This document shows positions 1 to 64,000 of a stretch of DNA of 64,000 nt, in pieces. Origin of the DNA: Candidatus Bathyarchaeota archaeon (GTDB taxonomy: Archaea > Thermoproteota > Bathyarchaeia > 40CM-2-53-6 > CAVXDP01); assembly GCA_963760485.1 (NCBI GenBank), contig CAVXDP010000011.1, positions 574-64,573 of the forward strand, given 5' to 3'. How positions within the stretch are numbered: the first letter of the stretch is position 1; the number at the start of each line of letters is the position of its first letter. The position numbers were made by a program, and so were the translations under genes. A model generated the notes under the pieces. The model did no database searches and had not been told where the DNA came from. It was given only the letters and a program-made list of their open reading frames with translations.

Positions 1-177
1 CAATCGGCGACAAGAGTCCGATCACTATACTCGCGCAGTATCTCGCTCAACGGTTTCCTGTCATATTTCTTATCAGAGATCAAGAATAGCCATCTTGACA
101 GCGCCCATGCTTACTGTTTGTTGGAACCAGATTTCACCTGCCTGACTTGGCTTCTGAAGATTTGTAATCAGGTAAGA

Positions 178-582
178 TCAAGGGCCAGTAGGTGCTGCAA
201 CGTTTCTCCTAGCATAGTAACCGATAAGCTCGGTTCCTTTCAACGTCTGGTGCATCAATATCAGGTTGCGGCAGTAGGAGCGACTAAGCGTTCTCCAGTC
301 AGGAGGAAGACTGCTGATCTTGATTTCGCACGTGTGCGAATTTCTAGGACGTGTAACAAGAATACGGGTAACATTCCGCCAGCTCTGCCACCCATAATCT
401 CTTATGAATGCTTCAACGTCAGGAAATTGCTGGGCAAATTGCATGCACCTGTATAAGGTCGATTGGGAAAAGTCGTACCCAAGGTCATTTGCTAGTCGCC
501 TCATCTGGTCTCTATGGAAATTGGCTGCAGACGAGTATCTTGCCCAGCCCATGATATCTATACAGTAAGTTGACAACCCCAT
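178..582 (-). CDS. hypothetical protein; a possible frameshifted continuation runs to the window start
   Basis: 134-aa ORF with protein-like composition. The competing plus-strand ORF 118..456 is Cys/Arg-rich and looks spurious. No family is recognised. Confidence 0.3.
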   Translation of the reverse strand: MGLSTYCIDIMGWARYSSAANFHRDQMRRLANDLGYDFSQSTLYRCMQFAQQFPDVEAFIRDYGWQSWRNVTRILVTRPRNSHTCEIKISSLPPDWRTLSRSYCRNLILMHQTLKGTELIGYYARRNVAAPTGP

Positions 583-762
583 TCCTAATCTCCTCTACGA
601 TACTCTTGCATTGACTGAGGACTGCACCATACTCTCCCCAGTTCACTGGTGACGAGGTTTGCTGCGTATTCAGAGCCATTTTCTCTCTTGATACTTATCC
701 GAGAAGGTTGATATATGTCTTACTAATAGACATATCTATAGGAAACCTATAGATGTTGAGTC

Positions 763-1305
763 ATGGACAGATGGGTGATTAGAAACTCTGATTTTAAAGT
801 GCTTGGCTACCTTGCCACGGTGAAACAGGATCGCGAGAGAAGCAAATACTGGATCGAGAAGCGAACGAGTCTGGCCAGACAAACCGTGTACGATACGATA
901 AGGCGACTAATTCAGGCAAGGCTCATAGATGAAAAAGTAGCCGGAAAATCAAGGGCCCGAAAACCGATAAAGTACTATTACCTGAAGGAAGCAGGATGGA
1001 TTAAGCTTGTGCATACCCCACAGTCATCTGACAAATTTTGGTGCAAGCTGGGAGGCCAACAATTGCGCTGCCTTTCCAGATTTCAGGAAGTTATTGATAG
1101 AGAGAACCGGCAGAAAGCTAAGAAGATGATCAAGATCTTCCAAGATCTTCAAGAAATTGACGATCGTGAAGGGGCCCCCCCGAACTCTCTGCTGCTCCTA
1201 ACCATCACTGTGGATGGAAAAGGTCAGGCAGAGGTCGGCATGAGGTCAAGCAGGCCAGATCTTTTGGATGACCTTTCGAAATGGGTTAAACGCAAGATCA
1301 GATGA
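763..1305 (+). CDS. putative winged-helix transcriptional regulator
   Basis: 180-aa ORF. The N-terminal ~70 aa have a wHTH-like pattern (…LGYLATVKQDRERSKYWIEKRTSLARQTVYDTIRRLIQARLIDEK…). It contains a G4C7 homopolymer at ~1175-1185. Confidence 0.35.
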   Translation: MDRWVIRNSDFKVLGYLATVKQDRERSKYWIEKRTSLARQTVYDTIRRLIQARLIDEKVAGKSRARKPIKYYYLKEAGWIKLVHTPQSSDKFWCKLGGQQLRCLSRFQEVIDRENRQKAKKMIKIFQDLQEIDDREGAPPNSLLLLTITVDGKGQAEVGMRSSRPDLLDDLSKWVKRKIR

Positions 1306-1802
1306 CTAAGAATCAGGTTTTGGATAAGACGATATTCTGATTATTTTGTCAAAGGCGGCCCTGTATACGTATAGAAGCGAGCGCACACTCGAGTGAGGCG
1401 GCGGATGCCAAGACCAACTCTTGGGGTCTTCCTTCAGGTGCTGCAGTTGGGGACGAGTGCGTAATCTATCTAGTAATGTATTATAAGTGCATGAACCCGA
1501 ATGGTCCAAGTGGATATGAGCGTTTCTCCCAAGTCATTCCCTTCGCGCGTTTCATGTCATGTAGGGATACTAGGCACTGTTGAACACTGATTGTATCCAT
1601 AGCAGCAACGTACGGATGGGTTATGGCTTGGTTTGCAGCAGGCGCTTCAATGATCCCGGGGGTAGTTGTAGGACTTCTAATACCGAAATTGAAGCCTAGA
1701 TAGTTAACATATGAGCCAATTTGAGTTCTTGTTGCGATCGAACTGAGCAACTAGTAGAAAGGAGAGAGATTCCAAGGATTCTTCCCCTAACGTGTAGGCC
1801 AA

Positions 1803-2300
1803 TTATTTTGTGTGTGTGCGCACCAGGGTATACACATTCGATGGAGAGCATATCACTACCTGCTGCGTGCATAATCTCTTTCGAGTGCTGCCTACGTACT
1901 TGTCCCAGACTTCGTTGGTTTGCTTTGAGTCTTGCTGTCTGGTTGGTGCACGAATAATTTTGTACTTTACCTTGAATGTCATGTCTAATCTGGTCTTTCT
2001 CTGGCCGAGCCTCGTTAACCTGTAATCACCAATTTCATCATTTTCCTGTCCAGCTAGATCCAAGTGCCAAGCGTTCGGTGGGCGCAGTGCCACGATACGA
2101 ACGGCACTGATGTTCTTGTCTTTTCGTTTGTGTGTGGAGACGTAGATGACTCGTCGTGCCGTCTTCTGCAGAATGATTCTCTTGATACTTGAACCCCAGA
2201 TCTTGTTGTCATCCTCTTTGAAGTCAACACACCAATCGTAAACGAACTTTAGAGGAGCGTTGATTACTTTCGATACGTGAAACGTATGACTCCCGGCCAA
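1803..2300 (-). CDS. SRPBCC (START/Bet v1/polyketide-cyclase-like) domain protein
   Basis: 165-aa ORF. The motif VINAPLKFVYDWCVDFKEDD is typical of SRPBCC ligand-binding proteins. Confidence 0.45.
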   Translation of the reverse strand: MAGSHTFHVSKVINAPLKFVYDWCVDFKEDDNKIWGSSIKRIILQKTARRVIYVSTHKRKDKNISAVRIVALRPPNAWHLDLAGQENDEIGDYRLTRLGQRKTRLDMTFKVKYKIIRAPTRQQDSKQTNEVWDKYVGSTRKRLCTQQVVICSPSNVYTLVRTHTK

Positions 2301-2369
2301 TTGTTGGATTCCTTACCCTTCAGATGAATGTAGATGATGCTTGAGGCTTTAAGGTGAACTCAAGGTGTG

Positions 2370-2408
2370 ATAGAAAGAGCTAAACAGTATTGTGAAGGTC
2401 CATCATTT
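2370..2408. repeat. 39-bp direct repeat, copy A (atagaaagagctaaacagtattgtgaaggtccatcattt)
   Basis: Matches copy B at 5167..5205 with 3 mismatches in 39 nt. Both copies are intergenic. Confidence 0.7.
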
Positions 2409-2666
2409 TCTACAGGCCGTAGATGTTACATCTATTTTCTCATGTCACGTTTGTTTGACCAGATATGGCATCATGTGCTTGGTGGAACGTTGGTTAGAGA
2501 CTGTTTCGCCTACGACTAAGACATAGATATGGCAGACATTCAAGTCGATACGGCTCGCAATTCACATGAGCTTCGAGATTTGGCACGGTCCATCCAAGAG
2601 AAAGGAAAGTATACAAGAAGGTTGCAAGCAGACTCCTAGCAAGTTGATGATGGAGTTTAACTGAAA

Positions 2667-4693
2667 GTGCCACATGGAACGTCAAATCAATATCGAAGAC
2701 CGAAAAAGATCACAGTGCATACTACACGCAGCAGTCACGTGAATGAACGCAAGCGAACCGAGAAAACACTGAAGGAACAGTACCCAACGCTTCGCGCGAT
2801 AATTGACAGCGCCGATGCACTAATCTTTTCTGTGGACACTCAATACTGCTATACGAGTTTTAACAGTGCTCATGCTACTGTGATGAAGAAGATTTATGGC
2901 AAGAATATCGAAATGGGCAGAAGCCTACTGGATTACATGACTGTGCCAGAAGATCGTGAGAAGGCTAAGCGAAACCTCGACCGTGCACTCGCTGGACAGA
3001 GTCTGGTGGAGGAAGCATATTCTGGAGAGGAAGGGCTGTCCCGACGGTATTTCCAAGTTTCACACTACCCCATCAGTGAAACAGACGAGAATGACATAGG
3101 CGTGGCAGTGCTAAGCAAAGACGTTACCGAGCTCAAGAAGGCTGAGGATGCACTACGAGGAAGTGAGAAGAATTACAGGATTGTTAGCGAGAATATCCCG
3201 GTGGCGGTTTATGCAGCGTTACCAGATGAACACTCTACAAACACATTCACTGCTGGAAGAATCGAGGAACTGACAGGTTACTCGACAGAAGACTACGTGA
3301 AAGACCAATATTATGGTCCAAAATTATTCATAAAGACGATAGAGAACATGTTCTTAAACAATTGAATGAAGATCTGAGAAACAAGACTCCTTTCGAAATA
3401 GAGTATCGGATAATTGCGAAAGATGGTTCTGTCAAGTGGATAAGAGACAAAGCGTCACCTATGCTCAACAATAATGGAGAAGTCACTGGAATCAACGGAT
3501 TCATGGAAAACGTGACTGAGCGAAAGAGATTGGAGGAAGAGCTGAAGAAACACATCGCGCGTCTGGAAGAACTAGTTGAAGAACGCACTGCGAAGCTTAG
3601 GGAAAGCGAAAGAAGATTCAGGGAAATAGCTGAACTCCTACCAGAAAGCGTGTTCGAAACAGATGAGAAAGACAATATCACTTTTTTCAACAAGACTGCA
3701 GTCGAAACATTTGGTTACACTGCGAATGAAATTGCGAATGGATCAATGCACTTCAAGCGGTTGCCCCCGAAGATAGAGGAAGAGCTGAAGAGGATATTCG
3801 AAGGGGAATGAGTGGTGAACATCTGGACCCATTGAATACGAGGGGCTGAGAAAAGATGGCACAACGTTTCCTATGATCGTCGGCTCAACGCGCATCTTTC
3901 GTGATGGTAAACTGGTAGGTCGGCGAGGTTTTGCCGTTGACATTGCTGAGCGGAAACAGATGGAGGAGAAGCTTCGAAAAGCTGAACGGTTTGCGGGAAT
4001 TGGTGAGGCGGCTGCCGATGGTTGGACATGACCTGCGTAATCCTTTGCAGGTTATTGTTAACAGATTGTTCTTGGGAAAGAGAGCTGTTGAGAAATTATC
4101 CTCACCCTATTCTGAGGTTGCAGAGAAACTAGGTTTGACGGAATTGTTTGCTGAGCTTGAGTATCAGACAAGTTACATGAATAAGATTGTTTCTGACATT
4201 CAGGATTACGCGAAACCAGTAACGCCTGAGCTGGTCAGTAAGAGAATAAACAAGCTTGTCAATGAGACATTCTCAACGATTCCAGTTCCAGCCAACGTGA
4301 AAGTAAGCAGGGAGATTGACGAGAACCTTCCAGAGTTGATGGTGGATCCTGGGTTGATGAGGCGAGCCTTGACAAACCTGATTAGGAATGGGATTCAGGC
4401 TATGCCTAAGGGAGGCAAACTCACCGTGAGAGCATCAAAAGCAGATGAAGCGGTCTTCATCAGAGTCCAAGACACGGAGAAGGCATCCCCAAGAGAACTT
4501 GGACAAGGTCTGGAGCCCCCTATTCACTACGAAGGCTAAAGGTGCGGGACTCGGTTTGGCAGTCTGTAAACGCTTGATCGAAGCCCATGGCGGCACAATA
4601 AGTGTTGAAAGTAATGTAGGCGAGGGATCAACGTTCACGGTTAAGCTACCGTTAGACATCTTGCGCGACCCTAACGAGCCGGTAGTTGAGTAA
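2667..4693 (+). pseudogene. multi-PAS sensor histidine kinase (PAS-PAS-HisKA-HATPase_c), disrupted by >=5 frameshift/stop lesions
   Basis: Four consecutive ORFs (2667..3365, 3362..3811, 3931..4539, 4445..4693) plus an unlisted in-frame segment ~3828..4018 together encode a contiguous PAS/PAC-HisKA-HATPase architecture. The HisKA motif is MVGHDLRNPLQ and the HATPase_c motif is [39 protein letters not shown]. Frame changes occur near 3325, 3809-3835, 4017 and 4445-4539. Confidence 0.75.
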
Positions 4694-5059
4694 AGAGGGG
4701 TTTTTGGGATTCTCCCTGAATGTATAGGAGATTATTCTGCGTGTGAAGAGGTGGACAATCTCTGGTGCTGTAGTGAGAAGAGTTCTCCGCGGGTGGTAAG
4801 CCCGAGCGCGCACTGACTAGTACGGGTCGGACGTGTGAATGGTCAATACTCTGGAACGGTTCCTTAGATGCACTTTTCTAGCGAATAGAAGACTGCAGCG
4901 TCTAATTCAACCTGAAAAATGGAAGGTGAAACCTGCCAAGTAGCTTTGAATGAAGACGGGTCAATTCCATGTGAAACTAGATACGAGAAGCGGCTGGGAC
5001 AGCGCTAGAAGTGTGATGAACGCCCAGGACAGTTGACTCAATGTAAAGCGGTGTAGATC

Positions 5060-5167
5060 AAGGAAGGAGAAAGAGAAAGGAGAAGAAGGGAGGGAGGAAA
5101 GAGAAAAGAGGGGAAGGGAAGGAGAGGGGGAGAAAGGAGGAGAAGAGAAGAGAGAAGAGAAAAGAAA
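5060..5167 (+). repeat. 108-nt uninterrupted polypurine (A/G only) tract, GA-rich low-complexity DNA
   Basis: Direct reading shows positions 5060..5167 contain only a and g on the plus strand. The tract directly abuts repeat copy B. Confidence 0.9.
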
Positions 5168-5205
5168 TAGAAAGAGCTAAACAATACTGTGAAGGCCCAT
5201 CATTT
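5167..5205. repeat. 39-bp direct repeat, copy B
   Basis: 36/39 identity with 2370..2408. The two copies bracket the decayed histidine-kinase locus. Confidence 0.7.
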
Positions 5206-5216
5206 ATGATCTTCCA

Positions 5217-5873
5217 TTGCCAGATGTGAACTCCCGCGAGCCTGTGAAAGTCGTTTCATTTGACATTGATGGAACTCTAGCTGACGAAAGATTCAGTCGC
5301 CTGGTTTGGGAAGAAGTGATTCCTAGGATTTATGCACGGAAAGAAAACATTGATGCGGAAAGTGGCAAGAGACATGTTTACAAAGAATACTCCAAGATTG
5401 GGAAAGAAAGACTCGAGTGGTATGATATACAATATTGGTTCCAACATTTCGGGCTTAATCAAGATTGGAGAGAGCTCTTGGAGAGTTACAAGCATGAAGT
5501 ACACCTCTACCCTGAAGTACCCTCGGTCTTGAGGAAACTGGAACCCCATTACGTTTTGATTGTAGTTACAAATGCAGCCAAGGAATTCGCGAAGATTCTA
5601 ACTAAGGACATTGAGAATTACTTCTCGCATATTTTCTCGGCTACAAGCGACTTCAAGGTGCTGAAGAGTTCACCTCGCCTCTACGAATTGGTATGCGAGC
5701 GGTTGGGAGTCACACCTGACGAGTTAGCTCATGTAGGTGACAATCGCAAATTCGATTATTTGGTTCCGAGAACCCTGGGAGTAAAGTCGTATCTCCTTGA
5801 CAGGACAAGAAGCCTATCAAGCGAGTTCATACTTAAGAATCTCCAGGATTTCTGCAGTCGAATCGGCGTCTGA
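5217..5873 (+). CDS. HAD-superfamily hydrolase
   Basis: Motif I VSFDIDGTLAD is present. The core motifs VTNAAKEF and VGDNRKFD are typical of HAD phosphatases. Confidence 0.6.
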   Translation: MPDVNSREPVKVVSFDIDGTLADERFSRLVWEEVIPRIYARKENIDAESGKRHVYKEYSKIGKERLEWYDIQYWFQHFGLNQDWRELLESYKHEVHLYPEVPSVLRKLEPHYVLIVVTNAAKEFAKILTKDIENYFSHIFSATSDFKVLKSSPRLYELVCERLGVTPDELAHVGDNRKFDYLVPRTLGVKSYLLDRTRSLSSEFILKNLQDFCSRIGV

Positions 5874-5879
5874 ATAGCG

Positions 5880-6426
5880 GTGAGATATTGCTACAACATT
5901 CGCATCATCCAAATTCCAGAACCAAACAAACTAAAGATCAAAGAGGCTATCTCAGTAGTGGTACAAAGTATTGGAAATTACCATCAGAAATGCAACGAGA
6001 TCAGATTTCCAGCAATCGAGAAGTTAGCGTCAGAACTTGTCGAGGATATCGATAATACTGAAGGAATCAATGCCTCTCTCTGTTTACTAAGAACTTGCTT
6101 CGCTCTTTTAAGACAGTGCTAATTCGAATTTCTTGATCGCAGAATCAGAAGAAGCCATTGTCGGGTTCATACACTTCACAACTAGAAGAACACTCTTGCA
6201 TGATGGGCCATCTGGCTTGATCGATGAAGTCGTTGTCTCAAAGCAATATCGCGAAAAGTCTATTGGAAAACGGCTAGTTCTTGGCGGCATTTAAGAAATG
6301 TAAACAACTAGGGTGTTGCGAAATTGAGGTGAGTACTGAAAAGAAGAACAAAAAAGCGATAGAGTTCTACAGAGCTTGTGGTTTTCAAGAGCGTGGTATA
6401 CTCTTGGAGATGGACATTGACGAATA
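5880..6426 (+). CDS. GNAT family N-acetyltransferase (two frameshifts)
   Basis: Three collinear frames encode the GNAT N-terminus, then the core (EAIVGFIHF…VVSKQYREKSIGKRLV), then the C-terminus (EFYRACGFQERG). Frame changes lie near 6120 and 6295. Confidence 0.5.
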
Positions 6427-6489
6427 GGCGACCTTCACATGAGGCTTTTTGAGCTTTGACTGTGCTAGTACTCCAAGCCGTCTAGTTGT

Positions 6490-6807
6490 TCATCTATGGC
6501 GACTGTTTCTCCTATCTCGAGCATCAGTCTTTTGCCAGTCTCTCTTTCTTTGTGTTTCGATTCTCGCTCTTCCAGATTTGAATGACTGCAGATCCCTTCG
6601 GTACTCATGAATCTGAGCATAGAAACCTGAATAATCGCTTTCACTTTTCGAGAGGGAGAGAATCAGCTCGTTCAGTTTCAATCTAGCCCCGTCAGAACCA
6701 TTCTCATCCCAAGCTCGAGAATAGACATCATAGGCAACACGGAACTTGAAATCATTCGGCCTGTCGATCTCCAACTTCGACACAGGTTTCTCCGTATTTT
6801 CCGTCAT
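6490..6807 (-). CDS. hypothetical protein
   Basis: 105-aa ORF with no recognisable domain. Confidence 0.25.
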   Translation of the reverse strand: MTENTEKPVSKLEIDRPNDFKFRVAYDVYSRAWDENGSDGARLKLNELILSLSKSESDYSGFYAQIHEYRRDLQSFKSGRARIETQRKRDWQKTDARDRRNSRHR

Positions 6808-7176
6808 GAAAATTGAGCTCTCGGACTATGGTACCATATACTCAAGGTATTAAATGCATCCACGGGAGAATCAACGGACAAAATCATCTTCCGCAAACCC
6901 ACGATCTATGACGAGAGTCGATATATCGATTTTTTGAATAATCCTTTTTATCCGCTCGGTACATTAATGTTCCACGTGTGAGTTGATAATCATGACGGAC
7001 CTAAAGAGTTACCTTAGATGCAAAATGATTGATAGGTTCGGACACATTCCAATGCAGAGAGCAAAGTTTCACACTATCGATGAGTTACTGCTTGGATGCT
7101 GAGCAACGGTTCTTCCAACGACATTTGTCACAATACGCAAAACCTTCTCAACATGGTCCAAGTTCCGGACCACTAT

Positions 7177-7965
7177 TCACTGACGTGGTTGAAAAATGAA
7201 TGTGCAATACTCGTGTCCTTTGGTCATGCATTCTTCTTCCTTTACGAGAGTGGGTTGACCAAACACGCTACTCAATAGTCCCTCCAGATATCCTCTGAAG
7301 AAGTGGCTTCCAACCTGTGTCATCTTGCCGTCTATGCGAAGACATTCGAAGAGATCGTGCACCCTTATCTTGCCAGTTGCCCTAGTTTCATCGAACTCCA
7401 GTATCTCAGGTATTCCCCAGCCCTTAGCCACCCTTCCCGACAAGAAGACGTCTAACACATTTTTTCCTGTTAAGCCATACTTATCTCTGATAGCCTCCAC
7501 CTTACTGGTCCCTGCAACTAGGCCCATATGATACAACACGGAAGAAGCAGGAGGACCGAACATTTCGCGAAGTTGATGAAACATGGCAGATATTGTCCGA
7601 ACTGTAAGGATGATACATCTCTCGTCTATGGCTAGGACAGGGAAATGAACTTCATCCACGATTAGGCCTTCAATCTTCGCTTCATGAATCTTAACTTGTG
7701 AGACCACATTGAGCTTACTAACCTCCTCAGTCAAGCGTTCTGGGTCAATATCGGCCTCAGTGATGTCAGCAATGAAGCTGAAGAGGGCGGTAGGTTTTTC
7801 AGGATACGCTGTTACAAATCCAGAGCATAGATTGATGCCGAGTCTTGCTAGCTCGGTTGAGGTTTCTGCCAGTGCCCCTTTTACGTTCTTCATTTCAATT
7901 TGAAACTCAACTAGCCGTCTGTTGGGAGAGTATACGCCCATGAAGAGGTCTTTCTTATGTAGCAT
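7177..7965 (-). CDS. ACT-domain plus V4R-like (hydrocarbon-binding) domain protein
   Basis: The N-terminal ACT-like segment is VEFQIEMKNVKGALAETSTELARLGINL. The C-terminal half resembles V4R small-molecule-binding domains. Confidence 0.45.
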   Translation of the reverse strand: MLHKKDLFMGVYSPNRRLVEFQIEMKNVKGALAETSTELARLGINLCSGFVTAYPEKPTALFSFIADITEADIDPERLTEEVSKLNVVSQVKIHEAKIEGLIVDEVHFPVLAIDERCIILTVRTISAMFHQLREMFGPPASSVLYHMGLVAGTSKVEAIRDKYGLTGKNVLDVFLSGRVAKGWGIPEILEFDETRATGKIRVHDLFECLRIDGKMTQVGSHFFRGYLEGLLSSVFGQPTLVKEEECMTKGHEYCTFIFQPRQ

Positions 7966-8283
7966 ACAAAGCCCCTAAACATAGTACTCAGTACATGTCT
8001 GTATACCTTTTCTTTAGCTTTCTTACTTGTTCTCCTGCTACTCCAAGGGAACGTGCAACACCATCAATAGGAGAACGCTTGGCCGGTTTCAATGAGAAAA
8101 GGTCCATGATCATTGCCAGAGTCAGCTTGAAATGGGGAACGTACTAGGCACACTGCCACAGATCTCGAATGTAAAAGCAAGCTCTCTTTCAGAACCGTCT
8201 CATTACTAGAGTCATTCATATACTTCCTGCTTGCGAGGCTGTCACCTTCCCCTTTTCCCGCAGGTCACATTCAGCTCAACTAT

Positions 8284-8481
8284 ATGACACATCAAGTGTT
8301 GTTCGAGGAAAGAGGTGCATCCATGGTGCATAAGATTACGATTACGGAGGAAGTTTACAAGAGAATTGAAGCTCAAGCTCAAAAAGAAGGCGTCTCAGCT
8401 TCAAAACTAGCTGAGAAACTTCTCTTGGAAGTCATAACGCCGAAAGCAATGTCTTGTCCCAGATGTGCCTTCAGATTCTGA
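8284..8481 (+). CDS. small ribbon-helix-helix (CopG-like) protein
   Basis: 65-aa ORF. HKITITEEVYKRIEAQAQKEGVSASKLAEKLL has an RHH beta-strand/helix pattern. Confidence 0.3.
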   Translation: MTHQVLFEERGASMVHKITITEEVYKRIEAQAQKEGVSASKLAEKLLLEVITPKAMSCPRCAFRF

Positions 8482-9021
8482 TTAAACGACCGGCAAACAG
8501 AATTTGTCATTCGTCGTATTGCTGAGGTAGAGATCACATTTCTCAGGTTCATTGAACCCACCCTCATATGGGAAGCTTGGTGGATTGCGCAAGTGCCTAC
8601 GCGATTAAGCTTGCTCCAGCCTCTACCACATGACCATATGCGCTGGAAAATATTGAATGAAGATGCTTCTTGTTGAATGAGTGACTGTGGGATGAGGAAT
8701 ACCGCAGATACTCGAGTTCGATCTGCGGATCAAGTATCCACCCCCTTCTCAAGTTCAGGCCATGGCGATCGCCATTAATTCTCAACCCAATAAAGAAATG
8801 TCCAAAATCATCTTGTTTCTCGATTACGCGATATTCTATTCTTGTTGCAATGTCGTCGCCATTTACGTACGTAAATGCCTATGTAAGCATATGCCCGCAA
8901 CAATAATGTCGTTAACAATTGAGTCGACAACGATTATGTCGTTACTTGACATCGTTCACACTCCAATTTATTGGAGACAGTGATATAGCAATTTGTTATC
9001 GAGCGAAATGAGCATGCCGAG

Positions 9022-9459
9022 TTATGCCAATTCTCCCTTTGTAATGTCTTTGATCCTTTCACGCCAGTAGCTTGCGAGCATTTCGAGCTTGTTTGAGAAG
9101 ATGTCACTGAGCTGGGCTGGTTCATTTCGACGAACCCGGCTTAAGAGCCCACTTCGCATCATGGCCTGCCAGGTTTGACTTAGTGTCCGCGCTGAACAAT
9201 GTCTTTCCTTTATGATCTTAGGCGCCAAGTCCCTGTACAACTCGACGCGATAGGTTTTCATACGGCTCATTTCACGGAGAATCGCTTCGGCGAGTTGTGC
9301 CTTCCTAGGATTAAACGGAAAGAGCATAGTACAGAATACTCTCAGGTCTCCTATGCTGGTTCTCTGGGCATCGATCTTTGCGGTGATGTATCCTCTCCTT
9401 TTCATATAGTCTGCCCAGTACTCTTTGTCTTTCTTCGTCTCACTAAACCGCGAAGCCAA
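9022..9459 (-). CDS. hypothetical protein
   Basis: 145-aa basic protein with no family recognised. Confidence 0.3.
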   Translation of the reverse strand: MASRFSETKKDKEYWADYMKRRGYITAKIDAQRTSIGDLRVFCTMLFPFNPRKAQLAEAILREMSRMKTYRVELYRDLAPKIIKERHCSARTLSQTWQAMMRSGLLSRVRRNEPAQLSDIFSNKLEMLASYWRERIKDITKGELA

Positions 9460-9726
9460 GTGTGCCTACCTTACCCCATGGTGTGGTATGGTGGGATATC
9501 TTAGGTTTTGTCCCACATGGTGGTAATTGGGCCATTCCCCCACTAAAACATCTAGCTAACCCACGAGCCAAACAAATAATGCCTATGAATTATCCCATAG
9601 GGTGGATATGTCGCCCACAAAAAAAGTCCGATATATCGCACTCAAGTCGTGTATCTGCCCTCAGGGGGCTTCATTGGTTGTGTCTGGGCTGGCAAAGGTG
9701 GGAGAGGCGGGGGTATATTCAGAGTC

Positions 9727-10062
9727 TTAGATAGAAGAATAGCTTCGGCCATGGACGCATTCGAAACTGCTTGAACTACAGCTATGGGAGGCGGCTTTTG
9801 CTGCCTTGCTTTCATCCATCATCTTCTTGATCTCGGCACTGTCTCCTGTGATATACGCTCGCCCCCTAACACTGATTTGAGCGATTGATGGAACAAAGTT
9901 GACGGTAAATACAAACGGAGCCTCAGCCGCAACGTCTGATTTCTCTTCTAACCCCATGATATTGATATTCACATTAATGTGAATCTGAGGCGGCATCGGC
10001 TTGCTTACATCCCACAAGCGTTCTCCCGACAAGTTCGTAACAGAAACGTTCACAGTCAACAT
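9727..10062 (-). CDS. hypothetical protein
   Basis: 111-aa ORF with no family recognised. Confidence 0.25.
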   Translation of the reverse strand: MLTVNVSVTNLSGERLWDVSKPMPPQIHINVNINIMGLEEKSDVAAEAPFVFTVNFVPSIAQISVRGRAYITGDSAEIKKMMDESKAAKAASHSCSSSSFECVHGRSYSSI

Positions 10063-10072
10063 CCCGAGTCAT

Positions 10073-10384
10073 CTACCGCCTCGTACGAGTACCCACCCGC
10101 TTTAAACCTTGCTTCCCCAAACGTTTTTTCCTCCTCCTACCACGAACTAGCTTCCGAGACATACTTACGCTACGTTTTGTCCCAAACTTCCCCCTGCGCC
10201 AAGACAACTCCACAAGGAGTCTCTCTCCAGCTATCTTCACAGCAACATCGTCCCCCTCCAAAAAAGGGAAGCTGGAGTCATCCGTGAGTTTTGTCGGAAG
10301 ATAGATTCTAGGAGAACGGTAAACAATTCCTTTGTTCCCACGCTTTCTAGCGACCGCCATCTTCGTAATGATCTTCGTAACCAT
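10073..10384 (-). CDS. AbrB/MazE-like (swapped-hairpin) DNA-binding protein, putative
   Basis: IYLPTKLTDDSSFPFLEGDDVAVKIAGERLLVE resembles an AbrB/SpoVT-type barrel. It is followed by a highly basic R/K tail. Confidence 0.3.
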   Translation of the reverse strand: MVTKIITKMAVARKRGNKGIVYRSPRIYLPTKLTDDSSFPFLEGDDVAVKIAGERLLVELSWRRGKFGTKRSVSMSRKLVRGRRRKKRLGKQGLKRVGTRTRR

Positions 10385-10629
10385 TTACATTACCTTATAC
10401 ATAGACATTTACTTATGACTATAAAAGGCTTGCCCACGCTGAACACCTGTCGCAATCAAGAAAACAGAAGATCAAAAATTCTATGCCGAAACTTCAAAAT
10501 CGAAAGAAAACGGGAGAAGCCTATGGAAAGCGCCTGCCGATATCTGAGGGTGACACTTCCAACAAGTCTCGTAGACGCAGATTCGCTGGACTTGAACGTA
10601 GGTAACGAGAGCCGGGAGGATGTATGGGT

Positions 10630-10983
10630 CTATTCCAGTTCTGATGCTACTAGGTAGACGCCCGAAATGATGAAGAAAATCAGGGCTAATGGTGCGAACC
10701 AGGAGACAAAGCCTGATACCAGAAGTATCATCAGGAACACGATGTCAATCCATCCAGTTCTAGATTTCGGGAGCAGTTCTCCAGGTGCCATGCCCAGTCG
10801 TCTCGCGACATAGAGAATTGCGATCGCACTTGCAGCGAGCAGGGTTAGGTGGAAGAATGTGGCAACGAATAGAACTCCACCAATGGGTTTTGTGCCACCA
10901 CCATATGGGACTGGAATTCCCTTATACATGATTGGCATCGCCAGAGTTTCTAGGGCTAGGGCGATGGCCAAGACTACGACCAC
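10630..10983 (-). CDS. integral membrane protein (3-4 TM helices)
   Basis: Hydrophobic 117-aa ORF. Confidence 0.35.
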   Translation of the reverse strand: MVVVLAIALALETLAMPIMYKGIPVPYGGGTKPIGGVLFVATFFHLTLLAASAIAILYVARRLGMAPGELLPKSRTGWIDIVFLMILLVSGFVSWFAPLALIFFIISGVYLVASELE

Positions 10984-11493
10984 TGAGACTATGAGGATGA
11001 CTTTTTCTCTGTTCGTCTCGGGTCCGCTCCGGTTTTCGCAGATTGTGCTGAAGCTGTGTTTAAAAACATACCTGTTGTTGGGCGTTCACTCTTGAGCCTT
11101 TTACAGCGTTTGATGCAACAAGATATATTTGTACTGCAGAGAAATACCCATCCGGACGAGGGTATACAGCATTTGTCTGATGACGCAAAGCACATACTTG
11201 AAGTGAAACAAGCTGAGAAGCCTTTGAAAGCTTCCAAGGAAAGCCTTCAGTCTCTGAAGGGCGTCGCCGGAGGTAAGCAGATTGCGCGGATGAAAAAAGA
11301 GGCCGTGGACTGCCCAGTCATGGCCAAGACAGTCTGTTTTGTTGAGTGTTTCGCCTGCAAAAACTTCCTCAGAAGACTTAAGGGAACAGCCCACTGCAAA
11401 GGAGACGCATTACCATAGTCGCCACCAAGAGGACATGTTGATAGCCTCATTCGAAAAAACAAGGAAGGAGAGTCCGCAGGTTCTAAGAAACCG

Positions 11494-11781
11494 TTACTGC
11501 ACGACTTCTCCCGTAGCAAATCTATTTCCTACACGAGTAACCTTCACTTTGACGTGGTCCCCAGGTTTTGTGTTTGGAATGAAAATCACGAATCCTTGAA
11601 CCCGCGCGATCCCTTCACCGCGTCTACTCGTCTCTTTTACGTCAACTTCGTATTCCTTACCTTCTTCCACAGGTTTCTCAAATGGTGCGTCGCTGAAACT
11701 TCGTCTTTCAAAACTCATACGTCTCACCTCGCTCAGTTTGGAATAGCTAGCTACGGGAGAATACAATAGCGGCGGATTCAA
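11494..11781 (-). CDS. TRAM-domain protein
   Basis: The C-terminus GEGIARVQGFVIFIPNTKPGDHVKVKVTRVGNRFATGEVV is a canonical stand-alone archaeal TRAM domain. Confidence 0.7.
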   Translation of the reverse strand: MNPPLLYSPVASYSKLSEVRRMSFERRSFSDAPFEKPVEEGKEYEVDVKETSRRGEGIARVQGFVIFIPNTKPGDHVKVKVTRVGNRFATGEVVQ

Positions 11782-11973
11782 AAACGGCTCGCTAGCTCTT
11801 CCCCTTCGTACCTAACTTCGTTTCTAGCGAAGCCGGATTGTTTGATATAAAGTTTGTCCGATTGATATCGATTGCCAGAATTGTCTGATGTTCCCACGCC
11901 TGATGACCACCTTCAAGCAAGTTTTTTATATGAAAGGAACGCTTTCAGTCGCAATTTCGGGAGCGTGAGGAAA

Positions 11974-14128
11974 ATGACATTCGAAACCACCGTGTTGTGG
12001 GTTATAATCGGTACAGCTCTGGGTGCGCTTCTGTACGCTGCGCTTTTGGCACGCCATACTCTAAAGGAGCCAACTGGAACTGGCAAAATGCTTGAAGTTT
12101 GGAAAGCAATATCTGAAGGGGCTAATGCCTATCTCAAGAAGCAATTCAGGTCAATAGTTCTGATAATCGCTGTTCTCACAGTTGCACTTTATGCTTCCGC
12201 CGCTCTCGTGGGAGGGTCACCTTCGATCTCTATCGGAAGAGCAGCAGCGTTTCTGATGGGTGTGACTTTTTCTGGACTCGTCGGCTATCTTGGAATGAAT
12301 ATGGCAGTCAAAGGAAACATTCGTGTCACCGAGGCCTCACGCAGAAGTTTTCGGGATGCCCTAAGGATCGCCTACAGATCAGGAACAATAACTGGAATGT
12401 TGACAGATGGCCTAGGGCTTTTTGGAGGCACCTTGATCTTCATGATATACTTCAAGGATGCTCCACAGGTTCTATTGGGCTTTGGCTTAGGTGGTACACT
12501 GATCGCCCTGTTCATGCGAGTTGGTGGAGGAATCTACACAAAGGCTGCAGATGTTGGAGCTGACCTTGTTGGCAAGGTTGAGAAAGGCATTCCTGAAGAT
12601 GACCCCCGCAACGCAGCCGTAGTCGCTGATCTAGTAGGAGACAATGTAGGCGACTGTGCCGGGATGGCGGCGGATATCTTCGAGTCATACGAGGTCACAA
12701 TAGTATCAGCCATGATACTTGCCCTAGCTCTACTGCCTTTCGACGTGAAATGGATCATGTTTCCACTTATGGTCAGAGCTATCGGTGTAGTAAGTACGAT
12801 AGTTGGAACCTACTTTGTCTCTCTGTGGCCTCAGAGTCTTACTAAAGGTGATGCCTTCAAAGCCATGGACTTGTCATATGACCTCTCCGCGGCAATATCC
12901 GTTGTGAGTTTCTTCTTACTCGCAGAATTCTACGTTCACGATCTCAGAGTTTTTGTAGCAACTGCCGTTGGAATATTCCTAGCGATTGGATTCAACAAGA
13001 TAACAGACCACTTCACAAATCCCAATAAGAAACCCATTGATGAACTTGCACGGGCATCAAGAACAGGCGCTGCAACAGAGATACTCGGCGGTTTGTCACT
13101 GGGGTTCGAGGTAACCGTTTGGAACCTGTTGATAATATGCATCACGATATTAATCTCAGTCTCCGTTTTCTCGGGTTCAACAATCGTATTCATGATGTAT
13201 GCCATCGCTCTTTCTGGAATAGGCATGCTTACCCTAACCGGTAATAACGTCTCAATGGATGCATTTGGCCCCATAGTAGACAATGCCAATGGTATAGGCG
13301 AGATGGCTGGTGTGGAGCCTGCCGCCAGGAAGATCCTGGCCGATCTTGACGCATCTGGGAATACCACCAAAGCGGCGACGAAAACAATAGCTATTGCATC
13401 GGCTGTAATAGCAGCTGTTTCGTTGTTCGGTGCGTTTACCGAGACAACAGGGCTGCAAACGATTGGACTGAACATTGCTGACCCAATTGTCTTCGTTGGA
13501 TTACTGGTTGGAGGAGCTCTACCGTTCTTGTTCAGCTCAGGCGCGATACGTGCGGTAAGTAGAGCTGCAGGATCTATCATCGAAGAAGTGAGGACGCAGT
13601 TCAAAGTCCCCGGTGTGATGGAGGGAACTGTTAAACCTGATTACGCAAAGGTCGTAACAATCTGCACCTCAGCAGCCCAGAGAGAACTGGTAGGTCTTGC
13701 GATCATGTCAATACTCGCGCCACTGGCGATCGGACTCTTGCTCAAGCAGGCGAGCACTAGGAGCCTTTCTAGCAGGCATAATCGTGACAGGCCAGCTACT
13801 AGCAGTTTTTATGGCATCATCAGGAGCCTCTTGGGACAACGCCAAGAAGAAGATTGAAGATGGCTATTATGGCGGAAAGGGTTCTGAAAACCACAAGGCA
13901 TCAGTGACCTGCGACACTGTGGGCGACCCACTGAAAGACACTTCTGGCCCTGCTCTGAACCCCATGATAAAAGTCATCAACCTGATCTCGCTCATCTTCG
14001 CGCCACTGATCATCAAACTCGCCAGCCAACCACTGATCTCCGTACCTCTCGGCATTGTGTTTGTAGTGGCAATTGGAATTGCGGTCTGGTACGGAAAGCG
14101 AGAAGGCGCATTCACAAAGATTCAATAG
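11974..14128 (+). CDS. hppA: membrane-bound proton/sodium-translocating pyrophosphatase (one frameshift near ~13745)
   Basis: The 661-aa ORF and the following 143-aa ORF ([31 protein letters not shown]…[18 protein letters not shown]) are collinear V-PPase sequence. The likely start is the ATG at 11974, which is preceded by GTGAGG. Confidence 0.85.
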
Positions 14129-14269
14129 CAGAACACGGCAAGACAGCCTGGTTTGGAGGGGCCCAATACCCCAAAACATGGCCCATTCCAACGGCTCTAA
14201 ACGTTATAAGTGAAATCAATTCCAAGGTACGACTAAACAATCAGAGCATTACTGGCAGTGTGTACGAAG

Positions 14270-15564
<1,295 letters not shown>

Positions 15565-15691
15565 GTCTGCGTATGCCAAAGACGACTTCTGATCAATAAT
15601 ACCGGACTCAGAACGAACCAATAGATAAGTGCAAAGATAAGTCGATCACAACGCATCATAATTGTTGAGTTTCCGCGCGTAGTTTCTGAAG

Positions 15692-16477
15692 TTGATGGAC
15701 TTGACCAGGTCGTACACTGTGATCGGTGTTGAAGGGCTGCCTCTTGTGCAACCCGGCGATGATGTCGGCGAGGTGATTGCCATCTGCATTACTAAGAATG
15801 GCATGACGTTAGAAGATCGGGACATAGTGGTCGTGTCCCAGAAGATTGTCTCGAAGGCCGAGGGCAGACTGGTCAATCTGGGACAACTGAGGCCATCGAA
15901 ACGCGCTGAGGAATTGGCGAAGCTTACGAATAAGGACGCCCGATTAGTCGAGTATGTATTGAAAGAGTCAAAGAGAGTTCTGGGAATTGCAGAGCAAGCC
16001 TTGGTTGTCGAAACTTACGCTGGGCTCGTGTGTCTGAATGCAGGAATTGACAAGTCAAACGTCTCCGGCAAAGACACTTATTCACTTTTGCCCAGAGACC
16101 CAGATGGCTCAGCTCATGAGATAAGATCGAAACTACGTGAGCTTACCGGGAAAAACGTGGGCGTGATAATATGTGATACGTATAGTCGGCCGTTCAGAAA
16201 TGGGATAGTTGATTTCGCCATCGGATTGGCCGGCGTAAGGCCATTCAAGGATTACAGAGGTACATGCGATCTCTTCGGAAATCAGCTTAAGTTCAAACTG
16301 GTTGCGACTGCTGATGAGATAGCGGCGGCTGCTGAACTAGTTATGGGCCAGGGTACAGAAGCGATCCCCGTGGCCATAATTAAAGGTCTAGCTAGTGTCG
16401 AATCGGATAATGATATCAAATCAACTGAGCTGATCATGCCGACATCAAGAGATCTCTATCGTGGGTCGATCAGGTAG
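15692..16477 (+). CDS. cofE: coenzyme F420-0:L-glutamate ligase
   Basis: 261-aa protein with CofE hallmarks: DIVVVSQKIVSKAEGR, NAGIDKSN and GVIICDTYSRPFRNG. Confidence 0.8.
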   Translation: MMDLTRSYTVIGVEGLPLVQPGDDVGEVIAICITKNGMTLEDRDIVVVSQKIVSKAEGRLVNLGQLRPSKRAEELAKLTNKDARLVEYVLKESKRVLGIAEQALVVETYAGLVCLNAGIDKSNVSGKDTYSLLPRDPDGSAHEIRSKLRELTGKNVGVIICDTYSRPFRNGIVDFAIGLAGVRPFKDYRGTCDLFGNQLKFKLVATADEIAAAAELVMGQGTEAIPVAIIKGLASVESDNDIKSTELIMPTSRDLYRGSIR

Positions 16478-16598
16478 TGCTCGTATCCGCGTGCGAGTAC
16501 ACCGCTAGGGCTTCTTGAATAATCCACAACAAAAGAAAGGGGAGACGAGGTCGTGGGAGATTCTGCGGAGTGACCGTAAGTCCGGACTCTACCTTTGG

Positions 16599-17126
16599 TC
16601 AATGAGCAGGTGCTTGAGCATGAGCGCGTGTTTCGATGAGCTTCCTGAGATCATCCGGTATGTTCGGTTCGTATGCCACTTTGATAACCCAGCGGAAGAC
16701 GTCTCTCTCGGTGACCATTCCAAGAAGTTTCTCACTTTCGACAACAGCGAGTCGTCGTATGTCCTTTCTCATCATCTGCTCAACGGCCTCCCAAACCTGA
16801 GCTGTGGGCACGATGGTAATGAGGGGCTTGGACATTATCTTCCCTACAATCATACCCATAACCTTCTGTCCCTTTGCAGTCCTTGTCGAGATGTCTCGTT
16901 CCGTTAGGATCCCAACGGGCTTTCCTTTCTCAGTCACAATAATACTCCCGATCTTGTTCCGAACCATGGTGCGGAGAGCTTTGCTAACCTTTTCCGTCGA
17001 CTTGATTGTTACGACTTTCGTGGACATTATCGCGGAAACTATTTCACTGGGTGGAACGGATCCAGCCAAACTTATCCTCTCTAATCTCAATTGTGTACCT
17101 GCACCATCTAAAAGGCTTTGCATCAA
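16599..17126 (-). CDS. CBS-domain pair protein
   Basis: Two CBS motifs are present: IMSTKVVTI…GILTERDI and IMSKPLITI…GMVTERDV. Confidence 0.6.
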   Translation of the reverse strand: MMQSLLDGAGTQLRLERISLAGSVPPSEIVSAIMSTKVVTIKSTEKVSKALRTMVRNKIGSIIVTEKGKPVGILTERDISTRTAKGQKVMGMIVGKIMSKPLITIVPTAQVWEAVEQMMRKDIRRLAVVESEKLLGMVTERDVFRWVIKVAYEPNIPDDLRKLIETRAHAQAPAH

Positions 17127-17266
17127 GACTCATGTTTTAGTCCAGTCCACATGTTCTGACAGCGGGCACTTTGAAGGCACACAATTGCACCGATTCTTTG
17201 AACCCACTCGTGGCCCGTCTTAAGCTTAATAGCTTATTTGCTCACCTGTAGGGACGGCGTTTCGTT

Positions 17267-18142
17267 TTGCAAATTGGAATCCTTACTAGAAGAGAGGACT
17301 CCTGGTGTGGAATGAGACTCAGAAAGGCCTTTGAGGACAGGCACAAAGATGTTAACTTCTTCGGTTTCCAAGATCTCGTTGCAAGGGTTCGACAGACTCC
17401 GACCATATCTTTTGGAAATGCGGATCTAACATCAGAATTGTCTGCCCTGTTCGTGAGACCCATTGGGAGAGGATCCTTAGACGAGATAGTATTCCAGTTG
17501 GACATTCTCCATACGTTATCGCAGGAAGGCGTATCCGTAATAAATGCGCCTTCAGCTATCGAGAAAGCCGTGGACAAATATCGGGCACTCGAACTTCTGA
17601 CCCGTGCAGGAATTCCGGTTCCGACAACGATAGTCACTGAGAATGTTAGTGAGGCGGTACGAGCGTTTGAGAGTTTTGGAGGAGAAGCTATCGTCAAACC
17701 CGTGTTTGGCTCACGTGGGATAGGCGCTGCCAGAATTTCTGACATAGATGTAGCTGAGAGGGTCTTTCGAACTCTTAGATTCTACAAGCATGTAATATAC
17801 GTTCAAGAGTTCATTCCGCACGGAACAAGCGACATAAGAGCGTTCGTGATTGACGGTGAAGTTGTTTCTGCTATGAGAAGAAATTCAAAGTCCTGGAAGA
17901 CGAATGTGAGTCGAGGAGCCACACCGACTGAGTTTGAACCCTCCCAAGAGTTAAGAAAGATAGCTGTGGACGCTGCCAAGGCGATAGGTTGTGACATCGC
18001 AGGAGTGGATGTCATGGAAAACGGTCAAAGCCTTATCGTAAATGAGGTTAATTCTCAGCCAGGATGGAAAGGACTGCAATCAATAACCAAAGTCGACATA
18101 GCTGGCAAGATAGCAGATTACGTGATATCCACAATCAGATAG
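17267..18142 (+). CDS. RimK-family ATP-grasp ligase (CofF/MptN-like alpha-L-glutamate ligase)
   Basis: The ATP-grasp core EAIVKPVFGSRGIGAARI…YVQEFIP…NEVNSQPGW is present. It lies adjacent to cofE. Confidence 0.65.
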   Translation: MQIGILTRREDSWCGMRLRKAFEDRHKDVNFFGFQDLVARVRQTPTISFGNADLTSELSALFVRPIGRGSLDEIVFQLDILHTLSQEGVSVINAPSAIEKAVDKYRALELLTRAGIPVPTTIVTENVSEAVRAFESFGGEAIVKPVFGSRGIGAARISDIDVAERVFRTLRFYKHVIYVQEFIPHGTSDIRAFVIDGEVVSAMRRNSKSWKTNVSRGATPTEFEPSQELRKIAVDAAKAIGCDIAGVDVMENGQSLIVNEVNSQPGWKGLQSITKVDIAGKIADYVISTIR

Positions 18143-18153
18143 ATGCACGGTTC

Positions 18154-19242
18154 TTATAGGTCGAATTCGATGTCCAGATTCTTAGCCAGATCCCGGAGGC
18201 TCTCCCAGACCCTGAAGTATAGAGGTACCCCATTCTTTCTGTAGTCTTCCTCCAACTCCCATTCTTTTTCGCCATGGATGTAGATTCTTTCTTGGCCCTT
18301 TGCTTTGGCTGAGTTTCTGATAGTTCTGATCATGACGTCCATTCGTTCTTTGAACTCCTCTAGTGGCGTGAAAGCGTCAATATCTATGGCTCCTAGGAAG
18401 TGCCCGATATCAGATGGTTTGGGATCTTCTGGGGTTCCCACGTGAGGTCCATAAGCTGCTCCGGGTAGTATACCTGAGAGTATGTCGACGAGGATAGATA
18501 ATCCGTAGCCCTTGTATCCGGCGGTCTCATCTAATCCCCCCAACGGTAGGAGTCCACCACGTTTTGTCTTGTATATGGAGCGCATAACGGTCTCTGTGTC
18601 GACCGCAGGGTTATTGTCTTCATCTATTGCCCACCCTGTGGGCACTGGTTTTCCGTGTCTTCTGTAGACTTCCATTTTTCCGATTGGAACGACGCTCGTG
18701 GCCATGTCCAATACATAGGGGCGCTCGTGTTTCGTGGGTACGGCGAAAGCCACTGGGTTGGTTCCGAGTATGGGTTCTATGCCGAAGGTTGGAACGACAA
18801 GTGGCCACGCGTTTGTCGTACTGAGTCCTATCATGTTCTCTTTCAATGCCATCATGGCGTAATAGCCGGCGATTCCAATATGATTGCTGTGAGTAACGGG
18901 AGCAAATCCCAGATGAGTTTTCTTGGCTTTGTCGATGCATCGCTCCATAGCTCTATAGGCAACCACTTGTCCGAGGCTGTTTTCTCCATCTATGAGTAGG
19001 CTGACAGGAGTCTCCCTTCTTATTGTAAGTCTAGCTTTGGGCGGTATCCACCCGTTCATCAACCGGTTGGCATACCTGGGCAATCGTGAGACGCCATGCG
19101 ACTCGATTCCTCTCAGATCAGCTGATACGAGAACATTCGCTGTTATCTCAGCTTCATCATGTGGAACATCCAATCGTTCTAGAACGCGTACACAGAATGC
19201 CTGCAGAGAATCTGCTTGAACATTCCGTTCTTGATCAGGCAA
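18154..19242 (-). CDS. Ldh2-family 2-hydroxyacid dehydrogenase (malate/(S)-sulfolactate/2-hydroxyglutarate dehydrogenase type, ComC/MdhII-like)
   Basis: 362-aa Mdh/Ldh_2 family protein (IESHGVSRLPRY…HSNHIGIAGYY…). It is the last gene of the fwd-mch operon. Confidence 0.7.
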   Translation of the reverse strand: MPDQERNVQADSLQAFCVRVLERLDVPHDEAEITANVLVSADLRGIESHGVSRLPRYANRLMNGWIPPKARLTIRRETPVSLLIDGENSLGQVVAYRAMERCIDKAKKTHLGFAPVTHSNHIGIAGYYAMMALKENMIGLSTTNAWPLVVPTFGIEPILGTNPVAFAVPTKHERPYVLDMATSVVPIGKMEVYRRHGKPVPTGWAIDEDNNPAVDTETVMRSIYKTKRGGLLPLGGLDETAGYKGYGLSILVDILSGILPGAAYGPHVGTPEDPKPSDIGHFLGAIDIDAFTPLEEFKERMDVMIRTIRNSAKAKGQERIYIHGEKEWELEEDYRKNGVPLYFRVWESLRDLAKNLDIEFDL

Positions 19243-19280
19243 TCCGCTACTTCTCCGTATAGGATCACTATCACAGGATT

Positions 19281-20243
19281 CTAGAGCGTGTGGAGGCCCA
19301 TAGTTGTTTTGAGAACGTCTACGTTGATTTTTCCGGATGTATATGTGGCCCCAGTTCGGATGTTGTTTATTGAAACAACAGCTGGTGCAAAAAGGTTTGG
19401 ATCTATGTTGTAGAATTCGTAGTTGGCGGCTTTTAGGATGTCGTAGAATGGCTTGCCGTAGTCTTTGGCAGTTGAGGATGGAGCATTTGTTACATAGTCC
19501 TTCAGTTTCTCATCGTCCTCAAAATCTACTGTGTAGTAGGCTTCTCCTCCATAGTAGAGGGCGTCGTTGGTTCGCCCCATTGCCTTCTGATCCTTGGGAT
19601 GGATTGGGGCTATCGGTGCGTATCCACAACCATAGAGAATTCTCTTGATGTCAAAGCCGATCTGCATGAGCTTGTGAATTCCTGTTTCTACGATTCTTCC
19701 CGAGATCTGAATGGATCCACAGATCGATGTTGTCGGGGCCACCATCAAAACCAAGTTCTCAAAAGTAACTCCGCATTTCTTGGCCAGGTAGTCGATCGCA
19801 CATTCTGTCGGGTTTGAATTCGATTCAAGGACCAGCACAGCTCTATCGGATTTGTCTCTGTATTCAATCCTCTCGTAGACTTCTTTGGGTTTCAATGCAA
19901 GTGCTCGTCCGGGGCCCGACCCCATTGCAAAGTAGTCTTCAGTTTTTATCTGCCATCCAGCAAGTTGCGAACCCAGTGTAGAGATAGCGGGGTAGGCAGT
20001 CTCAACAAATATGCTTGGCAATGAAATGTCTCCGTACTTGGAGTATAGAATTGAAGCTTTACCTAGTCCAGCCAGACATAGCTCCGTCATAGCGATGCCA
20101 GCGCTGTATCCTCCTGGTGCCTTCACACCAGCGTCAAGAATCGTTGCACCCTTAGAATCTTTTTCAACGGTTACCCCGAGGCGCTCTTTGTCCCTCACGA
20201 TTCTTTCTACGACTCTCATGGCAGACACGTTGAGGCTTAACAT
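19281..20243 (-). CDS. mch: N5,N10-methenyl-tetrahydromethanopterin cyclohydrolase
   Basis: 320-aa protein matching Mch along its whole length (…GVKAPGGYSAGIAMTELCLAGLG…DYFAMGSGPGRALALKPKEVYE…). Confidence 0.85.
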   Translation of the reverse strand: MLSLNVSAMRVVERIVRDKERLGVTVEKDSKGATILDAGVKAPGGYSAGIAMTELCLAGLGKASILYSKYGDISLPSIFVETAYPAISTLGSQLAGWQIKTEDYFAMGSGPGRALALKPKEVYERIEYRDKSDRAVLVLESNSNPTECAIDYLAKKCGVTFENLVLMVAPTTSICGSIQISGRIVETGIHKLMQIGFDIKRILYGCGYAPIAPIHPKDQKAMGRTNDALYYGGEAYYTVDFEDDEKLKDYVTNAPSSTAKDYGKPFYDILKAANYEFYNIDPNLFAPAVVSINNIRTGATYTSGKINVDVLKTTMGLHTL

Positions 20244-20249
20244 GGATTA

Positions 20250-21089
20250 CTAGTCCTCCAACTTGTCGATATATGACTCGCACCACTTCAATTGTGGATT
20301 GCTCGAAACCTTCACTGACAGACGCCCATTTCCATTCTCATTAATATCGCCTAAGAATGAGTAGAATGGCCCGAGAAGTTTCTCTTCTGCAACCTTGACC
20401 TTGTCTCGCATGTCTTCGAAGACGAAACTTGGTAAAACTGATATGAGATTTCCGAGCATAACAACCTTGCCTGCAGTCATCTGAGCGCCTGCCCTTCCCT
20501 CGCAGTCTCCTTCGACTAGAACTGTTCCATCGGTCATGTGAATTCCCGGATACATTCCGACGTTTCCTTTTACTCTTATCAGTCCGCCTCTCATCCAACA
20601 TCCAACTTCTACCCCGGCGTTACCTTCAATCACAATGGATCCAGCTTTCATTCCATTTCTGCTTCCACGATACGCTGAACCAACAAAATCTCCAGCATTT
20701 CCATGAACCTCGATAATTCCGCCGTTCATTCTCGATCCTACCCATGACCCTGCGTCGCCTTCGACAACAATTGTTCCACCAGACATTCCTTCTCCGAGAT
20801 GCATTCCCACGTCTCCCTCAATTTGAATGCCGCCAGCTGTCATTCCATGACCTATTCTTCGAATCTTCTTCAGATCTCCGAGAACTCTTATTCCAAGATC
20901 CTTCGGTGAAGTGTCGGCATTACCTTCCAGAGAGAAGATCTCCTTCAGCCGACTTTTCCTGTTTCCTTCCCAGAGGTCAAGTGAGAGAATCTCCTCATTC
21001 GATTTGCCGCTGAGAATGTCAGGTGTGATGCATGAACCATCCACGGGGACCGTTAGAGGTCGTATGAGTCTAATTGTGAGCTCTGTCAA
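20250..21089 (-). CDS. fwdC: formylmethanofuran dehydrogenase subunit C
   Basis: 279-aa protein with repeated GxxGxxMxGG beta-helix motifs (…MTAGGIQIEGDVGMHLGEGMSGGTIVVEGDAGSWVGSRMNGGIIEVHGNAGDFVG…) typical of FwdC/FmdC. Confidence 0.8.
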   Translation of the reverse strand: MTELTIRLIRPLTVPVDGSCITPDILSGKSNEEILSLDLWEGNRKSRLKEIFSLEGNADTSPKDLGIRVLGDLKKIRRIGHGMTAGGIQIEGDVGMHLGEGMSGGTIVVEGDAGSWVGSRMNGGIIEVHGNAGDFVGSAYRGSRNGMKAGSIVIEGNAGVEVGCWMRGGLIRVKGNVGMYPGIHMTDGTVLVEGDCEGRAGAQMTAGKVVMLGNLISVLPSFVFEDMRDKVKVAEEKLLGPFYSFLGDINENGNGRLSVKVSSNPQLKWCESYIDKLED

Positions 21090-22789
21090 CTAGAAGACCC
21101 TGCCACAGTGTCGATTCTCTTTGATGCCAAGAGATAGTGCTCGTCGATGGGATAGTTGCTCATCTGCATTGTGTAGTAGTCTTCGAACTTTCCCTTGAGG
21201 TCAGTGAGCATCTTTTCATGGATGTCTCGGGGTACTTTCGGATCTACCCAGAGTGTTTTTCCAGGAACAGTGTCTACAATCTCGCCATTCTTGACGAGGA
21301 TCTTTCCTTCCTTGATTGTGTATGCAGCCTTTCGAAAAGCCCGTCGTACAAGTTTGTATTGTTTCGAGGGGTTGATCTTGGTTGGATCGATTGCGTATAT
21401 GGAGATGTCCCCATCTGCTCCCAGTCCTAGGTGGCCCTTTTGCTTCAACCCCAATGTTTTGGCTGTGCCAGCTCTGGTTGCGATTGCAATATCGTAGAAG
21501 GAATATTCCCGATCGAGCCCTGGGAGGTTTAGCCGTCTGTGTGCGCTCTTGTTCAGTTTCTCGACAATCTTCAGTCTTGCTTCCTTGCTCATCAACCAAG
21601 CTATGACCCGCGGGTATTCTGTGAACGGTCCCGCGTTCGGATGGTCTGTTGTCATCTGGACGCGCCAAGGATCTTTTATCATCAAGGCAAGTTCGAGCCC
21701 TATGCCCCATTGTATGCAGTTTACATAGTTGCTCTTCTTGTAGTGAAATGGGACTATTCCACCTCCGTCTTCCACTTCCACATCTGTGTTGGCCCATTTG
21801 TTTCCTGAAATCAGGTAGAGAAGGAATTGGAAGCCTCCGTCAGCGGTCATAGTCGTTGTATCTGTAAATATGATCTGGCCTAGGTCTATGTCAACGTGCT
21901 CATGTTTGTTTACATAGTCAGCTATCTCAGGTGCGCCAGAACCGACGTTGATCCAGTCGGTTCCACTTCGTCCTGTAAACTGAACGTGGGTTATGTGAAT
22001 AATCGGTCTTCCACCATGGTATAGGTCGCGTACACAGTCCATTGTCTCTATTGTGGTTTCATAGTTTCCGGCTCTTGCTAGATTGTTTGTGTGAACGTGA
22101 ATTGAGTGAGGTAGTTTCAGATAGAGGTTTACTTTGCATAGGCCACGAATGATTTCTCTTGGAGTGATGTTGAATCTGGGTACGGTATCGTCTAGACTTG
22201 TAACATACTTTCCCCAGCCCCAGGCCTCGACTCCACCCGGATTGACGAGTTTTATCGCGTAGCCTTTTGTAGCTTTCATCATCCATGCTACATAAGCCGC
22301 ACACTCGTCGAATTTTCCGTCTCTCAAGTATTCCATGACAAACCAATTGTTTCCAAGCAGTGGAAAGCATCCTTTGTCCAGCATCGGAGTGTCATTCAAT
22401 TCTTCATGGGTATGCCTGGTCTTCATTGGTGGCGTGGCCGGTTCGAAAACAGTTGTGTACCCCATTCTAGCGTACCGATAGCCGGTGGTAAAGGTTGATG
22501 GGATTGATCTGCCAACACCAGATCTTGTATTAGACGTTCTTGTCTCTACGTCTTTTTCGTGGTCTTCGGGTCGAATCATTCGGCCTAAGTTTACCTTTGA
22601 TCCCGCGATGTGAGAGTGAACGTCGACTCCACCAGGCATGACGATCATGCCAGAGCCGTCAACTATCTCAGCTGACGAACCAACGCTATCTACAATGACC
22701 CCGTTTCTTATGGCGATGTCCATCTTTTCTCCATTCACGTTGTTCAAAGGGTCGTAGACGTACCCGTTCCTCACCAAGAGTTCAGGCAA
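21086..22789 (-). CDS. fwdA: formylmethanofuran dehydrogenase subunit A (amidohydrolase)
   Basis: 567-aa protein. The N-terminus LLVRNGYVYDP…EKMDIAIRNGVIVD…MPGGVDVHSHIAGSKVNLGRMIRPED is diagnostic for FwdA. Confidence 0.85.
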   Translation of the reverse strand: MPELLVRNGYVYDPLNNVNGEKMDIAIRNGVIVDSVGSSAEIVDGSGMIVMPGGVDVHSHIAGSKVNLGRMIRPEDHEKDVETRTSNTRSGVGRSIPSTFTTGYRYARMGYTTVFEPATPPMKTRHTHEELNDTPMLDKGCFPLLGNNWFVMEYLRDGKFDECAAYVAWMMKATKGYAIKLVNPGGVEAWGWGKYVTSLDDTVPRFNITPREIIRGLCKVNLYLKLPHSIHVHTNNLARAGNYETTIETMDCVRDLYHGGRPIIHITHVQFTGRSGTDWINVGSGAPEIADYVNKHEHVDIDLGQIIFTDTTTMTADGGFQFLLYLISGNKWANTDVEVEDGGGIVPFHYKKSNYVNCIQWGIGLELALMIKDPWRVQMTTDHPNAGPFTEYPRVIAWLMSKEARLKIVEKLNKSAHRRLNLPGLDREYSFYDIAIATRAGTAKTLGLKQKGHLGLGADGDISIYAIDPTKINPSKQYKLVRRAFRKAAYTIKEGKILVKNGEIVDTVPGKTLWVDPKVPRDIHEKMLTDLKGKFEDYYTMQMSNYPIDEHYLLASKRIDTVAGSSS

Positions 22790-22793
22790 TCAA

Positions 22794-24097
22794 TCAAACT
22801 CCTTTCAGATCTCTGACACGGTCAAGTATGGCTCTCAAGACTTCGACGTCTGTTTTCACGCCTTGAGGCGGATCTAGGAGTTTCTTGCATTCCAGAACGA
22901 CTCCATCCATTCTATAGAGCGAACCTGTCGCCTCGATACCCATAATAGCAGTTGGAAAGACGACATTGGAGACCATGGTAGTTGCTGAAACATGCGGGTC
23001 TATCGTTACCAATGGAATTTCCGACAGATATTTTGCGACTTGATATGGAAGGTGAGCTACGGGGTCAGACGAAATCACGAGTGCAGCGTCACATTCCTTT
23101 CTTGACAGTATGTCTACTGCCGAAGTTTCGCCTGGATTGTAGAATGGATATCCCCGGCTCATATCCACTGCATAAGGGTACCCCGTTATCCACGACGTCA
23201 CCTCATTTGCTCCACACACATTAAAGTGCCCACGCATTGGCATTATCAAGAACTTTGTTGACTTGTTAAGATCTCGAACAAGGGACAATGCCGCGTCCAA
23301 GTTTCTACTCTTGCCTTGGCTCATCGTTAGGCCAACACCGTAAAAGATTATGCCGAACTCACAGCCAACGAGTAAATCAGCCAGATCCTCGATTTCCTCG
23401 GAGCTCACCCCTGCAATGACCCGTTGCTCAAGCTCTTCGCCTCTCACGCACATCCTCAAAGCACATAGAAGTTCATAGTCTCTATTCGGCTCGATTTGAA
23501 TGAAAAGGTCAGCCATCTTGGCAGTATCCGTCTTTCTCACATCAACAACAATCATCTTTCTTTCTTTTCGGTCTTGCCTGAATCTTCCTTTGCTAAGTAC
23601 CGTATACCGTGCCATGTGCCGCGGATGAGCATGAACAGGGTTCGCTGCCCAATAGACAACAACGTCAGCTCTATGCCTGACTTCGCCAAGAGTGCATGTT
23701 GATATTCCAATATCTTGAGCACCTATTAGACCTGGGCCATGACAGAAGCTGGTATTGTTGTCCACGACTCCCCCTACGAGTTCAGCAAGTTCCACACCCA
23801 CACAAGTTGCCTCTGTACTCGTGAGACTCCATCCCAAGAGAATTGGGTACTTTGCGTTTGAAAGTATGGTTGCAGCTTCCGATATTGCTTCATCAAGCGA
23901 AGCTGGGTGCAACTCTCCGCCACGTCTTATCATGGGTGAGCTGTAACGTTCTGCATGTTGTCCTAGGAATTTGCCCATCGAAACAGCGCACGCGTTCTTT
24001 GCTTCAGTTATCTTCCCATCTTTGATCTTCACCTGCAGGTCATCGCATCCCGTCCCGCAGATTGTACAGACAACATCAGGAATTGTCTTTTCACTCA
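22794..24097 (-). CDS. fwdB: formylmethanofuran dehydrogenase subunit B (molybdopterin/tungstopterin oxidoreductase)
   Basis: MopB-type protein. The likely start is MSEKTIPDVVCTICGTGCDD (ATG complement at 24095-24097), which carries the N-terminal Cys motif. The upstream 100 aa of the listed 534-aa ORF overlap fwdD. Confidence 0.8.
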
Positions 24098-24568
24098 TGG
24101 GACCCACTTCCTGCCATATGACCTCTTGATAAGACTCTCCAGTCTTGCGACTTCTTGGTCGAGTGCAGGAGAAACTTCCGCGTCGATACCCTTCAGAGAT
24201 GGCATACCACTGCCATGAGTTTGAGGATCCGTTACACGGTTCGCCCATGGACCGTATGGAATGAAGGCGATGCCTTTTGGCAATGTCTGTTTTGCCGTGT
24301 AGGCTTTCACCACCACGTCTCCAAAATCTGTCTTCACCTTGATGTTTGCACCTTCTGAGATGCCTAGGAGGCTTATGTCCTCGGAATTCAACTCGCACAT
24401 CGCAGCGCTTTGAAAATACTGTTCCGAAAACTTGCCGAGCTCCTTACCTCTGCCCTGCCCTATGGTTCTTCCAGAAATGAGTTTGACTTTCACGAGAGCC
24501 AATTTGCGAATCCTATCCGGAACGTTGCATATGGTCAAAGGATTGATCATTCTTAAGATTTGCTTCAT
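24095..24568 (-). CDS. fwdD: formylmethanofuran dehydrogenase subunit D (molybdopterin dinucleotide-binding domain)
   Basis: 157-aa protein with the typical FwdD segment (…GRTIGQGRGKELGK…KVKTDFGDVVVKAYTAKQTLPKGIAFIPYGPWAN…). It is the first gene of the fwdDBAC-mch operon. Confidence 0.75.
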   Translation of the reverse strand: MKQILRMINPLTICNVPDRIRKLALVKVKLISGRTIGQGRGKELGKFSEQYFQSAAMCELNSEDISLLGISEGANIKVKTDFGDVVVKAYTAKQTLPKGIAFIPYGPWANRVTDPQTHGSGMPSLKGIDAEVSPALDQEVARLESLIKRSYGRKWVP

Positions 24569-24593
24569 TCTGGAAACTTGTCATTTAGAGCCA

Positions 24594-24615
24594 CTTTATG
24601 TAGTTATATTGTATT
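24594..24615 (-). promoter_or_regulatory. candidate archaeal TATA-like promoter element for the fwdDBAC-mch operon
   Basis: The minus-strand sequence aatacaatataactacataaag is A/T-rich and TATA-like. It sits ~27-47 nt upstream of the fwdD ATG. Inferred from position only. Confidence 0.25.
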
Positions 24616-24787
24616 ACAGGTTTGATTGTCTGCGCGTATGGTCAATCCTGCAGGTAGAATTGACGTGCCCAAGCTAGGAAGGAGTCTTTGAGTTGCAGTC
24701 GTGGCAGTCTTGTCGGCGCTTCACACAAGCAATTTGGTTGAGTGGCCTATTGGATAATGAGTCAATTCTATTGAATAGCAAAGTGAC

Positions 24788-25177
24788 GTGGCAGTTCCGG
24801 ATATCCTTTGCAGAACCGCTCAGTTCGGGGTCCTCACGATGGAAGAGATCCTAAGAGAATTGGCAAAAGGATCATTCGACAAGAATCCCAGGCTCTGCAG
24901 AAGAGTAATCTGCAGTAAGTGTGGAACCCCTGGGAAGAAATTCGTAGATTTCCTCAGAGATGGCCAATTCGAGGTTGGAAAGATGCAGCGAATAACAGTG
25001 ACGGAACCTGGTCAATATGCTTTGTACAAATACGAGGAAGAGAACGCCACTCCAATTCTGCTAAAGATTGTTTGTGATAAGTGCGGCCAAAACGAAGTTA
25101 TTTCTGACCCCGTCCTTACCGTTGAGTACATGACAACCATCTGTAGGTCCAAGAAGCCCAGAATAACATATGTCTGA
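24788..25177 (+). CDS. hypothetical protein with two CxxC pairs (zinc-ribbon-like)
   Basis: 129-aa ORF carrying CSKCG and CDKCG motifs. Confidence 0.35.
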   Translation: MAVPDILCRTAQFGVLTMEEILRELAKGSFDKNPRLCRRVICSKCGTPGKKFVDFLRDGQFEVGKMQRITVTEPGQYALYKYEEENATPILLKIVCDKCGQNEVISDPVLTVEYMTTICRSKKPRITYV

Positions 25178-25181
25178 TTTG

Positions 25182-26748
25182 TCAACTGAACATTACGGAA
25201 TCCTGAACGTAGCTCTTCCCCGTTCTTAGAGCAATCTCAGCTTTCCCTAGTTCGTAACCAAGATAAGCAGAATGCTTCAAGTTTGATACAAGATCTAAGT
25301 CAATTATTGAGCTGTAGATCTCGATGGCAGTCTGTCCTCTCGCGACAAAATCGGCTTTTTCTCTTTTGCCCATTGGGTAGTGAATTGCTACCATTTGCCC
25401 GGCTCCTCGATCGATCATTATCTTGAAACAGCCCTTTGGATCCATCTGCAACTGCTGCCGCGTTGATCTCTGAACCTGTCTTGCGCCCTCAACATACCCT
25501 GGGTTGAACGGCTCCTCCAAGAAACGTTTCTCCTTCAAAAAGAGAAGATCGATCCCCAGACTTTTTGGAATGCACCCTCTTCTTCTGGCTAAGAACATCA
25601 TTCTTGAAGCCATTGAAAGTTCTTTAACGCATCCCTTACAGACATTACTTACTTCAGTAGTCAATAGAAGGTTTATCCCAAGCTCTGACGCGACCCCCGC
25701 TGCGAGAGCATTCACGCCTGGTGTATCAGCATCCAATAGTTCACTGACATTTCCGATTCCGGCGAACAACGGTAGCTCAGGTTCAGCTACGCGAAACTTG
25801 TGGTAACTCACAATAGACTCCACAAAGCCAGGAGAGCCGATTGGATCCAATATCAAATCGGCCAGGATACGGTTCATACCGAGGCTTCTGACAGTCTTGA
25901 TGTTTCCTTTCATCATGTCCACGCGTTTGCCCGAATCCTTAGGAAAGTATCCTTTTTCATGGTTTGTCGGTATCACAACCACAGCTACTTGACTGGCAAA
26001 GTCCGACATGGACTCAGCGTTTCCTGCGTCAACGCTCAGTACCAGATCAGCGCCGGCCTGAACACCTGCCCTAGCCTCAGCTGGATCCATGGTGTCGATA
26101 GTTATCGGGACTTTGACGGCTTCTTTTGCAGTCTTAACAGCTCGTCTCGCATCTTGTTCTCTACCGCCACCAACGGTCATTCCAATATCGACGATGTCTG
26201 CACCAGAGTGAACGTAGTATCTCGCTCTCTCGGCTATTTGCTCATCGGAAAGAAAAGGCACATCAACAATTTCTGCAATAACACGCATAGGAAAATCTTT
26301 CCCAACAGGAAGAGACCCCACCAGCATGTTTCCCGGTTTCTTCAAAAGTTCGTCACGATTCTTCTCCGATGACTCTAGCTCACCCAGAGCCCTTTCTCTA
26401 AGCTCCTCTTTCAACAGTTCACATGCTGGAACCACTTTTGATAGTTTTACATTTTCATATAGGTCGAGTACAACGGGAAGATCGGCGAGCATAACGTGGC
26501 CCCTTGAACGTCGGTATTCTGGTTACTTGCTCGATACGCCAGACGTCACCAAATATGAAACCTGGTGTCAGAATCGCATCGTATCCTTTCGGCGCGATCT
26601 CTCTCAGAGCCTCCGCGACAGCCTTAGCTGTCAATAGCGCTGCTACAGGTGATGGCAAAGCGACGACATCGTAGTCAACATGACTTTCCTTAGCATATCT
26701 TTCTACAAGACCTTTTGCCAACTGTCCCGTGATAAGTAGAATCTTCAA
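25182..26748 (-). CDS. dihydropteroate-synthase-like pterin-binding protein with fused C-terminal domain (MJ0107 family), one frameshift near 26455-26492
   Basis: The 97-aa ORF (MKILLITGQLAKG…) and the 436-aa ORF (…VGKDFPMRVIAEIVDVPFL…GADIVDIGM…TIDTMDP…) are collinear with archaeal MJ0107-type DHPS paralogs of the H4MPT pathway. Confidence 0.7.
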
Positions 26749-26778
26749 ATCGAAAACTCAACTTCAAGACGCGTAGTT

Positions 26779-27189
26779 CTATTCGTGGATTTCTTCGATC
26801 TTCTCCACATACATCAGCGTATACTTCAGATCAGGGACATATCTCATCCTCAGCAAAGCTCGAACATTACCGTACTCTGCCACGACTTGAAGGTCCATAT
26901 GTCGCCCCTTCAATGTCTCGTAGTCGTATGGATTAGCTTTCTGTCCCTTCAAAGTGCTCCTGTCTATCTTGAGTTTGACAGATTTCTTGTATGGTTGAAG
27001 AGCCATCACATTGGATACAGCATTCTCAAGAGACTTCACAATCATCTCGTTCTTTGCAATGGGAGTTCCAACGAATTGATGATATGTCGCTCCTAGAGCA
27101 ATCGCTCCCTCGAAAATTGCCCTTTCCCGGTTTGTCATAGTCTTGTCAAAGTATTTTCTCGCGATCGATTCCACATCTCCCATCAACAA
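26779..27189 (-). CDS. mptD: archaeal 7,8-dihydroneopterin aldolase
   Basis: 136-aa MptD/DUF381-like protein (…RERAIFEGAIALGATYHQFVGTPI…) in a pterin-biosynthesis context. Confidence 0.6.
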   Translation of the reverse strand: MLMGDVESIARKYFDKTMTNRERAIFEGAIALGATYHQFVGTPIAKNEMIVKSLENAVSNVMALQPYKKSVKLKIDRSTLKGQKANPYDYETLKGRHMDLQVVAEYGNVRALLRMRYVPDLKYTLMYVEKIEEIHE

Positions 27190-27194
27190 TTCAC

Positions 27195-27957
27195 CTAGAG
27201 TTCACCGAGAGTAACATTATCGACTCCATCAATCTTTTCTCCAGACCCAGTTGCATTCAATATCTCTGCTCTAGCCCAACTAGCCAACCAACTTAACAAT
27301 TCCTTTGCCATCTGAAGCTTTCTTATCTTCTTTGAGCCTGCACGATAATCCATTATGTGACCCGGCTTAGAATATTTTCCCGCAACCGTGCCAAAATCCA
27401 TTCCCAACAGGATTACGCGTTTGGCCCCAACCTCCTCCGCCAGGAAAGCCAGCTCTGTCACCATCTGTGAAACCTCCAAAATTGTACACGTGGGGACGCG
27501 CCTCTACCTGAGTCGATCCAAGTACACTCCCAAACTTTGGAACATACCTCATAAGAGAGATCTCGTTATCTCCGTGAGCGTGAATAACCACCACCGACCC
27601 TTTCTTACTTGCATCCACTAAATCTCCAACATCACCATCTAGATCCGTTACCACAATTTCCGGAACAAGATGGTAGCCCCTCAAGAGTGAAGTGGTCGCA
27701 CCGTCTGCTGCAATCGATATCGACCTGCCTTTCAGCCCCGATGTGAGATACTCATTGAGGTTTCTCTCAAGCGAGGGACCGCAACCGAATACGACTGCGT
27801 TCTCACGCTCGACTATTCTCTGGACAGCCGAGGGAAGAATTGCTTTGCCCTCTAACAACTTCTCCAGGAGATCTGCTGACTTCGCGTCCTCGGACCAATC
27901 AAAAGAGAATGCAGTGAGAATCCTTTCGTACCAAGGGCGCCATTTGTCAAAATCCAT
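27195..27957 (-). CDS. mptE: archaeal 6-hydroxymethyl-7,8-dihydropterin pyrophosphokinase (one frameshift near ~27420)
   Basis: The N-terminal 196-aa ORF and the C-terminal 94-aa ORF overlap in different frames. Together they give a ~250-aa MptE/DUF115-type protein (…VVFGCGPSLE…VVTDLDGD…). Confidence 0.6.
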
Positions 27958-28002
27958 TAGATAACGACTCTAGCAGTAGCCAATCGAAAGCCAATCCAAG
28001 AG

Positions 28003-28490
28003 CTAATGTCTCAGTTCCTTCTTTATCTGCCCTATTGTGATGGATCTCTGCGCATAGAAATCGTGTTTGTGAATACTCTCCCTGCTTCTTGCAGTGAATA
28101 CAAGCCTCGCACTATCTGGTAACTCCCGGAACCGTTTTGCCATGTTTTTCATCATGTACCGTATGCTACCCTCGGCGAAACGTGGTCGCGAGACCGCCAC
28201 CCTTACTATCTCCCCTTCATCTTGTCTTTTCAACAGTTCGAAGGTTGAGGCGCTCATTGACTCCTCTATCACTTTGACCAGTTTCATAGCATCCACGTCA
28301 ACACCCTCAGGCACGCCCATTGTGACTATTCCATATGTTCTCTGCATGTGCCTAGCCACCGGAACCTGAGCTACAATACGTTCGATCAATTCCTTTCCAA
28401 GCTTCGTATTCCTTGCAATTACTGAAATTGACTTTTCTCTGAGAATCTCCTGTGCACAAGGACATGACAGTTAGGGGTTTGCCTTCGAAC
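28003..28490 (-). CDS. small protein with a T-fold/FolE2 (MptA)-like C-terminal motif, possibly a truncated GTP cyclohydrolase MptA remnant
   Basis: The C-terminus has SRESIHKHDFYAQRS, which resembles the ESIHxHxA motif I recall from FolE2/MptA-family C-termini. The open frame extends to ~28490. It is too short (<=160 aa) for a full MptA. Confidence 0.3.
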
Positions 28491-28705
28491 GACACGAAAC
28501 CGATTGGCATTTTATCCCGATTGCACCCACCTTTGTCAGTGATATTCTTACGTCCAGCTTTCTATCTTGAACGTCAATCGATCTCATGTATGATCACACA
28601 AAAAGACCCAGTTCGATCATTAATACCCGCACACTGGCACATAATAAGTATCATTTAGTCAATCTTTCATAAGAGCTGTCACCGACTACAGGTGAGGGTG
28701 CAAGA

Positions 28706-29680
28706 TTGAAAGTAAGTATCATGACTCCGGCAAGACTTCATTTAGGGATCATTGACACTTGTGGCGAGCTGGGACGTATCTACGGGTCCATCGGGATCAC
28801 AATTGACAAGCCCAATGTCGAATTGGAGGCAACTCCTTCACGCACTCTAGGAGCAACTGGTCTGGATGCCGAGAGAACAATTCGAATAGCTAGAAGATTC
28901 ATTGAAAGATTTCCCAAAGCAACTAATGCCGATATTAATGTCACGAAGACGATCCCAGAGCATGCCGGACTAGGATCAGGAACACAACTCTCGCTTGCAG
29001 TTGGAAAGGCTATCGCAGCAGTCTCTGCACTTGATCTCAGCGTCAGAGAGATTGCGTCAGCTTTGGGAAGAGGACGAGTGTCAGGGATTGGCGTAGGCGC
29101 GTTTGAACACGGTGGATTCATATTGGACACCGGAAGAAGAAACGGGCCCGAGACTCAATCCGTCGAATCAAGTGTGTCCCTGACAGTGTTTCAGAGGAAG
29201 TTCCCGGAAGAGTGGCGCTTTGTCGTGGCTATACCAAATGTCGGCAAAGGCCTATTCGGACGGGCTGAGCAGGAAGCATTCTCGGCTCTGCCCCCAGCCT
29301 CCCCAGAACTTGTCGGCAAAATCTGTAGAATAGTAATCATGAGGATGCTTCCATCGCTCATCGAACAGAACATAAGAGAGTTTGGCGAGTCCGTAACAAC
29401 TGTGCAAGACCTCGTTGGAGAAAGCTTCAGCAGAGTTCAGGGAGGACTATTCTTCAGTCCACTCGTGGAAGATTCAATCCACTTTATGCTCAGATCTGGC
29501 GCCTATGGAGCTGGTCAAAGTTCATGGGGACCTGCTATGTACGGAATAACGGAAAGCTCCTCTCGCGCGGAGATGCTCAAGCAACGCCTTGAAGGATTTT
29601 TGAACGAGAGAGGCGGTGGTTCGGTGTTTGTTGCGAAAGCGAACAACGATGGAGCTCGAACTACTACCTCAGATGCGTGA
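28706..29680 (+). CDS. mptG: beta-ribofuranosylaminobenzene 5'-phosphate (beta-RFA-P) synthase, GHMP-kinase fold
   Basis: 324-aa protein. The N-terminus MTPARLHLGIIDTCGELGRIYGSIGI is typical of RFA-P synthase. The GHMP motif PEHAGLGSGTQLSLAVG is present. A TTG start is used. Confidence 0.65.
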   Translation: MKVSIMTPARLHLGIIDTCGELGRIYGSIGITIDKPNVELEATPSRTLGATGLDAERTIRIARRFIERFPKATNADINVTKTIPEHAGLGSGTQLSLAVGKAIAAVSALDLSVREIASALGRGRVSGIGVGAFEHGGFILDTGRRNGPETQSVESSVSLTVFQRKFPEEWRFVVAIPNVGKGLFGRAEQEAFSALPPASPELVGKICRIVIMRMLPSLIEQNIREFGESVTTVQDLVGESFSRVQGGLFFSPLVEDSIHFMLRSGAYGAGQSSWGPAMYGITESSSRAEMLKQRLEGFLNERGGGSVFVAKANNDGARTTTSDA

Positions 29681-29691
29681 CTATTCTGGGC

Positions 29692-30780
29692 TCAAAGACC
29701 GTATTTCCTTTTCAGAGTATCTGCCTCAGGCAGGTATATATGATCTAGAACCGTGCCCGTGGCGTTCCTTATCTTTGTGACTTCGACTAACTCTTTGAAC
29801 TGACCACCGGCGAGTCCATCAGCAATGAGGGCGGCTCCTTGTGCCGCTTCCTTACTAACCTGAGCAAATCTACCGACTCTTCGAACTTTGCCGAACCTAG
29901 ACAATTTATGGCTCACTGCTTCGCAGATTCCCTCTACTCTTGATATTCTTCCAGACACCAAGATCTCTCTAGGGTGGTCGACTGAGACCGATATCGCTGC
30001 CACACTCTTCAGGGCACTGTCAATGAAAGCATCGAGTGCAACTCTTTTCTTAGGAGCTGTTCTAGCTTGATCCACAAGTATTTCGGGTGTGATGGTGCCA
30101 TTGCCCGCGACGTATGCAGCCCCACCTTGAAACAACATGCCCTTGGAGAAACCTCCGAGTAGATATGCCAGTTCTCCGTCCATTGCTCCTAATGTCAGAA
30201 ACCCAAGTCCACCTGTGGTTCCACCTATTCCGTCTACGATCTCCCCGTTCTCGACTGCGATCGCAGCATTGTAGCCAAATCCCATTTCAACCAAGATGAA
30301 TGAAGTTTGATCGTAGGGAATTCCTAGGCGTTGAGACTGATCATGAATCGCGAGTACTGCACAACAGAGTTTGTCAGCTGTACCCATGTCGATCTTGTTC
30401 ACCTTTCTAAATTCGGGCACAGTGGATAGATGAATCACGCCAGGTATGAAGAACGCGTTAAATCCTTCGTCTTTGAGCATGTTGACCAGTCTTCGAAGGC
30501 CTTTCAGAACACTGATCTTCAGGTCGTCAGGCCTAACCAAAATGGTTAGAAAATGTTCCCTCTGCCCGAGTTTGCTTATGTGGGTGACAGGCAAACCATA
30601 TCCTGAAGGTGCTACCACCACATCAAGAGGCACCACGCTCTTCAGAATGCCAATAACTGACTCAGGGTTTTCAGCTATCTGTGTAGAAGGAATCGTACTA
30701 TCTAGAATGACCCTCCCATTATCTATCCCACACAAATCGAAACTGCGTGTACCGGGGTCTATTCCAACAACTCTTACCAT
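29692..30780 (-). CDS. H4MPT-linked C1-transfer pathway protein (DUF1464, ASKHA/acetate-kinase-like fold)
   Basis: 362-aa protein. The N-terminus VVGIDPGTRSFDLCG and the glycine-rich GIGGTTGGLG are ASKHA-type. The family is known from methanogen and methylotroph H4MPT gene clusters. Confidence 0.55.
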   Translation of the reverse strand: MVRVVGIDPGTRSFDLCGIDNGRVILDSTIPSTQIAENPESVIGILKSVVPLDVVVAPSGYGLPVTHISKLGQREHFLTILVRPDDLKISVLKGLRRLVNMLKDEGFNAFFIPGVIHLSTVPEFRKVNKIDMGTADKLCCAVLAIHDQSQRLGIPYDQTSFILVEMGFGYNAAIAVENGEIVDGIGGTTGGLGFLTLGAMDGELAYLLGGFSKGMLFQGGAAYVAGNGTITPEILVDQARTAPKKRVALDAFIDSALKSVAAISVSVDHPREILVSGRISRVEGICEAVSHKLSRFGKVRRVGRFAQVSKEAAQGAALIADGLAGGQFKELVEVTKIRNATGTVLDHIYLPEADTLKRKYGL

Positions 30781-30867
30781 TCTACTATCTCCAGAATACT
30801 ACGACCGAGGATAACAAGTATAAAATATCGACTCTAGATCAAGATCAGGCAAGAGGATTGAACGAGA

Positions 30868-31320
30868 ATGCAGCAGGCGATAGAGAAGATAACCAACGGC
30901 GTGGCCGTAGTAACTTCAAGAAGTGGCGACAAGATAAATGGTCTGTCTGTGGCTTGGATGAGCCAAGTTTCGACAAACCCTCCCCTTGTCATGGTGGCTA
31001 TTGGAGAAACCAAGTATACCCACGAATTGATAGAGAAGTCAAAAGCGTTTGCGATTAACATTCTATCCGATAAACAGAAGAACAACGCTAAGCATTTCGG
31101 TCTTCAGACTGGAAGAAAAGTAAACAAGCTCAGCAGTATTGAATATGAGCTTAGGAAGACTGGCTCTCCAATTCTGAAGGAATGTATCGCATATCTAGAT
31201 TGCAAAGTGCACAAATCAATCGTCGTAGGCGACCATACGATATTCGTGGGGGAAATTGTGGATGCAGACGTGAAGACCCAAGAAGCCCCGCTGATCTACA
31301 ACTCCAAGGACTATTTCTAA
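30868..31320 (+). CDS. flavin-reductase-like (FMN-binding split-barrel) domain protein, candidate DmrB-like dihydromethanopterin reductase
   Basis: 150-aa protein matching the flavin reductase domain (NGVAVVTSRSGDKINGLSVAWMSQVSTNPPLVMVAIG…). It lies within the H4MPT cluster and has no Fe-S domain. Confidence 0.5.
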   Translation: MQQAIEKITNGVAVVTSRSGDKINGLSVAWMSQVSTNPPLVMVAIGETKYTHELIEKSKAFAINILSDKQKNNAKHFGLQTGRKVNKLSSIEYELRKTGSPILKECIAYLDCKVHKSIVVGDHTIFVGEIVDADVKTQEAPLIYNSKDYF

Positions 31321-31477
31321 CATCTCAAGCTGTTTAGTCTCTTGCGTCCCAGCTCACCGAAGGCATTTCACAATGAACATGCGTAGCCCTGATGTAGAAT
31401 CAGCCATACCACCACGAAGCTTTTAGCGACAATAAACGGATAGTCTGCTTTGATAAGCTTTGAGTGTGGTCTGAGTC

Positions 31478-32392
31478 ATGAGAATTGGGAACGTAGAAAT
31501 TGACGACAACGATTTCGCAGAAGCATTTCCTATGTGGGCATGTAGAGCACTCATAACTGCTCAGGACGAGAAATGGGCTAGAACAGCCGCCCATACAAGT
31601 ACTGGGTTCGCTTCTTCAATAATAATGTCTCCCGCCGAGGCGGGTGTTGAAGGCCCAGTCGTTTCACCCGAGAGGACACCGGACGGCAGGGTAGGAGTTC
31701 ATATTCAAATCTACCACAGGACGGGAATGGAGCTCAAGCTACAGGTGCTTGGCCGCATTGGTCAGTGTGTCCTTACCTGCCCCACCACAGCAACATTTGA
31801 CGCTATGCCAAAGGCTGTCAAGAGACTCAAGATCGGTCGAATGATCAGGATGTTTGGCGACGGTTTTGAGTCCAAAGACACTCTTGGTGGCCGCAAGATC
31901 TGGAGGATTCCTGTAATGGAGGGCGAGTTCATCATAGAAGACAAGTTCGGCGTTAGGAGAGCTGGAGCTGGCGGGAACTTTCTGATAATGGCAGATAGCC
32001 AGAAAGCAGGTCTTGCAGCGGCTGAAAAAGCAGTTTCGGCAATTTCGACTGTTAGCGGCGTGGTTTTGCCGTTTCCTGGAGGGATCTGCAGATCTGGATC
32101 GAAGGTCGCATCAAACAAATACAAGCTGAGAGCTTCAACGAACGATCCATATTGTCCCAAGCTAAGGAGCATAACGGGAAATTCTCTAGTGCCAGACGGC
32201 GTGACAAGTGTCTACGAATTGGTCTTCAACGGAGTTACGCCAACTCTTCTGAAGAGGGCTACTGCAAGGGGGATAAGAGCGGCAGCAACTGTTCCCGGCG
32301 TTAGGAAGATAACAGCCGTGAATTTTGGTGGAAAACTCGGCCCCATCCAAATCAAACTCAAAGAAGCGCTTGATACAGAACCGGAAAAGTGA
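31478..32392 (+). CDS. ftr: formylmethanofuran:tetrahydromethanopterin N-formyltransferase
   Basis: 304-aa protein with full-length Ftr similarity (VEIDDNDFAEAFPMWACRALITAQDEKWARTAAHTSTGFASSIIMSPAEAGVEG…). Confidence 0.85.
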   Translation: MRIGNVEIDDNDFAEAFPMWACRALITAQDEKWARTAAHTSTGFASSIIMSPAEAGVEGPVVSPERTPDGRVGVHIQIYHRTGMELKLQVLGRIGQCVLTCPTTATFDAMPKAVKRLKIGRMIRMFGDGFESKDTLGGRKIWRIPVMEGEFIIEDKFGVRRAGAGGNFLIMADSQKAGLAAAEKAVSAISTVSGVVLPFPGGICRSGSKVASNKYKLRASTNDPYCPKLRSITGNSLVPDGVTSVYELVFNGVTPTLLKRATARGIRAAATVPGVRKITAVNFGGKLGPIQIKLKEALDTEPEK

Positions 32393-32398
32393 GAGAGG

Positions 32399-33454
32399 CT
32401 AGCGCGCCTTAGGCTTCAGATAGTCCGTACCTTTAGCCTCTATTGACCCTATCACTATCCTGTGGTAGACATCTCCATTTCTCTTGTCATACACTCTCTC
32501 TAGCTTTCCTCGAGCCTGAACCCTTTCGCCAAGGGACGCTATATCACAGTAGAACCCCTCGTAAGTCGCTATCTCTTTGATGTCAGCTACAGATGGCCCG
32601 TTGAGGATTCGTACTGAACCAATGCGATAGGTACCTGGCATGAACACTGATTCTCTTGCATCATCTATGATTGCTTCTGCATCAACAATGCCCTCTGGCG
32701 AGTAGATTCTGTCACCATACGTTTCGCCTATTTCTGTTTCAACCCTCCCAGGGTGGATTGAGAAGTCGGTTCCTTCAAAGATTCCTCGATTCCAGTGTCT
32801 ACGATATATCCGCTCAACTTCTGAGCGGTCTAATGGATACAACCACGCCCTCGATGTCACCCATTTCTTGACAGCGGCTTCATCAAATGAACGAAGGCTC
32901 GGGTTGCCGCTGTGCAGCATATCTAGAACCGCCGTCTTGACCTTCAGACTATTCTCTTTTCCGTAAACCGTCAAGTCGATATCTGAGAACGCCGGATTGT
33001 GAATATCTACTAATATTGAGCCTGTTATCCCAAATTGTTTCGGATCGACACGACTCTGTTTGGAAACCGTTTCCAAAAGGCGTACCGCTTTTCTTTCAAG
33101 GGGATCGAGATGTTCAGCCCCAAGTAGATCTGATAGTCTAGACTCGGGGCAGTAGTGGACTCGAATACTATACAAAGGGACTGCAGATATGAGGAGATGT
33201 TGCGTTTCTGAGTTGTATAAGTACTGAGGATAGAACTCTTCCAGATAGTCGAAAGTTCCTTTGACATGTAAGGTCGAGTAGTACTTGAGTGCTCGATCGT
33301 ATCTTCTTGTTTCGAATCCCCAGGCACCTTTACGATTAGGTACATACTTGAGGTATGCTAGTACTCTGTCGACAGGATGAACGTCGCCAACCACAGTGAA
33401 AAGGAGGCCTTCGACAGTTTCTATGTAATCTCTATTTCTGTATCCCCTTTTCAT
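32399..33454 (-). CDS. uncharacterised protein with conserved N-terminal domain plus Pol-beta-type nucleotidyltransferase motif (paralog 1)
   Basis: 351-aa protein. It carries GITGSILVDIHNPAFSDIDLTVYG, a GS-x(n)-DxD NTase signature. It shares the N-terminal motif DYIETVEGLLFTVVGDVHPVDRVLAYLKYVP and C-terminal blocks with 34237..35259. Confidence 0.5.
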   Translation of the reverse strand: MKRGYRNRDYIETVEGLLFTVVGDVHPVDRVLAYLKYVPNRKGAWGFETRRYDRALKYYSTLHVKGTFDYLEEFYPQYLYNSETQHLLISAVPLYSIRVHYCPESRLSDLLGAEHLDPLERKAVRLLETVSKQSRVDPKQFGITGSILVDIHNPAFSDIDLTVYGKENSLKVKTAVLDMLHSGNPSLRSFDEAAVKKWVTSRAWLYPLDRSEVERIYRRHWNRGIFEGTDFSIHPGRVETEIGETYGDRIYSPEGIVDAEAIIDDARESVFMPGTYRIGSVRILNGPSVADIKEIATYEGFYCDIASLGERVQARGKLERVYDKRNGDVYHRIVIGSIEAKGTDYLKPKAR

Positions 33455-33614
33455 AGGATTCCCTTACCTCAAGCAACTTGAGAGCCGGAATACAAAAGAT
33501 TCCCCCTTGACATTAGAATATCGACTTCAAATGAAAGAACATTATCATATGAATCCCATGTAAGATATTGGGAGCGTTATGAGATCACAAGATTCCACGG
33601 GTGGACCATAATAA

Positions 33615-34166
33615 ATGAAAGTGCTTGGAGTCATCGGTAGCCCCAGGAGAGATGGGAACACCTCTATCCTGATAGACGAAGTGCTCAGAGGCGCCAAAGA
33701 TGTTGGCGCTATTGTGCAGAAGATCTTCTTGAATGATCTTGATATCAAACCCTGCCAGTCTACATGCAGTGCAAACTGCAAGAAGACGGGGAACTGTACA
33801 ATAGACGATGACATGTCACCTCTTTACGACGAACTTTACGATAGTAATGTCATAATCCTCGGCACACCGGTCTACTGGTACGGCCCATCCGCTCAACTGA
33901 AAGCCTTCATTGATCGATGGTTCGCATTCTCACATCCAGAGTTCATCAACAGAATGACTGGAAAAAAGATGATCTTAGTCGCTCCATTCGAGGAGACTGA
34001 CATTTCCGCATCCGATGCCCTAGTTGAAATGATTAGTAGATCTGCGAAGTATCTGAAAATGGAGTTACTAAGAACACTGCTCGTTACCGCCGGAGAGAAA
34101 GGTGCCGTAAGAAACAACAAGGAGGCAATGACTCAGGCATACAGAATGGGACTAGATTTGAAGTAG
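33615..34166 (+). CDS. flavodoxin-like NADPH-dependent FMN reductase / iron-sulfur flavoprotein (Isf)-like
   Basis: 183-aa protein. The N-terminus VLGVIGSPRRDGNT is an FMN-reductase motif. A compact Cys cluster CQSTCSANCKKTGNC resembles the Isf Fe-S motif. Confidence 0.55.
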   Translation: MKVLGVIGSPRRDGNTSILIDEVLRGAKDVGAIVQKIFLNDLDIKPCQSTCSANCKKTGNCTIDDDMSPLYDELYDSNVIILGTPVYWYGPSAQLKAFIDRWFAFSHPEFINRMTGKKMILVAPFEETDISASDALVEMISRSAKYLKMELLRTLLVTAGEKGAVRNNKEAMTQAYRMGLDLK

Positions 34167-34236
34167 CGACGAGGTAGGAGTCTCACATGCAATTGTACGA
34201 TACATCAACCACTCAGATACGAATACGCCAGAGAAA

Positions 34237-35259
34237 TCAACTGAACACTATGAAGTCGAGCGAGGATTCCCCTACAACCAACTGGTAATACTCGTCATTC
34301 TTTGTTGAAACGTGTTCCAGATCACCATACGCAGTTATTCTCTCTCCCGTCTTAGCCTGTTCACAGAAACGTCCCCGAAAAGACAGGATCTGCTTGGGTG
34401 CTGGATCACTACGGTCAATCACAGATACTTTCTCAACTTCGTATGTACAAGGAGTAAATATTGATTCAGAATCATCAGATACAATAGCCGAGATCTTCTT
34501 TCTTCCAAGCCTCTGACACGTAAAGCTTCCATACGGTTCTCGAATCTCATCCCAGTCTCTGATGCATCTGACGAAGTAATCGCGGCCTTTGAAATTTCCT
34601 TGAAGAACCTTTCTGCGTTCATGAGTACAGAAATCATCGAACTTCATCGCTCTCTCCATAGATCTTGACTTGAACAGTCGGCCTAGGTCATCTATATCAT
34701 AGGCCTCGAACATATCCCCCGACGACATGGCATTTCTTAAAGCTTGATAGACTCTCCTTGAATTGCCTACTCCATAAATCATGATGTCCACGTCTGACTC
34801 TGGCTCCTGCAAACCGACCAATACTGATCCAGAAATGCCGACACTTGTTGTCCTGACTCCCGCGACATCTATCAATCTTCGAGCCAATTGAATAGCGTCC
34901 CGTTCAACCTCATCGTTCGATGGCTCACTGAGTCTTCTTCTAGGATCGTAGTGTGAGTGCACATTTTCCAACGGCACTGCTTGAAGTTCTCTGCCGAAGT
35001 AATCGTCGAAGTGTATGTATCCTGGAAAATATCTTCGCAGGAAATTCCATCTCTGTTCTAGATCGTAGATCTTTTTGTATCTCACACCCCTGCGTTCTCT
35101 GTCCCCATCGGGGGAAGGAACGTACCGAAGAAAGGATATGATTCGATCAACGGGATGAATAAGCCCCTTCACGTCAAAGATAAGACCTTCAATGGTTTCG
35201 ATGAAATCACCTTCCCTGCCTCTCGTCAAACCCGTTGTCAAATTGTTATCCCCACGCAT
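34237..35259 (-). CDS. uncharacterised protein with conserved N-terminal domain plus Pol-beta-type nucleotidyltransferase motif (paralog 2)
   Basis: 340-aa protein. It carries GISGSVLVGLQEPESDVDIMIYG. It shares the N-terminal motif DFIETIEGLIFDVKGLIHPVDRIISFLRYVP and the C-terminal blocks IFTPCTYEV / FRGRFCEQAKTGERITAYGDLEHV with the 32399..33454 protein. Confidence 0.5.
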   Translation of the reverse strand: MRGDNNLTTGLTRGREGDFIETIEGLIFDVKGLIHPVDRIISFLRYVPSPDGDRERRGVRYKKIYDLEQRWNFLRRYFPGYIHFDDYFGRELQAVPLENVHSHYDPRRRLSEPSNDEVERDAIQLARRLIDVAGVRTTSVGISGSVLVGLQEPESDVDIMIYGVGNSRRVYQALRNAMSSGDMFEAYDIDDLGRLFKSRSMERAMKFDDFCTHERRKVLQGNFKGRDYFVRCIRDWDEIREPYGSFTCQRLGRKKISAIVSDDSESIFTPCTYEVEKVSVIDRSDPAPKQILSFRGRFCEQAKTGERITAYGDLEHVSTKNDEYYQLVVGESSLDFIVFS

Positions 35260-35315
35260 TTTGAATGATCAACGCGCTTATCTACTTGTAGAACGTGTTC
35301 AACACCTGACCTCTC

Positions 35316-35975
35316 ATGTCACTTTCTAGCCTCGGTTATCGGAAGGGGTCAATTTACGAGGTCATAGTAACCACATTCGACGCCCAAAAACGACCTCACG
35401 CTGCGCCCATGGGCGTCACTGTCAGCAAAGCCAGGGAGTTCATTCTACGTCCCTTTGTGGAAACAGAGACTCTGAACACGCTAAAAGTATCCAAATGTGG
35501 AGTCATCAATGTGACCTCAAATCCTTGGAGGTTCTTTAGGACTGCCCTAAAAAATGAAGCATGGGTCGGACCTCCTCCAAGCAGCTGGTTTGAGCACGCC
35601 AAGCAAGTGATGGCTCCTCGCCTAAGGTCATCCGATTCCTACGCTGAGTTCCATGTTATGGACATCTTGTGTCATGGTCCACGCCGCCTGATTAGATGTA
35701 AAGTCGTGCATGTAGATTCCACCAAGAGGGGAATCACGCCTTATTGCCGAAGCACGTCTGCGACAATAGAGAGCATCATTCACGCGACCCGAGTCAAAGA
35801 ACTACTTAAGGAAGGAGACATAAGGGGTGCAAAGAGGCTGATAGATCTCATGAAATATTACGGAGAACTGACTAACAGGGTTTCTCCGAAGTCAGATGAG
35901 GCTAAAATAATTCGCTGCTTGCTTAGGCACATGGGAGGGCTCATGACCGTCAGTCCGCAACCAAGACGCTCGTGA
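35316..35975 (+). CDS. DUF447-family protein (FMN-binding split-barrel-like; H4MPT-cluster associated)
   Basis: 219-aa protein. The N-terminus IYEVIVTTFDAQKRPHAAPMGV is typical of DUF447. It is encoded divergently from NTase paralog 2. Confidence 0.45.
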   Translation: MSLSSLGYRKGSIYEVIVTTFDAQKRPHAAPMGVTVSKAREFILRPFVETETLNTLKVSKCGVINVTSNPWRFFRTALKNEAWVGPPPSSWFEHAKQVMAPRLRSSDSYAEFHVMDILCHGPRRLIRCKVVHVDSTKRGITPYCRSTSATIESIIHATRVKELLKEGDIRGAKRLIDLMKYYGELTNRVSPKSDEAKIIRCLLRHMGGLMTVSPQPRRS

Positions 35976-37734
35976 TACTCAACTTGTTCACGTCTACTAG
36001 ACCTTTGTCAGTGATTCTTAGCTCTGGAAGAACGGCCAATGACATGAAAGATAAGACAGAGAACGGTTCGTCCAGTTTTGCTCCGAGTTTCTTAGCCGCT
36101 GCATTCAGAGCCTCGGCCTTGTTCGCCACTTCATCCGCCGGCTTGTCAGACATTAGACCCGCTATGGGGAGAGCTAATTTGGCCAGTACGTGACCTGATT
36201 CTACGGCTGTGAGACCTCCGTCCATGTCGGACACAATATTAGCAGCGAACGCCATGTCTCCGCTGCGGACTCCCAAAACGACTATGTTGTGCGCGTCGTG
36301 CGCAACTGTCGACGCTATCGCGCCTTTCTTCATGCCAAAACCTTTGACGAATCCTTTTCCAACGTTTCCGGTCGCTTTATGTCTTTCAACGACTCCAATC
36401 TTGATGATGTCGTTCGCCGGGTCGGACTCAACTATCCCATCTTTCACCCTAATGGTAAGCACGAGTTTCCGGGTGACTGCCCCGCCTTTTGTGACGTCGA
36501 TGATCAGAGCTTTGACTGGCCCGTCGGATACCTCAGATTTGATGTCGAAATCAGGGGCACATAGCTGCTTCCCAACATGAATGGTTTTCTTTGCGTATCC
36601 CGGGTATTCCGGATTGGGAATATTCGCATTAAGAATTCCATCTTCCGCGACAACACGGCCGTTGGCGATCACTTTCTCAGGTTTCATCTCTTTGAGGTTT
36701 TTCATTATGAGTACATCTGCGATTCTACCCGGCGCTATCATACCAACTTCTTTACTCACCTTGAAATGTTCAGCAGTGTTGATTGTTGCCATCTGGATCG
36801 CTCGAATCGGATCAAGCCCCTCCTCGATTGCTCGTCTGACAATATGGTTCATGTGGCCGTTGTTGACAAGATCCATTGCAGTTATGTCATCAGACACAAA
36901 AAGGCAATGTCGATGGTCAACCTTTGTCTTCAAAAGTACCTTAAGCAATTCGTTCATATTCCTCATCGTTGAACCTTCTCTCAGTTCAAGCTTCATGCCA
37001 AGACGAAGATTCTGAAGTGCATAGTCTGCTGTGGTGGCTTCGTGGTTTCCTTCAATTCTACTCGCTACGTATGCATTGAGCTGGGCTTCAGTTAGTTTTG
37101 GTGCGTGGCCTTCAACCGTCCTTCCAGATTTCTCTGTTTCTTCGATTTCCTTCAGTAGTTTCCAGCTCTTTTCAAATACGCCCGGGAAGTTCATGACCTC
37201 TCCAAGTCCGATAACGCCTTTCCAAGTCATTGCCTTCTTCACGTCATTAGCATTGATTGTTGCGCCGGTAGTCTCTAGGCCAGGAGCAGATGGTACACAT
37301 GACGGCATCTCAGCGAAGACTTTGAGTGGAAGATTGCTCGCCTCTCTCAGCATCAATTGGATACCCTTGATACCTAGTACGTTTGCAATTTCATGCGGGT
37401 CCATCATGACAGCTGTTGTTCCTCTTGGAAGTGCTGCTCGAGCAAATTGGGTTATGGTAAGCATCGAGCTCTCGATGTGAACATGTCCATCTATGAATCC
37501 CGGAACCAGATACGATCCCTTGGCATTGATGACTGACGACCTATCACATTGAATCTCTTCAACGTTCCCGACGAATGCTATTCGACCATTCTTTATCGCA
37601 AGTCCTGTGTGCTCAATAATCTCTGCAGTACAGACGTTCACAAGGCGCCCGTCTTTCACTACAAGGTCGGCCTTTCTCCGCCCAAGAGCGACATCAATGA
37701 GACTCTTTACATCATATATGTCCAAAGTGATCAT
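35950..37734 (-). CDS. ade: adenine deaminase (amidohydrolase superfamily)
   Basis: 594-aa protein (…GFIDGHVHIESSMLT…MMDPHEIANVLG…) with full-length Ade-like architecture. Confidence 0.75.
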   Translation of the reverse strand: MITLDIYDVKSLIDVALGRRKADLVVKDGRLVNVCTAEIIEHTGLAIKNGRIAFVGNVEEIQCDRSSVINAKGSYLVPGFIDGHVHIESSMLTITQFARAALPRGTTAVMMDPHEIANVLGIKGIQLMLREASNLPLKVFAEMPSCVPSAPGLETTGATINANDVKKAMTWKGVIGLGEVMNFPGVFEKSWKLLKEIEETEKSGRTVEGHAPKLTEAQLNAYVASRIEGNHEATTADYALQNLRLGMKLELREGSTMRNMNELLKVLLKTKVDHRHCLFVSDDITAMDLVNNGHMNHIVRRAIEEGLDPIRAIQMATINTAEHFKVSKEVGMIAPGRIADVLIMKNLKEMKPEKVIANGRVVAEDGILNANIPNPEYPGYAKKTIHVGKQLCAPDFDIKSEVSDGPVKALIIDVTKGGAVTRKLVLTIRVKDGIVESDPANDIIKIGVVERHKATGNVGKGFVKGFGMKKGAIASTVAHDAHNIVVLGVRSGDMAFAANIVSDMDGGLTAVESGHVLAKLALPIAGLMSDKPADEVANKAEALNAAAKKLGAKLDEPFSVLSFMSLAVLPELRITDKGLVDVNKLSITSVLVAD

Positions 37735-37903
37735 TCCAAGAAGGCGCAGGAATCTATTTACACCTGAAAATCAAGAAAAGCCTTTTGCAAACAATTTGCT
37801 GTCTAATCCTGCAGGTAACTGAAGTTAGCAAGGCACCAAACGCGGTAATGTCCAGTAAGTCTTGAATATTCCTTCATGAGATCGCATCAGACAAGGATGT
37901 GTA

Positions 37904-38845
37904 TTGACTATTCTAGAAGATGAAATTGCCTCTTGTCTTCAGCTCGCAATGCTACTGGAAACCAGCGCCTATCCGAAACCAGGGAATGTTCACAGAACTA
38001 GAGATTTTTCGGAGACTAGATTTGAGCACTTTCTTGCATCATCCGCTTCACTTGGTTCCACTTACAGATGGGCCGCCCATAGAGGGATATTGATCTCAAA
38101 AGGCATCTTGAACTTGGATGACGCTAGACTTGGGAAAGCCATCCGGCTTGGAGTCGAGAACATGATGCGATGGCAGAAGGGTGGAAACACAAGTCTCGGA
38201 ACCATTCTGCTACTTACCCCTATTGCAACTTCAGCGGCGTTGACGTTGATAAGCGGCAAGTTAGAAATGAAAACACTGCGTGTCAATTTGATCAAATTAC
38301 TACAATCCGCAACCCACATTGATTCATTGGACGTCTACAAAGCAATTTCAAGAGCATCACCTGGTGGAATCGGATCAAGTGATGAACTAGACGTAATGTC
38401 ACCTGAATCACTGGATCATATTGAAAAGAACCATGTCGGACTACTGAGAACTTTCAAGATATCAGCTAGACGCGATTCTATTGCATCTGAGTGGATCAGC
38501 GGCTATAGAACAACTTTCGAGATCGGCTATCCGTACTTCGCACGCGCCCTCGATGACGGCTTGGACATAAACACTGCCACAGTCAATACATTTCTCAAGA
38601 TCCTTTCGACGGTCCCGGACACACTGATAGCACGAAAGGTTGGAATCAAGAAAACACGTTATGTTTCTGCACGAGCCAGGGAATGCCTAAATGCCGGCGG
38701 ACTAGCAACAAGGAAAGGGTTCAGGTTAGTCAATAGACTAGACCAAGACCTGAGAACTCCTAATCACGAACTTAACCCAGGAACAACGGCAGACTTGGTC
38801 TCTGCGGCTCTTGCTCTCGCGCTCCTACAAGGACTTAGGCCCTAG
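37904..38845 (+). CDS. CitG/MdcB-family triphosphoribosyl-dephospho-CoA synthase homolog (H4MPT-biosynthesis associated)
   Basis: 313-aa protein. The N-terminus ETSAYPKPGNVHRTRDF is the CitG signature. Homologs occur in archaeal-type H4MPT gene sets. Confidence 0.6.
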   Translation: MTILEDEIASCLQLAMLLETSAYPKPGNVHRTRDFSETRFEHFLASSASLGSTYRWAAHRGILISKGILNLDDARLGKAIRLGVENMMRWQKGGNTSLGTILLLTPIATSAALTLISGKLEMKTLRVNLIKLLQSATHIDSLDVYKAISRASPGGIGSSDELDVMSPESLDHIEKNHVGLLRTFKISARRDSIASEWISGYRTTFEIGYPYFARALDDGLDINTATVNTFLKILSTVPDTLIARKVGIKKTRYVSARARECLNAGGLATRKGFRLVNRLDQDLRTPNHELNPGTTADLVSAALALALLQGLRP

Positions 38846-39709
38846 AGCCTGTCGTGAAACACGCATGTTTTCATGATTCAATCTTCTCACGATCACGATC
38901 GGAGTATGCTTAACGTTCTGGAGCATTTCCCACGTGACTCGATGCGGATCCACACGAAAGGTTTCACCCATATCCCAAACAGTTCTTCCTGCTCCGGAAC
39001 CCCTAACTTTGTTCGCTACGGCAGAGATCTGCAGAGCTTCATTAGTACCTAGATTCTCTCCAACCACAGCTAGAGGAGTAGACCTTGGAGTCAGTTTCAA
39101 CAATCTTCCAAAGACGTAGGCGAATAGCCCGAAACATCTAACTCCAGAAACAGTTGTACGCCTAACACTCATGTGGAACCCAGAAAGACTATACGTCTTA
39201 TCGGAGTCGACAACCAATACCGTTGTCTTCTTTCCTGTCTCGACATAGAGTCGCTCTTGAATCCTTGTCGCCTCTCTCTTTGGATCATCAAGAGGCAAGG
39301 CAACCAGAGAGAACGGAAGGTTACTTGCATCGATTCCCCCTTCTGATCCGTGCCTCAGAGCCTGAATGAAGCCCGTTTCGTCAATCGCCAATTGCTTGTG
39401 AGCTGCACCTTCTAGAATTGGGTAGTTTCTCAGCCGTGAGATATTCGTTGGGCTCAGATGGCACAGCCGACCCAGAACTCGACCCCAGACAACCCTCATC
39501 CAACCCACTGCAATCAGCTTTGCCAAGAAGCGTGGTTTGATAGGCGCCTCATCAATGACGTGTCCAGTGGCCACTGAAAGCGCCTTCTCAGATACTACCA
39601 AGAAGTCACCTTCATGAATAATCTTGGAAACGTGAACCAATAGATCTTCCATCCATTCATCCATCGGCTTCCAATACGAAGTTTGGACAGCTCTTGCAAT
39701 GTACTTCAA
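38825..39709 (-). CDS. CofE-like (F420-0:gamma-glutamyl ligase family) paralog
   Basis: 294-aa protein. EGDFLVVSEKALSVATGHVI and GGIDASNLP…TTVLVVDSDKTYS parallel the CofE motifs at 15692..16477. Overall divergence from that gene is strong. Confidence 0.5.
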   Translation of the reverse strand: MKYIARAVQTSYWKPMDEWMEDLLVHVSKIIHEGDFLVVSEKALSVATGHVIDEAPIKPRFLAKLIAVGWMRVVWGRVLGRLCHLSPTNISRLRNYPILEGAAHKQLAIDETGFIQALRHGSEGGIDASNLPFSLVALPLDDPKREATRIQERLYVETGKKTTVLVVDSDKTYSLSGFHMSVRRTTVSGVRCFGLFAYVFGRLLKLTPRSTPLAVVGENLGTNEALQISAVANKVRGSGAGRTVWDMGETFRVDPHRVTWEMLQNVKHTPIVIVRRLNHENMRVSRQALGPKSL

Positions 39710-39859
39710 AAGAAATCATCAGCTACTTTCATAATCTTGATTTGCGTGCGCTTTGATCTGTTAGAAATATGTGGGTCATGACAAAAAAGTCTATATCAGG
39801 ACTTGTTCCTTCCGATTGCCACGGGTAGAGATCCACGATACGTCTGGAGCTGATCTAGA

Positions 39860-41629
39860 ATGACTGCCACCAGACATCTCTATCTCTATGGCGGCGCGTT
39901 TCTTGTAGTATTCATCGGAATATTTCCAACCATCATACAGGGATCCCATAGCCTCCTCGACCTTTCTGCTTCATCGCAACTTCTGCAAGATCTGTTTGTG
40001 CTTCCATACTACGTATTTCGATCCCTACTAAGGATGTTTGTAGCATACACGCTGTCCTTGCTCTTTGGAATCACCTACGGAATAGTTGCGGCTACGCGTG
40101 AAAGAGCTTCGCATATCATGATTCCTATTCTCGATATTCTGCAGTCAGTCCCTGTCCTAGGGTTTCTTCCGGCAGCAATTCTGTTCTTCGTGTACAGTTT
40201 TCCGGGGGTATTGGGCCTAGAAGTCGCTTCAATTCTACTCATATTCACGAGCATGGCTTGGGCCGTTGTCTTCGGCGTCATAGCAGGAGTCCATCGAATC
40301 CCAAGAGACATCAAGGAGGCCGCAACAGCCTACGGTGTAAGACGACTAGGATACGTCAAGGAGATTGTACTTCCTGCAATATTCCCAGAACTTGTTTCCG
40401 GAAGCATTCTCGCGTGGGGAGGAGGATGGTATTTCCTGGTTGCCTGCGAGTACATGAATTTTGGAAACCAAAGGTACACATTGCCAGGCCTAGGATTCTA
40501 CTTGGCTAGCGCGGCATATCAAGGAGATATGCCCCGAGCCTTCCTCGGACTGACTGCGATGGTTGTCGTTATCGTATTCATAAATCGCATAGTTTGGCAT
40601 CCGTTAATGGAACAGACAGACAAGTACAAATACGATACAATATCCGCGTCATCTGTGGCCCGTGTTCACGAAATTCGAGTTGTGAAAGCATTTAGAAAAT
40701 ATGAAAACAGGTTGGAGTCGCTTGTGGCCTCATTTGTGGCACATGAACGTGCGTATCTCGTCTCGCGCTTAAAGGCAACTGGAATCTATCCAACAGTACA
40801 TTTGCCGGGTCGCCCGCACTTGCATGACATAGGAATCAAGCGTCCCCATTGGAACCATTTCATCGCCACCATCATCTCAATTGGCATAGTAATGACGATC
40901 GTTTCCATCTTCCTAAGGACGCCCATACCAACACCTAAGATTGCGGTGCAGCAAATTCACCTCCATCCTGAGGCACTCAATCTTCCCTACTATTCTCTTA
41001 GGTCTCTCGCCCGGCTATCCATCGCCTATGCAGTAGCTCTTGGATGGACTCTGGTAGTGGGAATAACGACAGCCAGGAGCCCTAGACTCATGAACATTTT
41101 CACTCCTTTATTCGACCTGGGCCAATCCATTCCGGCAACCGCACTTTTCCCGTTCATAGTCGTGTACGTGATCGATTTCTTTGGAGGATCGTGGTTTGGC
41201 CAAGAGATTGCATCCATTCTTCTGCTGCTTACTGGAATGCAATGGTACTTGCTATTCAACATAATCGGCGCAGTGCACACGATTCCGAATGATGTTACTG
41301 AGGCCGCGAGAGCATTTGGTTACAAAGGCTTTAGGTTTGTTAGAGAGATTATTCTTCCAGCCATTTTTCCAGCAATTATTGTTGGAAGTATGCAGGCTTG
41401 GGGTGGCGGATGGAACGCTTCGATTGTGTCAGAATACATCAACTTCGGTGACAAGATCTACGAGTTGCCAGGTCTGGGATATTTCCTCGATAAAGCTGCA
41501 TGGCAATGGGGAAGCACAACTATGGTGCTTCTCTCCTTGGCGACCATGACAGGCATTATCCTATGCGTTAACAGACTTGTCTGGCGTAGACTAATGGCGA
41601 ATTCGGAGAGGTTCAAGTTTGAGTACTGA
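39860..41629 (+). CDS. ABC transporter permease with two fused tandem transmembrane domains (NitT/TauT-type binding-protein-dependent permease)
   Basis: 589-aa protein with an internally duplicated permease. Both halves contain the EAA-like loop (…DIKEAATAYGVRRLGYVKEIVLPAIFPELVSG… and …DVTEAARAFGYKGFRFVREIILPAIFPAIIVG…). Confidence 0.7.
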   Translation: MTATRHLYLYGGAFLVVFIGIFPTIIQGSHSLLDLSASSQLLQDLFVLPYYVFRSLLRMFVAYTLSLLFGITYGIVAATRERASHIMIPILDILQSVPVLGFLPAAILFFVYSFPGVLGLEVASILLIFTSMAWAVVFGVIAGVHRIPRDIKEAATAYGVRRLGYVKEIVLPAIFPELVSGSILAWGGGWYFLVACEYMNFGNQRYTLPGLGFYLASAAYQGDMPRAFLGLTAMVVVIVFINRIVWHPLMEQTDKYKYDTISASSVARVHEIRVVKAFRKYENRLESLVASFVAHERAYLVSRLKATGIYPTVHLPGRPHLHDIGIKRPHWNHFIATIISIGIVMTIVSIFLRTPIPTPKIAVQQIHLHPEALNLPYYSLRSLARLSIAYAVALGWTLVVGITTARSPRLMNIFTPLFDLGQSIPATALFPFIVVYVIDFFGGSWFGQEIASILLLLTGMQWYLLFNIIGAVHTIPNDVTEAARAFGYKGFRFVREIILPAIFPAIIVGSMQAWGGGWNASIVSEYINFGDKIYELPGLGYFLDKAAWQWGSTTMVLLSLATMTGIILCVNRLVWRRLMANSERFKFEY

Positions 41630-42398
41630 AAATGAAAATACTACCCAGAAGATGATCATGGAATCCATAGATGTCTGGAAGAGTTTCGGACATAACGGCA
41701 AAGAGATCGTGGCCCTTCAAGAAATAAGCTTCCAAATTCACAGTGGTGAGTTTGTTTGTATAGTTGGGCCGTCGGGCTGCGGCAAGAGCACTCTGCTTAG
41801 AATACTAGACGGACTTGAACCTCCAACCAAAGGTGAAGTTCTGTATCGAGATAAGAAAGTGACAGCCCCCGATCCGAAAATTGGAGTGATCTTTCAGACA
41901 TTCGCCCTTATCCCTTGGAAGACAGTCCTTGAGAATGTGGAGATGGGGTTACTGGCTACAGGGAAAACTAGGGAAAGAGCTCAACAGACGGCGAAAACAT
42001 TCATTCATGATGTAGGGTTGGAAGGATTTGAGGAGAGCTACCCTCGGGAGCTTTCCGGCGGTATGAAACAGAGGGTTGGCATCGCGAGAGCTCTGGCACT
42101 TGAACCAGAAGTATTATTGATGGATGAACCATTCTCATCCCTTGATGCATTGACAGCGGAGAACTTGAGGAGAGAAACTCTTGAGATGTGGGCTCGCCCA
42201 GACATTCCGGTAAATGTGTGTGTGATGGTTACACACAACGTCCAGGAAGCAGTGTACATGGCAGACAGGGTCCTAGTTTTAAGTGCCAGGCCTGGAAGAA
42301 TCGTCGGAGACGTAAGAGTGAACTTGCAAAGACCCAGGAACAGCAGAGACCCAGAGCTATTCAACTACGCGGATACAATCGTTTCAATGATCAGTTGA
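41619..42398 (+). CDS. ABC transporter ATP-binding protein
   Basis: Walker A GPSGCGKST, the LSGGMKQR signature, and Walker B LLMDEPFSSLD are all present. Confidence 0.8.
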   Translation: MSTENENTTQKMIMESIDVWKSFGHNGKEIVALQEISFQIHSGEFVCIVGPSGCGKSTLLRILDGLEPPTKGEVLYRDKKVTAPDPKIGVIFQTFALIPWKTVLENVEMGLLATGKTRERAQQTAKTFIHDVGLEGFEESYPRELSGGMKQRVGIARALALEPEVLLMDEPFSSLDALTAENLRRETLEMWARPDIPVNVCVMVTHNVQEAVYMADRVLVLSARPGRIVGDVRVNLQRPRNSRDPELFNYADTIVSMIS

Positions 42399-42882
42399 CA
42401 AACTTCGCCGTATGCCGATGGTCTTTTTTGGCGGTGACCCTCTGCGAGTCACCATCGTAGTCGAAACAGCGAGCGAAGCACCCCCAGCCGACTATCAAAT
42501 CAACCGAGTTCCCCATCTTTTCGCTTGGGCCGAATCTGCTCTGAAGCACATGAGTAATCTGTCTTTTGCTAAGCCTTCCTCCGCTGAGAAGGAGGTTTCT
42601 AATAAAAGAGAACACCTCCACGTTTTCCAACTGTTCGTGAAGAACTTTCTTCCTTCCAGCTATGGTACTAGCCATAACCTTGTGCGCAACGTTCGTGAGT
42701 TGTATGTCTCCTTTATCCACAGACACTAGACCGAACAGTTCCGCAGTTTCAACAACTTTGAGAAGATCATCGATATCCATTCTCAAGTCCATACCTATCT
42801 TTGCGACATCGGTCTTTCCCCCGTAACTCTTGACTATGTCCAATAGACCGAAGACCTCAGAGATGTGCGCTTTCGGTAACAT
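42391..42882 (-). CDS. hypothetical protein
   Basis: 163-aa ORF lying convergent with the ABC ATPase. No domain is recognised. Confidence 0.3.
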   Translation of the reverse strand: MLPKAHISEVFGLLDIVKSYGGKTDVAKIGMDLRMDIDDLLKVVETAELFGLVSVDKGDIQLTNVAHKVMASTIAGRKKVLHEQLENVEVFSFIRNLLLSGGRLSKRQITHVLQSRFGPSEKMGNSVDLIVGWGCFARCFDYDGDSQRVTAKKDHRHTAKFVN

Positions 42883-43070
42883 ACAACCACCATGAGCAGT
42901 CTTATCCAGTTCTTATTCATGCCGTTCCTACAAAAACAATTCGAATCGGAACAACTTCATCGTGATACAGACTATCCAACGACGCTCAAATCTAACATAT
43001 GTCCCGCGAACAGTCTGAGCTGAAGACCGACTCAACCTTTAATAGCCAAGTCCTCGACTCTGCTTCAACC

Positions 43071-43256
43071 ATGGCCACTACCGAAGAGAAAAAGGAGCCA
43101 GAAAGCGTAGGCATCATATATGAGTGCCTAAGCTGCGGATCGCGGATAACGTCCGATCAGTTGTCTATGATACCTGAGATAAAGTGCCCATACTGTGGAT
43201 ATAGAGTACTCAAGAAGACACGCCCACCAGTAGTGAAGCACATAAAAGCCAACTGA
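43071..43256 (+). CDS. rpoP: DNA-directed RNA polymerase subunit P (Rpo12/RpoP zinc ribbon)
   Basis: YECLSCGSRI…KCPYCGYRVLKKTRPP is the canonical RpoP ribbon. The listed ORF starts at 42999, but the internal ATG at 43071 gives a typical size. Confidence 0.65.
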   Translation: MATTEEKKEPESVGIIYECLSCGSRITSDQLSMIPEIKCPYCGYRVLKKTRPPVVKHIKAN

Positions 43257-43335
43257 AGGCCTCTGATCAAAACTGCTCCTCCTAGCGACACGCCGGAGTG
43301 AATTATGAAGTTATCTCTGCAGGAGGATAATTACC

Positions 43336-44322
43336 GTGGATATAAACTCGTACGTGAACAACCTCGCAAAGGACATCAAAACTATGAAAGTACGAGGAGC
43401 TGGGAAAATTGCGAGGCGAGCAGTCGAAGCCTTGAAGATCACAGCAAGACACTCGAAAGCGAGGAATGTAAACAACCTGATTCTAGAACTCGAAAAGGTG
43501 GCTTGCGTCCTTCTGAGGACGAGGCCTACAGCAGTCTCTCTTCCCAATGGAATAAGGTATGTGATGCATAGAGCCCGAGCTGCCGAGACCAGTAACTTGA
43601 ACGTCAATGATTTGAGACAGGTGGTAATCCGATCGTCCAACGAATTCATTCAGAACTCTAAGACCGCCGTTCAGAGGATTGGAGAGATGGGATCGAGGAG
43701 AATTGTCGACGGGGATGTGATCATGACCCACTGCCACAGCACATCTGCCCTGGCCATAATGAAATCAGCCAAGAGAGATGGAAAACGGATTGAAGTGATC
43801 GTTACGGAGTCCCGCCCGTTCCAACAGGGGATACTTACTGCTGGAGAGCTGAATCGACTGAAGATACCAGTCACATATATCGTCGACAGCGCCGTACGTT
43901 TTTTCATGAATAAGGTTGACAAAGTCGTCGTGGGAGCGGATGCAGTGGCTGCAAACGGTGCGGTCGTCAACAAGATTGGAACATCGCTTATGGCTCTGGC
44001 TGCTCATGAAGCGAGAACTCAATTCCTGGTGGCAGCAGAGACCTACAAATTTAGCCCCGACACAATGACAGGCGAGCTTGTTGAGATCGAGGAGAGAGAT
44101 GCTTGCGAGATCCTCTCAAAGAAGGACCAGAGACACTTGAAAATGACCAGGATTAGAAATCCATCTTTTGACGTCACGCCTCCTGAATATATTGACGCCA
44201 TAGTCACCGAGAGAGGTGTAATACCTCCCCAGGCGGCCCTACTGATATTGAAAGAAACGTTTGGGAAGATTCCACTCGAGGAGCTCATGGAGTATCGAAC
44301 TGTTCCTAGAGTTGAACACTAG
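43336..44322 (+). CDS. eIF-2B alpha/beta/delta-family protein (aIF-2B subunit / ribose-1,5-bisphosphate isomerase type)
   Basis: 328-aa protein (…KVRGAGKIARRAVEAL…ILTHCHSTSALAI…VGADAVAANGAVVNKIGT…) matching the e2b2 family along its whole length. Confidence 0.7.
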   Translation: MDINSYVNNLAKDIKTMKVRGAGKIARRAVEALKITARHSKARNVNNLILELEKVACVLLRTRPTAVSLPNGIRYVMHRARAAETSNLNVNDLRQVVIRSSNEFIQNSKTAVQRIGEMGSRRIVDGDVIMTHCHSTSALAIMKSAKRDGKRIEVIVTESRPFQQGILTAGELNRLKIPVTYIVDSAVRFFMNKVDKVVVGADAVAANGAVVNKIGTSLMALAAHEARTQFLVAAETYKFSPDTMTGELVEIEERDACEILSKKDQRHLKMTRIRNPSFDVTPPEYIDAIVTERGVIPPQAALLILKETFGKIPLEELMEYRTVPRVEH

Positions 44323-44331
44323 AACTCTTAT

Positions 44332-44754
44332 GTGAAACTCGAAGGGTATGTGTCATGTATGTCGCCCTTGGGCCTTGTCTCAAAAGAGAAGTTCATGGAG
44401 TTGCAGAGCAAATACGAAGAGCTAGGGCACTCGCTAGATCAATCGAAAGCCGAGGCTAAGAAGCTGAAGCTGAGAGTATCAGAACTGTCTGAAAGCGTGG
44501 AGATACTATCAAAGAAAAACAAGGAACTTACTTACAGTTATCACTCAGTCACCAAGGAAAAAGATCAACTACAAGCGAAGTTGGGAAAATATGCTGAAGA
44601 AAGACAGCTTCTTCAGAAGATGATTAAGGACCTAGAGTTCCTTGCAAGAAAGAGGAGAAAAAAGATAGAATCTTCGCCAGATACACAGTCATTCGAATCC
44701 GACATTCAGAAATTGTTGGAACAGACATCCATGGAACACAGTGACGATGACTAG
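44332..44754 (+). CDS. coiled-coil protein, hypothetical
   Basis: 140-aa protein with a heptad-rich K/E/L composition. Confidence 0.3.
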   Translation: MKLEGYVSCMSPLGLVSKEKFMELQSKYEELGHSLDQSKAEAKKLKLRVSELSESVEILSKKNKELTYSYHSVTKEKDQLQAKLGKYAEERQLLQKMIKDLEFLARKRRKKIESSPDTQSFESDIQKLLEQTSMEHSDDD

Positions 44755-45255
44755 TTGAAGCCCAAGGATCCTGTTCAAGTTGATTTCGTCTATTCTGGCC
44801 GGATTAGAAGAGAGTCTGAACATGTGAAAATCCAATATCCAGTAAATATCCGTTGGCAATGCATTAGATGCCATACATGCTCCGGCGATACGAAGCAACA
44901 CACTCGCCACGTCAGAATGCTCGACACTGAGGTCAAAGCCATCTCTCGTTTGACTGGCCTCAATCCACGAAGTTTCTGTGTCACACTCGATAGCATTGAG
45001 CCTTACAGATTTGAGATGCTCAAACAGACCTCAGGTGATTGCATATTTCTTAAAGGGCCCTCTTGCGTGATCTACAATGAACGACCACTGACATGCAAGT
45101 TCTACCCGTTCTATCTCGAGGAACATTCAATTGGAAATATCGTTTTCGATTTGACCAGCGAGAAATGCCCTGGACTTGGTCAAGGCCCCTTGCTAAGCAC
45201 CGAGTTCTTTGTTGAAATGCTCAGAACTGCTTCGAAACAAATGACTTCAAGATAG
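44755..45255 (+). CDS. YkgJ/UPF0153-family Fe-S/zinc-binding protein
   Basis: The motifs CIRCHTC and CIFLKGPSCVIYNERPLTCKFYPF match the YkgJ Cys-cluster family. Confidence 0.5.
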   Translation: MKPKDPVQVDFVYSGRIRRESEHVKIQYPVNIRWQCIRCHTCSGDTKQHTRHVRMLDTEVKAISRLTGLNPRSFCVTLDSIEPYRFEMLKQTSGDCIFLKGPSCVIYNERPLTCKFYPFYLEEHSIGNIVFDLTSEKCPGLGQGPLLSTEFFVEMLRTASKQMTSR

Positions 45256-45315
45256 ACATTTGACAACTATTTTAAGCTGAGAGCATCAGTGAATAGAACT
45301 CCGCGATACTAGGAA

Positions 45316-47049
45316 TTGATGGCATTGAGTGGAGTAGACAAGTACGAGATCTTGGCTGAACTGGCTCGAAGACGAGGGTTCTTCTGGCCTTCATTCGAGA
45401 TCTATGGTGGAGTTGGCGGATTCATGGATATGGGTCCGCTGGGCATCTCCATCAAACATCGCTTGATAGAGAAGTGGAGAGATTTTTTCATCAGACGACA
45501 AGGCCTACTTGAGATCGCCACTCCAGTAATCATGCCGGCGAAAGTCTTCGAGGCTTCAGGTCATATACAGCACTTCAAGGACTCCATGGTCGAGTGCACA
45601 AAATGCAAACGAAAGTACAGAGCCGACCACATTCTCTCCGATGCAACCGGCATGGAGACTGAGGGATTTGATCTTGACCATCTCAATCGGTTGATCAGAG
45701 AGAAAAATGTTCACTGCATGGAATGCGGCGGAGACCTGTCGGACCCTCAGTACTTCGGTACCATGTTCATGACGACCATAGGCCCATACAGCGATGCCAT
45801 CGGATACGCAAGGCCCGAAGCCGCGCAAGGAATGTTCGTTAACTTCAGACGCATCTACGAAGTGGCCAGAGAAAAGATGCCGCTGGGTATAGCTCAAATT
45901 GGCCAAGCATTAAGAAACGAGATCTCACCGCGTCAAGGCCCATTGAGGCTTAGAGAATTCACGATTATGGAGTTTGAGTTCTTCTTCGACCCAGAAGACC
46001 CAAGATGCGACCGCCTGCCAGACGTTCAAAATGAGAAGCTACGCCTAGTTCCGATAGAGCTTCGGGAGAAAGGAATAGAGGAACCGATTGAATTGTCTGT
46101 TGCCGAAGCATTGGATAAAGAGTATGTGAAACAGCCTTGGTCAGCCTACTTCATGGCCTTGTCTAAGCAGTTCCTAACGGAGTTGGGAATTCCTGAAGGG
46201 AAACAGAGATTCCATGAGAAACTTACAACGGAGCGAGCACATTACTCTGCGCAAACATACGATCATCAGGTCGAACTTGACAGATGGGGTTGGGTGGAGC
46301 TCGCAGGTAACGCTTACAGAACCGCTTTCGATCTTCAAGGACACATCAAAACCTCTGGGGTAGACTTAACCGCCTTCAAAGCCTACGACGCCCCAGTCAA
46401 GAGGAAACTGAAGGTTGTTGTACCGATCAGCGCGACAATTGGACCGGAATTCAAGGAGCACGCTAGTAAGATTGCGAGAAAGATATCGGAGACGGATGCA
46501 AGTCTGATTGAAAAAGCATTCGTACAAGATGGTTTTATCGAAATAGACGGTTTCAAGGTGTTGCCTAAACATGTCAAGATTGATGAAAGAGAAACCAGCG
46601 AGTCTGGGAGAAGATATATTCCGCATGTAATAGAGCCCAGCTTTGGAGCCGAGCGACTTGTCTACGCCGTTCTCGAATATTCTTACACAGTTGTGAAAGA
46701 CAGAGTGGTCATGAAGATTCCTAGAGACCTCGTGCCAATTCAAGCCATCATTCTACCCCTAGTCAACAAAGATGGGTTAGATGACAAGGCTCGGCAAATC
46801 TACAAGATGCTACTGCAACAGAAGTTCGATCTAGAGTACGATGAATCAGGATCCATAGGACGGAGATATGCGAGAGCCGACGAGGCTGGAATCCCATTGG
46901 CAGTAACTATTGACTATCAGACCATGAAGGATGACACTGTAACACTGCGAGATCGAGACACTTGGATGCAGAAACGTTTCAAGGTATCTGAGATCGCTAA
47001 CACCCTCCACAGATACATGTCCAGCACGGTTTCACTCCAGGGCCTGTAG
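45316..47049 (+). CDS. glyS: glycine--tRNA ligase (archaeal/eukaryotic class II type)
   Basis: 577-aa protein. The N-terminus …RRGFFWPSFEIYGGVGGFMDMGPLG… and the overall architecture are typical of archaeal GlyRS. Confidence 0.85.
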   Translation: MMALSGVDKYEILAELARRRGFFWPSFEIYGGVGGFMDMGPLGISIKHRLIEKWRDFFIRRQGLLEIATPVIMPAKVFEASGHIQHFKDSMVECTKCKRKYRADHILSDATGMETEGFDLDHLNRLIREKNVHCMECGGDLSDPQYFGTMFMTTIGPYSDAIGYARPEAAQGMFVNFRRIYEVAREKMPLGIAQIGQALRNEISPRQGPLRLREFTIMEFEFFFDPEDPRCDRLPDVQNEKLRLVPIELREKGIEEPIELSVAEALDKEYVKQPWSAYFMALSKQFLTELGIPEGKQRFHEKLTTERAHYSAQTYDHQVELDRWGWVELAGNAYRTAFDLQGHIKTSGVDLTAFKAYDAPVKRKLKVVVPISATIGPEFKEHASKIARKISETDASLIEKAFVQDGFIEIDGFKVLPKHVKIDERETSESGRRYIPHVIEPSFGAERLVYAVLEYSYTVVKDRVVMKIPRDLVPIQAIILPLVNKDGLDDKARQIYKMLLQQKFDLEYDESGSIGRRYARADEAGIPLAVTIDYQTMKDDTVTLRDRDTWMQKRFKVSEIANTLHRYMSSTVSLQGL

Positions 47050-47081
47050 CTTGCCGGACCTTTCAAACACCCTTAGCTACG

Positions 47082-47093
47082 TTTTTATTTGAA
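47082..47093 (+). terminator. oligo-T tract downstream of glyS, candidate archaeal intrinsic terminator
   Basis: The run cgtttttatttg lies ~35 nt after the glyS stop. Archaeal RNAP terminates at U-tracts. Confidence 0.25.
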
Positions 47094-47123
47094 GTCAGCG
47101 TAGCGTCTAGTAGCCGAGCATAT

Positions 47124-47819
47124 GTGGCTGCGTGTTCCAAAAAAATATGGTGTTTCAAAGTGACATTCCCACTCGAAGCCGAAGCCAATATCAGAAGACG
47201 AATGCTTAACATTTGCCAAGACCACGCCAGATCTGTGGTTGATGTTGTACGGGAGCTTACACTGATGATTGATAGCATCGCAGAGGACAAGCCGAAGAAG
47301 GTGAAAGAGCACTACGAGAACATGCTTAAGCTCCTTGAGTCGGTAAGCAAACTTAAGACAAATCTATTAGAGGAAGTTGCAGCAGTAGGGTCACTCCTAA
47401 TCAGCCGAGAGGGGTTTCTGAGGCTGATATTCGAACTTGAAAGGATAGCCGACTATGCAGAGGCCGTCGGCTACAGACTCGAGAGTATGATTGAAGGAAA
47501 ATGGAAGATTGAGAACAAGTTCATGAAAAGCCTTGCAGAATTCATGTCAATGATTCTGGACGAGATAACGAAAGTAAGAGAGACGATGATCTCGCTTGGT
47601 TTCAACCCTGACAGAGCGATCGAGGCTTCTAAGGCTGTTGAGGACGCGGAGAAAAAGATAGATGCAAAACACCGCAGCATTGACATGGAGATACTCTCGA
47701 GCAGATTGCAGATCCAAGTCATGTTGCTTCTCCGAGATATCTTGGGTCGCCTGGAAGATATCGCTGACACAGGTGTAAACGTGATTGACATGATAAGAGT
47801 TCTGGCGATTTACTCGTAG
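47124..47819 (+). CDS. PhoU-like / DUF47-family protein (phosphate-transport-regulator-related)
   Basis: 231-aa all-helical protein with a PhoU/DUF47-type repeat architecture (…RIADYAEAVGYRLES… and …RLEDIADTGVNVID…). Confidence 0.45.
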   Translation: MAACSKKIWCFKVTFPLEAEANIRRRMLNICQDHARSVVDVVRELTLMIDSIAEDKPKKVKEHYENMLKLLESVSKLKTNLLEEVAAVGSLLISREGFLRLIFELERIADYAEAVGYRLESMIEGKWKIENKFMKSLAEFMSMILDEITKVRETMISLGFNPDRAIEASKAVEDAEKKIDAKHRSIDMEILSSRLQIQVMLLLRDILGRLEDIADTGVNVIDMIRVLAIYS

Positions 47820-47830
47820 AGGACTTAACG

Positions 47831-48391
47831 ATGGAGGAGAAGCCGACCGCGGAGCTTATTGGAACGAGACTTGTTGTCTGGAACCCACGCGACGGAACTG
47901 AACTCTATAGACTGGGGTTCTACGGCAAACCAGTCGGAATTCCAAAACCGAAACCTGACCAAGACTTCGCTGTACCACTAATACTCGATATTATTGAAGG
48001 TCTCTATCTGCATGAGAAAAAGAAAATCAAGATCGTAGAGCCAAGGAGTAAGAAAATCCTCAAGAAGACGACACTTCTTAATCTGGCGCAACGGGCATAC
48101 AGCGGATTCGACCTTGCCTACATCGTGTACAAAGATCTCAGGGACAAAGGGTACATAGTAACTCCTGGAATCAAGTTTGGAGCAGACTTTGCAGTCTACG
48201 AACACGGTCCAGGCATAGACCACGCACCTTTCATCATCTCAGTCAAGACGATGAAAGAAAACATGGGACCGTTCGATGTTGTCAGAGCTGGCAGACTCGC
48301 CACGACCGTTAGAAAACAGTTCATAGTAGGCGCCCCGAATAAACGTTCGAAGAAGGTTGACTATCTAGTCTTTAAGTGGTTCAAAGCCTAG
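47831..48391 (+). CDS. endA: tRNA-intron (splicing) endonuclease catalytic subunit
   Basis: 186-aa protein. …VYKDLRDKGYIVTPGIKFGADFAVYEHGP…HAPFII… matches the EndA catalytic domain. Confidence 0.7.
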   Translation: MEEKPTAELIGTRLVVWNPRDGTELYRLGFYGKPVGIPKPKPDQDFAVPLILDIIEGLYLHEKKKIKIVEPRSKKILKKTTLLNLAQRAYSGFDLAYIVYKDLRDKGYIVTPGIKFGADFAVYEHGPGIDHAPFIISVKTMKENMGPFDVVRAGRLATTVRKQFIVGAPNKRSKKVDYLVFKWFKA

Positions 48392-48454
48392 TTAGCCAAA
48401 CTCAACATTCTGGAACGGAAAACGCTATTAGCAGTTTTTGACTTCATCACGGCT

Positions 48455-49207
48455 ATGGCAAAGCTTCCACAACTAGTTGTTGAAGGTGACTCTCTCCCCG
48501 AAGTATGGGAGAAAAGCCTTTCAGCTCTTTTTCATCAGGGAATCAGATCCTACAAGGAATCCTACAGACATGCTGAAGAGAAGATTGAAGTCGTAGAGGC
48601 GTCCATGAAGATGATTGTGAGGGACCCTCTTCAGGAGCCGATGCTACACATGGGATGTGAGGGTCTCGGCAGCTTGAGGGAATACGTGGACGAGGTCTTG
48701 GACGGATCGAAAGATGATTATGTGGACCGTGGATTCTGGGACTACACCTATCATAGGCTTCTTAGGAATTATGAGGTCTACGACAAACCTGGTGTAGACC
48801 AGTTGAAGTATGTCATCGAGAAACTCAGCGCCACACCATTCTCGAATAGAGCTCAAGCAACTACGTGGATGCCTTGGAAGCATCCCACAGTTAAGGGCCC
48901 TCCATGTCTTCAGAGGATTTGGTGCAAGAGATTTGGAGATGAACTGGAAATGCATACGAGTTGGAGGAGCCGTGACTCCTACAACGCGGCCTTCATGAAT
49001 ATGTACGCGATTATTCAACTCCAGAAAGGCTTCGCGGAAACAATTGGCGCGAAAGTCGGCCAGTACGTCGACGATTCGGACAGCTACCACATTTACTCTT
49101 ACAACGTTAGGAGTGTAGAGAAGCTTCTAGACACTGCCGAGACACTCAGGAAGAAAGGTGCCTCACCATACGAGTACAGCTCGCTGCTAATCAGAATGTC
49201 AAAATAG
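48455..49207 (+). CDS. thyA: archaeal-type thymidylate synthase (ThyA-like, likely methylene-H4MPT dependent)
   Basis: 250-aa protein. A TS-like FSNRAQATTWMPWKH (the NRR..W…P motif) and a conserved Cys (PPCLQRIW) are present. Confidence 0.5.
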   Translation: MAKLPQLVVEGDSLPEVWEKSLSALFHQGIRSYKESYRHAEEKIEVVEASMKMIVRDPLQEPMLHMGCEGLGSLREYVDEVLDGSKDDYVDRGFWDYTYHRLLRNYEVYDKPGVDQLKYVIEKLSATPFSNRAQATTWMPWKHPTVKGPPCLQRIWCKRFGDELEMHTSWRSRDSYNAAFMNMYAIIQLQKGFAETIGAKVGQYVDDSDSYHIYSYNVRSVEKLLDTAETLRKKGASPYEYSSLLIRMSK

Positions 49208-49835
49208 GCAGACGTCGCTTTGCCACATGAGAAGAAATGAGAATGCTCATCAGCACAGTCGCCACGTAGATTGGCATGTCGATCCAGAACTCGGGGATTG
49301 GAGTCGAAGGTTCAACTGATACGTGACTAGGCGTAGCCGCCGAATCCATGTACAATACCACATTGGGGTCAGGAATCAGAGTGTTCTTCACAGGCGTTAG
49401 TTGCAATGCAAGCGCCCCTCCAGCCGGCACTTGAAATGTGCTCGTGAAGAGGTTCAGACTGTACTCGTTGGGGAATTGTCTAATGCCAGTAATGTTACCT
49501 TGAGCCATTACTTGGAAACTCCCCGCAGACAGATAGCCAATAGCGACACGCAATGATGTTGACATGACGGTATACCCCAGCCAGAGAGATATTGTCCAGG
49601 TGCTCACATCTATTGATATATCTGAAGACAGTACGCCCGTTCTGAAATAGTACGACACGTAGCCCAAGTCAAGAGGATAGGAGTACTGCGTCGGCTGATT
49701 CTCATCCATCAGGTATTCAAAAGGATTCTCAAAAGTCCACTTATGGAGGTAGAAGACCTGAGCTGGACTTGCCTTCACCGAACCCATCGACAATGCCAGT
49801 AGGACTAGAAGACCGATGACCACTATCGCCCTCAT
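49191..49835 (-). CDS. secreted/surface protein with N-terminal signal peptide and C-terminal TM anchor, hypothetical
   Basis: Signal-like N-terminus MRAIVVIGLLVLLALSMGSVKASP. The C-terminus has a hydrophobic helix followed by KRR. Confidence 0.35.
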   Translation of the reverse strand: MRAIVVIGLLVLLALSMGSVKASPAQVFYLHKWTFENPFEYLMDENQPTQYSYPLDLGYVSYYFRTGVLSSDISIDVSTWTISLWLGYTVMSTSLRVAIGYLSAGSFQVMAQGNITGIRQFPNEYSLNLFTSTFQVPAGGALALQLTPVKNTLIPDPNVVLYMDSAATPSHVSVEPSTPIPEFWIDMPIYVATVLMSILISSHVAKRRLPILTF

Positions 49836-50203
49836 GGAATCTCCCTGGATCCTAATAGCTTCACATCTAATTGAAAGTTAGCTTTTGCCCTTGCAACTAA
49901 CCAACCGAAGATCATCGTCGACGTGTGCTGCACGGACTCGCACACCGCCTGAACGGCACAAGGGGTTCCGTAAGGCTTCTAGTCTAGCTACGAGTCTAGA
50001 CCAGGGCGCTATTTAAGCATCGGTCAACAATAAATGATGTCATAATGCCCACAACAACTGGAATTTGAGTGACAGGTGATCATGAAGCTCGCCTGTCCCA
50101 CATCGAGGAACCGCAGCGGTTGACATGTTCTATCAAATAACATGTTAGAGTGTTCGAGCCCAGAACGGATTTCTTGCGCTTAGCATTATAGGAGTGATCG
50201 GAT

Positions 50204-50452
50204 ATGGGTATCAAAGAGAAATTTACTCGTGCCAACTGGGAGCTGAATTGCCTCTTCAGAACTGGTAAACTACCACAGTGCACAGCACCAACGCCATACT
50301 ACCCACAGGGAGGTTCGCATACAGGATGGTCTGGGGGACGGCAGGCGCTTTGTAGTATGTGTGGGAGACAGATTCGCAAAGGCGACAGATTCTGCGACAG
50401 GTGTGGCACGCGGACCCTTTCAAACCTAACCTCACAAAGAAGGCCACAATAA
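50204..50452 (+). CDS. small zinc-ribbon protein, hypothetical
   Basis: 82-aa protein ending in CSMCGRQIRKGDRFCDRCG. Confidence 0.3.
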   Translation: MGIKEKFTRANWELNCLFRTGKLPQCTAPTPYYPQGGSHTGWSGGRQALCSMCGRQIRKGDRFCDRCGTRTLSNLTSQRRPQ

Positions 50453-50510
50453 ATCGCTGGAAGATTCCGAGTCCAGGTTCTTCACGGACGTTAAGCTAAG
50501 GGTCGCGTTA

Positions 50511-50877
50511 CTTCTGCGATTTTGTGCATTTGGGGCAGAATGACGAGCCTGCCTCAATTTCAGCTCCGCAGAACCTACAGTTCGTGCTCGATTCCTTTTT
50601 CTGAGATTCGATTGGTCTAGCAATGATTTTTGTTGCGCTGGCGAGCTCCGGCGAAGCATATGATAAGTCCGAATATAGCTATGAGACCGCCTACGAACTG
50701 GAGCATGACGGCGACGATCTCGAGTGAAAGGCCCCACGAGGTCATGGGCTTCGCAAATTCAGCCAGCCATGCACCGAGCAGAGTTGTTGGATGAAGTTCG
50801 GATGACAATCCAAACTGATAGGATATGAAGCCAATTACGAGCATCAATGAGCCGGCTAGAAATACTGATCGCTTCAT
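50511..50877 (-). CDS. small membrane protein with C-terminal zinc ribbon (frames joined by a putative frameshift near 50620)
   Basis: The 86-aa two-TM ORF 50617..50877 ends at a stop codon. The adjacent downstream frame, which has no start codon, encodes NCRFCGAEIEAGSSFCPKCTKSQK. Confidence 0.3.
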
Positions 50878-50994
50878 TCACTTGAACCTCTCATACGCAA
50901 CGTAAGGCGACACATGAAAGATTTCAATGTTGGGTTCTGCTAGCGAAAATCCTTAAAAGAAGACTGTGAGTGTAAGCAGGATAGGTAATACCAG

Positions 50995-51267
50995 ATGCCT
51001 CTAAGTGGAATGGAACTGGTTATTGTTGCAGTAGTCATCGTAGTATTCCTCATGTGGGGACCGAAGAAACTTCCTGAGTTGGCTCGATCAATAGGCCTGG
51101 CGAAGAAGGAGTTTGAACAGGCCAAAACTGAGGCCACACAGACAGCACCCGTGTCGACTGAAGATGTTCTGATCAAGACTGCGAAAGAGCTGGGAATATC
51201 GACAGAAGGCAAGACCAAGGATCAGATATCACAAGAGATTGTCCAAAGATCCAAAGAAGTGAAGTAG
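50995..51267 (+). CDS. tatA: twin-arginine translocase TatA/E subunit
   Basis: N-terminal TM helix, then a GPKKLPELARSIGLAKKEFEQAK amphipathic helix. This is the canonical TatA arrangement. Confidence 0.7.
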   Translation: MPLSGMELVIVAVVIVVFLMWGPKKLPELARSIGLAKKEFEQAKTEATQTAPVSTEDVLIKTAKELGISTEGKTKDQISQEIVQRSKEVK

Positions 51268-51304
51268 TATAATTCTATGATTCTCACGCTGACTGATGCA
51301 TTTG

Positions 51305-53087
51305 CTAGATGTTTGAGGACCCTTCTGAGCCGATCTTTTTTAGTTGGCTTCTGTAAATCTCCAGAATCTCATCTCGCGTCGTCGCATCCTCTGGAGCCTT
51401 ATCATTTCGCCAATTCCCCGTGAATCTTGGAAACCTAAGAGCTAGTCCTGCATCTTTCTTCGCGGTATCTCTTGCACACGTATGCAAAGGAGAAAGAGTT
51501 ATCTCGTCTGCAGCGACCTCGAGCACTAGCCCAGGAGAAAACCAAATGTCGGGAGTCATTAGGCATACGACACGTGCGTGCCTATGCTGGATCTCATAGG
51601 GTTTCAACATTCCAGGGAGTTTCGATAAATCCTCATCTGTGAAACCGCTTCCGAGTTTACATATGGTTTCGAACAGATCCTGTTTGGGATCGTAGGTGGC
51701 TGTGAGAAGCGCTCCATAGGACCCCGCTCTCTTGCCTCGTCCATAGAATGCACCTATCGGAACTAAGTCGAATGTGTCAGCTATCTCCGCTTTGTACGAT
51801 CTCTTGTATTTGATCCAAGTCCATCCTCTCGCTCCAGCCTTGTAATCGGAGTCAGGGCCAATTGACTTGACCATCAAGCCTTCACATCCATCGGCCACAG
51901 CTTGATCCATATACACGTCAAGTCTGGTTGGATCGTCTGTCACGAGTTGATCTGACAGGGTTGCATGTGGATTCTTTTTCACAATTTGCTCAAGCAGCCG
52001 TCGCCTCTCTGGATATGGGGCGATCGTGCAGTCTTTTCCATCTAGATAGAGTACATCAAAGAGGTACACATGAACGGGAACCTCTTCTTCCATTCGTTCA
52101 ATCTCGTACTTTCGACCTCTCCTCTGCGAGATCATCTGGAAGGGCAGCATATCACCTGTGTTCGGGTCCACGGCAACGCATTCACCCTCAACCACAATCT
52201 CATTCGTATTGAGAGATTCTGTGATATATTGCAGCGCGTCGGGAAACTGTTCAGTCACGTTCTCCAATCTCCTAGAGAACAAACACGACTCACGTGGCGA
52301 GATGTGTGCCTGCAATCTTATCCCGTCATACTTGTACTCTGCCGCTCCCTTACCTCGCAAGTTTCTCAAGAATCTCGTTAGCGGTCGAGAGTCTCTCCGC
52401 AAGCATAGGCCTTATCGGGCGACCGACCTTAACTCTAAATTGTTTGACGGTTTCTAGGCTTTCATTCGCAACAATCTTCGCCACCAGTCCTAGATCTGAT
52501 GAGAGGTTGTACGCTCGCTCCAAATCATTTCGAGCCTCTTTGCCTCCCCCATAAGCGATCGCAAGAGCGTCGAGGATAGTCATGTCTGCGATCCCAAGCC
52601 TTAGTCTTCCAAGTGCGGTACGCATAATGTATCGAGCTTCCAGCGGTGAAGCATCGTGGAGTAGACTCGACAGAAATCTAGTCTTGACATCGATAGATCC
52701 ACTCCCCGTTGCGTGAGCTATCTTCTCGAAACAGTCATAGACTATTTCAACGGACAATTCCCTTCTAAGTAGTGTTGATTGAGATTTCTTTGCGGCGAAG
52801 ATTTCGGCTGTCTTTCCTAGATCACCAGTCTGTTTGAAGCTCTTTTCAACACTTTCCTCAGATCTTCCCGAGATAGATACTATTGATTTGATCGCAAGCT
52901 TCTCAGCGATGCCCAGTTCAATCCCGACAAAACCAGGATAGATTTTGCCCTGAGTCAGGTAGATGAGCTTGTCAATAGAGATCCTTGGGGACTGTTTGAG
53001 GATGGCGACTAGCAAATCAGTCATCTCCAGCCTCTTCGTTGTTCCCTCGATCTTCTCGTAGGCTTCAGCGAGCATTGAGTACTTCAA
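51305..53087 (-). CDS. lig: ATP-dependent DNA ligase (one frameshift near ~52355-52400)
   Basis: The N-terminal DNA-binding domain ORF (52350..53087, ending …PMLAERLSTANEILEKLAR) and the adenylation/OB ORF (51305..52402, with the KYDGIR motif I) are collinear in different frames. Confidence 0.8.
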
Positions 53088-53139
53088 AATCTACCCCGCA
53101 ATCTCATCTATAGCAGACTAGCCTTTTTCTCTTTTCCAG

Positions 53140-53648
53140 GGCGCGATTCGACATAACGGTTGCCCCAAGTGTCTTCTACGAGTTTTTTTCGAGTCATGTC
53201 GATTATTAGAGTGTTTAGGATGTTCTGCCGGGTACCCCAATGGGATTATTGCGACTGGCAGTACCCCTTCTGACAATTCTAGGATTTCAGAAACCTATTT
53301 CTCATTGAAGGATCATGCCCAGCATGTTCCAAGACCCAGAGCATGACCGGCAAGCAAGAGGTTTTGAACAGCTGCTGCAGTATCTTGGATACAGAAGAGG
53401 TTGACTCCTCTCTCCATAGTATCTTCCCGACCTACGTTGATCGGCACAGACTACTATAACAACGGGTGCCTCTGCAACCATCGACTGTCCTAGCGCGGCT
53501 TCTGTGAGGTCTCTCTTTGTGCGGTTTCTTTTAGTACAACGAAACACTAGGGGTGCAGGCTGCCAGCAGATGGATCTTGAGATGCAGCTTCTAGAATTCT
53601 CAAGCTTCCTTCTGGAATCTGGTTCCTAGTATACTTTCGAATGCTACA
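53140..53648 (-). pseudogene. nitroreductase-family gene remnant (>=3 frameshifts plus an in-frame TAG where Trp is expected)
   Basis: Manual translation of the minus strand gives MDLLDALKNRCSIRKYT…ILEAASQDPSAGSLHP, then a TAG stop, then CFVV. After frame changes it continues APVVIVVCADQRRSGRYYGER, then IQDTAAAVQNLLLAGHALGLGTCW, then IPLGYPAEHP. All are nitroreductase hallmarks. Confidence 0.6.
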
Positions 53649-53805
53649 CCTGTTTTTGAGAGCGTCAAGGAGATCCATCTTAGCACCTGCTCCAGAGTGG
53701 AATATGCTCAAACAAAAGGGCAGTGGTCAACTACGTTAACATAAACCGAAATAAGCAAGGCTTTGCGATTAGTGCCCGAACACTACGTACGCGAGGTAAT
53801 GCGGA

Positions 53806-54411
53806 TTGTTGGTTGGAAGGCCATCAATTAGGAGGTTTGGTCCTACTTACATTCTGATTATCATAAACGCACTCGTCTACGCTGGAACAGCCATTTTGAG
53901 CCTTAACCCTCTTGTGATAGATGGTTCAGTCTTGGCTTTGATCGGCCAGCATAACGCAAGAGTTCTGAACGATGGATGGTACTGGCAGTTGTTCACGTCT
54001 CTTTTTGTTCACGCGAACCTTCTTCACATCCTTGGAAACATGCTGTTCCTTTTGATCTACGGCGTAAGGACCGAGGATTTGTTTAGCAGTCGCCAGTATC
54101 TAGCAATCTATTTCGCATCAGGTCTTGCTGGAAATCTACTCAGCCTCTTGATGGGACCTGATGTAGTTTCAGTGGGAGCTTCGGGAGCGATATTTGGACT
54201 CTTTGGAGCATCGGTAATCTACATGAGAAGGTCGGTAGGTCAATCTATTGCTGGTGCTTTGATGTATGTCTTCTACCTGTTTGTTCTGAACATTGGTGCG
54301 GGGGTCAATTTGCTAGCTCATTTCGGGGGTTTGGCTACAGGCCTCATCATAGGATATTCGTTGGCACATACGCGACGAGAAACCAACAGCGTCAGGTATA
54401 GTGCTAGCTGA
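53806..54411 (+). CDS. rhomboid-family intramembrane serine protease
   Basis: Six or seven TM helices. The catalytic GASGAIFGLFGA (GxSG) and downstream LAHFGGLATG (His) are present. Confidence 0.7.
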   Translation: MLVGRPSIRRFGPTYILIIINALVYAGTAILSLNPLVIDGSVLALIGQHNARVLNDGWYWQLFTSLFVHANLLHILGNMLFLLIYGVRTEDLFSSRQYLAIYFASGLAGNLLSLLMGPDVVSVGASGAIFGLFGASVIYMRRSVGQSIAGALMYVFYLFVLNIGAGVNLLAHFGGLATGLIIGYSLAHTRRETNSVRYSAS

Positions 54412-54414
54412 TAG

Positions 54415-56064
54415 TTGGATATGGAGAAAACCTGGTTGAGATTCTGGCCCCATGAGATGGCGAAGAACCTCATCTATCCGAAGATGTCAATGGGCGATAT
54501 GCTGAGAAAAGCGTCATCACACAACGCTGATGGAACTGCGATTATTTTCGGCGACATTGCGATAAGCTACGCGCAGCTTGATAAATATACAGGAAGGCTT
54601 GCAGCGTCTCTGGCAAGGATTGGGATTGTCAAGGGAGATCGAGCAGCGCTATATCTTCCGAATACGCCACAGTTCATAATCAGCTATTATGGGATTCTAA
54701 GACTAGGAGGAGTCGTTGTCGCGTGCAGCCCTCTTTACAAGGAAAGAGAGCTTCTACATCAGTTGAATGACTCCGAAGCGAGAACAATCATCTGTCTTGC
54801 ATCGAACCAACAGATAGTCGAGAATGTTCTGAAGGATTCGATGATTAAGAACGTCATCACGGTAGATGCCGAGGATCTATTGACAGAACTACCGAGTGCA
54901 AATGAACGTGACGGTATTTCCGTTGAATCACATGATGGTCTCAGCCTAAGGTTCAGTGATCTACTCCAAACCGATTCCTCACCTGTTGACACAGAAATTG
55001 ATCCATCACGTGATCTCGCCCTCCTTCAGTACACGGGTGGAACTACTGGGACTCCGAAGGCGGCAATGATAACCCATCGAAACCTTGTTGTCAACGCGAT
55101 TCAATTTTCTACTTGGCTCAGTTTTCGACATGACGATGTGCACATTTCGGCGCTCCCCCTCTTCCACATATATGGTATGACAACGTCGATGAACGCCCCA
55201 ATCTACTCTGCTTCGACGATGGTGCTCGTGCATAGATTCGAACCAACTCGTCTATTGGAGACCATTGGTAGGTACAAGCCCACAGTCTTCTGCGGCGTTC
55301 CCACGATGTACATGGCGCTCGTGAACCACCCAGGTATCGAAAAGCACAACCTCAGGTCGATTCGGCTGTGTATTTCGGGAGCCGCACCGTTACCAGCTGA
55401 GGTTCAGAGAAAGTTCGAGCAGATAACAGGAGGAAGGTTGGCTGAGGGGTATGGTCTAACCGAAGCCAGTCCTGTAACGCACGTGAACCCGCTAGACGAT
55501 CCGAAAAACAATAGAATGGGATCGATAGGAATCCCAATCTTTGACACCGAGGCAAAGATCGTAGACCTTGAAACTGGTGAGAAAGATCTCATATCAGAAG
55601 AAGCGGGCGAGCTCGTGATTCGTGGACCGCAGGTGATGTTGGGCTACTGGAAGAACCCCGAAGAGACTTGTAGCTCGTTGAAGTGTGGCTGGCTACATAC
55701 CGGGGACATTGCGAAAATGGATGCCGATGGATACTTCCACATAGTTGATCGGAAGAAAGACATGATCAACGTGTCTGGACTGAAGATCTATCCGAGGGAA
55801 ATTGAGGAAGTCCTATACGAGCATCCAAGGGTAAGAGAAGCATGTGTGGTGGGCGTTCCGGATCCTTACCGAGGCGAGCGAGTAAAGGGATATGTAGTCT
55901 TGGAGCCGGGAGCCCAAGAAAAAACAGTTTCTGACGAGCTCATCTCGTTCTGCAAGCAAAGAATTGCAGACTACAAAGTTCCGTCAGAACTGGAGTTCAT
56001 CTTGCAGATGCCAAAGACATCTGCTGGAAAGATAGATAGAAGAGCCTTTCGAGAAAAGCACTAG
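54415..56064 (+). CDS. AMP-dependent acyl-CoA synthetase (long-chain-fatty-acid--CoA ligase-like)
   Basis: The AMP-binding motif LQYTGGTTGTPKAAMITHRNL is present. 549 aa with the FadD-type architecture. Confidence 0.8.
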   Translation: MDMEKTWLRFWPHEMAKNLIYPKMSMGDMLRKASSHNADGTAIIFGDIAISYAQLDKYTGRLAASLARIGIVKGDRAALYLPNTPQFIISYYGILRLGGVVVACSPLYKERELLHQLNDSEARTIICLASNQQIVENVLKDSMIKNVITVDAEDLLTELPSANERDGISVESHDGLSLRFSDLLQTDSSPVDTEIDPSRDLALLQYTGGTTGTPKAAMITHRNLVVNAIQFSTWLSFRHDDVHISALPLFHIYGMTTSMNAPIYSASTMVLVHRFEPTRLLETIGRYKPTVFCGVPTMYMALVNHPGIEKHNLRSIRLCISGAAPLPAEVQRKFEQITGGRLAEGYGLTEASPVTHVNPLDDPKNNRMGSIGIPIFDTEAKIVDLETGEKDLISEEAGELVIRGPQVMLGYWKNPEETCSSLKCGWLHTGDIAKMDADGYFHIVDRKKDMINVSGLKIYPREIEEVLYEHPRVREACVVGVPDPYRGERVKGYVVLEPGAQEKTVSDELISFCKQRIADYKVPSELEFILQMPKTSAGKIDRRAFREKH

Positions 56065-56087
56065 TTGTGCGGTCAGGAACTCACAGA

Positions 56088-57869
56088 CTAAGTCTTAGCG
56101 CTTTCAGAAGACAAGCCAAGTTGGTTCATGTAGGCGTCTATACCTTGTCTAACATATTCTTCAGCCACAAGGCCGAAAGGTGTCGGAGTTTCGAGTACCC
56201 TCTGAGGTATCCTGATCTTTCTAAAGTCATATCCTTCACGCAACTTGAACTCGTACTTTGCTTTGAGTATCTCAACACCGACTTTGTTTAAATCATCGGG
56301 GGCAAGATCCCATCCCATAACGTTGAGTGCCTTGCTCACGATTTCTGGTGTGTAAATTGCTCTGGCAAAGAAACATATGACAAGACTCGATAGTATTTGT
56401 CTCCATCTCTCCTCATCGATCAACAATGCAGCTGTCCTTTCAGGGTCCAACCGATCTCCTTTCGCAATTGCTTTCTGATCGATACCGTATCCGGCCGAAT
56501 CAAGGTGACTATGCCTTGAACCCGTCAAGTGTCCTAGTAGCGCGGCGGGTCCAGTGTGGTATCCAGGCATCTCATTTCCTCCGAAGCTCAGTGCAAACTC
56601 TGATCCACTGTACTTCTTTGAGGCATATTCAACACCTTGGCCTATGTCCCGATAGAAACTGTTACTCCTGTTCACTATTAGTCGGATCGCTTCAATGTAT
56701 CCTTGAGCGTCTCCCCAGTTGAAAATGATCCCCATAGTATCTTTGTCTGAGATCAAGCCTTTCAATTGAGCTTCGGTAGCCCAAGCCAAGACGACTCCTG
56801 TGCTCATAGCATCGAGGCCGTGAATTTCAGCCTCTTCGAAGAGTCTGAGGAGTTCCGTGCTTGAGCTTATGCCCAGCATCGATCCGAAGGCATAGATCAG
56901 TTCGTAGTCGTACGAGATCATTTTCGTCTTGTAGAAATATGGGTCACCCTCATACTCCTCTCGAAGAGATCCGAGATGGATGCAAGATACGGGGCAGTGT
57001 GAACAAGCGATTCTTCGCGCCAAATGGTTTTTCGCAAAACTTTCTCCCGAAATTGATTCTGCCCCTTCAAAACTAGTCTGCTGAAGATTTCTTGTGGGAA
57101 GAGCTTTGATCTCATTTAGCGGGTTCACGTTCATAGGTGTGCCTAGATCATGATACTTCTTCATAAGCGGCGATGCCGTAAGTGCTGTGAAGATCTCGTT
57201 GTAGATTTGCCGGTATGTCTTGGAATCACGTACCTTGATCATACGATTTCCGGAGACCAGCAATGCTTTCAGTTTCTTGCTACCGAAGACCGCGCCGAGT
57301 CCCAACCTTCCGAAGTGTCTGTATGTTTCTGTGATTACGCTGGCGTATGGAACTAGACGTTCGCCAGCCCTACCTATCCGCATGATTGTTCGAATACCTG
57401 CTCCCGGTTCGCGTTCTCTAATAACGCGGCCTACAGAGTAGCTGTTTCCCATACCCCAGAGGGCGGAAGCATCTCTGAAGTTCACCTTATCATCTTCTAT
57501 CGCGATGTAGATCGGCATGTCGCTTGACCCTAAGATTACGATTGCCCCGTAACCTGCGAGCCTGATAGATACGCCACTTCTTCCTCCGGCATGGCTTTCG
57601 CCAAGGTTTCCTGTCAGAGGAGACTTGAACATCGCAACAGTCTTCGAAGCGATTGGGAATACCCCATTGAGAGGTCCCACTGCAAACACAATCGGGTTAC
57701 TGGGACCGTAAGGGTCGGTACCACGCTCACATTTCTCTTTGAGCAATTGGATCGCCACGCCGGCTCCGCCAACATATCTTTCGAAAAGCTCCTGTCGTTC
57801 TTCAACCCAGTATCTGCGTGACGATAGATCGACGAAAAGAACGTTGGCTAATGGGTCCTTACCGATCAC
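56088..57869 (-). CDS. aor: tungsten-containing aldehyde:ferredoxin oxidoreductase
   Basis: 593-aa AOR-family protein. The N-terminus …FVDLSSRRYWVEERQELFERYVGGAGVAIQLL… and the overall length and architecture match. Confidence 0.8.
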   Translation of the reverse strand: MIGKDPLANVLFVDLSSRRYWVEERQELFERYVGGAGVAIQLLKEKCERGTDPYGPSNPIVFAVGPLNGVFPIASKTVAMFKSPLTGNLGESHAGGRSGVSIRLAGYGAIVILGSSDMPIYIAIEDDKVNFRDASALWGMGNSYSVGRVIREREPGAGIRTIMRIGRAGERLVPYASVITETYRHFGRLGLGAVFGSKKLKALLVSGNRMIKVRDSKTYRQIYNEIFTALTASPLMKKYHDLGTPMNVNPLNEIKALPTRNLQQTSFEGAESISGESFAKNHLARRIACSHCPVSCIHLGSLREEYEGDPYFYKTKMISYDYELIYAFGSMLGISSSTELLRLFEEAEIHGLDAMSTGVVLAWATEAQLKGLISDKDTMGIIFNWGDAQGYIEAIRLIVNRSNSFYRDIGQGVEYASKKYSGSEFALSFGGNEMPGYHTGPAALLGHLTGSRHSHLDSAGYGIDQKAIAKGDRLDPERTAALLIDEERWRQILSSLVICFFARAIYTPEIVSKALNVMGWDLAPDDLNKVGVEILKAKYEFKLREGYDFRKIRIPQRVLETPTPFGLVAEEYVRQGIDAYMNQLGLSSESAKT

Positions 57870-58350
57870 GTTCCCACTCCTCGCTAGGCCTGATCTTGAT
57901 TACACCGTAGTGGCAGAAATCCGTGCAAAATCCGCAGTGAACACAGATTATTGGCTTATTGTTCGAGCTGTCCCACGAGACTGCGCCTATTGTGCAAGCG
58001 TCCACGCACATTCTGCATCCGATACACTTGGCCTGGTTGAGTATTACGCCTCCCCCATTTCTAATGGTGAGAGCGTTAGTTGGGCAGGCTTTCATGCATG
58101 GTGGATCTGGACATGCTCTGCACGCAATAACTACGAACCCTCTTTCCATACCGCCTGCGGACCTAATTCTAATTGCTGACTTCTCGAGGCCGGCATTACC
58201 GAAGCGCCGCGCGCAGGCAAACATACAACACTGGCAGCCTACGCACAGATCAGTATCAATCAACGTTAATTTTGCACCAGCCAACCCAGCTACACCACCT
58301 GAAATGTGCGAAACAAATCGCTCGAAAAGACACACGAAATTTGTATTCAA
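57859..58350 (-). CDS. 4Fe-4S ferredoxin-domain protein (AOR-associated electron-transfer subunit)
   Basis: Several CxxCxxCxxxCP motifs are present (CVGCQCCMFAC, CRACPDPPCMKACP, CIGCRMCVDAC, CVHCGFCTDFC). The gene overlaps the aor start, which suggests an operon. Confidence 0.6.
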   Translation of the reverse strand: MNTNFVCLFERFVSHISGGVAGLAGAKLTLIDTDLCVGCQCCMFACARRFGNAGLEKSAIRIRSAGGMERGFVVIACRACPDPPCMKACPTNALTIRNGGGVILNQAKCIGCRMCVDACTIGAVSWDSSNNKPIICVHCGFCTDFCHYGVIKIRPSEEWERDR

Positions 58351-58487
58351 TAGGGCGAGCTGATTGATATATACTTCTCGTTACAGTATTGGAGCAACAT
58401 TTGTCGCTGAGCCGTTCTTTCCAGTGCAAAGTAGATGTACCCCCGAAAGAAAAGGCTGAAATAAGCAACCGATGATAGCCAACGCAG

Positions 58488-59165
58488 GTGGACGAAATGA
58501 CTGATCTGATATTCTTTCTAACGTATAGTGACGTGACTGTCTACAACGCGATCGAAGTCTTTGAAGAGACAAAGAACAGCAATGTGAAGTATTTCGGCTT
58601 CAAGGACGTAGGCCTACCCAAAGAGAAACTCAAGCAGCTACATTCGAACATGAAAGAAGCGGGCAAGACTACATTTCTTGAAGTTGTCACGGCCACAAAG
58701 GAAGACAACATTAAGTCAGCGAAGATGGCAGCAGAACTGGGTGTTGATTATCTCATTGGTGGCGTCGCAGTCAAGCAGACTCTTACTTTGCTTAAAGGCG
58801 CGAACATCAGATACTTCCCATATATTGGGAAAATTGTTGGCCACCCATGTCTGCTTAGAGGTACAGTTGAAAACATCACAAGAGACGCAAGAATGGTGGA
58901 GCGTCTAGGAGCTGCCGGAATAGACCTGTTGGGCTATCGATATGACCGCGACCCGGAACCAATGATTAAGTCCGTGCTAAAGACGGTCAAGATACCGCTA
59001 ATCGTAGCAGGAAGCATAGACTCACTTGAGAGAGTCCAGAAAATGGTCGACCTCGGTGTGTGGAGCTTCACTATCGGAAGCGCGTTCTTCGACAAGAAGT
59101 TCGTTCCGAACGGGAGTTTGACGGACCAAATCAATACGGTGCTGAACGCGATAGAAAAGAGATAG
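58488..59165 (+). CDS. TIM-barrel (ribulose-phosphate-binding-barrel / NanE-like) protein, uncharacterised
   Basis: The C-terminus IPLIVAGSIDSLERVQKMVDLGVWSFTIGSAF resembles the phosphate-binding end of NanE/ThiE-type barrels. It is not GGGPS-like. Confidence 0.3.
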   Translation: MDEMTDLIFFLTYSDVTVYNAIEVFEETKNSNVKYFGFKDVGLPKEKLKQLHSNMKEAGKTTFLEVVTATKEDNIKSAKMAAELGVDYLIGGVAVKQTLTLLKGANIRYFPYIGKIVGHPCLLRGTVENITRDARMVERLGAAGIDLLGYRYDRDPEPMIKSVLKTVKIPLIVAGSIDSLERVQKMVDLGVWSFTIGSAFFDKKFVPNGSLTDQINTVLNAIEKR

Positions 59166-59259
59166 AGGCACTTCATCAAAGTGAAGTAACTGCTCTCTAG
59201 GCCCACCCGAATCAGCGCCTATTCTTGCATGGGCTGAATATGTACTCTGGGAAAACGAG

Positions 59260-60387
59260 ATGACGTTTCCAAATTTGGAGTCTTGGAAGTGCTCCTGCGG
59301 AAGGCATAGTTGGCCAAAGATAGAAGTCATTGTTGAGAAAGGCGCTCTAGAGAAGCTTCCTGAAGTGAGAAGAAAACTTGGCCTCGGCGGAAGCTGCCTG
59401 ATCGTAGATGATGTGAATACAAGAGAAGTTGCTGGAGCCTCCCTTAGAAGGTCGTTGCAGCGAGACGATTGCCACGTTTCAGAAGTCGTGGTTGGGAGAC
59501 CTGACGAAGCAAACGTGGAGAAAGTCGTTGAAAGAGTTGGAAAAGGCGATTTTCTGTTGGGGGTGGGAGGAACCAGCGTTTTGGACATAACGAAACTTGC
59601 TGCTTACCGTGCCTCGGTTAGATACGTCATTGTTTCAACCGGAGTTGCCAACAATGGAATGAGCTCAAAGACTGCTTCAATTTCCATCAAGGGGAAAAAA
59701 GAAACGATTCCTGTGAGCCTTGCTGACGCATTGATCGTTGATCTCGCAATCGTTTCAGATGCTCCAACATGGATGGTGGCGGCTGGATGTGGAGATTTGG
59801 TAGCTGAGACAACTGCCATAAAGGACTGGCAACTCGGCCGAGACGAGCAGTCAGAACCCTACTGCAATTCTGTAGCCGAATTAGAGCTATCGGCTCTTAA
59901 CGATGTGATAGCCAATATTGAGATGATCAAATCGAGAAACGATGCGGGCATCAGAATCCTTGTGAACGCTCTCATCAGATCAGGACTTGGAATGACGATT
60001 TGGGGATCCTCAAGACCCGCTTCTGGGTCAGAACACCTTTGGTCGCATTGGCTTGACCACTATGCTGATGAGAACAAGATCAGATTTGGGCAGCATGGTG
60101 AACAAGTAGGTATTGGAACATGCCTTATGGCGAAATATCATGAGCTCTATGATCAAAATTGGTGGAGTTGTACGCAGCATCCCGTCTACCAAGCAGAGGC
60201 TTTAATGTCGTTTCTCAAAGGAGCTGGCGCTCCTGCAACACCATCTGAAATAGGTATCGAGAGGAGACTGGCGATCCAAGCTTTCTTGGACGCATGGGAG
60301 TATAGAAAAGAAAGATACACGATATTGCACAAGCGTCATCCGAGTCGACAAGATGCTGATAGAATATTGAGACAACTTTCCATGTGA
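59260..60387 (+). CDS. egsA: glycerol-1-phosphate dehydrogenase [NAD(P)+]
   Basis: GVGGTSVLDITK (a GGGS-type nucleotide loop) is present. AAGCGDLVAETTAIKDWQL and SSRPASGSEHLWSH…HGEQVGIGT closely match archaeal G1PDH signature blocks. Confidence 0.8.
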   Translation: MTFPNLESWKCSCGRHSWPKIEVIVEKGALEKLPEVRRKLGLGGSCLIVDDVNTREVAGASLRRSLQRDDCHVSEVVVGRPDEANVEKVVERVGKGDFLLGVGGTSVLDITKLAAYRASVRYVIVSTGVANNGMSSKTASISIKGKKETIPVSLADALIVDLAIVSDAPTWMVAAGCGDLVAETTAIKDWQLGRDEQSEPYCNSVAELELSALNDVIANIEMIKSRNDAGIRILVNALIRSGLGMTIWGSSRPASGSEHLWSHWLDHYADENKIRFGQHGEQVGIGTCLMAKYHELYDQNWWSCTQHPVYQAEALMSFLKGAGAPATPSEIGIERRLAIQAFLDAWEYRKERYTILHKRHPSRQDADRILRQLSM

Positions 60388-60439
60388 ATTCTTACGGAAA
60401 CAAAGGAACGGAGCTATTCGAATCGTTCCAGACAAAGCA

Positions 60440-61212
60440 TCATATCAGGAACAATGAACGACTCAGTTTTCTATGGGTCAAGATAGCTCGTAATGCGAGT
60501 TGCATTTCCAACGAAGCTCAGAAAAGGTGGCGAAACTTGATCAGATAACCCATCAAGAAAACTTCTCATCCTCAGAACCGGAACGATTGGCACGTTCATG
60601 ATATTCCTTGAGCATACATCCGCAAGAGTTACTAGGATCGGCACGAATGTGAATTCCGTTCGATCTGAAAGCCTAAGTCTCTTGATATGATTCGAAATCT
60701 CATCAGCGAGCGCCTTCGTTCGTACTATCTGCTGCTTGCACCGCAGTTGTTATCCTGCTTCTCTGCCATCCATACGTCCAGTGTTTGCAATCAACGCAGA
60801 GCACGAGTCTCCCCTTGACTCCAACAATATCGATTTCCCATCTCTTTCCCCTCTGCTTGAAAATGAAATGTCTTTTCGAATCATAACCATTTGAATCAAG
60901 AGCAATCAAGGTGACTTCTTCAAATTCTTTCCAATTCAGTTTCCTGCAAACTCTCTCTGGGTCGGCGCCGTCTTTTAAAGCCTCAACAGCTATGGCAATA
61001 CGCTGCTCATCGTCGGTGCATATCACGCCATCAACTATCGACACGGAGTCTTTGGCTGCCAATTTCTCTATGTAGGTTTGAACAAGACTCCTTGGAGTTC
61101 TCGACAATTCGGCAAGTTCATCAAATCCTATAGTTTGGTCCGTCTGCGTAGCTTTTAGAATTGATAACAGAACTTCCCGCGAGATCAATCTACTCTGATC
61201 AACCTCATACAA
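60440..61212 (-). CDS. wHTH plus PD-(D/E)xK nuclease-like protein (possible frameshift near 60715 extending the C-terminus)
   Basis: 169-aa ORF with an N-terminal wHTH and RWEIDIVGVKGRLVLCVDCKHW (an E-x-D … D-C-K nuclease core). The next frame continues with coding-like sequence for ~85 more aa. Confidence 0.4.
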
Positions 61213-61309
61213 TGAGTGCCTGAACTAATATGATTCACTATTTGAGATGCTACCATAACTCAGGCTTATCTATGTCCTCGGGCTCTAGTATCATCCGAAA
61301 GAGGCATCA

Positions 61310-61744
61310 ATGTCTCCTCGAGAGTGCTCAGAATTGCGAAGTGCCGGTTTGATTTGTTTCACGCTGATGATATGTGTTCTATTGTTTCAGTATTCATTGC
61401 CAACGACGAACGCCATTTCTGTGGGCCCTGTCAGCTATGAAATCCAAGCCATTCTTTCGAACGTAAATTCAGATACGTTGCTATACACATACGCAAATGC
61501 AGCCTATTTGGACTCCGGTGCAAATACTACGAGGGTTAGTGTCATCACAGCTACTCCAAGAGTGACCACAGTGAACGCAACTGCGATAACGACCGCAATA
61601 TCAGCAACTACGGCAGCTGTTTCGGTCTCCGTGACTGGAGGCGAACAAGATTTTCATTTGGAGGCTGCTCTCGTGATCGTTATTGCGATAATTCTTGGAG
61701 TGATCGTGTTCGCACGAAAGAAGAGAACCACAGAACAAAGTTGA
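61310..61744 (+). CDS. secreted Thr/Ala-rich protein with C-terminal TM anchor
   Basis: N-terminal signal/TM, a T/A/V-rich low-complexity middle, and a C-terminal hydrophobic helix plus RKKR. Confidence 0.35.
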   Translation: MSPRECSELRSAGLICFTLMICVLLFQYSLPTTNAISVGPVSYEIQAILSNVNSDTLLYTYANAAYLDSGANTTRVSVITATPRVTTVNATAITTAISATTAAVSVSVTGGEQDFHLEAALVIVIAIILGVIVFARKKRTTEQS

Positions 61745-61797
61745 AGATCGTCAACTCTTGTGCAGCGATGACACTGGATGACAATTGCCGTGGATCA

Positions 61798-62946
61798 TCA
61801 TCTCATCAAACCTGTGAAATCATAAAGCGAAACGAAACATAGGACGGTTATGAGCAGAATAACCAAGTACAGAGCCTTTCGTGACTTGGATAATGGTGAG
61901 ACATCATCGAGTGGCTCTGCTCCAGCCATCCCGCGCCTCCTACTGAACATCCAGAAGAGTATGAAGAGGCCGAAAAACCAGTAACCTGTTGCAAAGAGGA
62001 CAAGTATTCCTATTGCCGATGCGATCTTATGACCTCTGGCTCCAAATACTGCGCGAGATATGTGGCCACCGTCCAGTTCCCAAACCGGTAGTATGTTGAG
62101 GAATGTAAGAAGGGCTCCTACCCATGCCGCAAGCTCGATCTGAGTTAATATCAGAGAGTATCCTTCCAAAGTGGGACGTACCAATGGTTGAATTAAATCA
62201 AAGAGAAAGGGGTACATAGGCCACGAAGCTTGTTGGACAAGCCCTTGGGTCTCCCACGCCATGGCTTGTTGCAGCGTGACTTGGAAAGCGAGTCGGAAAC
62301 TGAGCAGCGATATTACCAGAGTGGCGATGAATCCAGAAAATGGCCCTGAAAATCCCAAGTCGAAGAGCTCATTTCTGTTTTTTGGTGCACTTCTAAGAGA
62401 TACAACCGCTCCAAATGTTCCAAAGGGTGGCGGGCCGGGAATGAAGTATGGCAACGTGAAGTCTAGGTTGTATCTTCTGCATGCTAACAGATGCCCCGAT
62501 TCATGCAGACCTATTATGCCGAAAAGGCAGATAGCAAATAGTCCAGCCTGAATGTATGGGTTTGCATCTTTCAGAAGAACTTCTCGCAGAATTGGGGTAT
62601 TCATGAACCCGAAGTATCCCGAAATAAAGATGGTACCAAGAGTAGCGATCAAGAGAACAAGGTTCACATCCGATCGACTCGGTTTCATTCGCGATTTCGG
62701 AAAAACCCTGATGAGAAGGCGTTGTCCATCACGCCTAAGAAATGCAACCAAGTTCATCTTGGAAAAATCTTCCACGACCGCCTTGAACTTGTTCTCTGTC
62801 TCCCCAGGAGCTATTACAAACGATGGAGTACCGTTTTGATCTATGAAAGCGTCAAGGATTGTGAACCTCGCTGCAATCACGTTTCTCAGGTCTACGAAAG
62901 CCGGGCCATAGCTCGGTGGAGGGAAGTACGGTGGAATACCACTCAT
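61798..62946 (-). CDS. site-2 protease family zinc metalloprotease (peptidase M50)
   Basis: Polytopic membrane protein with HESGHLLACRRYN (HExxH within a TM helix). Confidence 0.7.
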   Translation of the reverse strand: MSGIPPYFPPPSYGPAFVDLRNVIAARFTILDAFIDQNGTPSFVIAPGETENKFKAVVEDFSKMNLVAFLRRDGQRLLIRVFPKSRMKPSRSDVNLVLLIATLGTIFISGYFGFMNTPILREVLLKDANPYIQAGLFAICLFGIIGLHESGHLLACRRYNLDFTLPYFIPGPPPFGTFGAVVSLRSAPKNRNELFDLGFSGPFSGFIATLVISLLSFRLAFQVTLQQAMAWETQGLVQQASWPMYPFLFDLIQPLVRPTLEGYSLILTQIELAAWVGALLTFLNILPVWELDGGHISRAVFGARGHKIASAIGILVLFATGYWFFGLFILFWMFSRRRGMAGAEPLDDVSPLSKSRKALYLVILLITVLCFVSLYDFTGLMR

Positions 62947-63089
62947 TCATCTTGTCCTCTAGATGAAGCCTAATCGCATGATGTGTCTGCTAAAAACCTT
63001 CCGCGATTCCAATCAAGGCCTCATGATCGAGCTGATCATGAGACAACGTATTATACTGCATCTGGAGAGAGATTCAGTCTTGATCGAAT

Positions 63090-63578
63090 ATGGTGACGAT
63101 TGGAAAGTTCGAACTCAGGAGATTTACACCTGACGACCTTCCAGCCGTCATAGAGATTAACAGAACTTGTCTGCCTGAGAATTACAATTCATACTTCTTC
63201 TTGGAGGTTCATCAGAGCTGTCCCGAGGCATTTCTAGTAGCTGCCAGCGGAGGCAGAGTTGTCGGCTATATGATGTGTCGCATTGAACATGGATTCTCTG
63301 AAATGAGCCGGCTGAAGATGGTAAAGAAGGCTCATTTGGTCTCGTTAGCTGTCGTACCCGAATATCGCAGAATGGGCGTCGCTCGTGCTCTAATGAGTGG
63401 AGCAATCGACGCGGTCACAAAGCGTGGTGCAAAGGAATTCTATTTGGAGGTTAGAGTTACGAACGATCCTGGGATAGAGTTGTACAAGCAACTCGGTTTT
63501 GGTATATACCGACGAATTGCATACTATTATCATGATGGTGCCGAAGCCTACGTCATGTCCAGGAAGTTAACCGAATAA
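63090..63578 (+). CDS. rimI: GNAT N-alpha-acetyltransferase (RimI/Ard1-like)
   Basis: 162-aa protein. The acetyl-CoA motif RRMGVARALM…GAKEFYLEVRVTNDPGIELYKQLGF is present. Confidence 0.7.
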   Translation: MVTIGKFELRRFTPDDLPAVIEINRTCLPENYNSYFFLEVHQSCPEAFLVAASGGRVVGYMMCRIEHGFSEMSRLKMVKKAHLVSLAVVPEYRRMGVARALMSGAIDAVTKRGAKEFYLEVRVTNDPGIELYKQLGFGIYRRIAYYYHDGAEAYVMSRKLTE

Positions 63579-63595
63579 TACAGTTTGAGGGTTAT

Positions 63596-63829
63596 CTACA
63601 AGCTGGGTCCGGTGGAACGTTCGCCTGCTTTGATGAGGTGCAAAGACACCGCAATCAGGACTATTGTTGGGATGTAGACTAGCGCTATTTCGAATTCCAA
63701 TGTGAACAGGACGATAGAACCTATCCTGCATATGAGCACAATCAATGAGACAACTAGCATTATGCTTGTGGCATACAGCCATGACCTATTATCATCCTGC
63801 AATAGCAACCATCCGGCCTTCAGACGCAA
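63596..63829 (-). CDS. small membrane protein, hypothetical
   Basis: 77-aa hydrophobic ORF. Confidence 0.2.
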   Translation of the reverse strand: MRLKAGWLLLQDDNRSWLYATSIMLVVSLIVLICRIGSIVLFTLEFEIALVYIPTIVLIAVSLHLIKAGERSTGPSL

Positions 63830-64000
63830 AAGGACACTACTAACCCGTCTGAGTTAGAACCCTCAAAGGTATGTTCTGAAAGGCTCCATCAGGAAGCGCC
63901 CTTCTTATGCTCATGGGAAGGACATTCTGCTCGAGCTCAAGAAGTGCTATGTCTATTGGCGATCCAATTTCTGCAGAGTCTACTAGAACCGGCGCTCCCA

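Follow-up and report, generated by a model that had tools for sequence, protein, structure and literature searches.

A CitG-associated nucleotidyltransferase family of archaea as a candidate for methanopterin side-chain biosynthesis

Genes at the locus

The window (the whole 64-kb stretch of DNA from a Candidatus Bathyarchaeota archaeon that was analysed) contains two minus-strand genes, NT_A and NT_B, of an uncharacterised nucleotidyltransferase (NTase) family. The surrounding genes turned out to be those named in the earlier note, i.e. Ftr, a flavoprotein between the two paralogs, a DUF447 gene, an adenine deaminase and a CitG-like gene. The features are as follows.

17267..18142, plus strand: RimK-family ATP-grasp ligase, best match MptN (NCBIfam RimK 219.9 against 143.4, passed)
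18154..19242, minus strand: Ldh_2-family 2-hydroxyacid dehydrogenase (Pfam Ldh_2, 414.5 bits)
28706..29680, plus strand: beta-RFAP synthase family gene (TIGR00144, 219.5 bits, cutoff 113.5)
31478..32392, plus strand: Ftr (formylmethanofuran:H4MPT formyltransferase), convergent with NT_A (Pfam FTR and FTR_C; NCBIfam above cutoff)
32399..33454, minus strand: NT_A, 351 aa, clade-A member of the NTase family
33615..34166, plus strand: FMN_red / Isf-like flavoprotein, between NT_A and NT_B (Pfam FMN_red, 80.4 bits)
34237..35259, minus strand: NT_B, 340 aa, clade-B member of the NTase family
35316..35975, plus strand: DUF447 gene, diverging from NT_B with a 56-bp gap (Pfam DUF447_N, 61.5 bits)
35950..37734, minus strand: adenine deaminase (TIGR01178, 580 bits, above cutoff)
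37904..38845, plus strand: CitG-like (triphosphoribosyl-transferase family) gene (Pfam CitG, 238.5 bits)
38825..39709, minus strand: divergent CofE/F420-ligase-like paralog (Pfam F420_ligase, 53.7 bits; TIGR01916, 40.7 bits against a cutoff of 180)

The reaction of beta-RFAP synthase is the one that first commits the pathway to the arylamine side chain of methanopterin, and MptN is the H4MPT:alpha-L-glutamate ligase. The MptN-like ligase of the window lies next to Mch and reaches 261 bits against MptN_Meth, below the cutoff of 350. The best NCBIfam match of the Ldh_2 gene is L-sulfolactate dehydrogenase (268 bits, below cutoff), and its product is a candidate source of (S)-2-hydroxyglutarate, a link which we presumptively take from the M. 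jannaschii enzyme MJ1425.

NT_A and NT_B share 32% identity over 336 aa (BLASTP, E=5e-51), so that the two open reading frames are clearly paralogous, as had been claimed, and no third copy of the family was found in the 64-kb window by tblastn. All of the motif blocks quoted in the earlier note could be recovered in both proteins and are mutually aligned. The N-terminal block reads DYIETVEGLLFTVVGDVHPVDR..LKYVP in NT_A and DFIETIEGLIFDVKGLIHPVDR..LRYVP in NT_B, and the NTase signature reads G142-ITGS146..S157-D158-I-D160-L and GISGS..SDVDI, respectively. Two further blocks are shared, namely VFMPGTY with IFTPCTY and GERVQARGKLERV with GERITAYGDLEHV. Across 66 homologs the residues H26, P27, G142, G145, S146, S157, D158, D160, G165, P273, Y276, G316 and E319 are invariant.

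Fold and family of the two proteins

AlphaFold models of NT_A and NT_B were obtained with pLDDT of 95.6 and 93.5. According to these models, the chain is composed of an N-terminal beta region, which carries the invariant His-Pro, a Pol-beta nucleotidyltransferase core and a C-terminal OB fold. Two hallmarks of the Pol-beta-like superfamily are present: G142-x-x-G145-S146 and S157-D158-x-D160 fit the pattern of G[GS] followed by [DE]x[DE] about 10-15 residues on in the next strand, and the core has the alpha/beta fold of these enzymes. For the third catalytic carboxylate, there is no conserved acid in strands 223-236, while E241, just after them, is nearly invariant. With the Pfam model NTP_transf_2 (PF01909), NT_A gives no hit and NT_B stays sub-threshold (19.9 bits, cutoff 21), while homologs exceed the cutoff with 22.4, 23.5, 23.9 and 25.5 bits, and a precomputed PF01909 match is attached to many hits of the family.

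Apart from this, searches of NCBIfam, PADLOC and PDB sequences returned nothing for NT_A or NT_B, in line with the earlier view that they belong to no named family. No solved structure matches the whole chain (best Foldseek E = 1e-2). The closest structural matches of the core are the RNA-specific NTase cores of GLD-2, TUT4, CutA and Cid1, and those of the OB fold are the nucleic-acid-binding SSB, RPA and the anticodon-binding domains of AsnRS/AspRS. Compared with the superfamily at large (GLD-2/TUTase, Pol X, CD-NTase and CCA-adding cores), the domain combination was absent from the PDB searches run. The exclusion of TiaS, CCA-adding enzymes and CD-NTases, made before from the missing DDTDS start (TiaS) and from the layout (the other two), also holds; the structure searches place the proteins in the Pol-beta superfamily at the level of the core only. 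TiaS (tRNA-Ile2 agmatidine synthetase) is archaeal, of similar overall size and also contains an OB fold; the family lacks its catalytic (TCKD) domain and N-terminal motif and has no whole-chain match. A CCA-adding enzyme was rejected for want of a whole-chain structural match, and a CD-NTase or other anti-phage defence NTase because neither a defence-model match nor a whole-chain CD-NTase fold was obtained.

The family is small, with 1,686 representatives among 1.84 billion, and its named members come from Bathyarchaeia, Thermoprotei, Methanomethylicia and Asgard archaea. It is divided into three ancient paralog clades (A, B and C), and the GxxGS/SDxD motifs are intact in every copy of all three. 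The paralogy behind the supposed conserved NTase pair is thus real, but there are three paralog clades rather than two. Clade B is the one directly adjacent to CitG in Bathyarchaeia, Methanomethylicia and Culexarchaeum; Vulcanisaeta, Methanomethylicia and Culexarchaeum have a single NTase copy adjoining CitG in the stretches examined. The named members, about 45 and the best matches of each search, include no euryarchaeal methanogen.

Gene neighbourhoods of the homologs

To see the context of the family, the neighbourhoods of homologs were tabulated for 22 loci from Bathyarchaeia, Thermoprotei (Vulcanisaeta), Methanomethylicia, Asgard archaea and two probably bacterial MAGs. It turned out that genes of H4MPT and methanofuran dominate, with other such genes within 10 kb of the NTase in 14 of the 22 loci. 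For instance, in L007 and L009 DUF447, CitG and NT_B are co-directional with spacings of -7 and +9 nt, and the three genes lie inside a cluster of MptH, RFAP synthase, DUF1464, MptE and an Fe-S-flavoprotein. L016 contains a run of NT_B, DUF447, RFAP synthase and MptH, elsewhere NTase clusters adjoin CitG, Fwd-type genes and Mch, and in L028 the gene is part of a complete MptA-MptH-Ftr-Mch-RimK-CitG...MfnB-NTase island. DUF447 is thus a recurrent member of a DUF447-CitG-NT_B module. The CofE/F420-ligase-like gene, which in the window is convergent with the CitG-like gene and overlaps its end, also adjoins the module in L002 and L016 and lies near the NTase in L020.

Besides, one homolog (P0300) is a fusion of HPPK (PF01288, 137.7 bits; residues 8-134) with an NTase-family domain (residues 170-502), and downstream of it are a Flavoprotein gene and then a DHPS-like pterin-binding gene. 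Two marks of membership in the pathway were thus observed, conserved linkage to established H4MPT genes across lineages and fusion of the domain to an enzyme of the pathway. The association with the pathway is strong, and the NTases are supported as credible candidates for a missing H4MPT step, as had been suggested; their reaction and biochemical role are inferred. The suggestion of F420 precursors as substrates finds no such backing, for nothing was found that links the family to them. A confident match to a housekeeping family, or members spread over organisms without these cofactors, would have refuted the earlier note. Neither was seen: no housekeeping family matched, and the lineages of the named members are reported to carry H4MPT/methanofuran genes (PMC5020050).

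The conserved partner of the NTase gene is the CitG-like gene, found within 5 kb in 16 of 22 loci and adjacent (114 nt or less) or overlapping in nine of them. In cultivated Vulcanisaeta the two genes overlap by 14 nt, and Methanomethylicia and Culexarchaeum have tight CitG-NT_B pairs. When neighbours were clustered without bias, CitG was the only broadly recurrent one (10 of 14 loci). As a point against the pathway linkage, five loci (L004, L008, L010, L012 and L013) have CitG and none of the probed H4MPT/methanofuran genes within 10 kb of the NTase, the contig of L012 being only 5.9 kb long. Of the conserved context proposed earlier, the linkage to the H4MPT pathway therefore stands, but the partner is the CitG-like gene (plus DUF447), while Ftr, the Isf-like flavoprotein and adenine deaminase are lineage-local neighbours and not conserved partners. 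The flavoprotein is absent at this place in L002 (a 65-aa ORF is found instead) and in other loci. Only the window and the closely related L002/L003 have adenine deaminase between DUF447 and CitG; the enzyme is possibly a scavenger of adenine released by a CitG-type reaction, which is a weak, lineage-specific link.

The CitG-like protein scores 81 bits against the NCBIfam CitG/MdcB equivalogs, far below the cutoff of 280, and has only 29% identity over 110 aa with E. coli CitG, from which we judge it to be a distant paralog of genuine CitG/MdcB. Homologs of CitD, CitE, CitF, CitC or CitX were not found in the window or any fetched locus, and with both results a citrate-lyase enzyme was rejected.

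A proposed role in the methanopterin side chain

C1 units are carried by methanopterin in methanogenesis, in the anaerobic oxidation of methane, in the Wood-Ljungdahl pathway of archaea and in the oxidation of formaldehyde by bacteria. To our knowledge, the enzymes that build its ribose-phosphate-hydroxyglutarate end have never been identified. We tentatively propose, as a possibility that falls somewhat short of probable, that the NT_A/NT_B family and the CitG-like enzyme act in the biosynthesis of methanopterin-type C1 carriers through a two-step scheme. What was observed here, and what the proposal builds on, is that the proteins are paralogs, how they fold, that every clade keeps its catalytic motifs, that CitG, DUF447 and H4MPT genes are conserved neighbours, and that one homolog is fused to HPPK; the substrates and the order of steps are inferred. 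In the first step, the CitG-like enzyme would use ATP to put a 5-triphospho-alpha-D-ribosyl group on the terminal ribitol hydroxyl of the pterin-aminophenyl-ribitol intermediate, with adenine leaving as in the CitG/MdcB reaction on dephospho-CoA. In the second, the hydroxyl of (S)-2-hydroxyglutarate would attack the alpha-phosphate of the triphosphate at the GS...DxD metal site of the NTase, releasing PPi and forming the ribose-5-phosphate-hydroxyglutarate phosphodiester of methanopterin. The NTase would then act after the CitG-like enzyme, like CitX/MdcG after CitG/MdcB, and the two or three paralogs may form a hetero-oligomer or serve different acceptors. No biochemical data are available, and the assignment therefore rests on association and chemical analogy.

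CitX and MdcG join triphosphoribosyl-dephospho-CoA to a serine hydroxyl. Like the NTases, they are encoded beside a CitG-family gene, often in overlapping frames (citG-citX in E. coli), and the chemistry, inferred in the case of the NTase, is also the same, with a phosphodiester formed and PPi lost when a hydroxyl attacks a 5-triphosphoribosyl compound at its alpha-phosphate. MdcG was reportedly described with a nucleotidyltransferase signature by Hoenke et al. in 2000. The title of that study, as cited in PMC5534430, ties the transferase to an ancient class of nucleotidyltransferases. Alignment of the family with E. coli CitX by hhalign gave a probability of 0.15%, PF03802 had no hit and no Pfam match to MdcG was found in the NTase family; the analogy is therefore functional, not evolutionary. 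The NT proteins differ in being about twice as long, with the extra N-terminal beta region and C-terminal OB fold, in the proposed acceptor, which is a small hydroxy-acid where CitX and MdcG use a serine on an acyl carrier protein, and in having no carrier protein or lyase genes nearby.

A second comparison is with the 'archaeal-like' C1 islands of methylotrophs (mch-orf5-orf7 etc.), which follow the same island logic as L018 and L028 (PMC3615186, PMC8141765). These two loci carry Ftr, Fwd/Fhc, Mch, RimK-like (orf5 type), CitG-like (orf7 type), His_biosynth (orf17 type), ATP-grasp_3, Hydantoinase_A, AA_kinase and MfnB, whereas the proteobacterial islands, as far as their descriptions go (the genomes themselves are not covered), list no such NTase. 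H4MPT has a phosphate and an alpha-hydroxyglutarate moiety and the dephospho-H4MPT of M. extorquens lacks both (PMC8141765), so island lists without the NTase are what the hypothesis predicts; absence of the family from the genomes is not thereby shown.

That euryarchaeal methanogens are missing from the named members counts against the scheme. At least one of them has a CitG-type gene (PMC7386643). Either another enzyme does the work there, or the family is used for a variant of the side chain that is restricted to TACK/Asgard archaea. The methanopterin of euryarchaeal methanogens does contain hydroxyglutarate.

Alternative explanations

It is not obvious why one phosphodiester should take two or three paralogs with intact catalytic sites, and this speaks against the two-step scheme. 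The NTases may instead serve another step of the side chain, where the ribose 5-phosphate is derived from PRPP, one paralog adenylylates the 5-phosphate to an ADP-ribose-like diphosphate and PPi, and a second couples hydroxyglutarate with AMP leaving; or the paralogs may attach different alcohols or acids in lineage-specific methanopterin variants. All of the pathway-association evidence fits equally here, and two or three intact paralogs suit two half-reactions or several acceptors better than one step. In cell extracts, White's 1996 work reportedly proposed PRPP, not ATP, as ribose-5-phosphate donor, followed by an ATP-dependent addition of hydroxyglutarate; this counts against the two-step scheme, and the ATP-dependent addition would be reconciled here. 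However, it does not explain why the NTase gene is so closely, and often translationally, coupled to the CitG-like gene, and the single NTase copy beside CitG in the stretches covered of Vulcanisaeta, Methanomethylicia and Culexarchaeum also speaks against it. We regard this explanation as unlikely while keeping it in view.

With its OB fold, and with GLD-2, TUTases and CutA as the closest NTase cores, the family has traits typical of RNA-directed enzymes, which counts against the two-step scheme. The family might be RNA- or tRNA-directed, acting in terminal transfer or tRNA modification with the OB fold binding nucleic acid and merely co-located with C1 genes, and its best structural matches would agree. 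Its genomic context, unlike that of the superfamily, is cofactor biosynthesis and not RNA/DNA metabolism or defence (PADLOC found nothing). We give this reading very little credence. It also seems quite improbable that the CitG-like enzyme and the NTase modify some unrecognised carrier protein of the C1 pathway with a prosthetic group linked through phosphoribose, as a true functional copy of CitG/CitX or MdcB/MdcG. The pairing does mirror that of E. coli, MdcB and MdcG jointly install 2'-(5''-phosphoribosyl)-3'-dephospho-CoA on ACP Ser25 (PMC5534430), and an OB fold could be a protein- or ligand-binding module. Against this, the window and the loci have neither a carrier of CitD/MdcC type nor a homolog of CitE/F/C, the CitG-like proteins miss the equivalog cutoffs by far, and synthesis of a small-molecule pterin cofactor is indicated by the HPPK fusion and by the operons shared with RFAP synthase and MptH.

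Implications

Returning to the two-step scheme, its full form, which is conceivable and which we would not call probable, is that the CitG-like enzyme and the NTase catalyse the last two steps of the methanopterin side chain with ATP (adenine release) and not PRPP, that 2-hydroxyglutarate is coupled directly, and that the paralogs correspond to diversified side chains in Bathyarchaeia, Thermoprotei and Asgard archaea. By analogy, such a route would repeat the prosthetic-group pathway of citrate lyase on a small molecule. The DUF447, CitG-like and NTase genes make a concrete three-gene module with a specific chemical prediction, which is testable with proteins of cultivated Vulcanisaeta. If it is true, textbooks would have to replace PRPP by ATP as the source of the ribosyl group, a function would be assigned to an NTase family of new structure, and C1 metabolism in Bathyarchaeia and Asgard archaea would be better predicted from genomes.

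Paralogous NTase genes in an H4MPT island

The two putative nucleotidyltransferase (NTase) genes, NT_A and NT_B, share 32% identity and 53% positives over 336 aa (BLASTP, E = 5e-51), and a tblastn search found no third copy in the 64-kb window. They and their neighbours are arranged as follows.

Genes around NT_A and NT_B
31478-32392, plus strand: Ftr, convergent with NT_A
32399-33454, minus strand: NT_A, 351 aa
33615-34166, plus strand: FMN_red flavoprotein, between NT_A and NT_B
34237-35259, minus strand: NT_B, 340 aa
35316-35975, plus strand: DUF447, divergent from NT_B, 56 bp apart
35950-37734, minus strand: adenine deaminase
37904-38845, plus strand: CitG-like gene
38825-39709, minus strand: divergent CofE-like gene

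Both genes exist at the coordinates reported in the earlier note, the sequence blocks it quoted are all found in both proteins and align, and the neighbouring genes agree with its description. The FMN_red flavoprotein carries a compact C-x3-C-x3-C-x5-C motif (residues 47-61) recalling iron-sulfur flavoproteins, and is missing at the syntenic position in L002, a locus from a close relative. The divergent CofE/F420-ligase paralog scores 40.7 bits against TIGR01916 (cutoff 180), shares 21 nt with the 3' end of the convergent CitG-like gene, and is also present near the module in L002, L016 and L020. It could be another unassigned side-chain enzyme.

The rest of the island is located upstream of the two NTase genes.

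Upstream genes of the window island
15692-16477: bona fide CofE
17267-18142: RimK-family ligase, best match MptN
18154-19242: Ldh_2 2-hydroxyacid dehydrogenase, best NCBIfam match L-sulfolactate dehydrogenase, below cutoff
19281-20243: Mch
20250-24568: FwdD/B, FwdA, FwdC
25182-26492: DHPS-like MptH, TIGR00284 above cutoff
26779-27189: DHNA/MptD-type gene
27195-27957 and 28003-28590: MptE and MptA fragment
28706-29680: beta-RFAP synthase, TIGR00144 above cutoff
Within the island: DUF1464 and flavin reductase

The Ldh_2 and MptN-like RimK genes (17267-19242) directly adjoin Mch. In M. jannaschii, the Ldh_2 enzyme MJ1425 is reported to produce the (S)-2-hydroxyglutarate of methanopterin by reducing 2-oxoglutarate, and the site at which MptN works is the hydroxyglutarate end of H4MPT. 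The pair would be compatible with a hydroxyglutarate side chain that is supplied locally and then decorated further, and its presence suggests that the organism makes a hydroxyglutarate-bearing cofactor.

Compared with the intact orthologs in L002 and L009, three pterin-branch genes are disrupted in the window (26455-26757, 27195-27957 and 28003-28590). Frameshifts are located near 26487 in MptH and near 27450 in MptE, where two overlapping ORFs are left (27195-27479 and 27367-27957); MptA keeps residues 1-42 and 158-310, with about 115 residues lost in between and a frameshift near 28510. Since the disruption sites are not homopolymers and the window contains no N runs, assembly error and real gene decay are both possible. 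The enolase ORF at 14719-15564 covers only the C-terminal TIM barrel (Enolase_C, residues 1-278 of 281), with the N-terminal domain outside the ORF, and may be another frameshift of this assembly. Few ORFs of at least 150 aa are found in positions 1-11800, which could reflect small genes or frameshifts like those in MptE, MptH and MptA.

A new domain combination in a known superfamily

To the earlier note the two proteins had looked like Pol-beta-type NTases of no named family, and both parts of this view are upheld. In the 66-sequence family alignment the NTase residues G142, G145, S146, S157, D158 and D160 are invariant, and several homologs exceed the gathering score of PF01909 (22.4-25.5 bits). 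Also invariant are H26-P27, which belong to the N-terminal beta region, and four OB-domain residues: P273, Y276, G316 and E319. Motifs and predicted fold place the proteins in the Pol-beta NTase superfamily, as does the profile score at the level of the family. No curated family claims either protein: NT_A has no Pfam match, NT_B reaches 19.9 bits against NTP_transf_2 (cutoff 21), NCBIfam and PADLOC give no match to either, and PHROGs gives a single marginal generic NTase match (E = 0.0088). Searches of PDB chain sequences with NT_A, NT_B and the 66-sequence profile returned noise only, and Foldseek against PDB found nothing at E ≤ 1e-3. Tests for membership in the CitX, MdcG, TiaS, CCA-adding and CD-NTase families were negative in each case. 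The family is a new domain combination inside a known NTase superfamily.

Homology to CitX is ruled out by an hhalign probability of 0.15%; for MdcG the sole evidence is that the family does not match Pfam MdcG, without a direct sequence comparison. A defence or phage origin is ruled out by the empty PADLOC result and the lone PHROGs match. The motif residues are complete in every clade, so neither paralog is a decayed copy and reading one of them as a pseudo-enzyme is excluded.

Family size, distribution and clades

This is a small family: among 1.84 billion representatives, a profile search picked out 1,686 proteins at E ≤ 1e-3 (604 at E ≤ 1e-30), and a single-protein scan of genome contigs found at least 12 close relatives. 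Named Thermoproteota members come from Bathyarchaeota/Bathyarchaeia, Methanomethylicia, Culexarchaeum, Geothermarchaeota and Thermoprotei, the last including the cultivated Vulcanisaeta sp. JCM 14467; named Asgard members come from Promethearchaeota, Wukongarchaeota and Baldrarchaeia, and Aenigmarchaeota and Zixibacteria each appear as a single MAG label. No classical euryarchaeal methanogen is among the named members in the matches listed.

A neighbour-joining tree of the locus-encoded copies contains three old clades. NT_A falls in clade A, together with the copies from Vulcanisaeta and Thermoprotei and a divergent A' group; NT_B falls in clade B; clade C is abundant and well conserved (2,017 matches). 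The paralogy proposed for the pair stands; the family consists of three clades rather than two. Because Bathyarchaeia and Asgard archaea carry copies in both A and B, the duplication is ancient. Some Bathyarchaeia have three clustered family genes beside a membrane protein and CitG-Fwd-Mch (L017:9009-10085; L023:6979-10076; L024:7030-10089; L025:7030-10089), with products of 327-344 aa, 356-358 aa (C-type) and 336-337 aa; those of L023 and L024 are placed in clades A', C and B. The window has only the NT_A and NT_B types within its 64 kb. In L017, where the A' and C genes next to it are intact, the clade-B gene (7974-9012) is broken into two ORFs (7974-8279 and 8320-9012), either by a frameshift or because it is a pseudogene.

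The CitG-like gene is the conserved partner

In all, 22 non-redundant loci from about a dozen lineage groups, the window included, were compared. When the ORFs of the first 14 loci were all clustered without bias, the CitG-like gene was the sole broadly recurrent neighbour (10 of 14); in the full set, 16 of 22 loci have a CitG-like gene no more than 5 kb from a family member. In nine of them (L004, L007, L008, L009, L010, L012, L013, L016 and L018) the two genes overlap or are at most 114 nt apart; in Vulcanisaeta (L018), whose NTase is WP_054850186.1, the CitG-like gene comes second and the reading frames overlap by 14 nt. One membrane-protein gene separates them in L017 and L023-L025. The conserved partner of the NTase family is the CitG-like gene. 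Ftr, the Isf-like FMN_red flavoprotein and adenine deaminase were rejected as conserved partners, as their positions are kept only in the window and the closely related L002/L003.

Judged from their sequences, the CitG-like proteins clearly differ from the citrate-lyase enzyme. Against an NCBIfam equivalog cutoff of 280 bits they reach 81, they match E. coli CitG over the C-terminal 110 residues only, and no CitD/E/F/C/X homologs were found in the window or any locus.

A multi-pass membrane protein of about 250 aa recurs between or beside the CitG and NTase genes (L004:7047-7796; L011:7092-7850; L017:7244-7951; L023:10088-10837). It has no Pfam match, and one ortholog has a weak precomputed match to an ECF-riboflavin S-component. 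A wHTH-PfkB kinase family recurs in L006, L011 and L017. This may point to precursor uptake or salvage.

Association with H4MPT and methanofuran genes

Other H4MPT or methanofuran genes lie within 10 kb of the NTase in 14 of 22 loci. For example, L007 and L009 contain a co-directional DUF447-CitG-NT_B run with spacings of -7 and +9 nt, surrounded by MptH, RFAP synthase, DUF1464, MptE and Flavoprotein plus 4Fe-4S protein genes, and NT_B, DUF447, RFAP synthase and MptH form one co-directional run in L016. The Vulcanisaeta locus has Ftr, three Fwd-subunit-type Pfam genes, Mch, a RimK-type gene, the NTase and CitG, followed by ATP-grasp_3, an MfnB-type gene, and then AA_kinase, Hydantoinase_A, Fae and SHMT. 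The NTase of L020, a Thermoprotei MAG, is found among MtdB-like, His_biosynth, CofE-like, MfnB-type, MptE, DHNA (MptD-type) and DUF447 genes, and the three Bathyarchaeial contigs L023-L025 combine three NTase genes, the membrane protein and CitG with four Fwd-type genes and Mch. L028, a MAG contig of 67% GC that is probably bacterial, encodes MptA, MptH-like, Ftr, Mch, RimK, CitG, His_biosynth, ATP-grasp_3, Hydantoinase_A, AA_kinase, MfnB and the NTase.

In the Asgard loci L014 and L015, NT_B-NT_A is followed by FwdD/FwdB-like genes and an H+-pyrophosphatase. The latter lies two genes downstream of the pair in L015 (10605-12788), L014 has the homologous cluster, and the window island also has a membrane H+-pyrophosphatase (11872-13857). 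If PPi is released by the NTases, its presence may matter; it may also be coincidental.

In the Methanomethylicia and Culexarchaeum loci, no other H4MPT gene is close to CitG-NT_B. What adjoins the pair instead, at L008:4905-6928 and at the equivalent positions of L010 and L013, are genes for succinyl-CoA-synthetase-like alpha and beta subunits in divergent orientation, with ATP-grasp_2/Ligase_CoA and CoA_binding/Ligase_CoA domains.

A gene fusion narrows the cofactor. The 505-aa protein P0300, encoded within L026:5626-9086 (also L027), consists of HPPK (PF01288, 137.7 bits, residues 8-134) fused to the NTase family domain (residues 170-502); a Flavoprotein (PF02441) gene lies 1 nt downstream, and a DUF6513/PterinBD DHPS-like gene comes next. 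This ties the family to the pterin cofactor specifically, not methanofuran. The L026 contig is probably bacterial, because it also has MacB/FtsX and GntR-aminotransferase genes.

Proposed function and alternatives

CitG and MdcB transfer 5-triphospho-alpha-ribosyl from ATP to the dephospho-CoA hydroxyl and release adenine; CitX and MdcG join the product through its alpha-phosphate to a serine hydroxyl and release PPi. The terminus of methanopterin is a ribitol-5-O-(alpha-1'')-ribofuranose-5''-phosphate esterified to (S)-2-hydroxyglutarate. Two of its bonds are at issue: one is a glycosidic link between an alpha-ribosyl group and an alcohol, the other a phosphodiester that connects the ribose 5-phosphate with a hydroxyl. 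Both are of the types made by CitG plus CitX/MdcG, which is functionally the closest known system, and from this match two steps are inferred for the CitG-like enzyme and the NTase. As the family is not homologous to CitX and has no Pfam MdcG match, the parallel extends no further than chemistry and gene pairing. The roles of MdcB and MdcG are described in PMC5534430, which cites Hoenke et al. 2000, a paper that, by its title, relates MdcG to ancient nucleotidyltransferases; the phosphate and alpha-hydroxyglutarate moiety of H4MPT is missing from M. extorquens dH4MPT (PMC8141765).

In the inferred pathway, the CitG-like enzyme would use ATP to ribosylate the ribitol hydroxyl of the pterin-aminophenyl-ribitol intermediate, after which the NTase would join the triphosphate so formed to 2-hydroxyglutarate, PPi being lost. 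The third module member, DUF447, whose match is the Pfam DUF447_N family and whose proteins have an FMN-binding fold, may reduce the ribofuranosylamine to ribitylamine beforehand, which is speculation. The adjacent adenine deaminase of this lineage would remove the adenine by-product; support for this is weak, as its place beside the module is not conserved.

Several points argue against this proposal. In the classical cell-extract scheme of White (1996), PRPP is reportedly the ribose-5-phosphate donor and hydroxyglutarate addition ATP-dependent. The named members listed include no euryarchaeal methanogen, though such organisms make methanopterin; a CitG-type gene is present in at least M. formicicum (PMC7386643). 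It is not obvious why one phosphodiester should call for two or three active paralogs, and CitG-NT_B has no other H4MPT genes nearby in the Methanomethylicia and Culexarchaeum loci. A role at another step of the same pathway would account both for the paralogs and for the reported ATP dependence, a step in which PRPP-derived ribose 5-phosphate is adenylylated and then attacked by hydroxyglutarate with AMP leaving, the halves being split between paralogs, or in which the paralogs attach different acceptors; the coupling to CitG is then left unexplained. The predicted OB fold, like the closest NTase cores, is of a kind typical of enzymes that act on RNA, which also argues against the proposal and speaks for an RNA-directed NTase; we disfavour the latter in view of the synteny, the HPPK fusion and the restricted distribution. 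That fusion speaks likewise against a true protein prosthetic-group system of CitG-like protein and NTase, for which the carrier protein is missing as well, and this reading is also disfavoured.

The suggestion that the pair belongs to H4MPT synthesis is supported, and sharpened by the CitG-like partner, the three clades and the HPPK fusion. Without biochemical data, we consider it probable that the family acts with the CitG-like enzyme in methanopterin-type cofactor biosynthesis; that the NTase forms the hydroxyglutarate phosphodiester is inferred by analogy and remains tentative, a reasonable possibility rather than an expectation. Methylorubrum extorquens carries the CitG-like orf7. Methylotroph papers treat orf7 as an H4MPT-linked gene and state no reaction (PMC3615186; PMC11533326). 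Full-text searches found no literature link of CitG-type genes or the NTase family to methanopterin side-chain synthesis; an earlier in-silico prediction by comparative genomics in a subscription journal is not excluded.

In conclusion, this is a new NTase architecture, which apparently applies the logic of the citrate-lyase cofactor to a small-molecule coenzyme. The gap in methanopterin biosynthesis, which to our knowledge has stood for decades, becomes a direct three-protein experiment.
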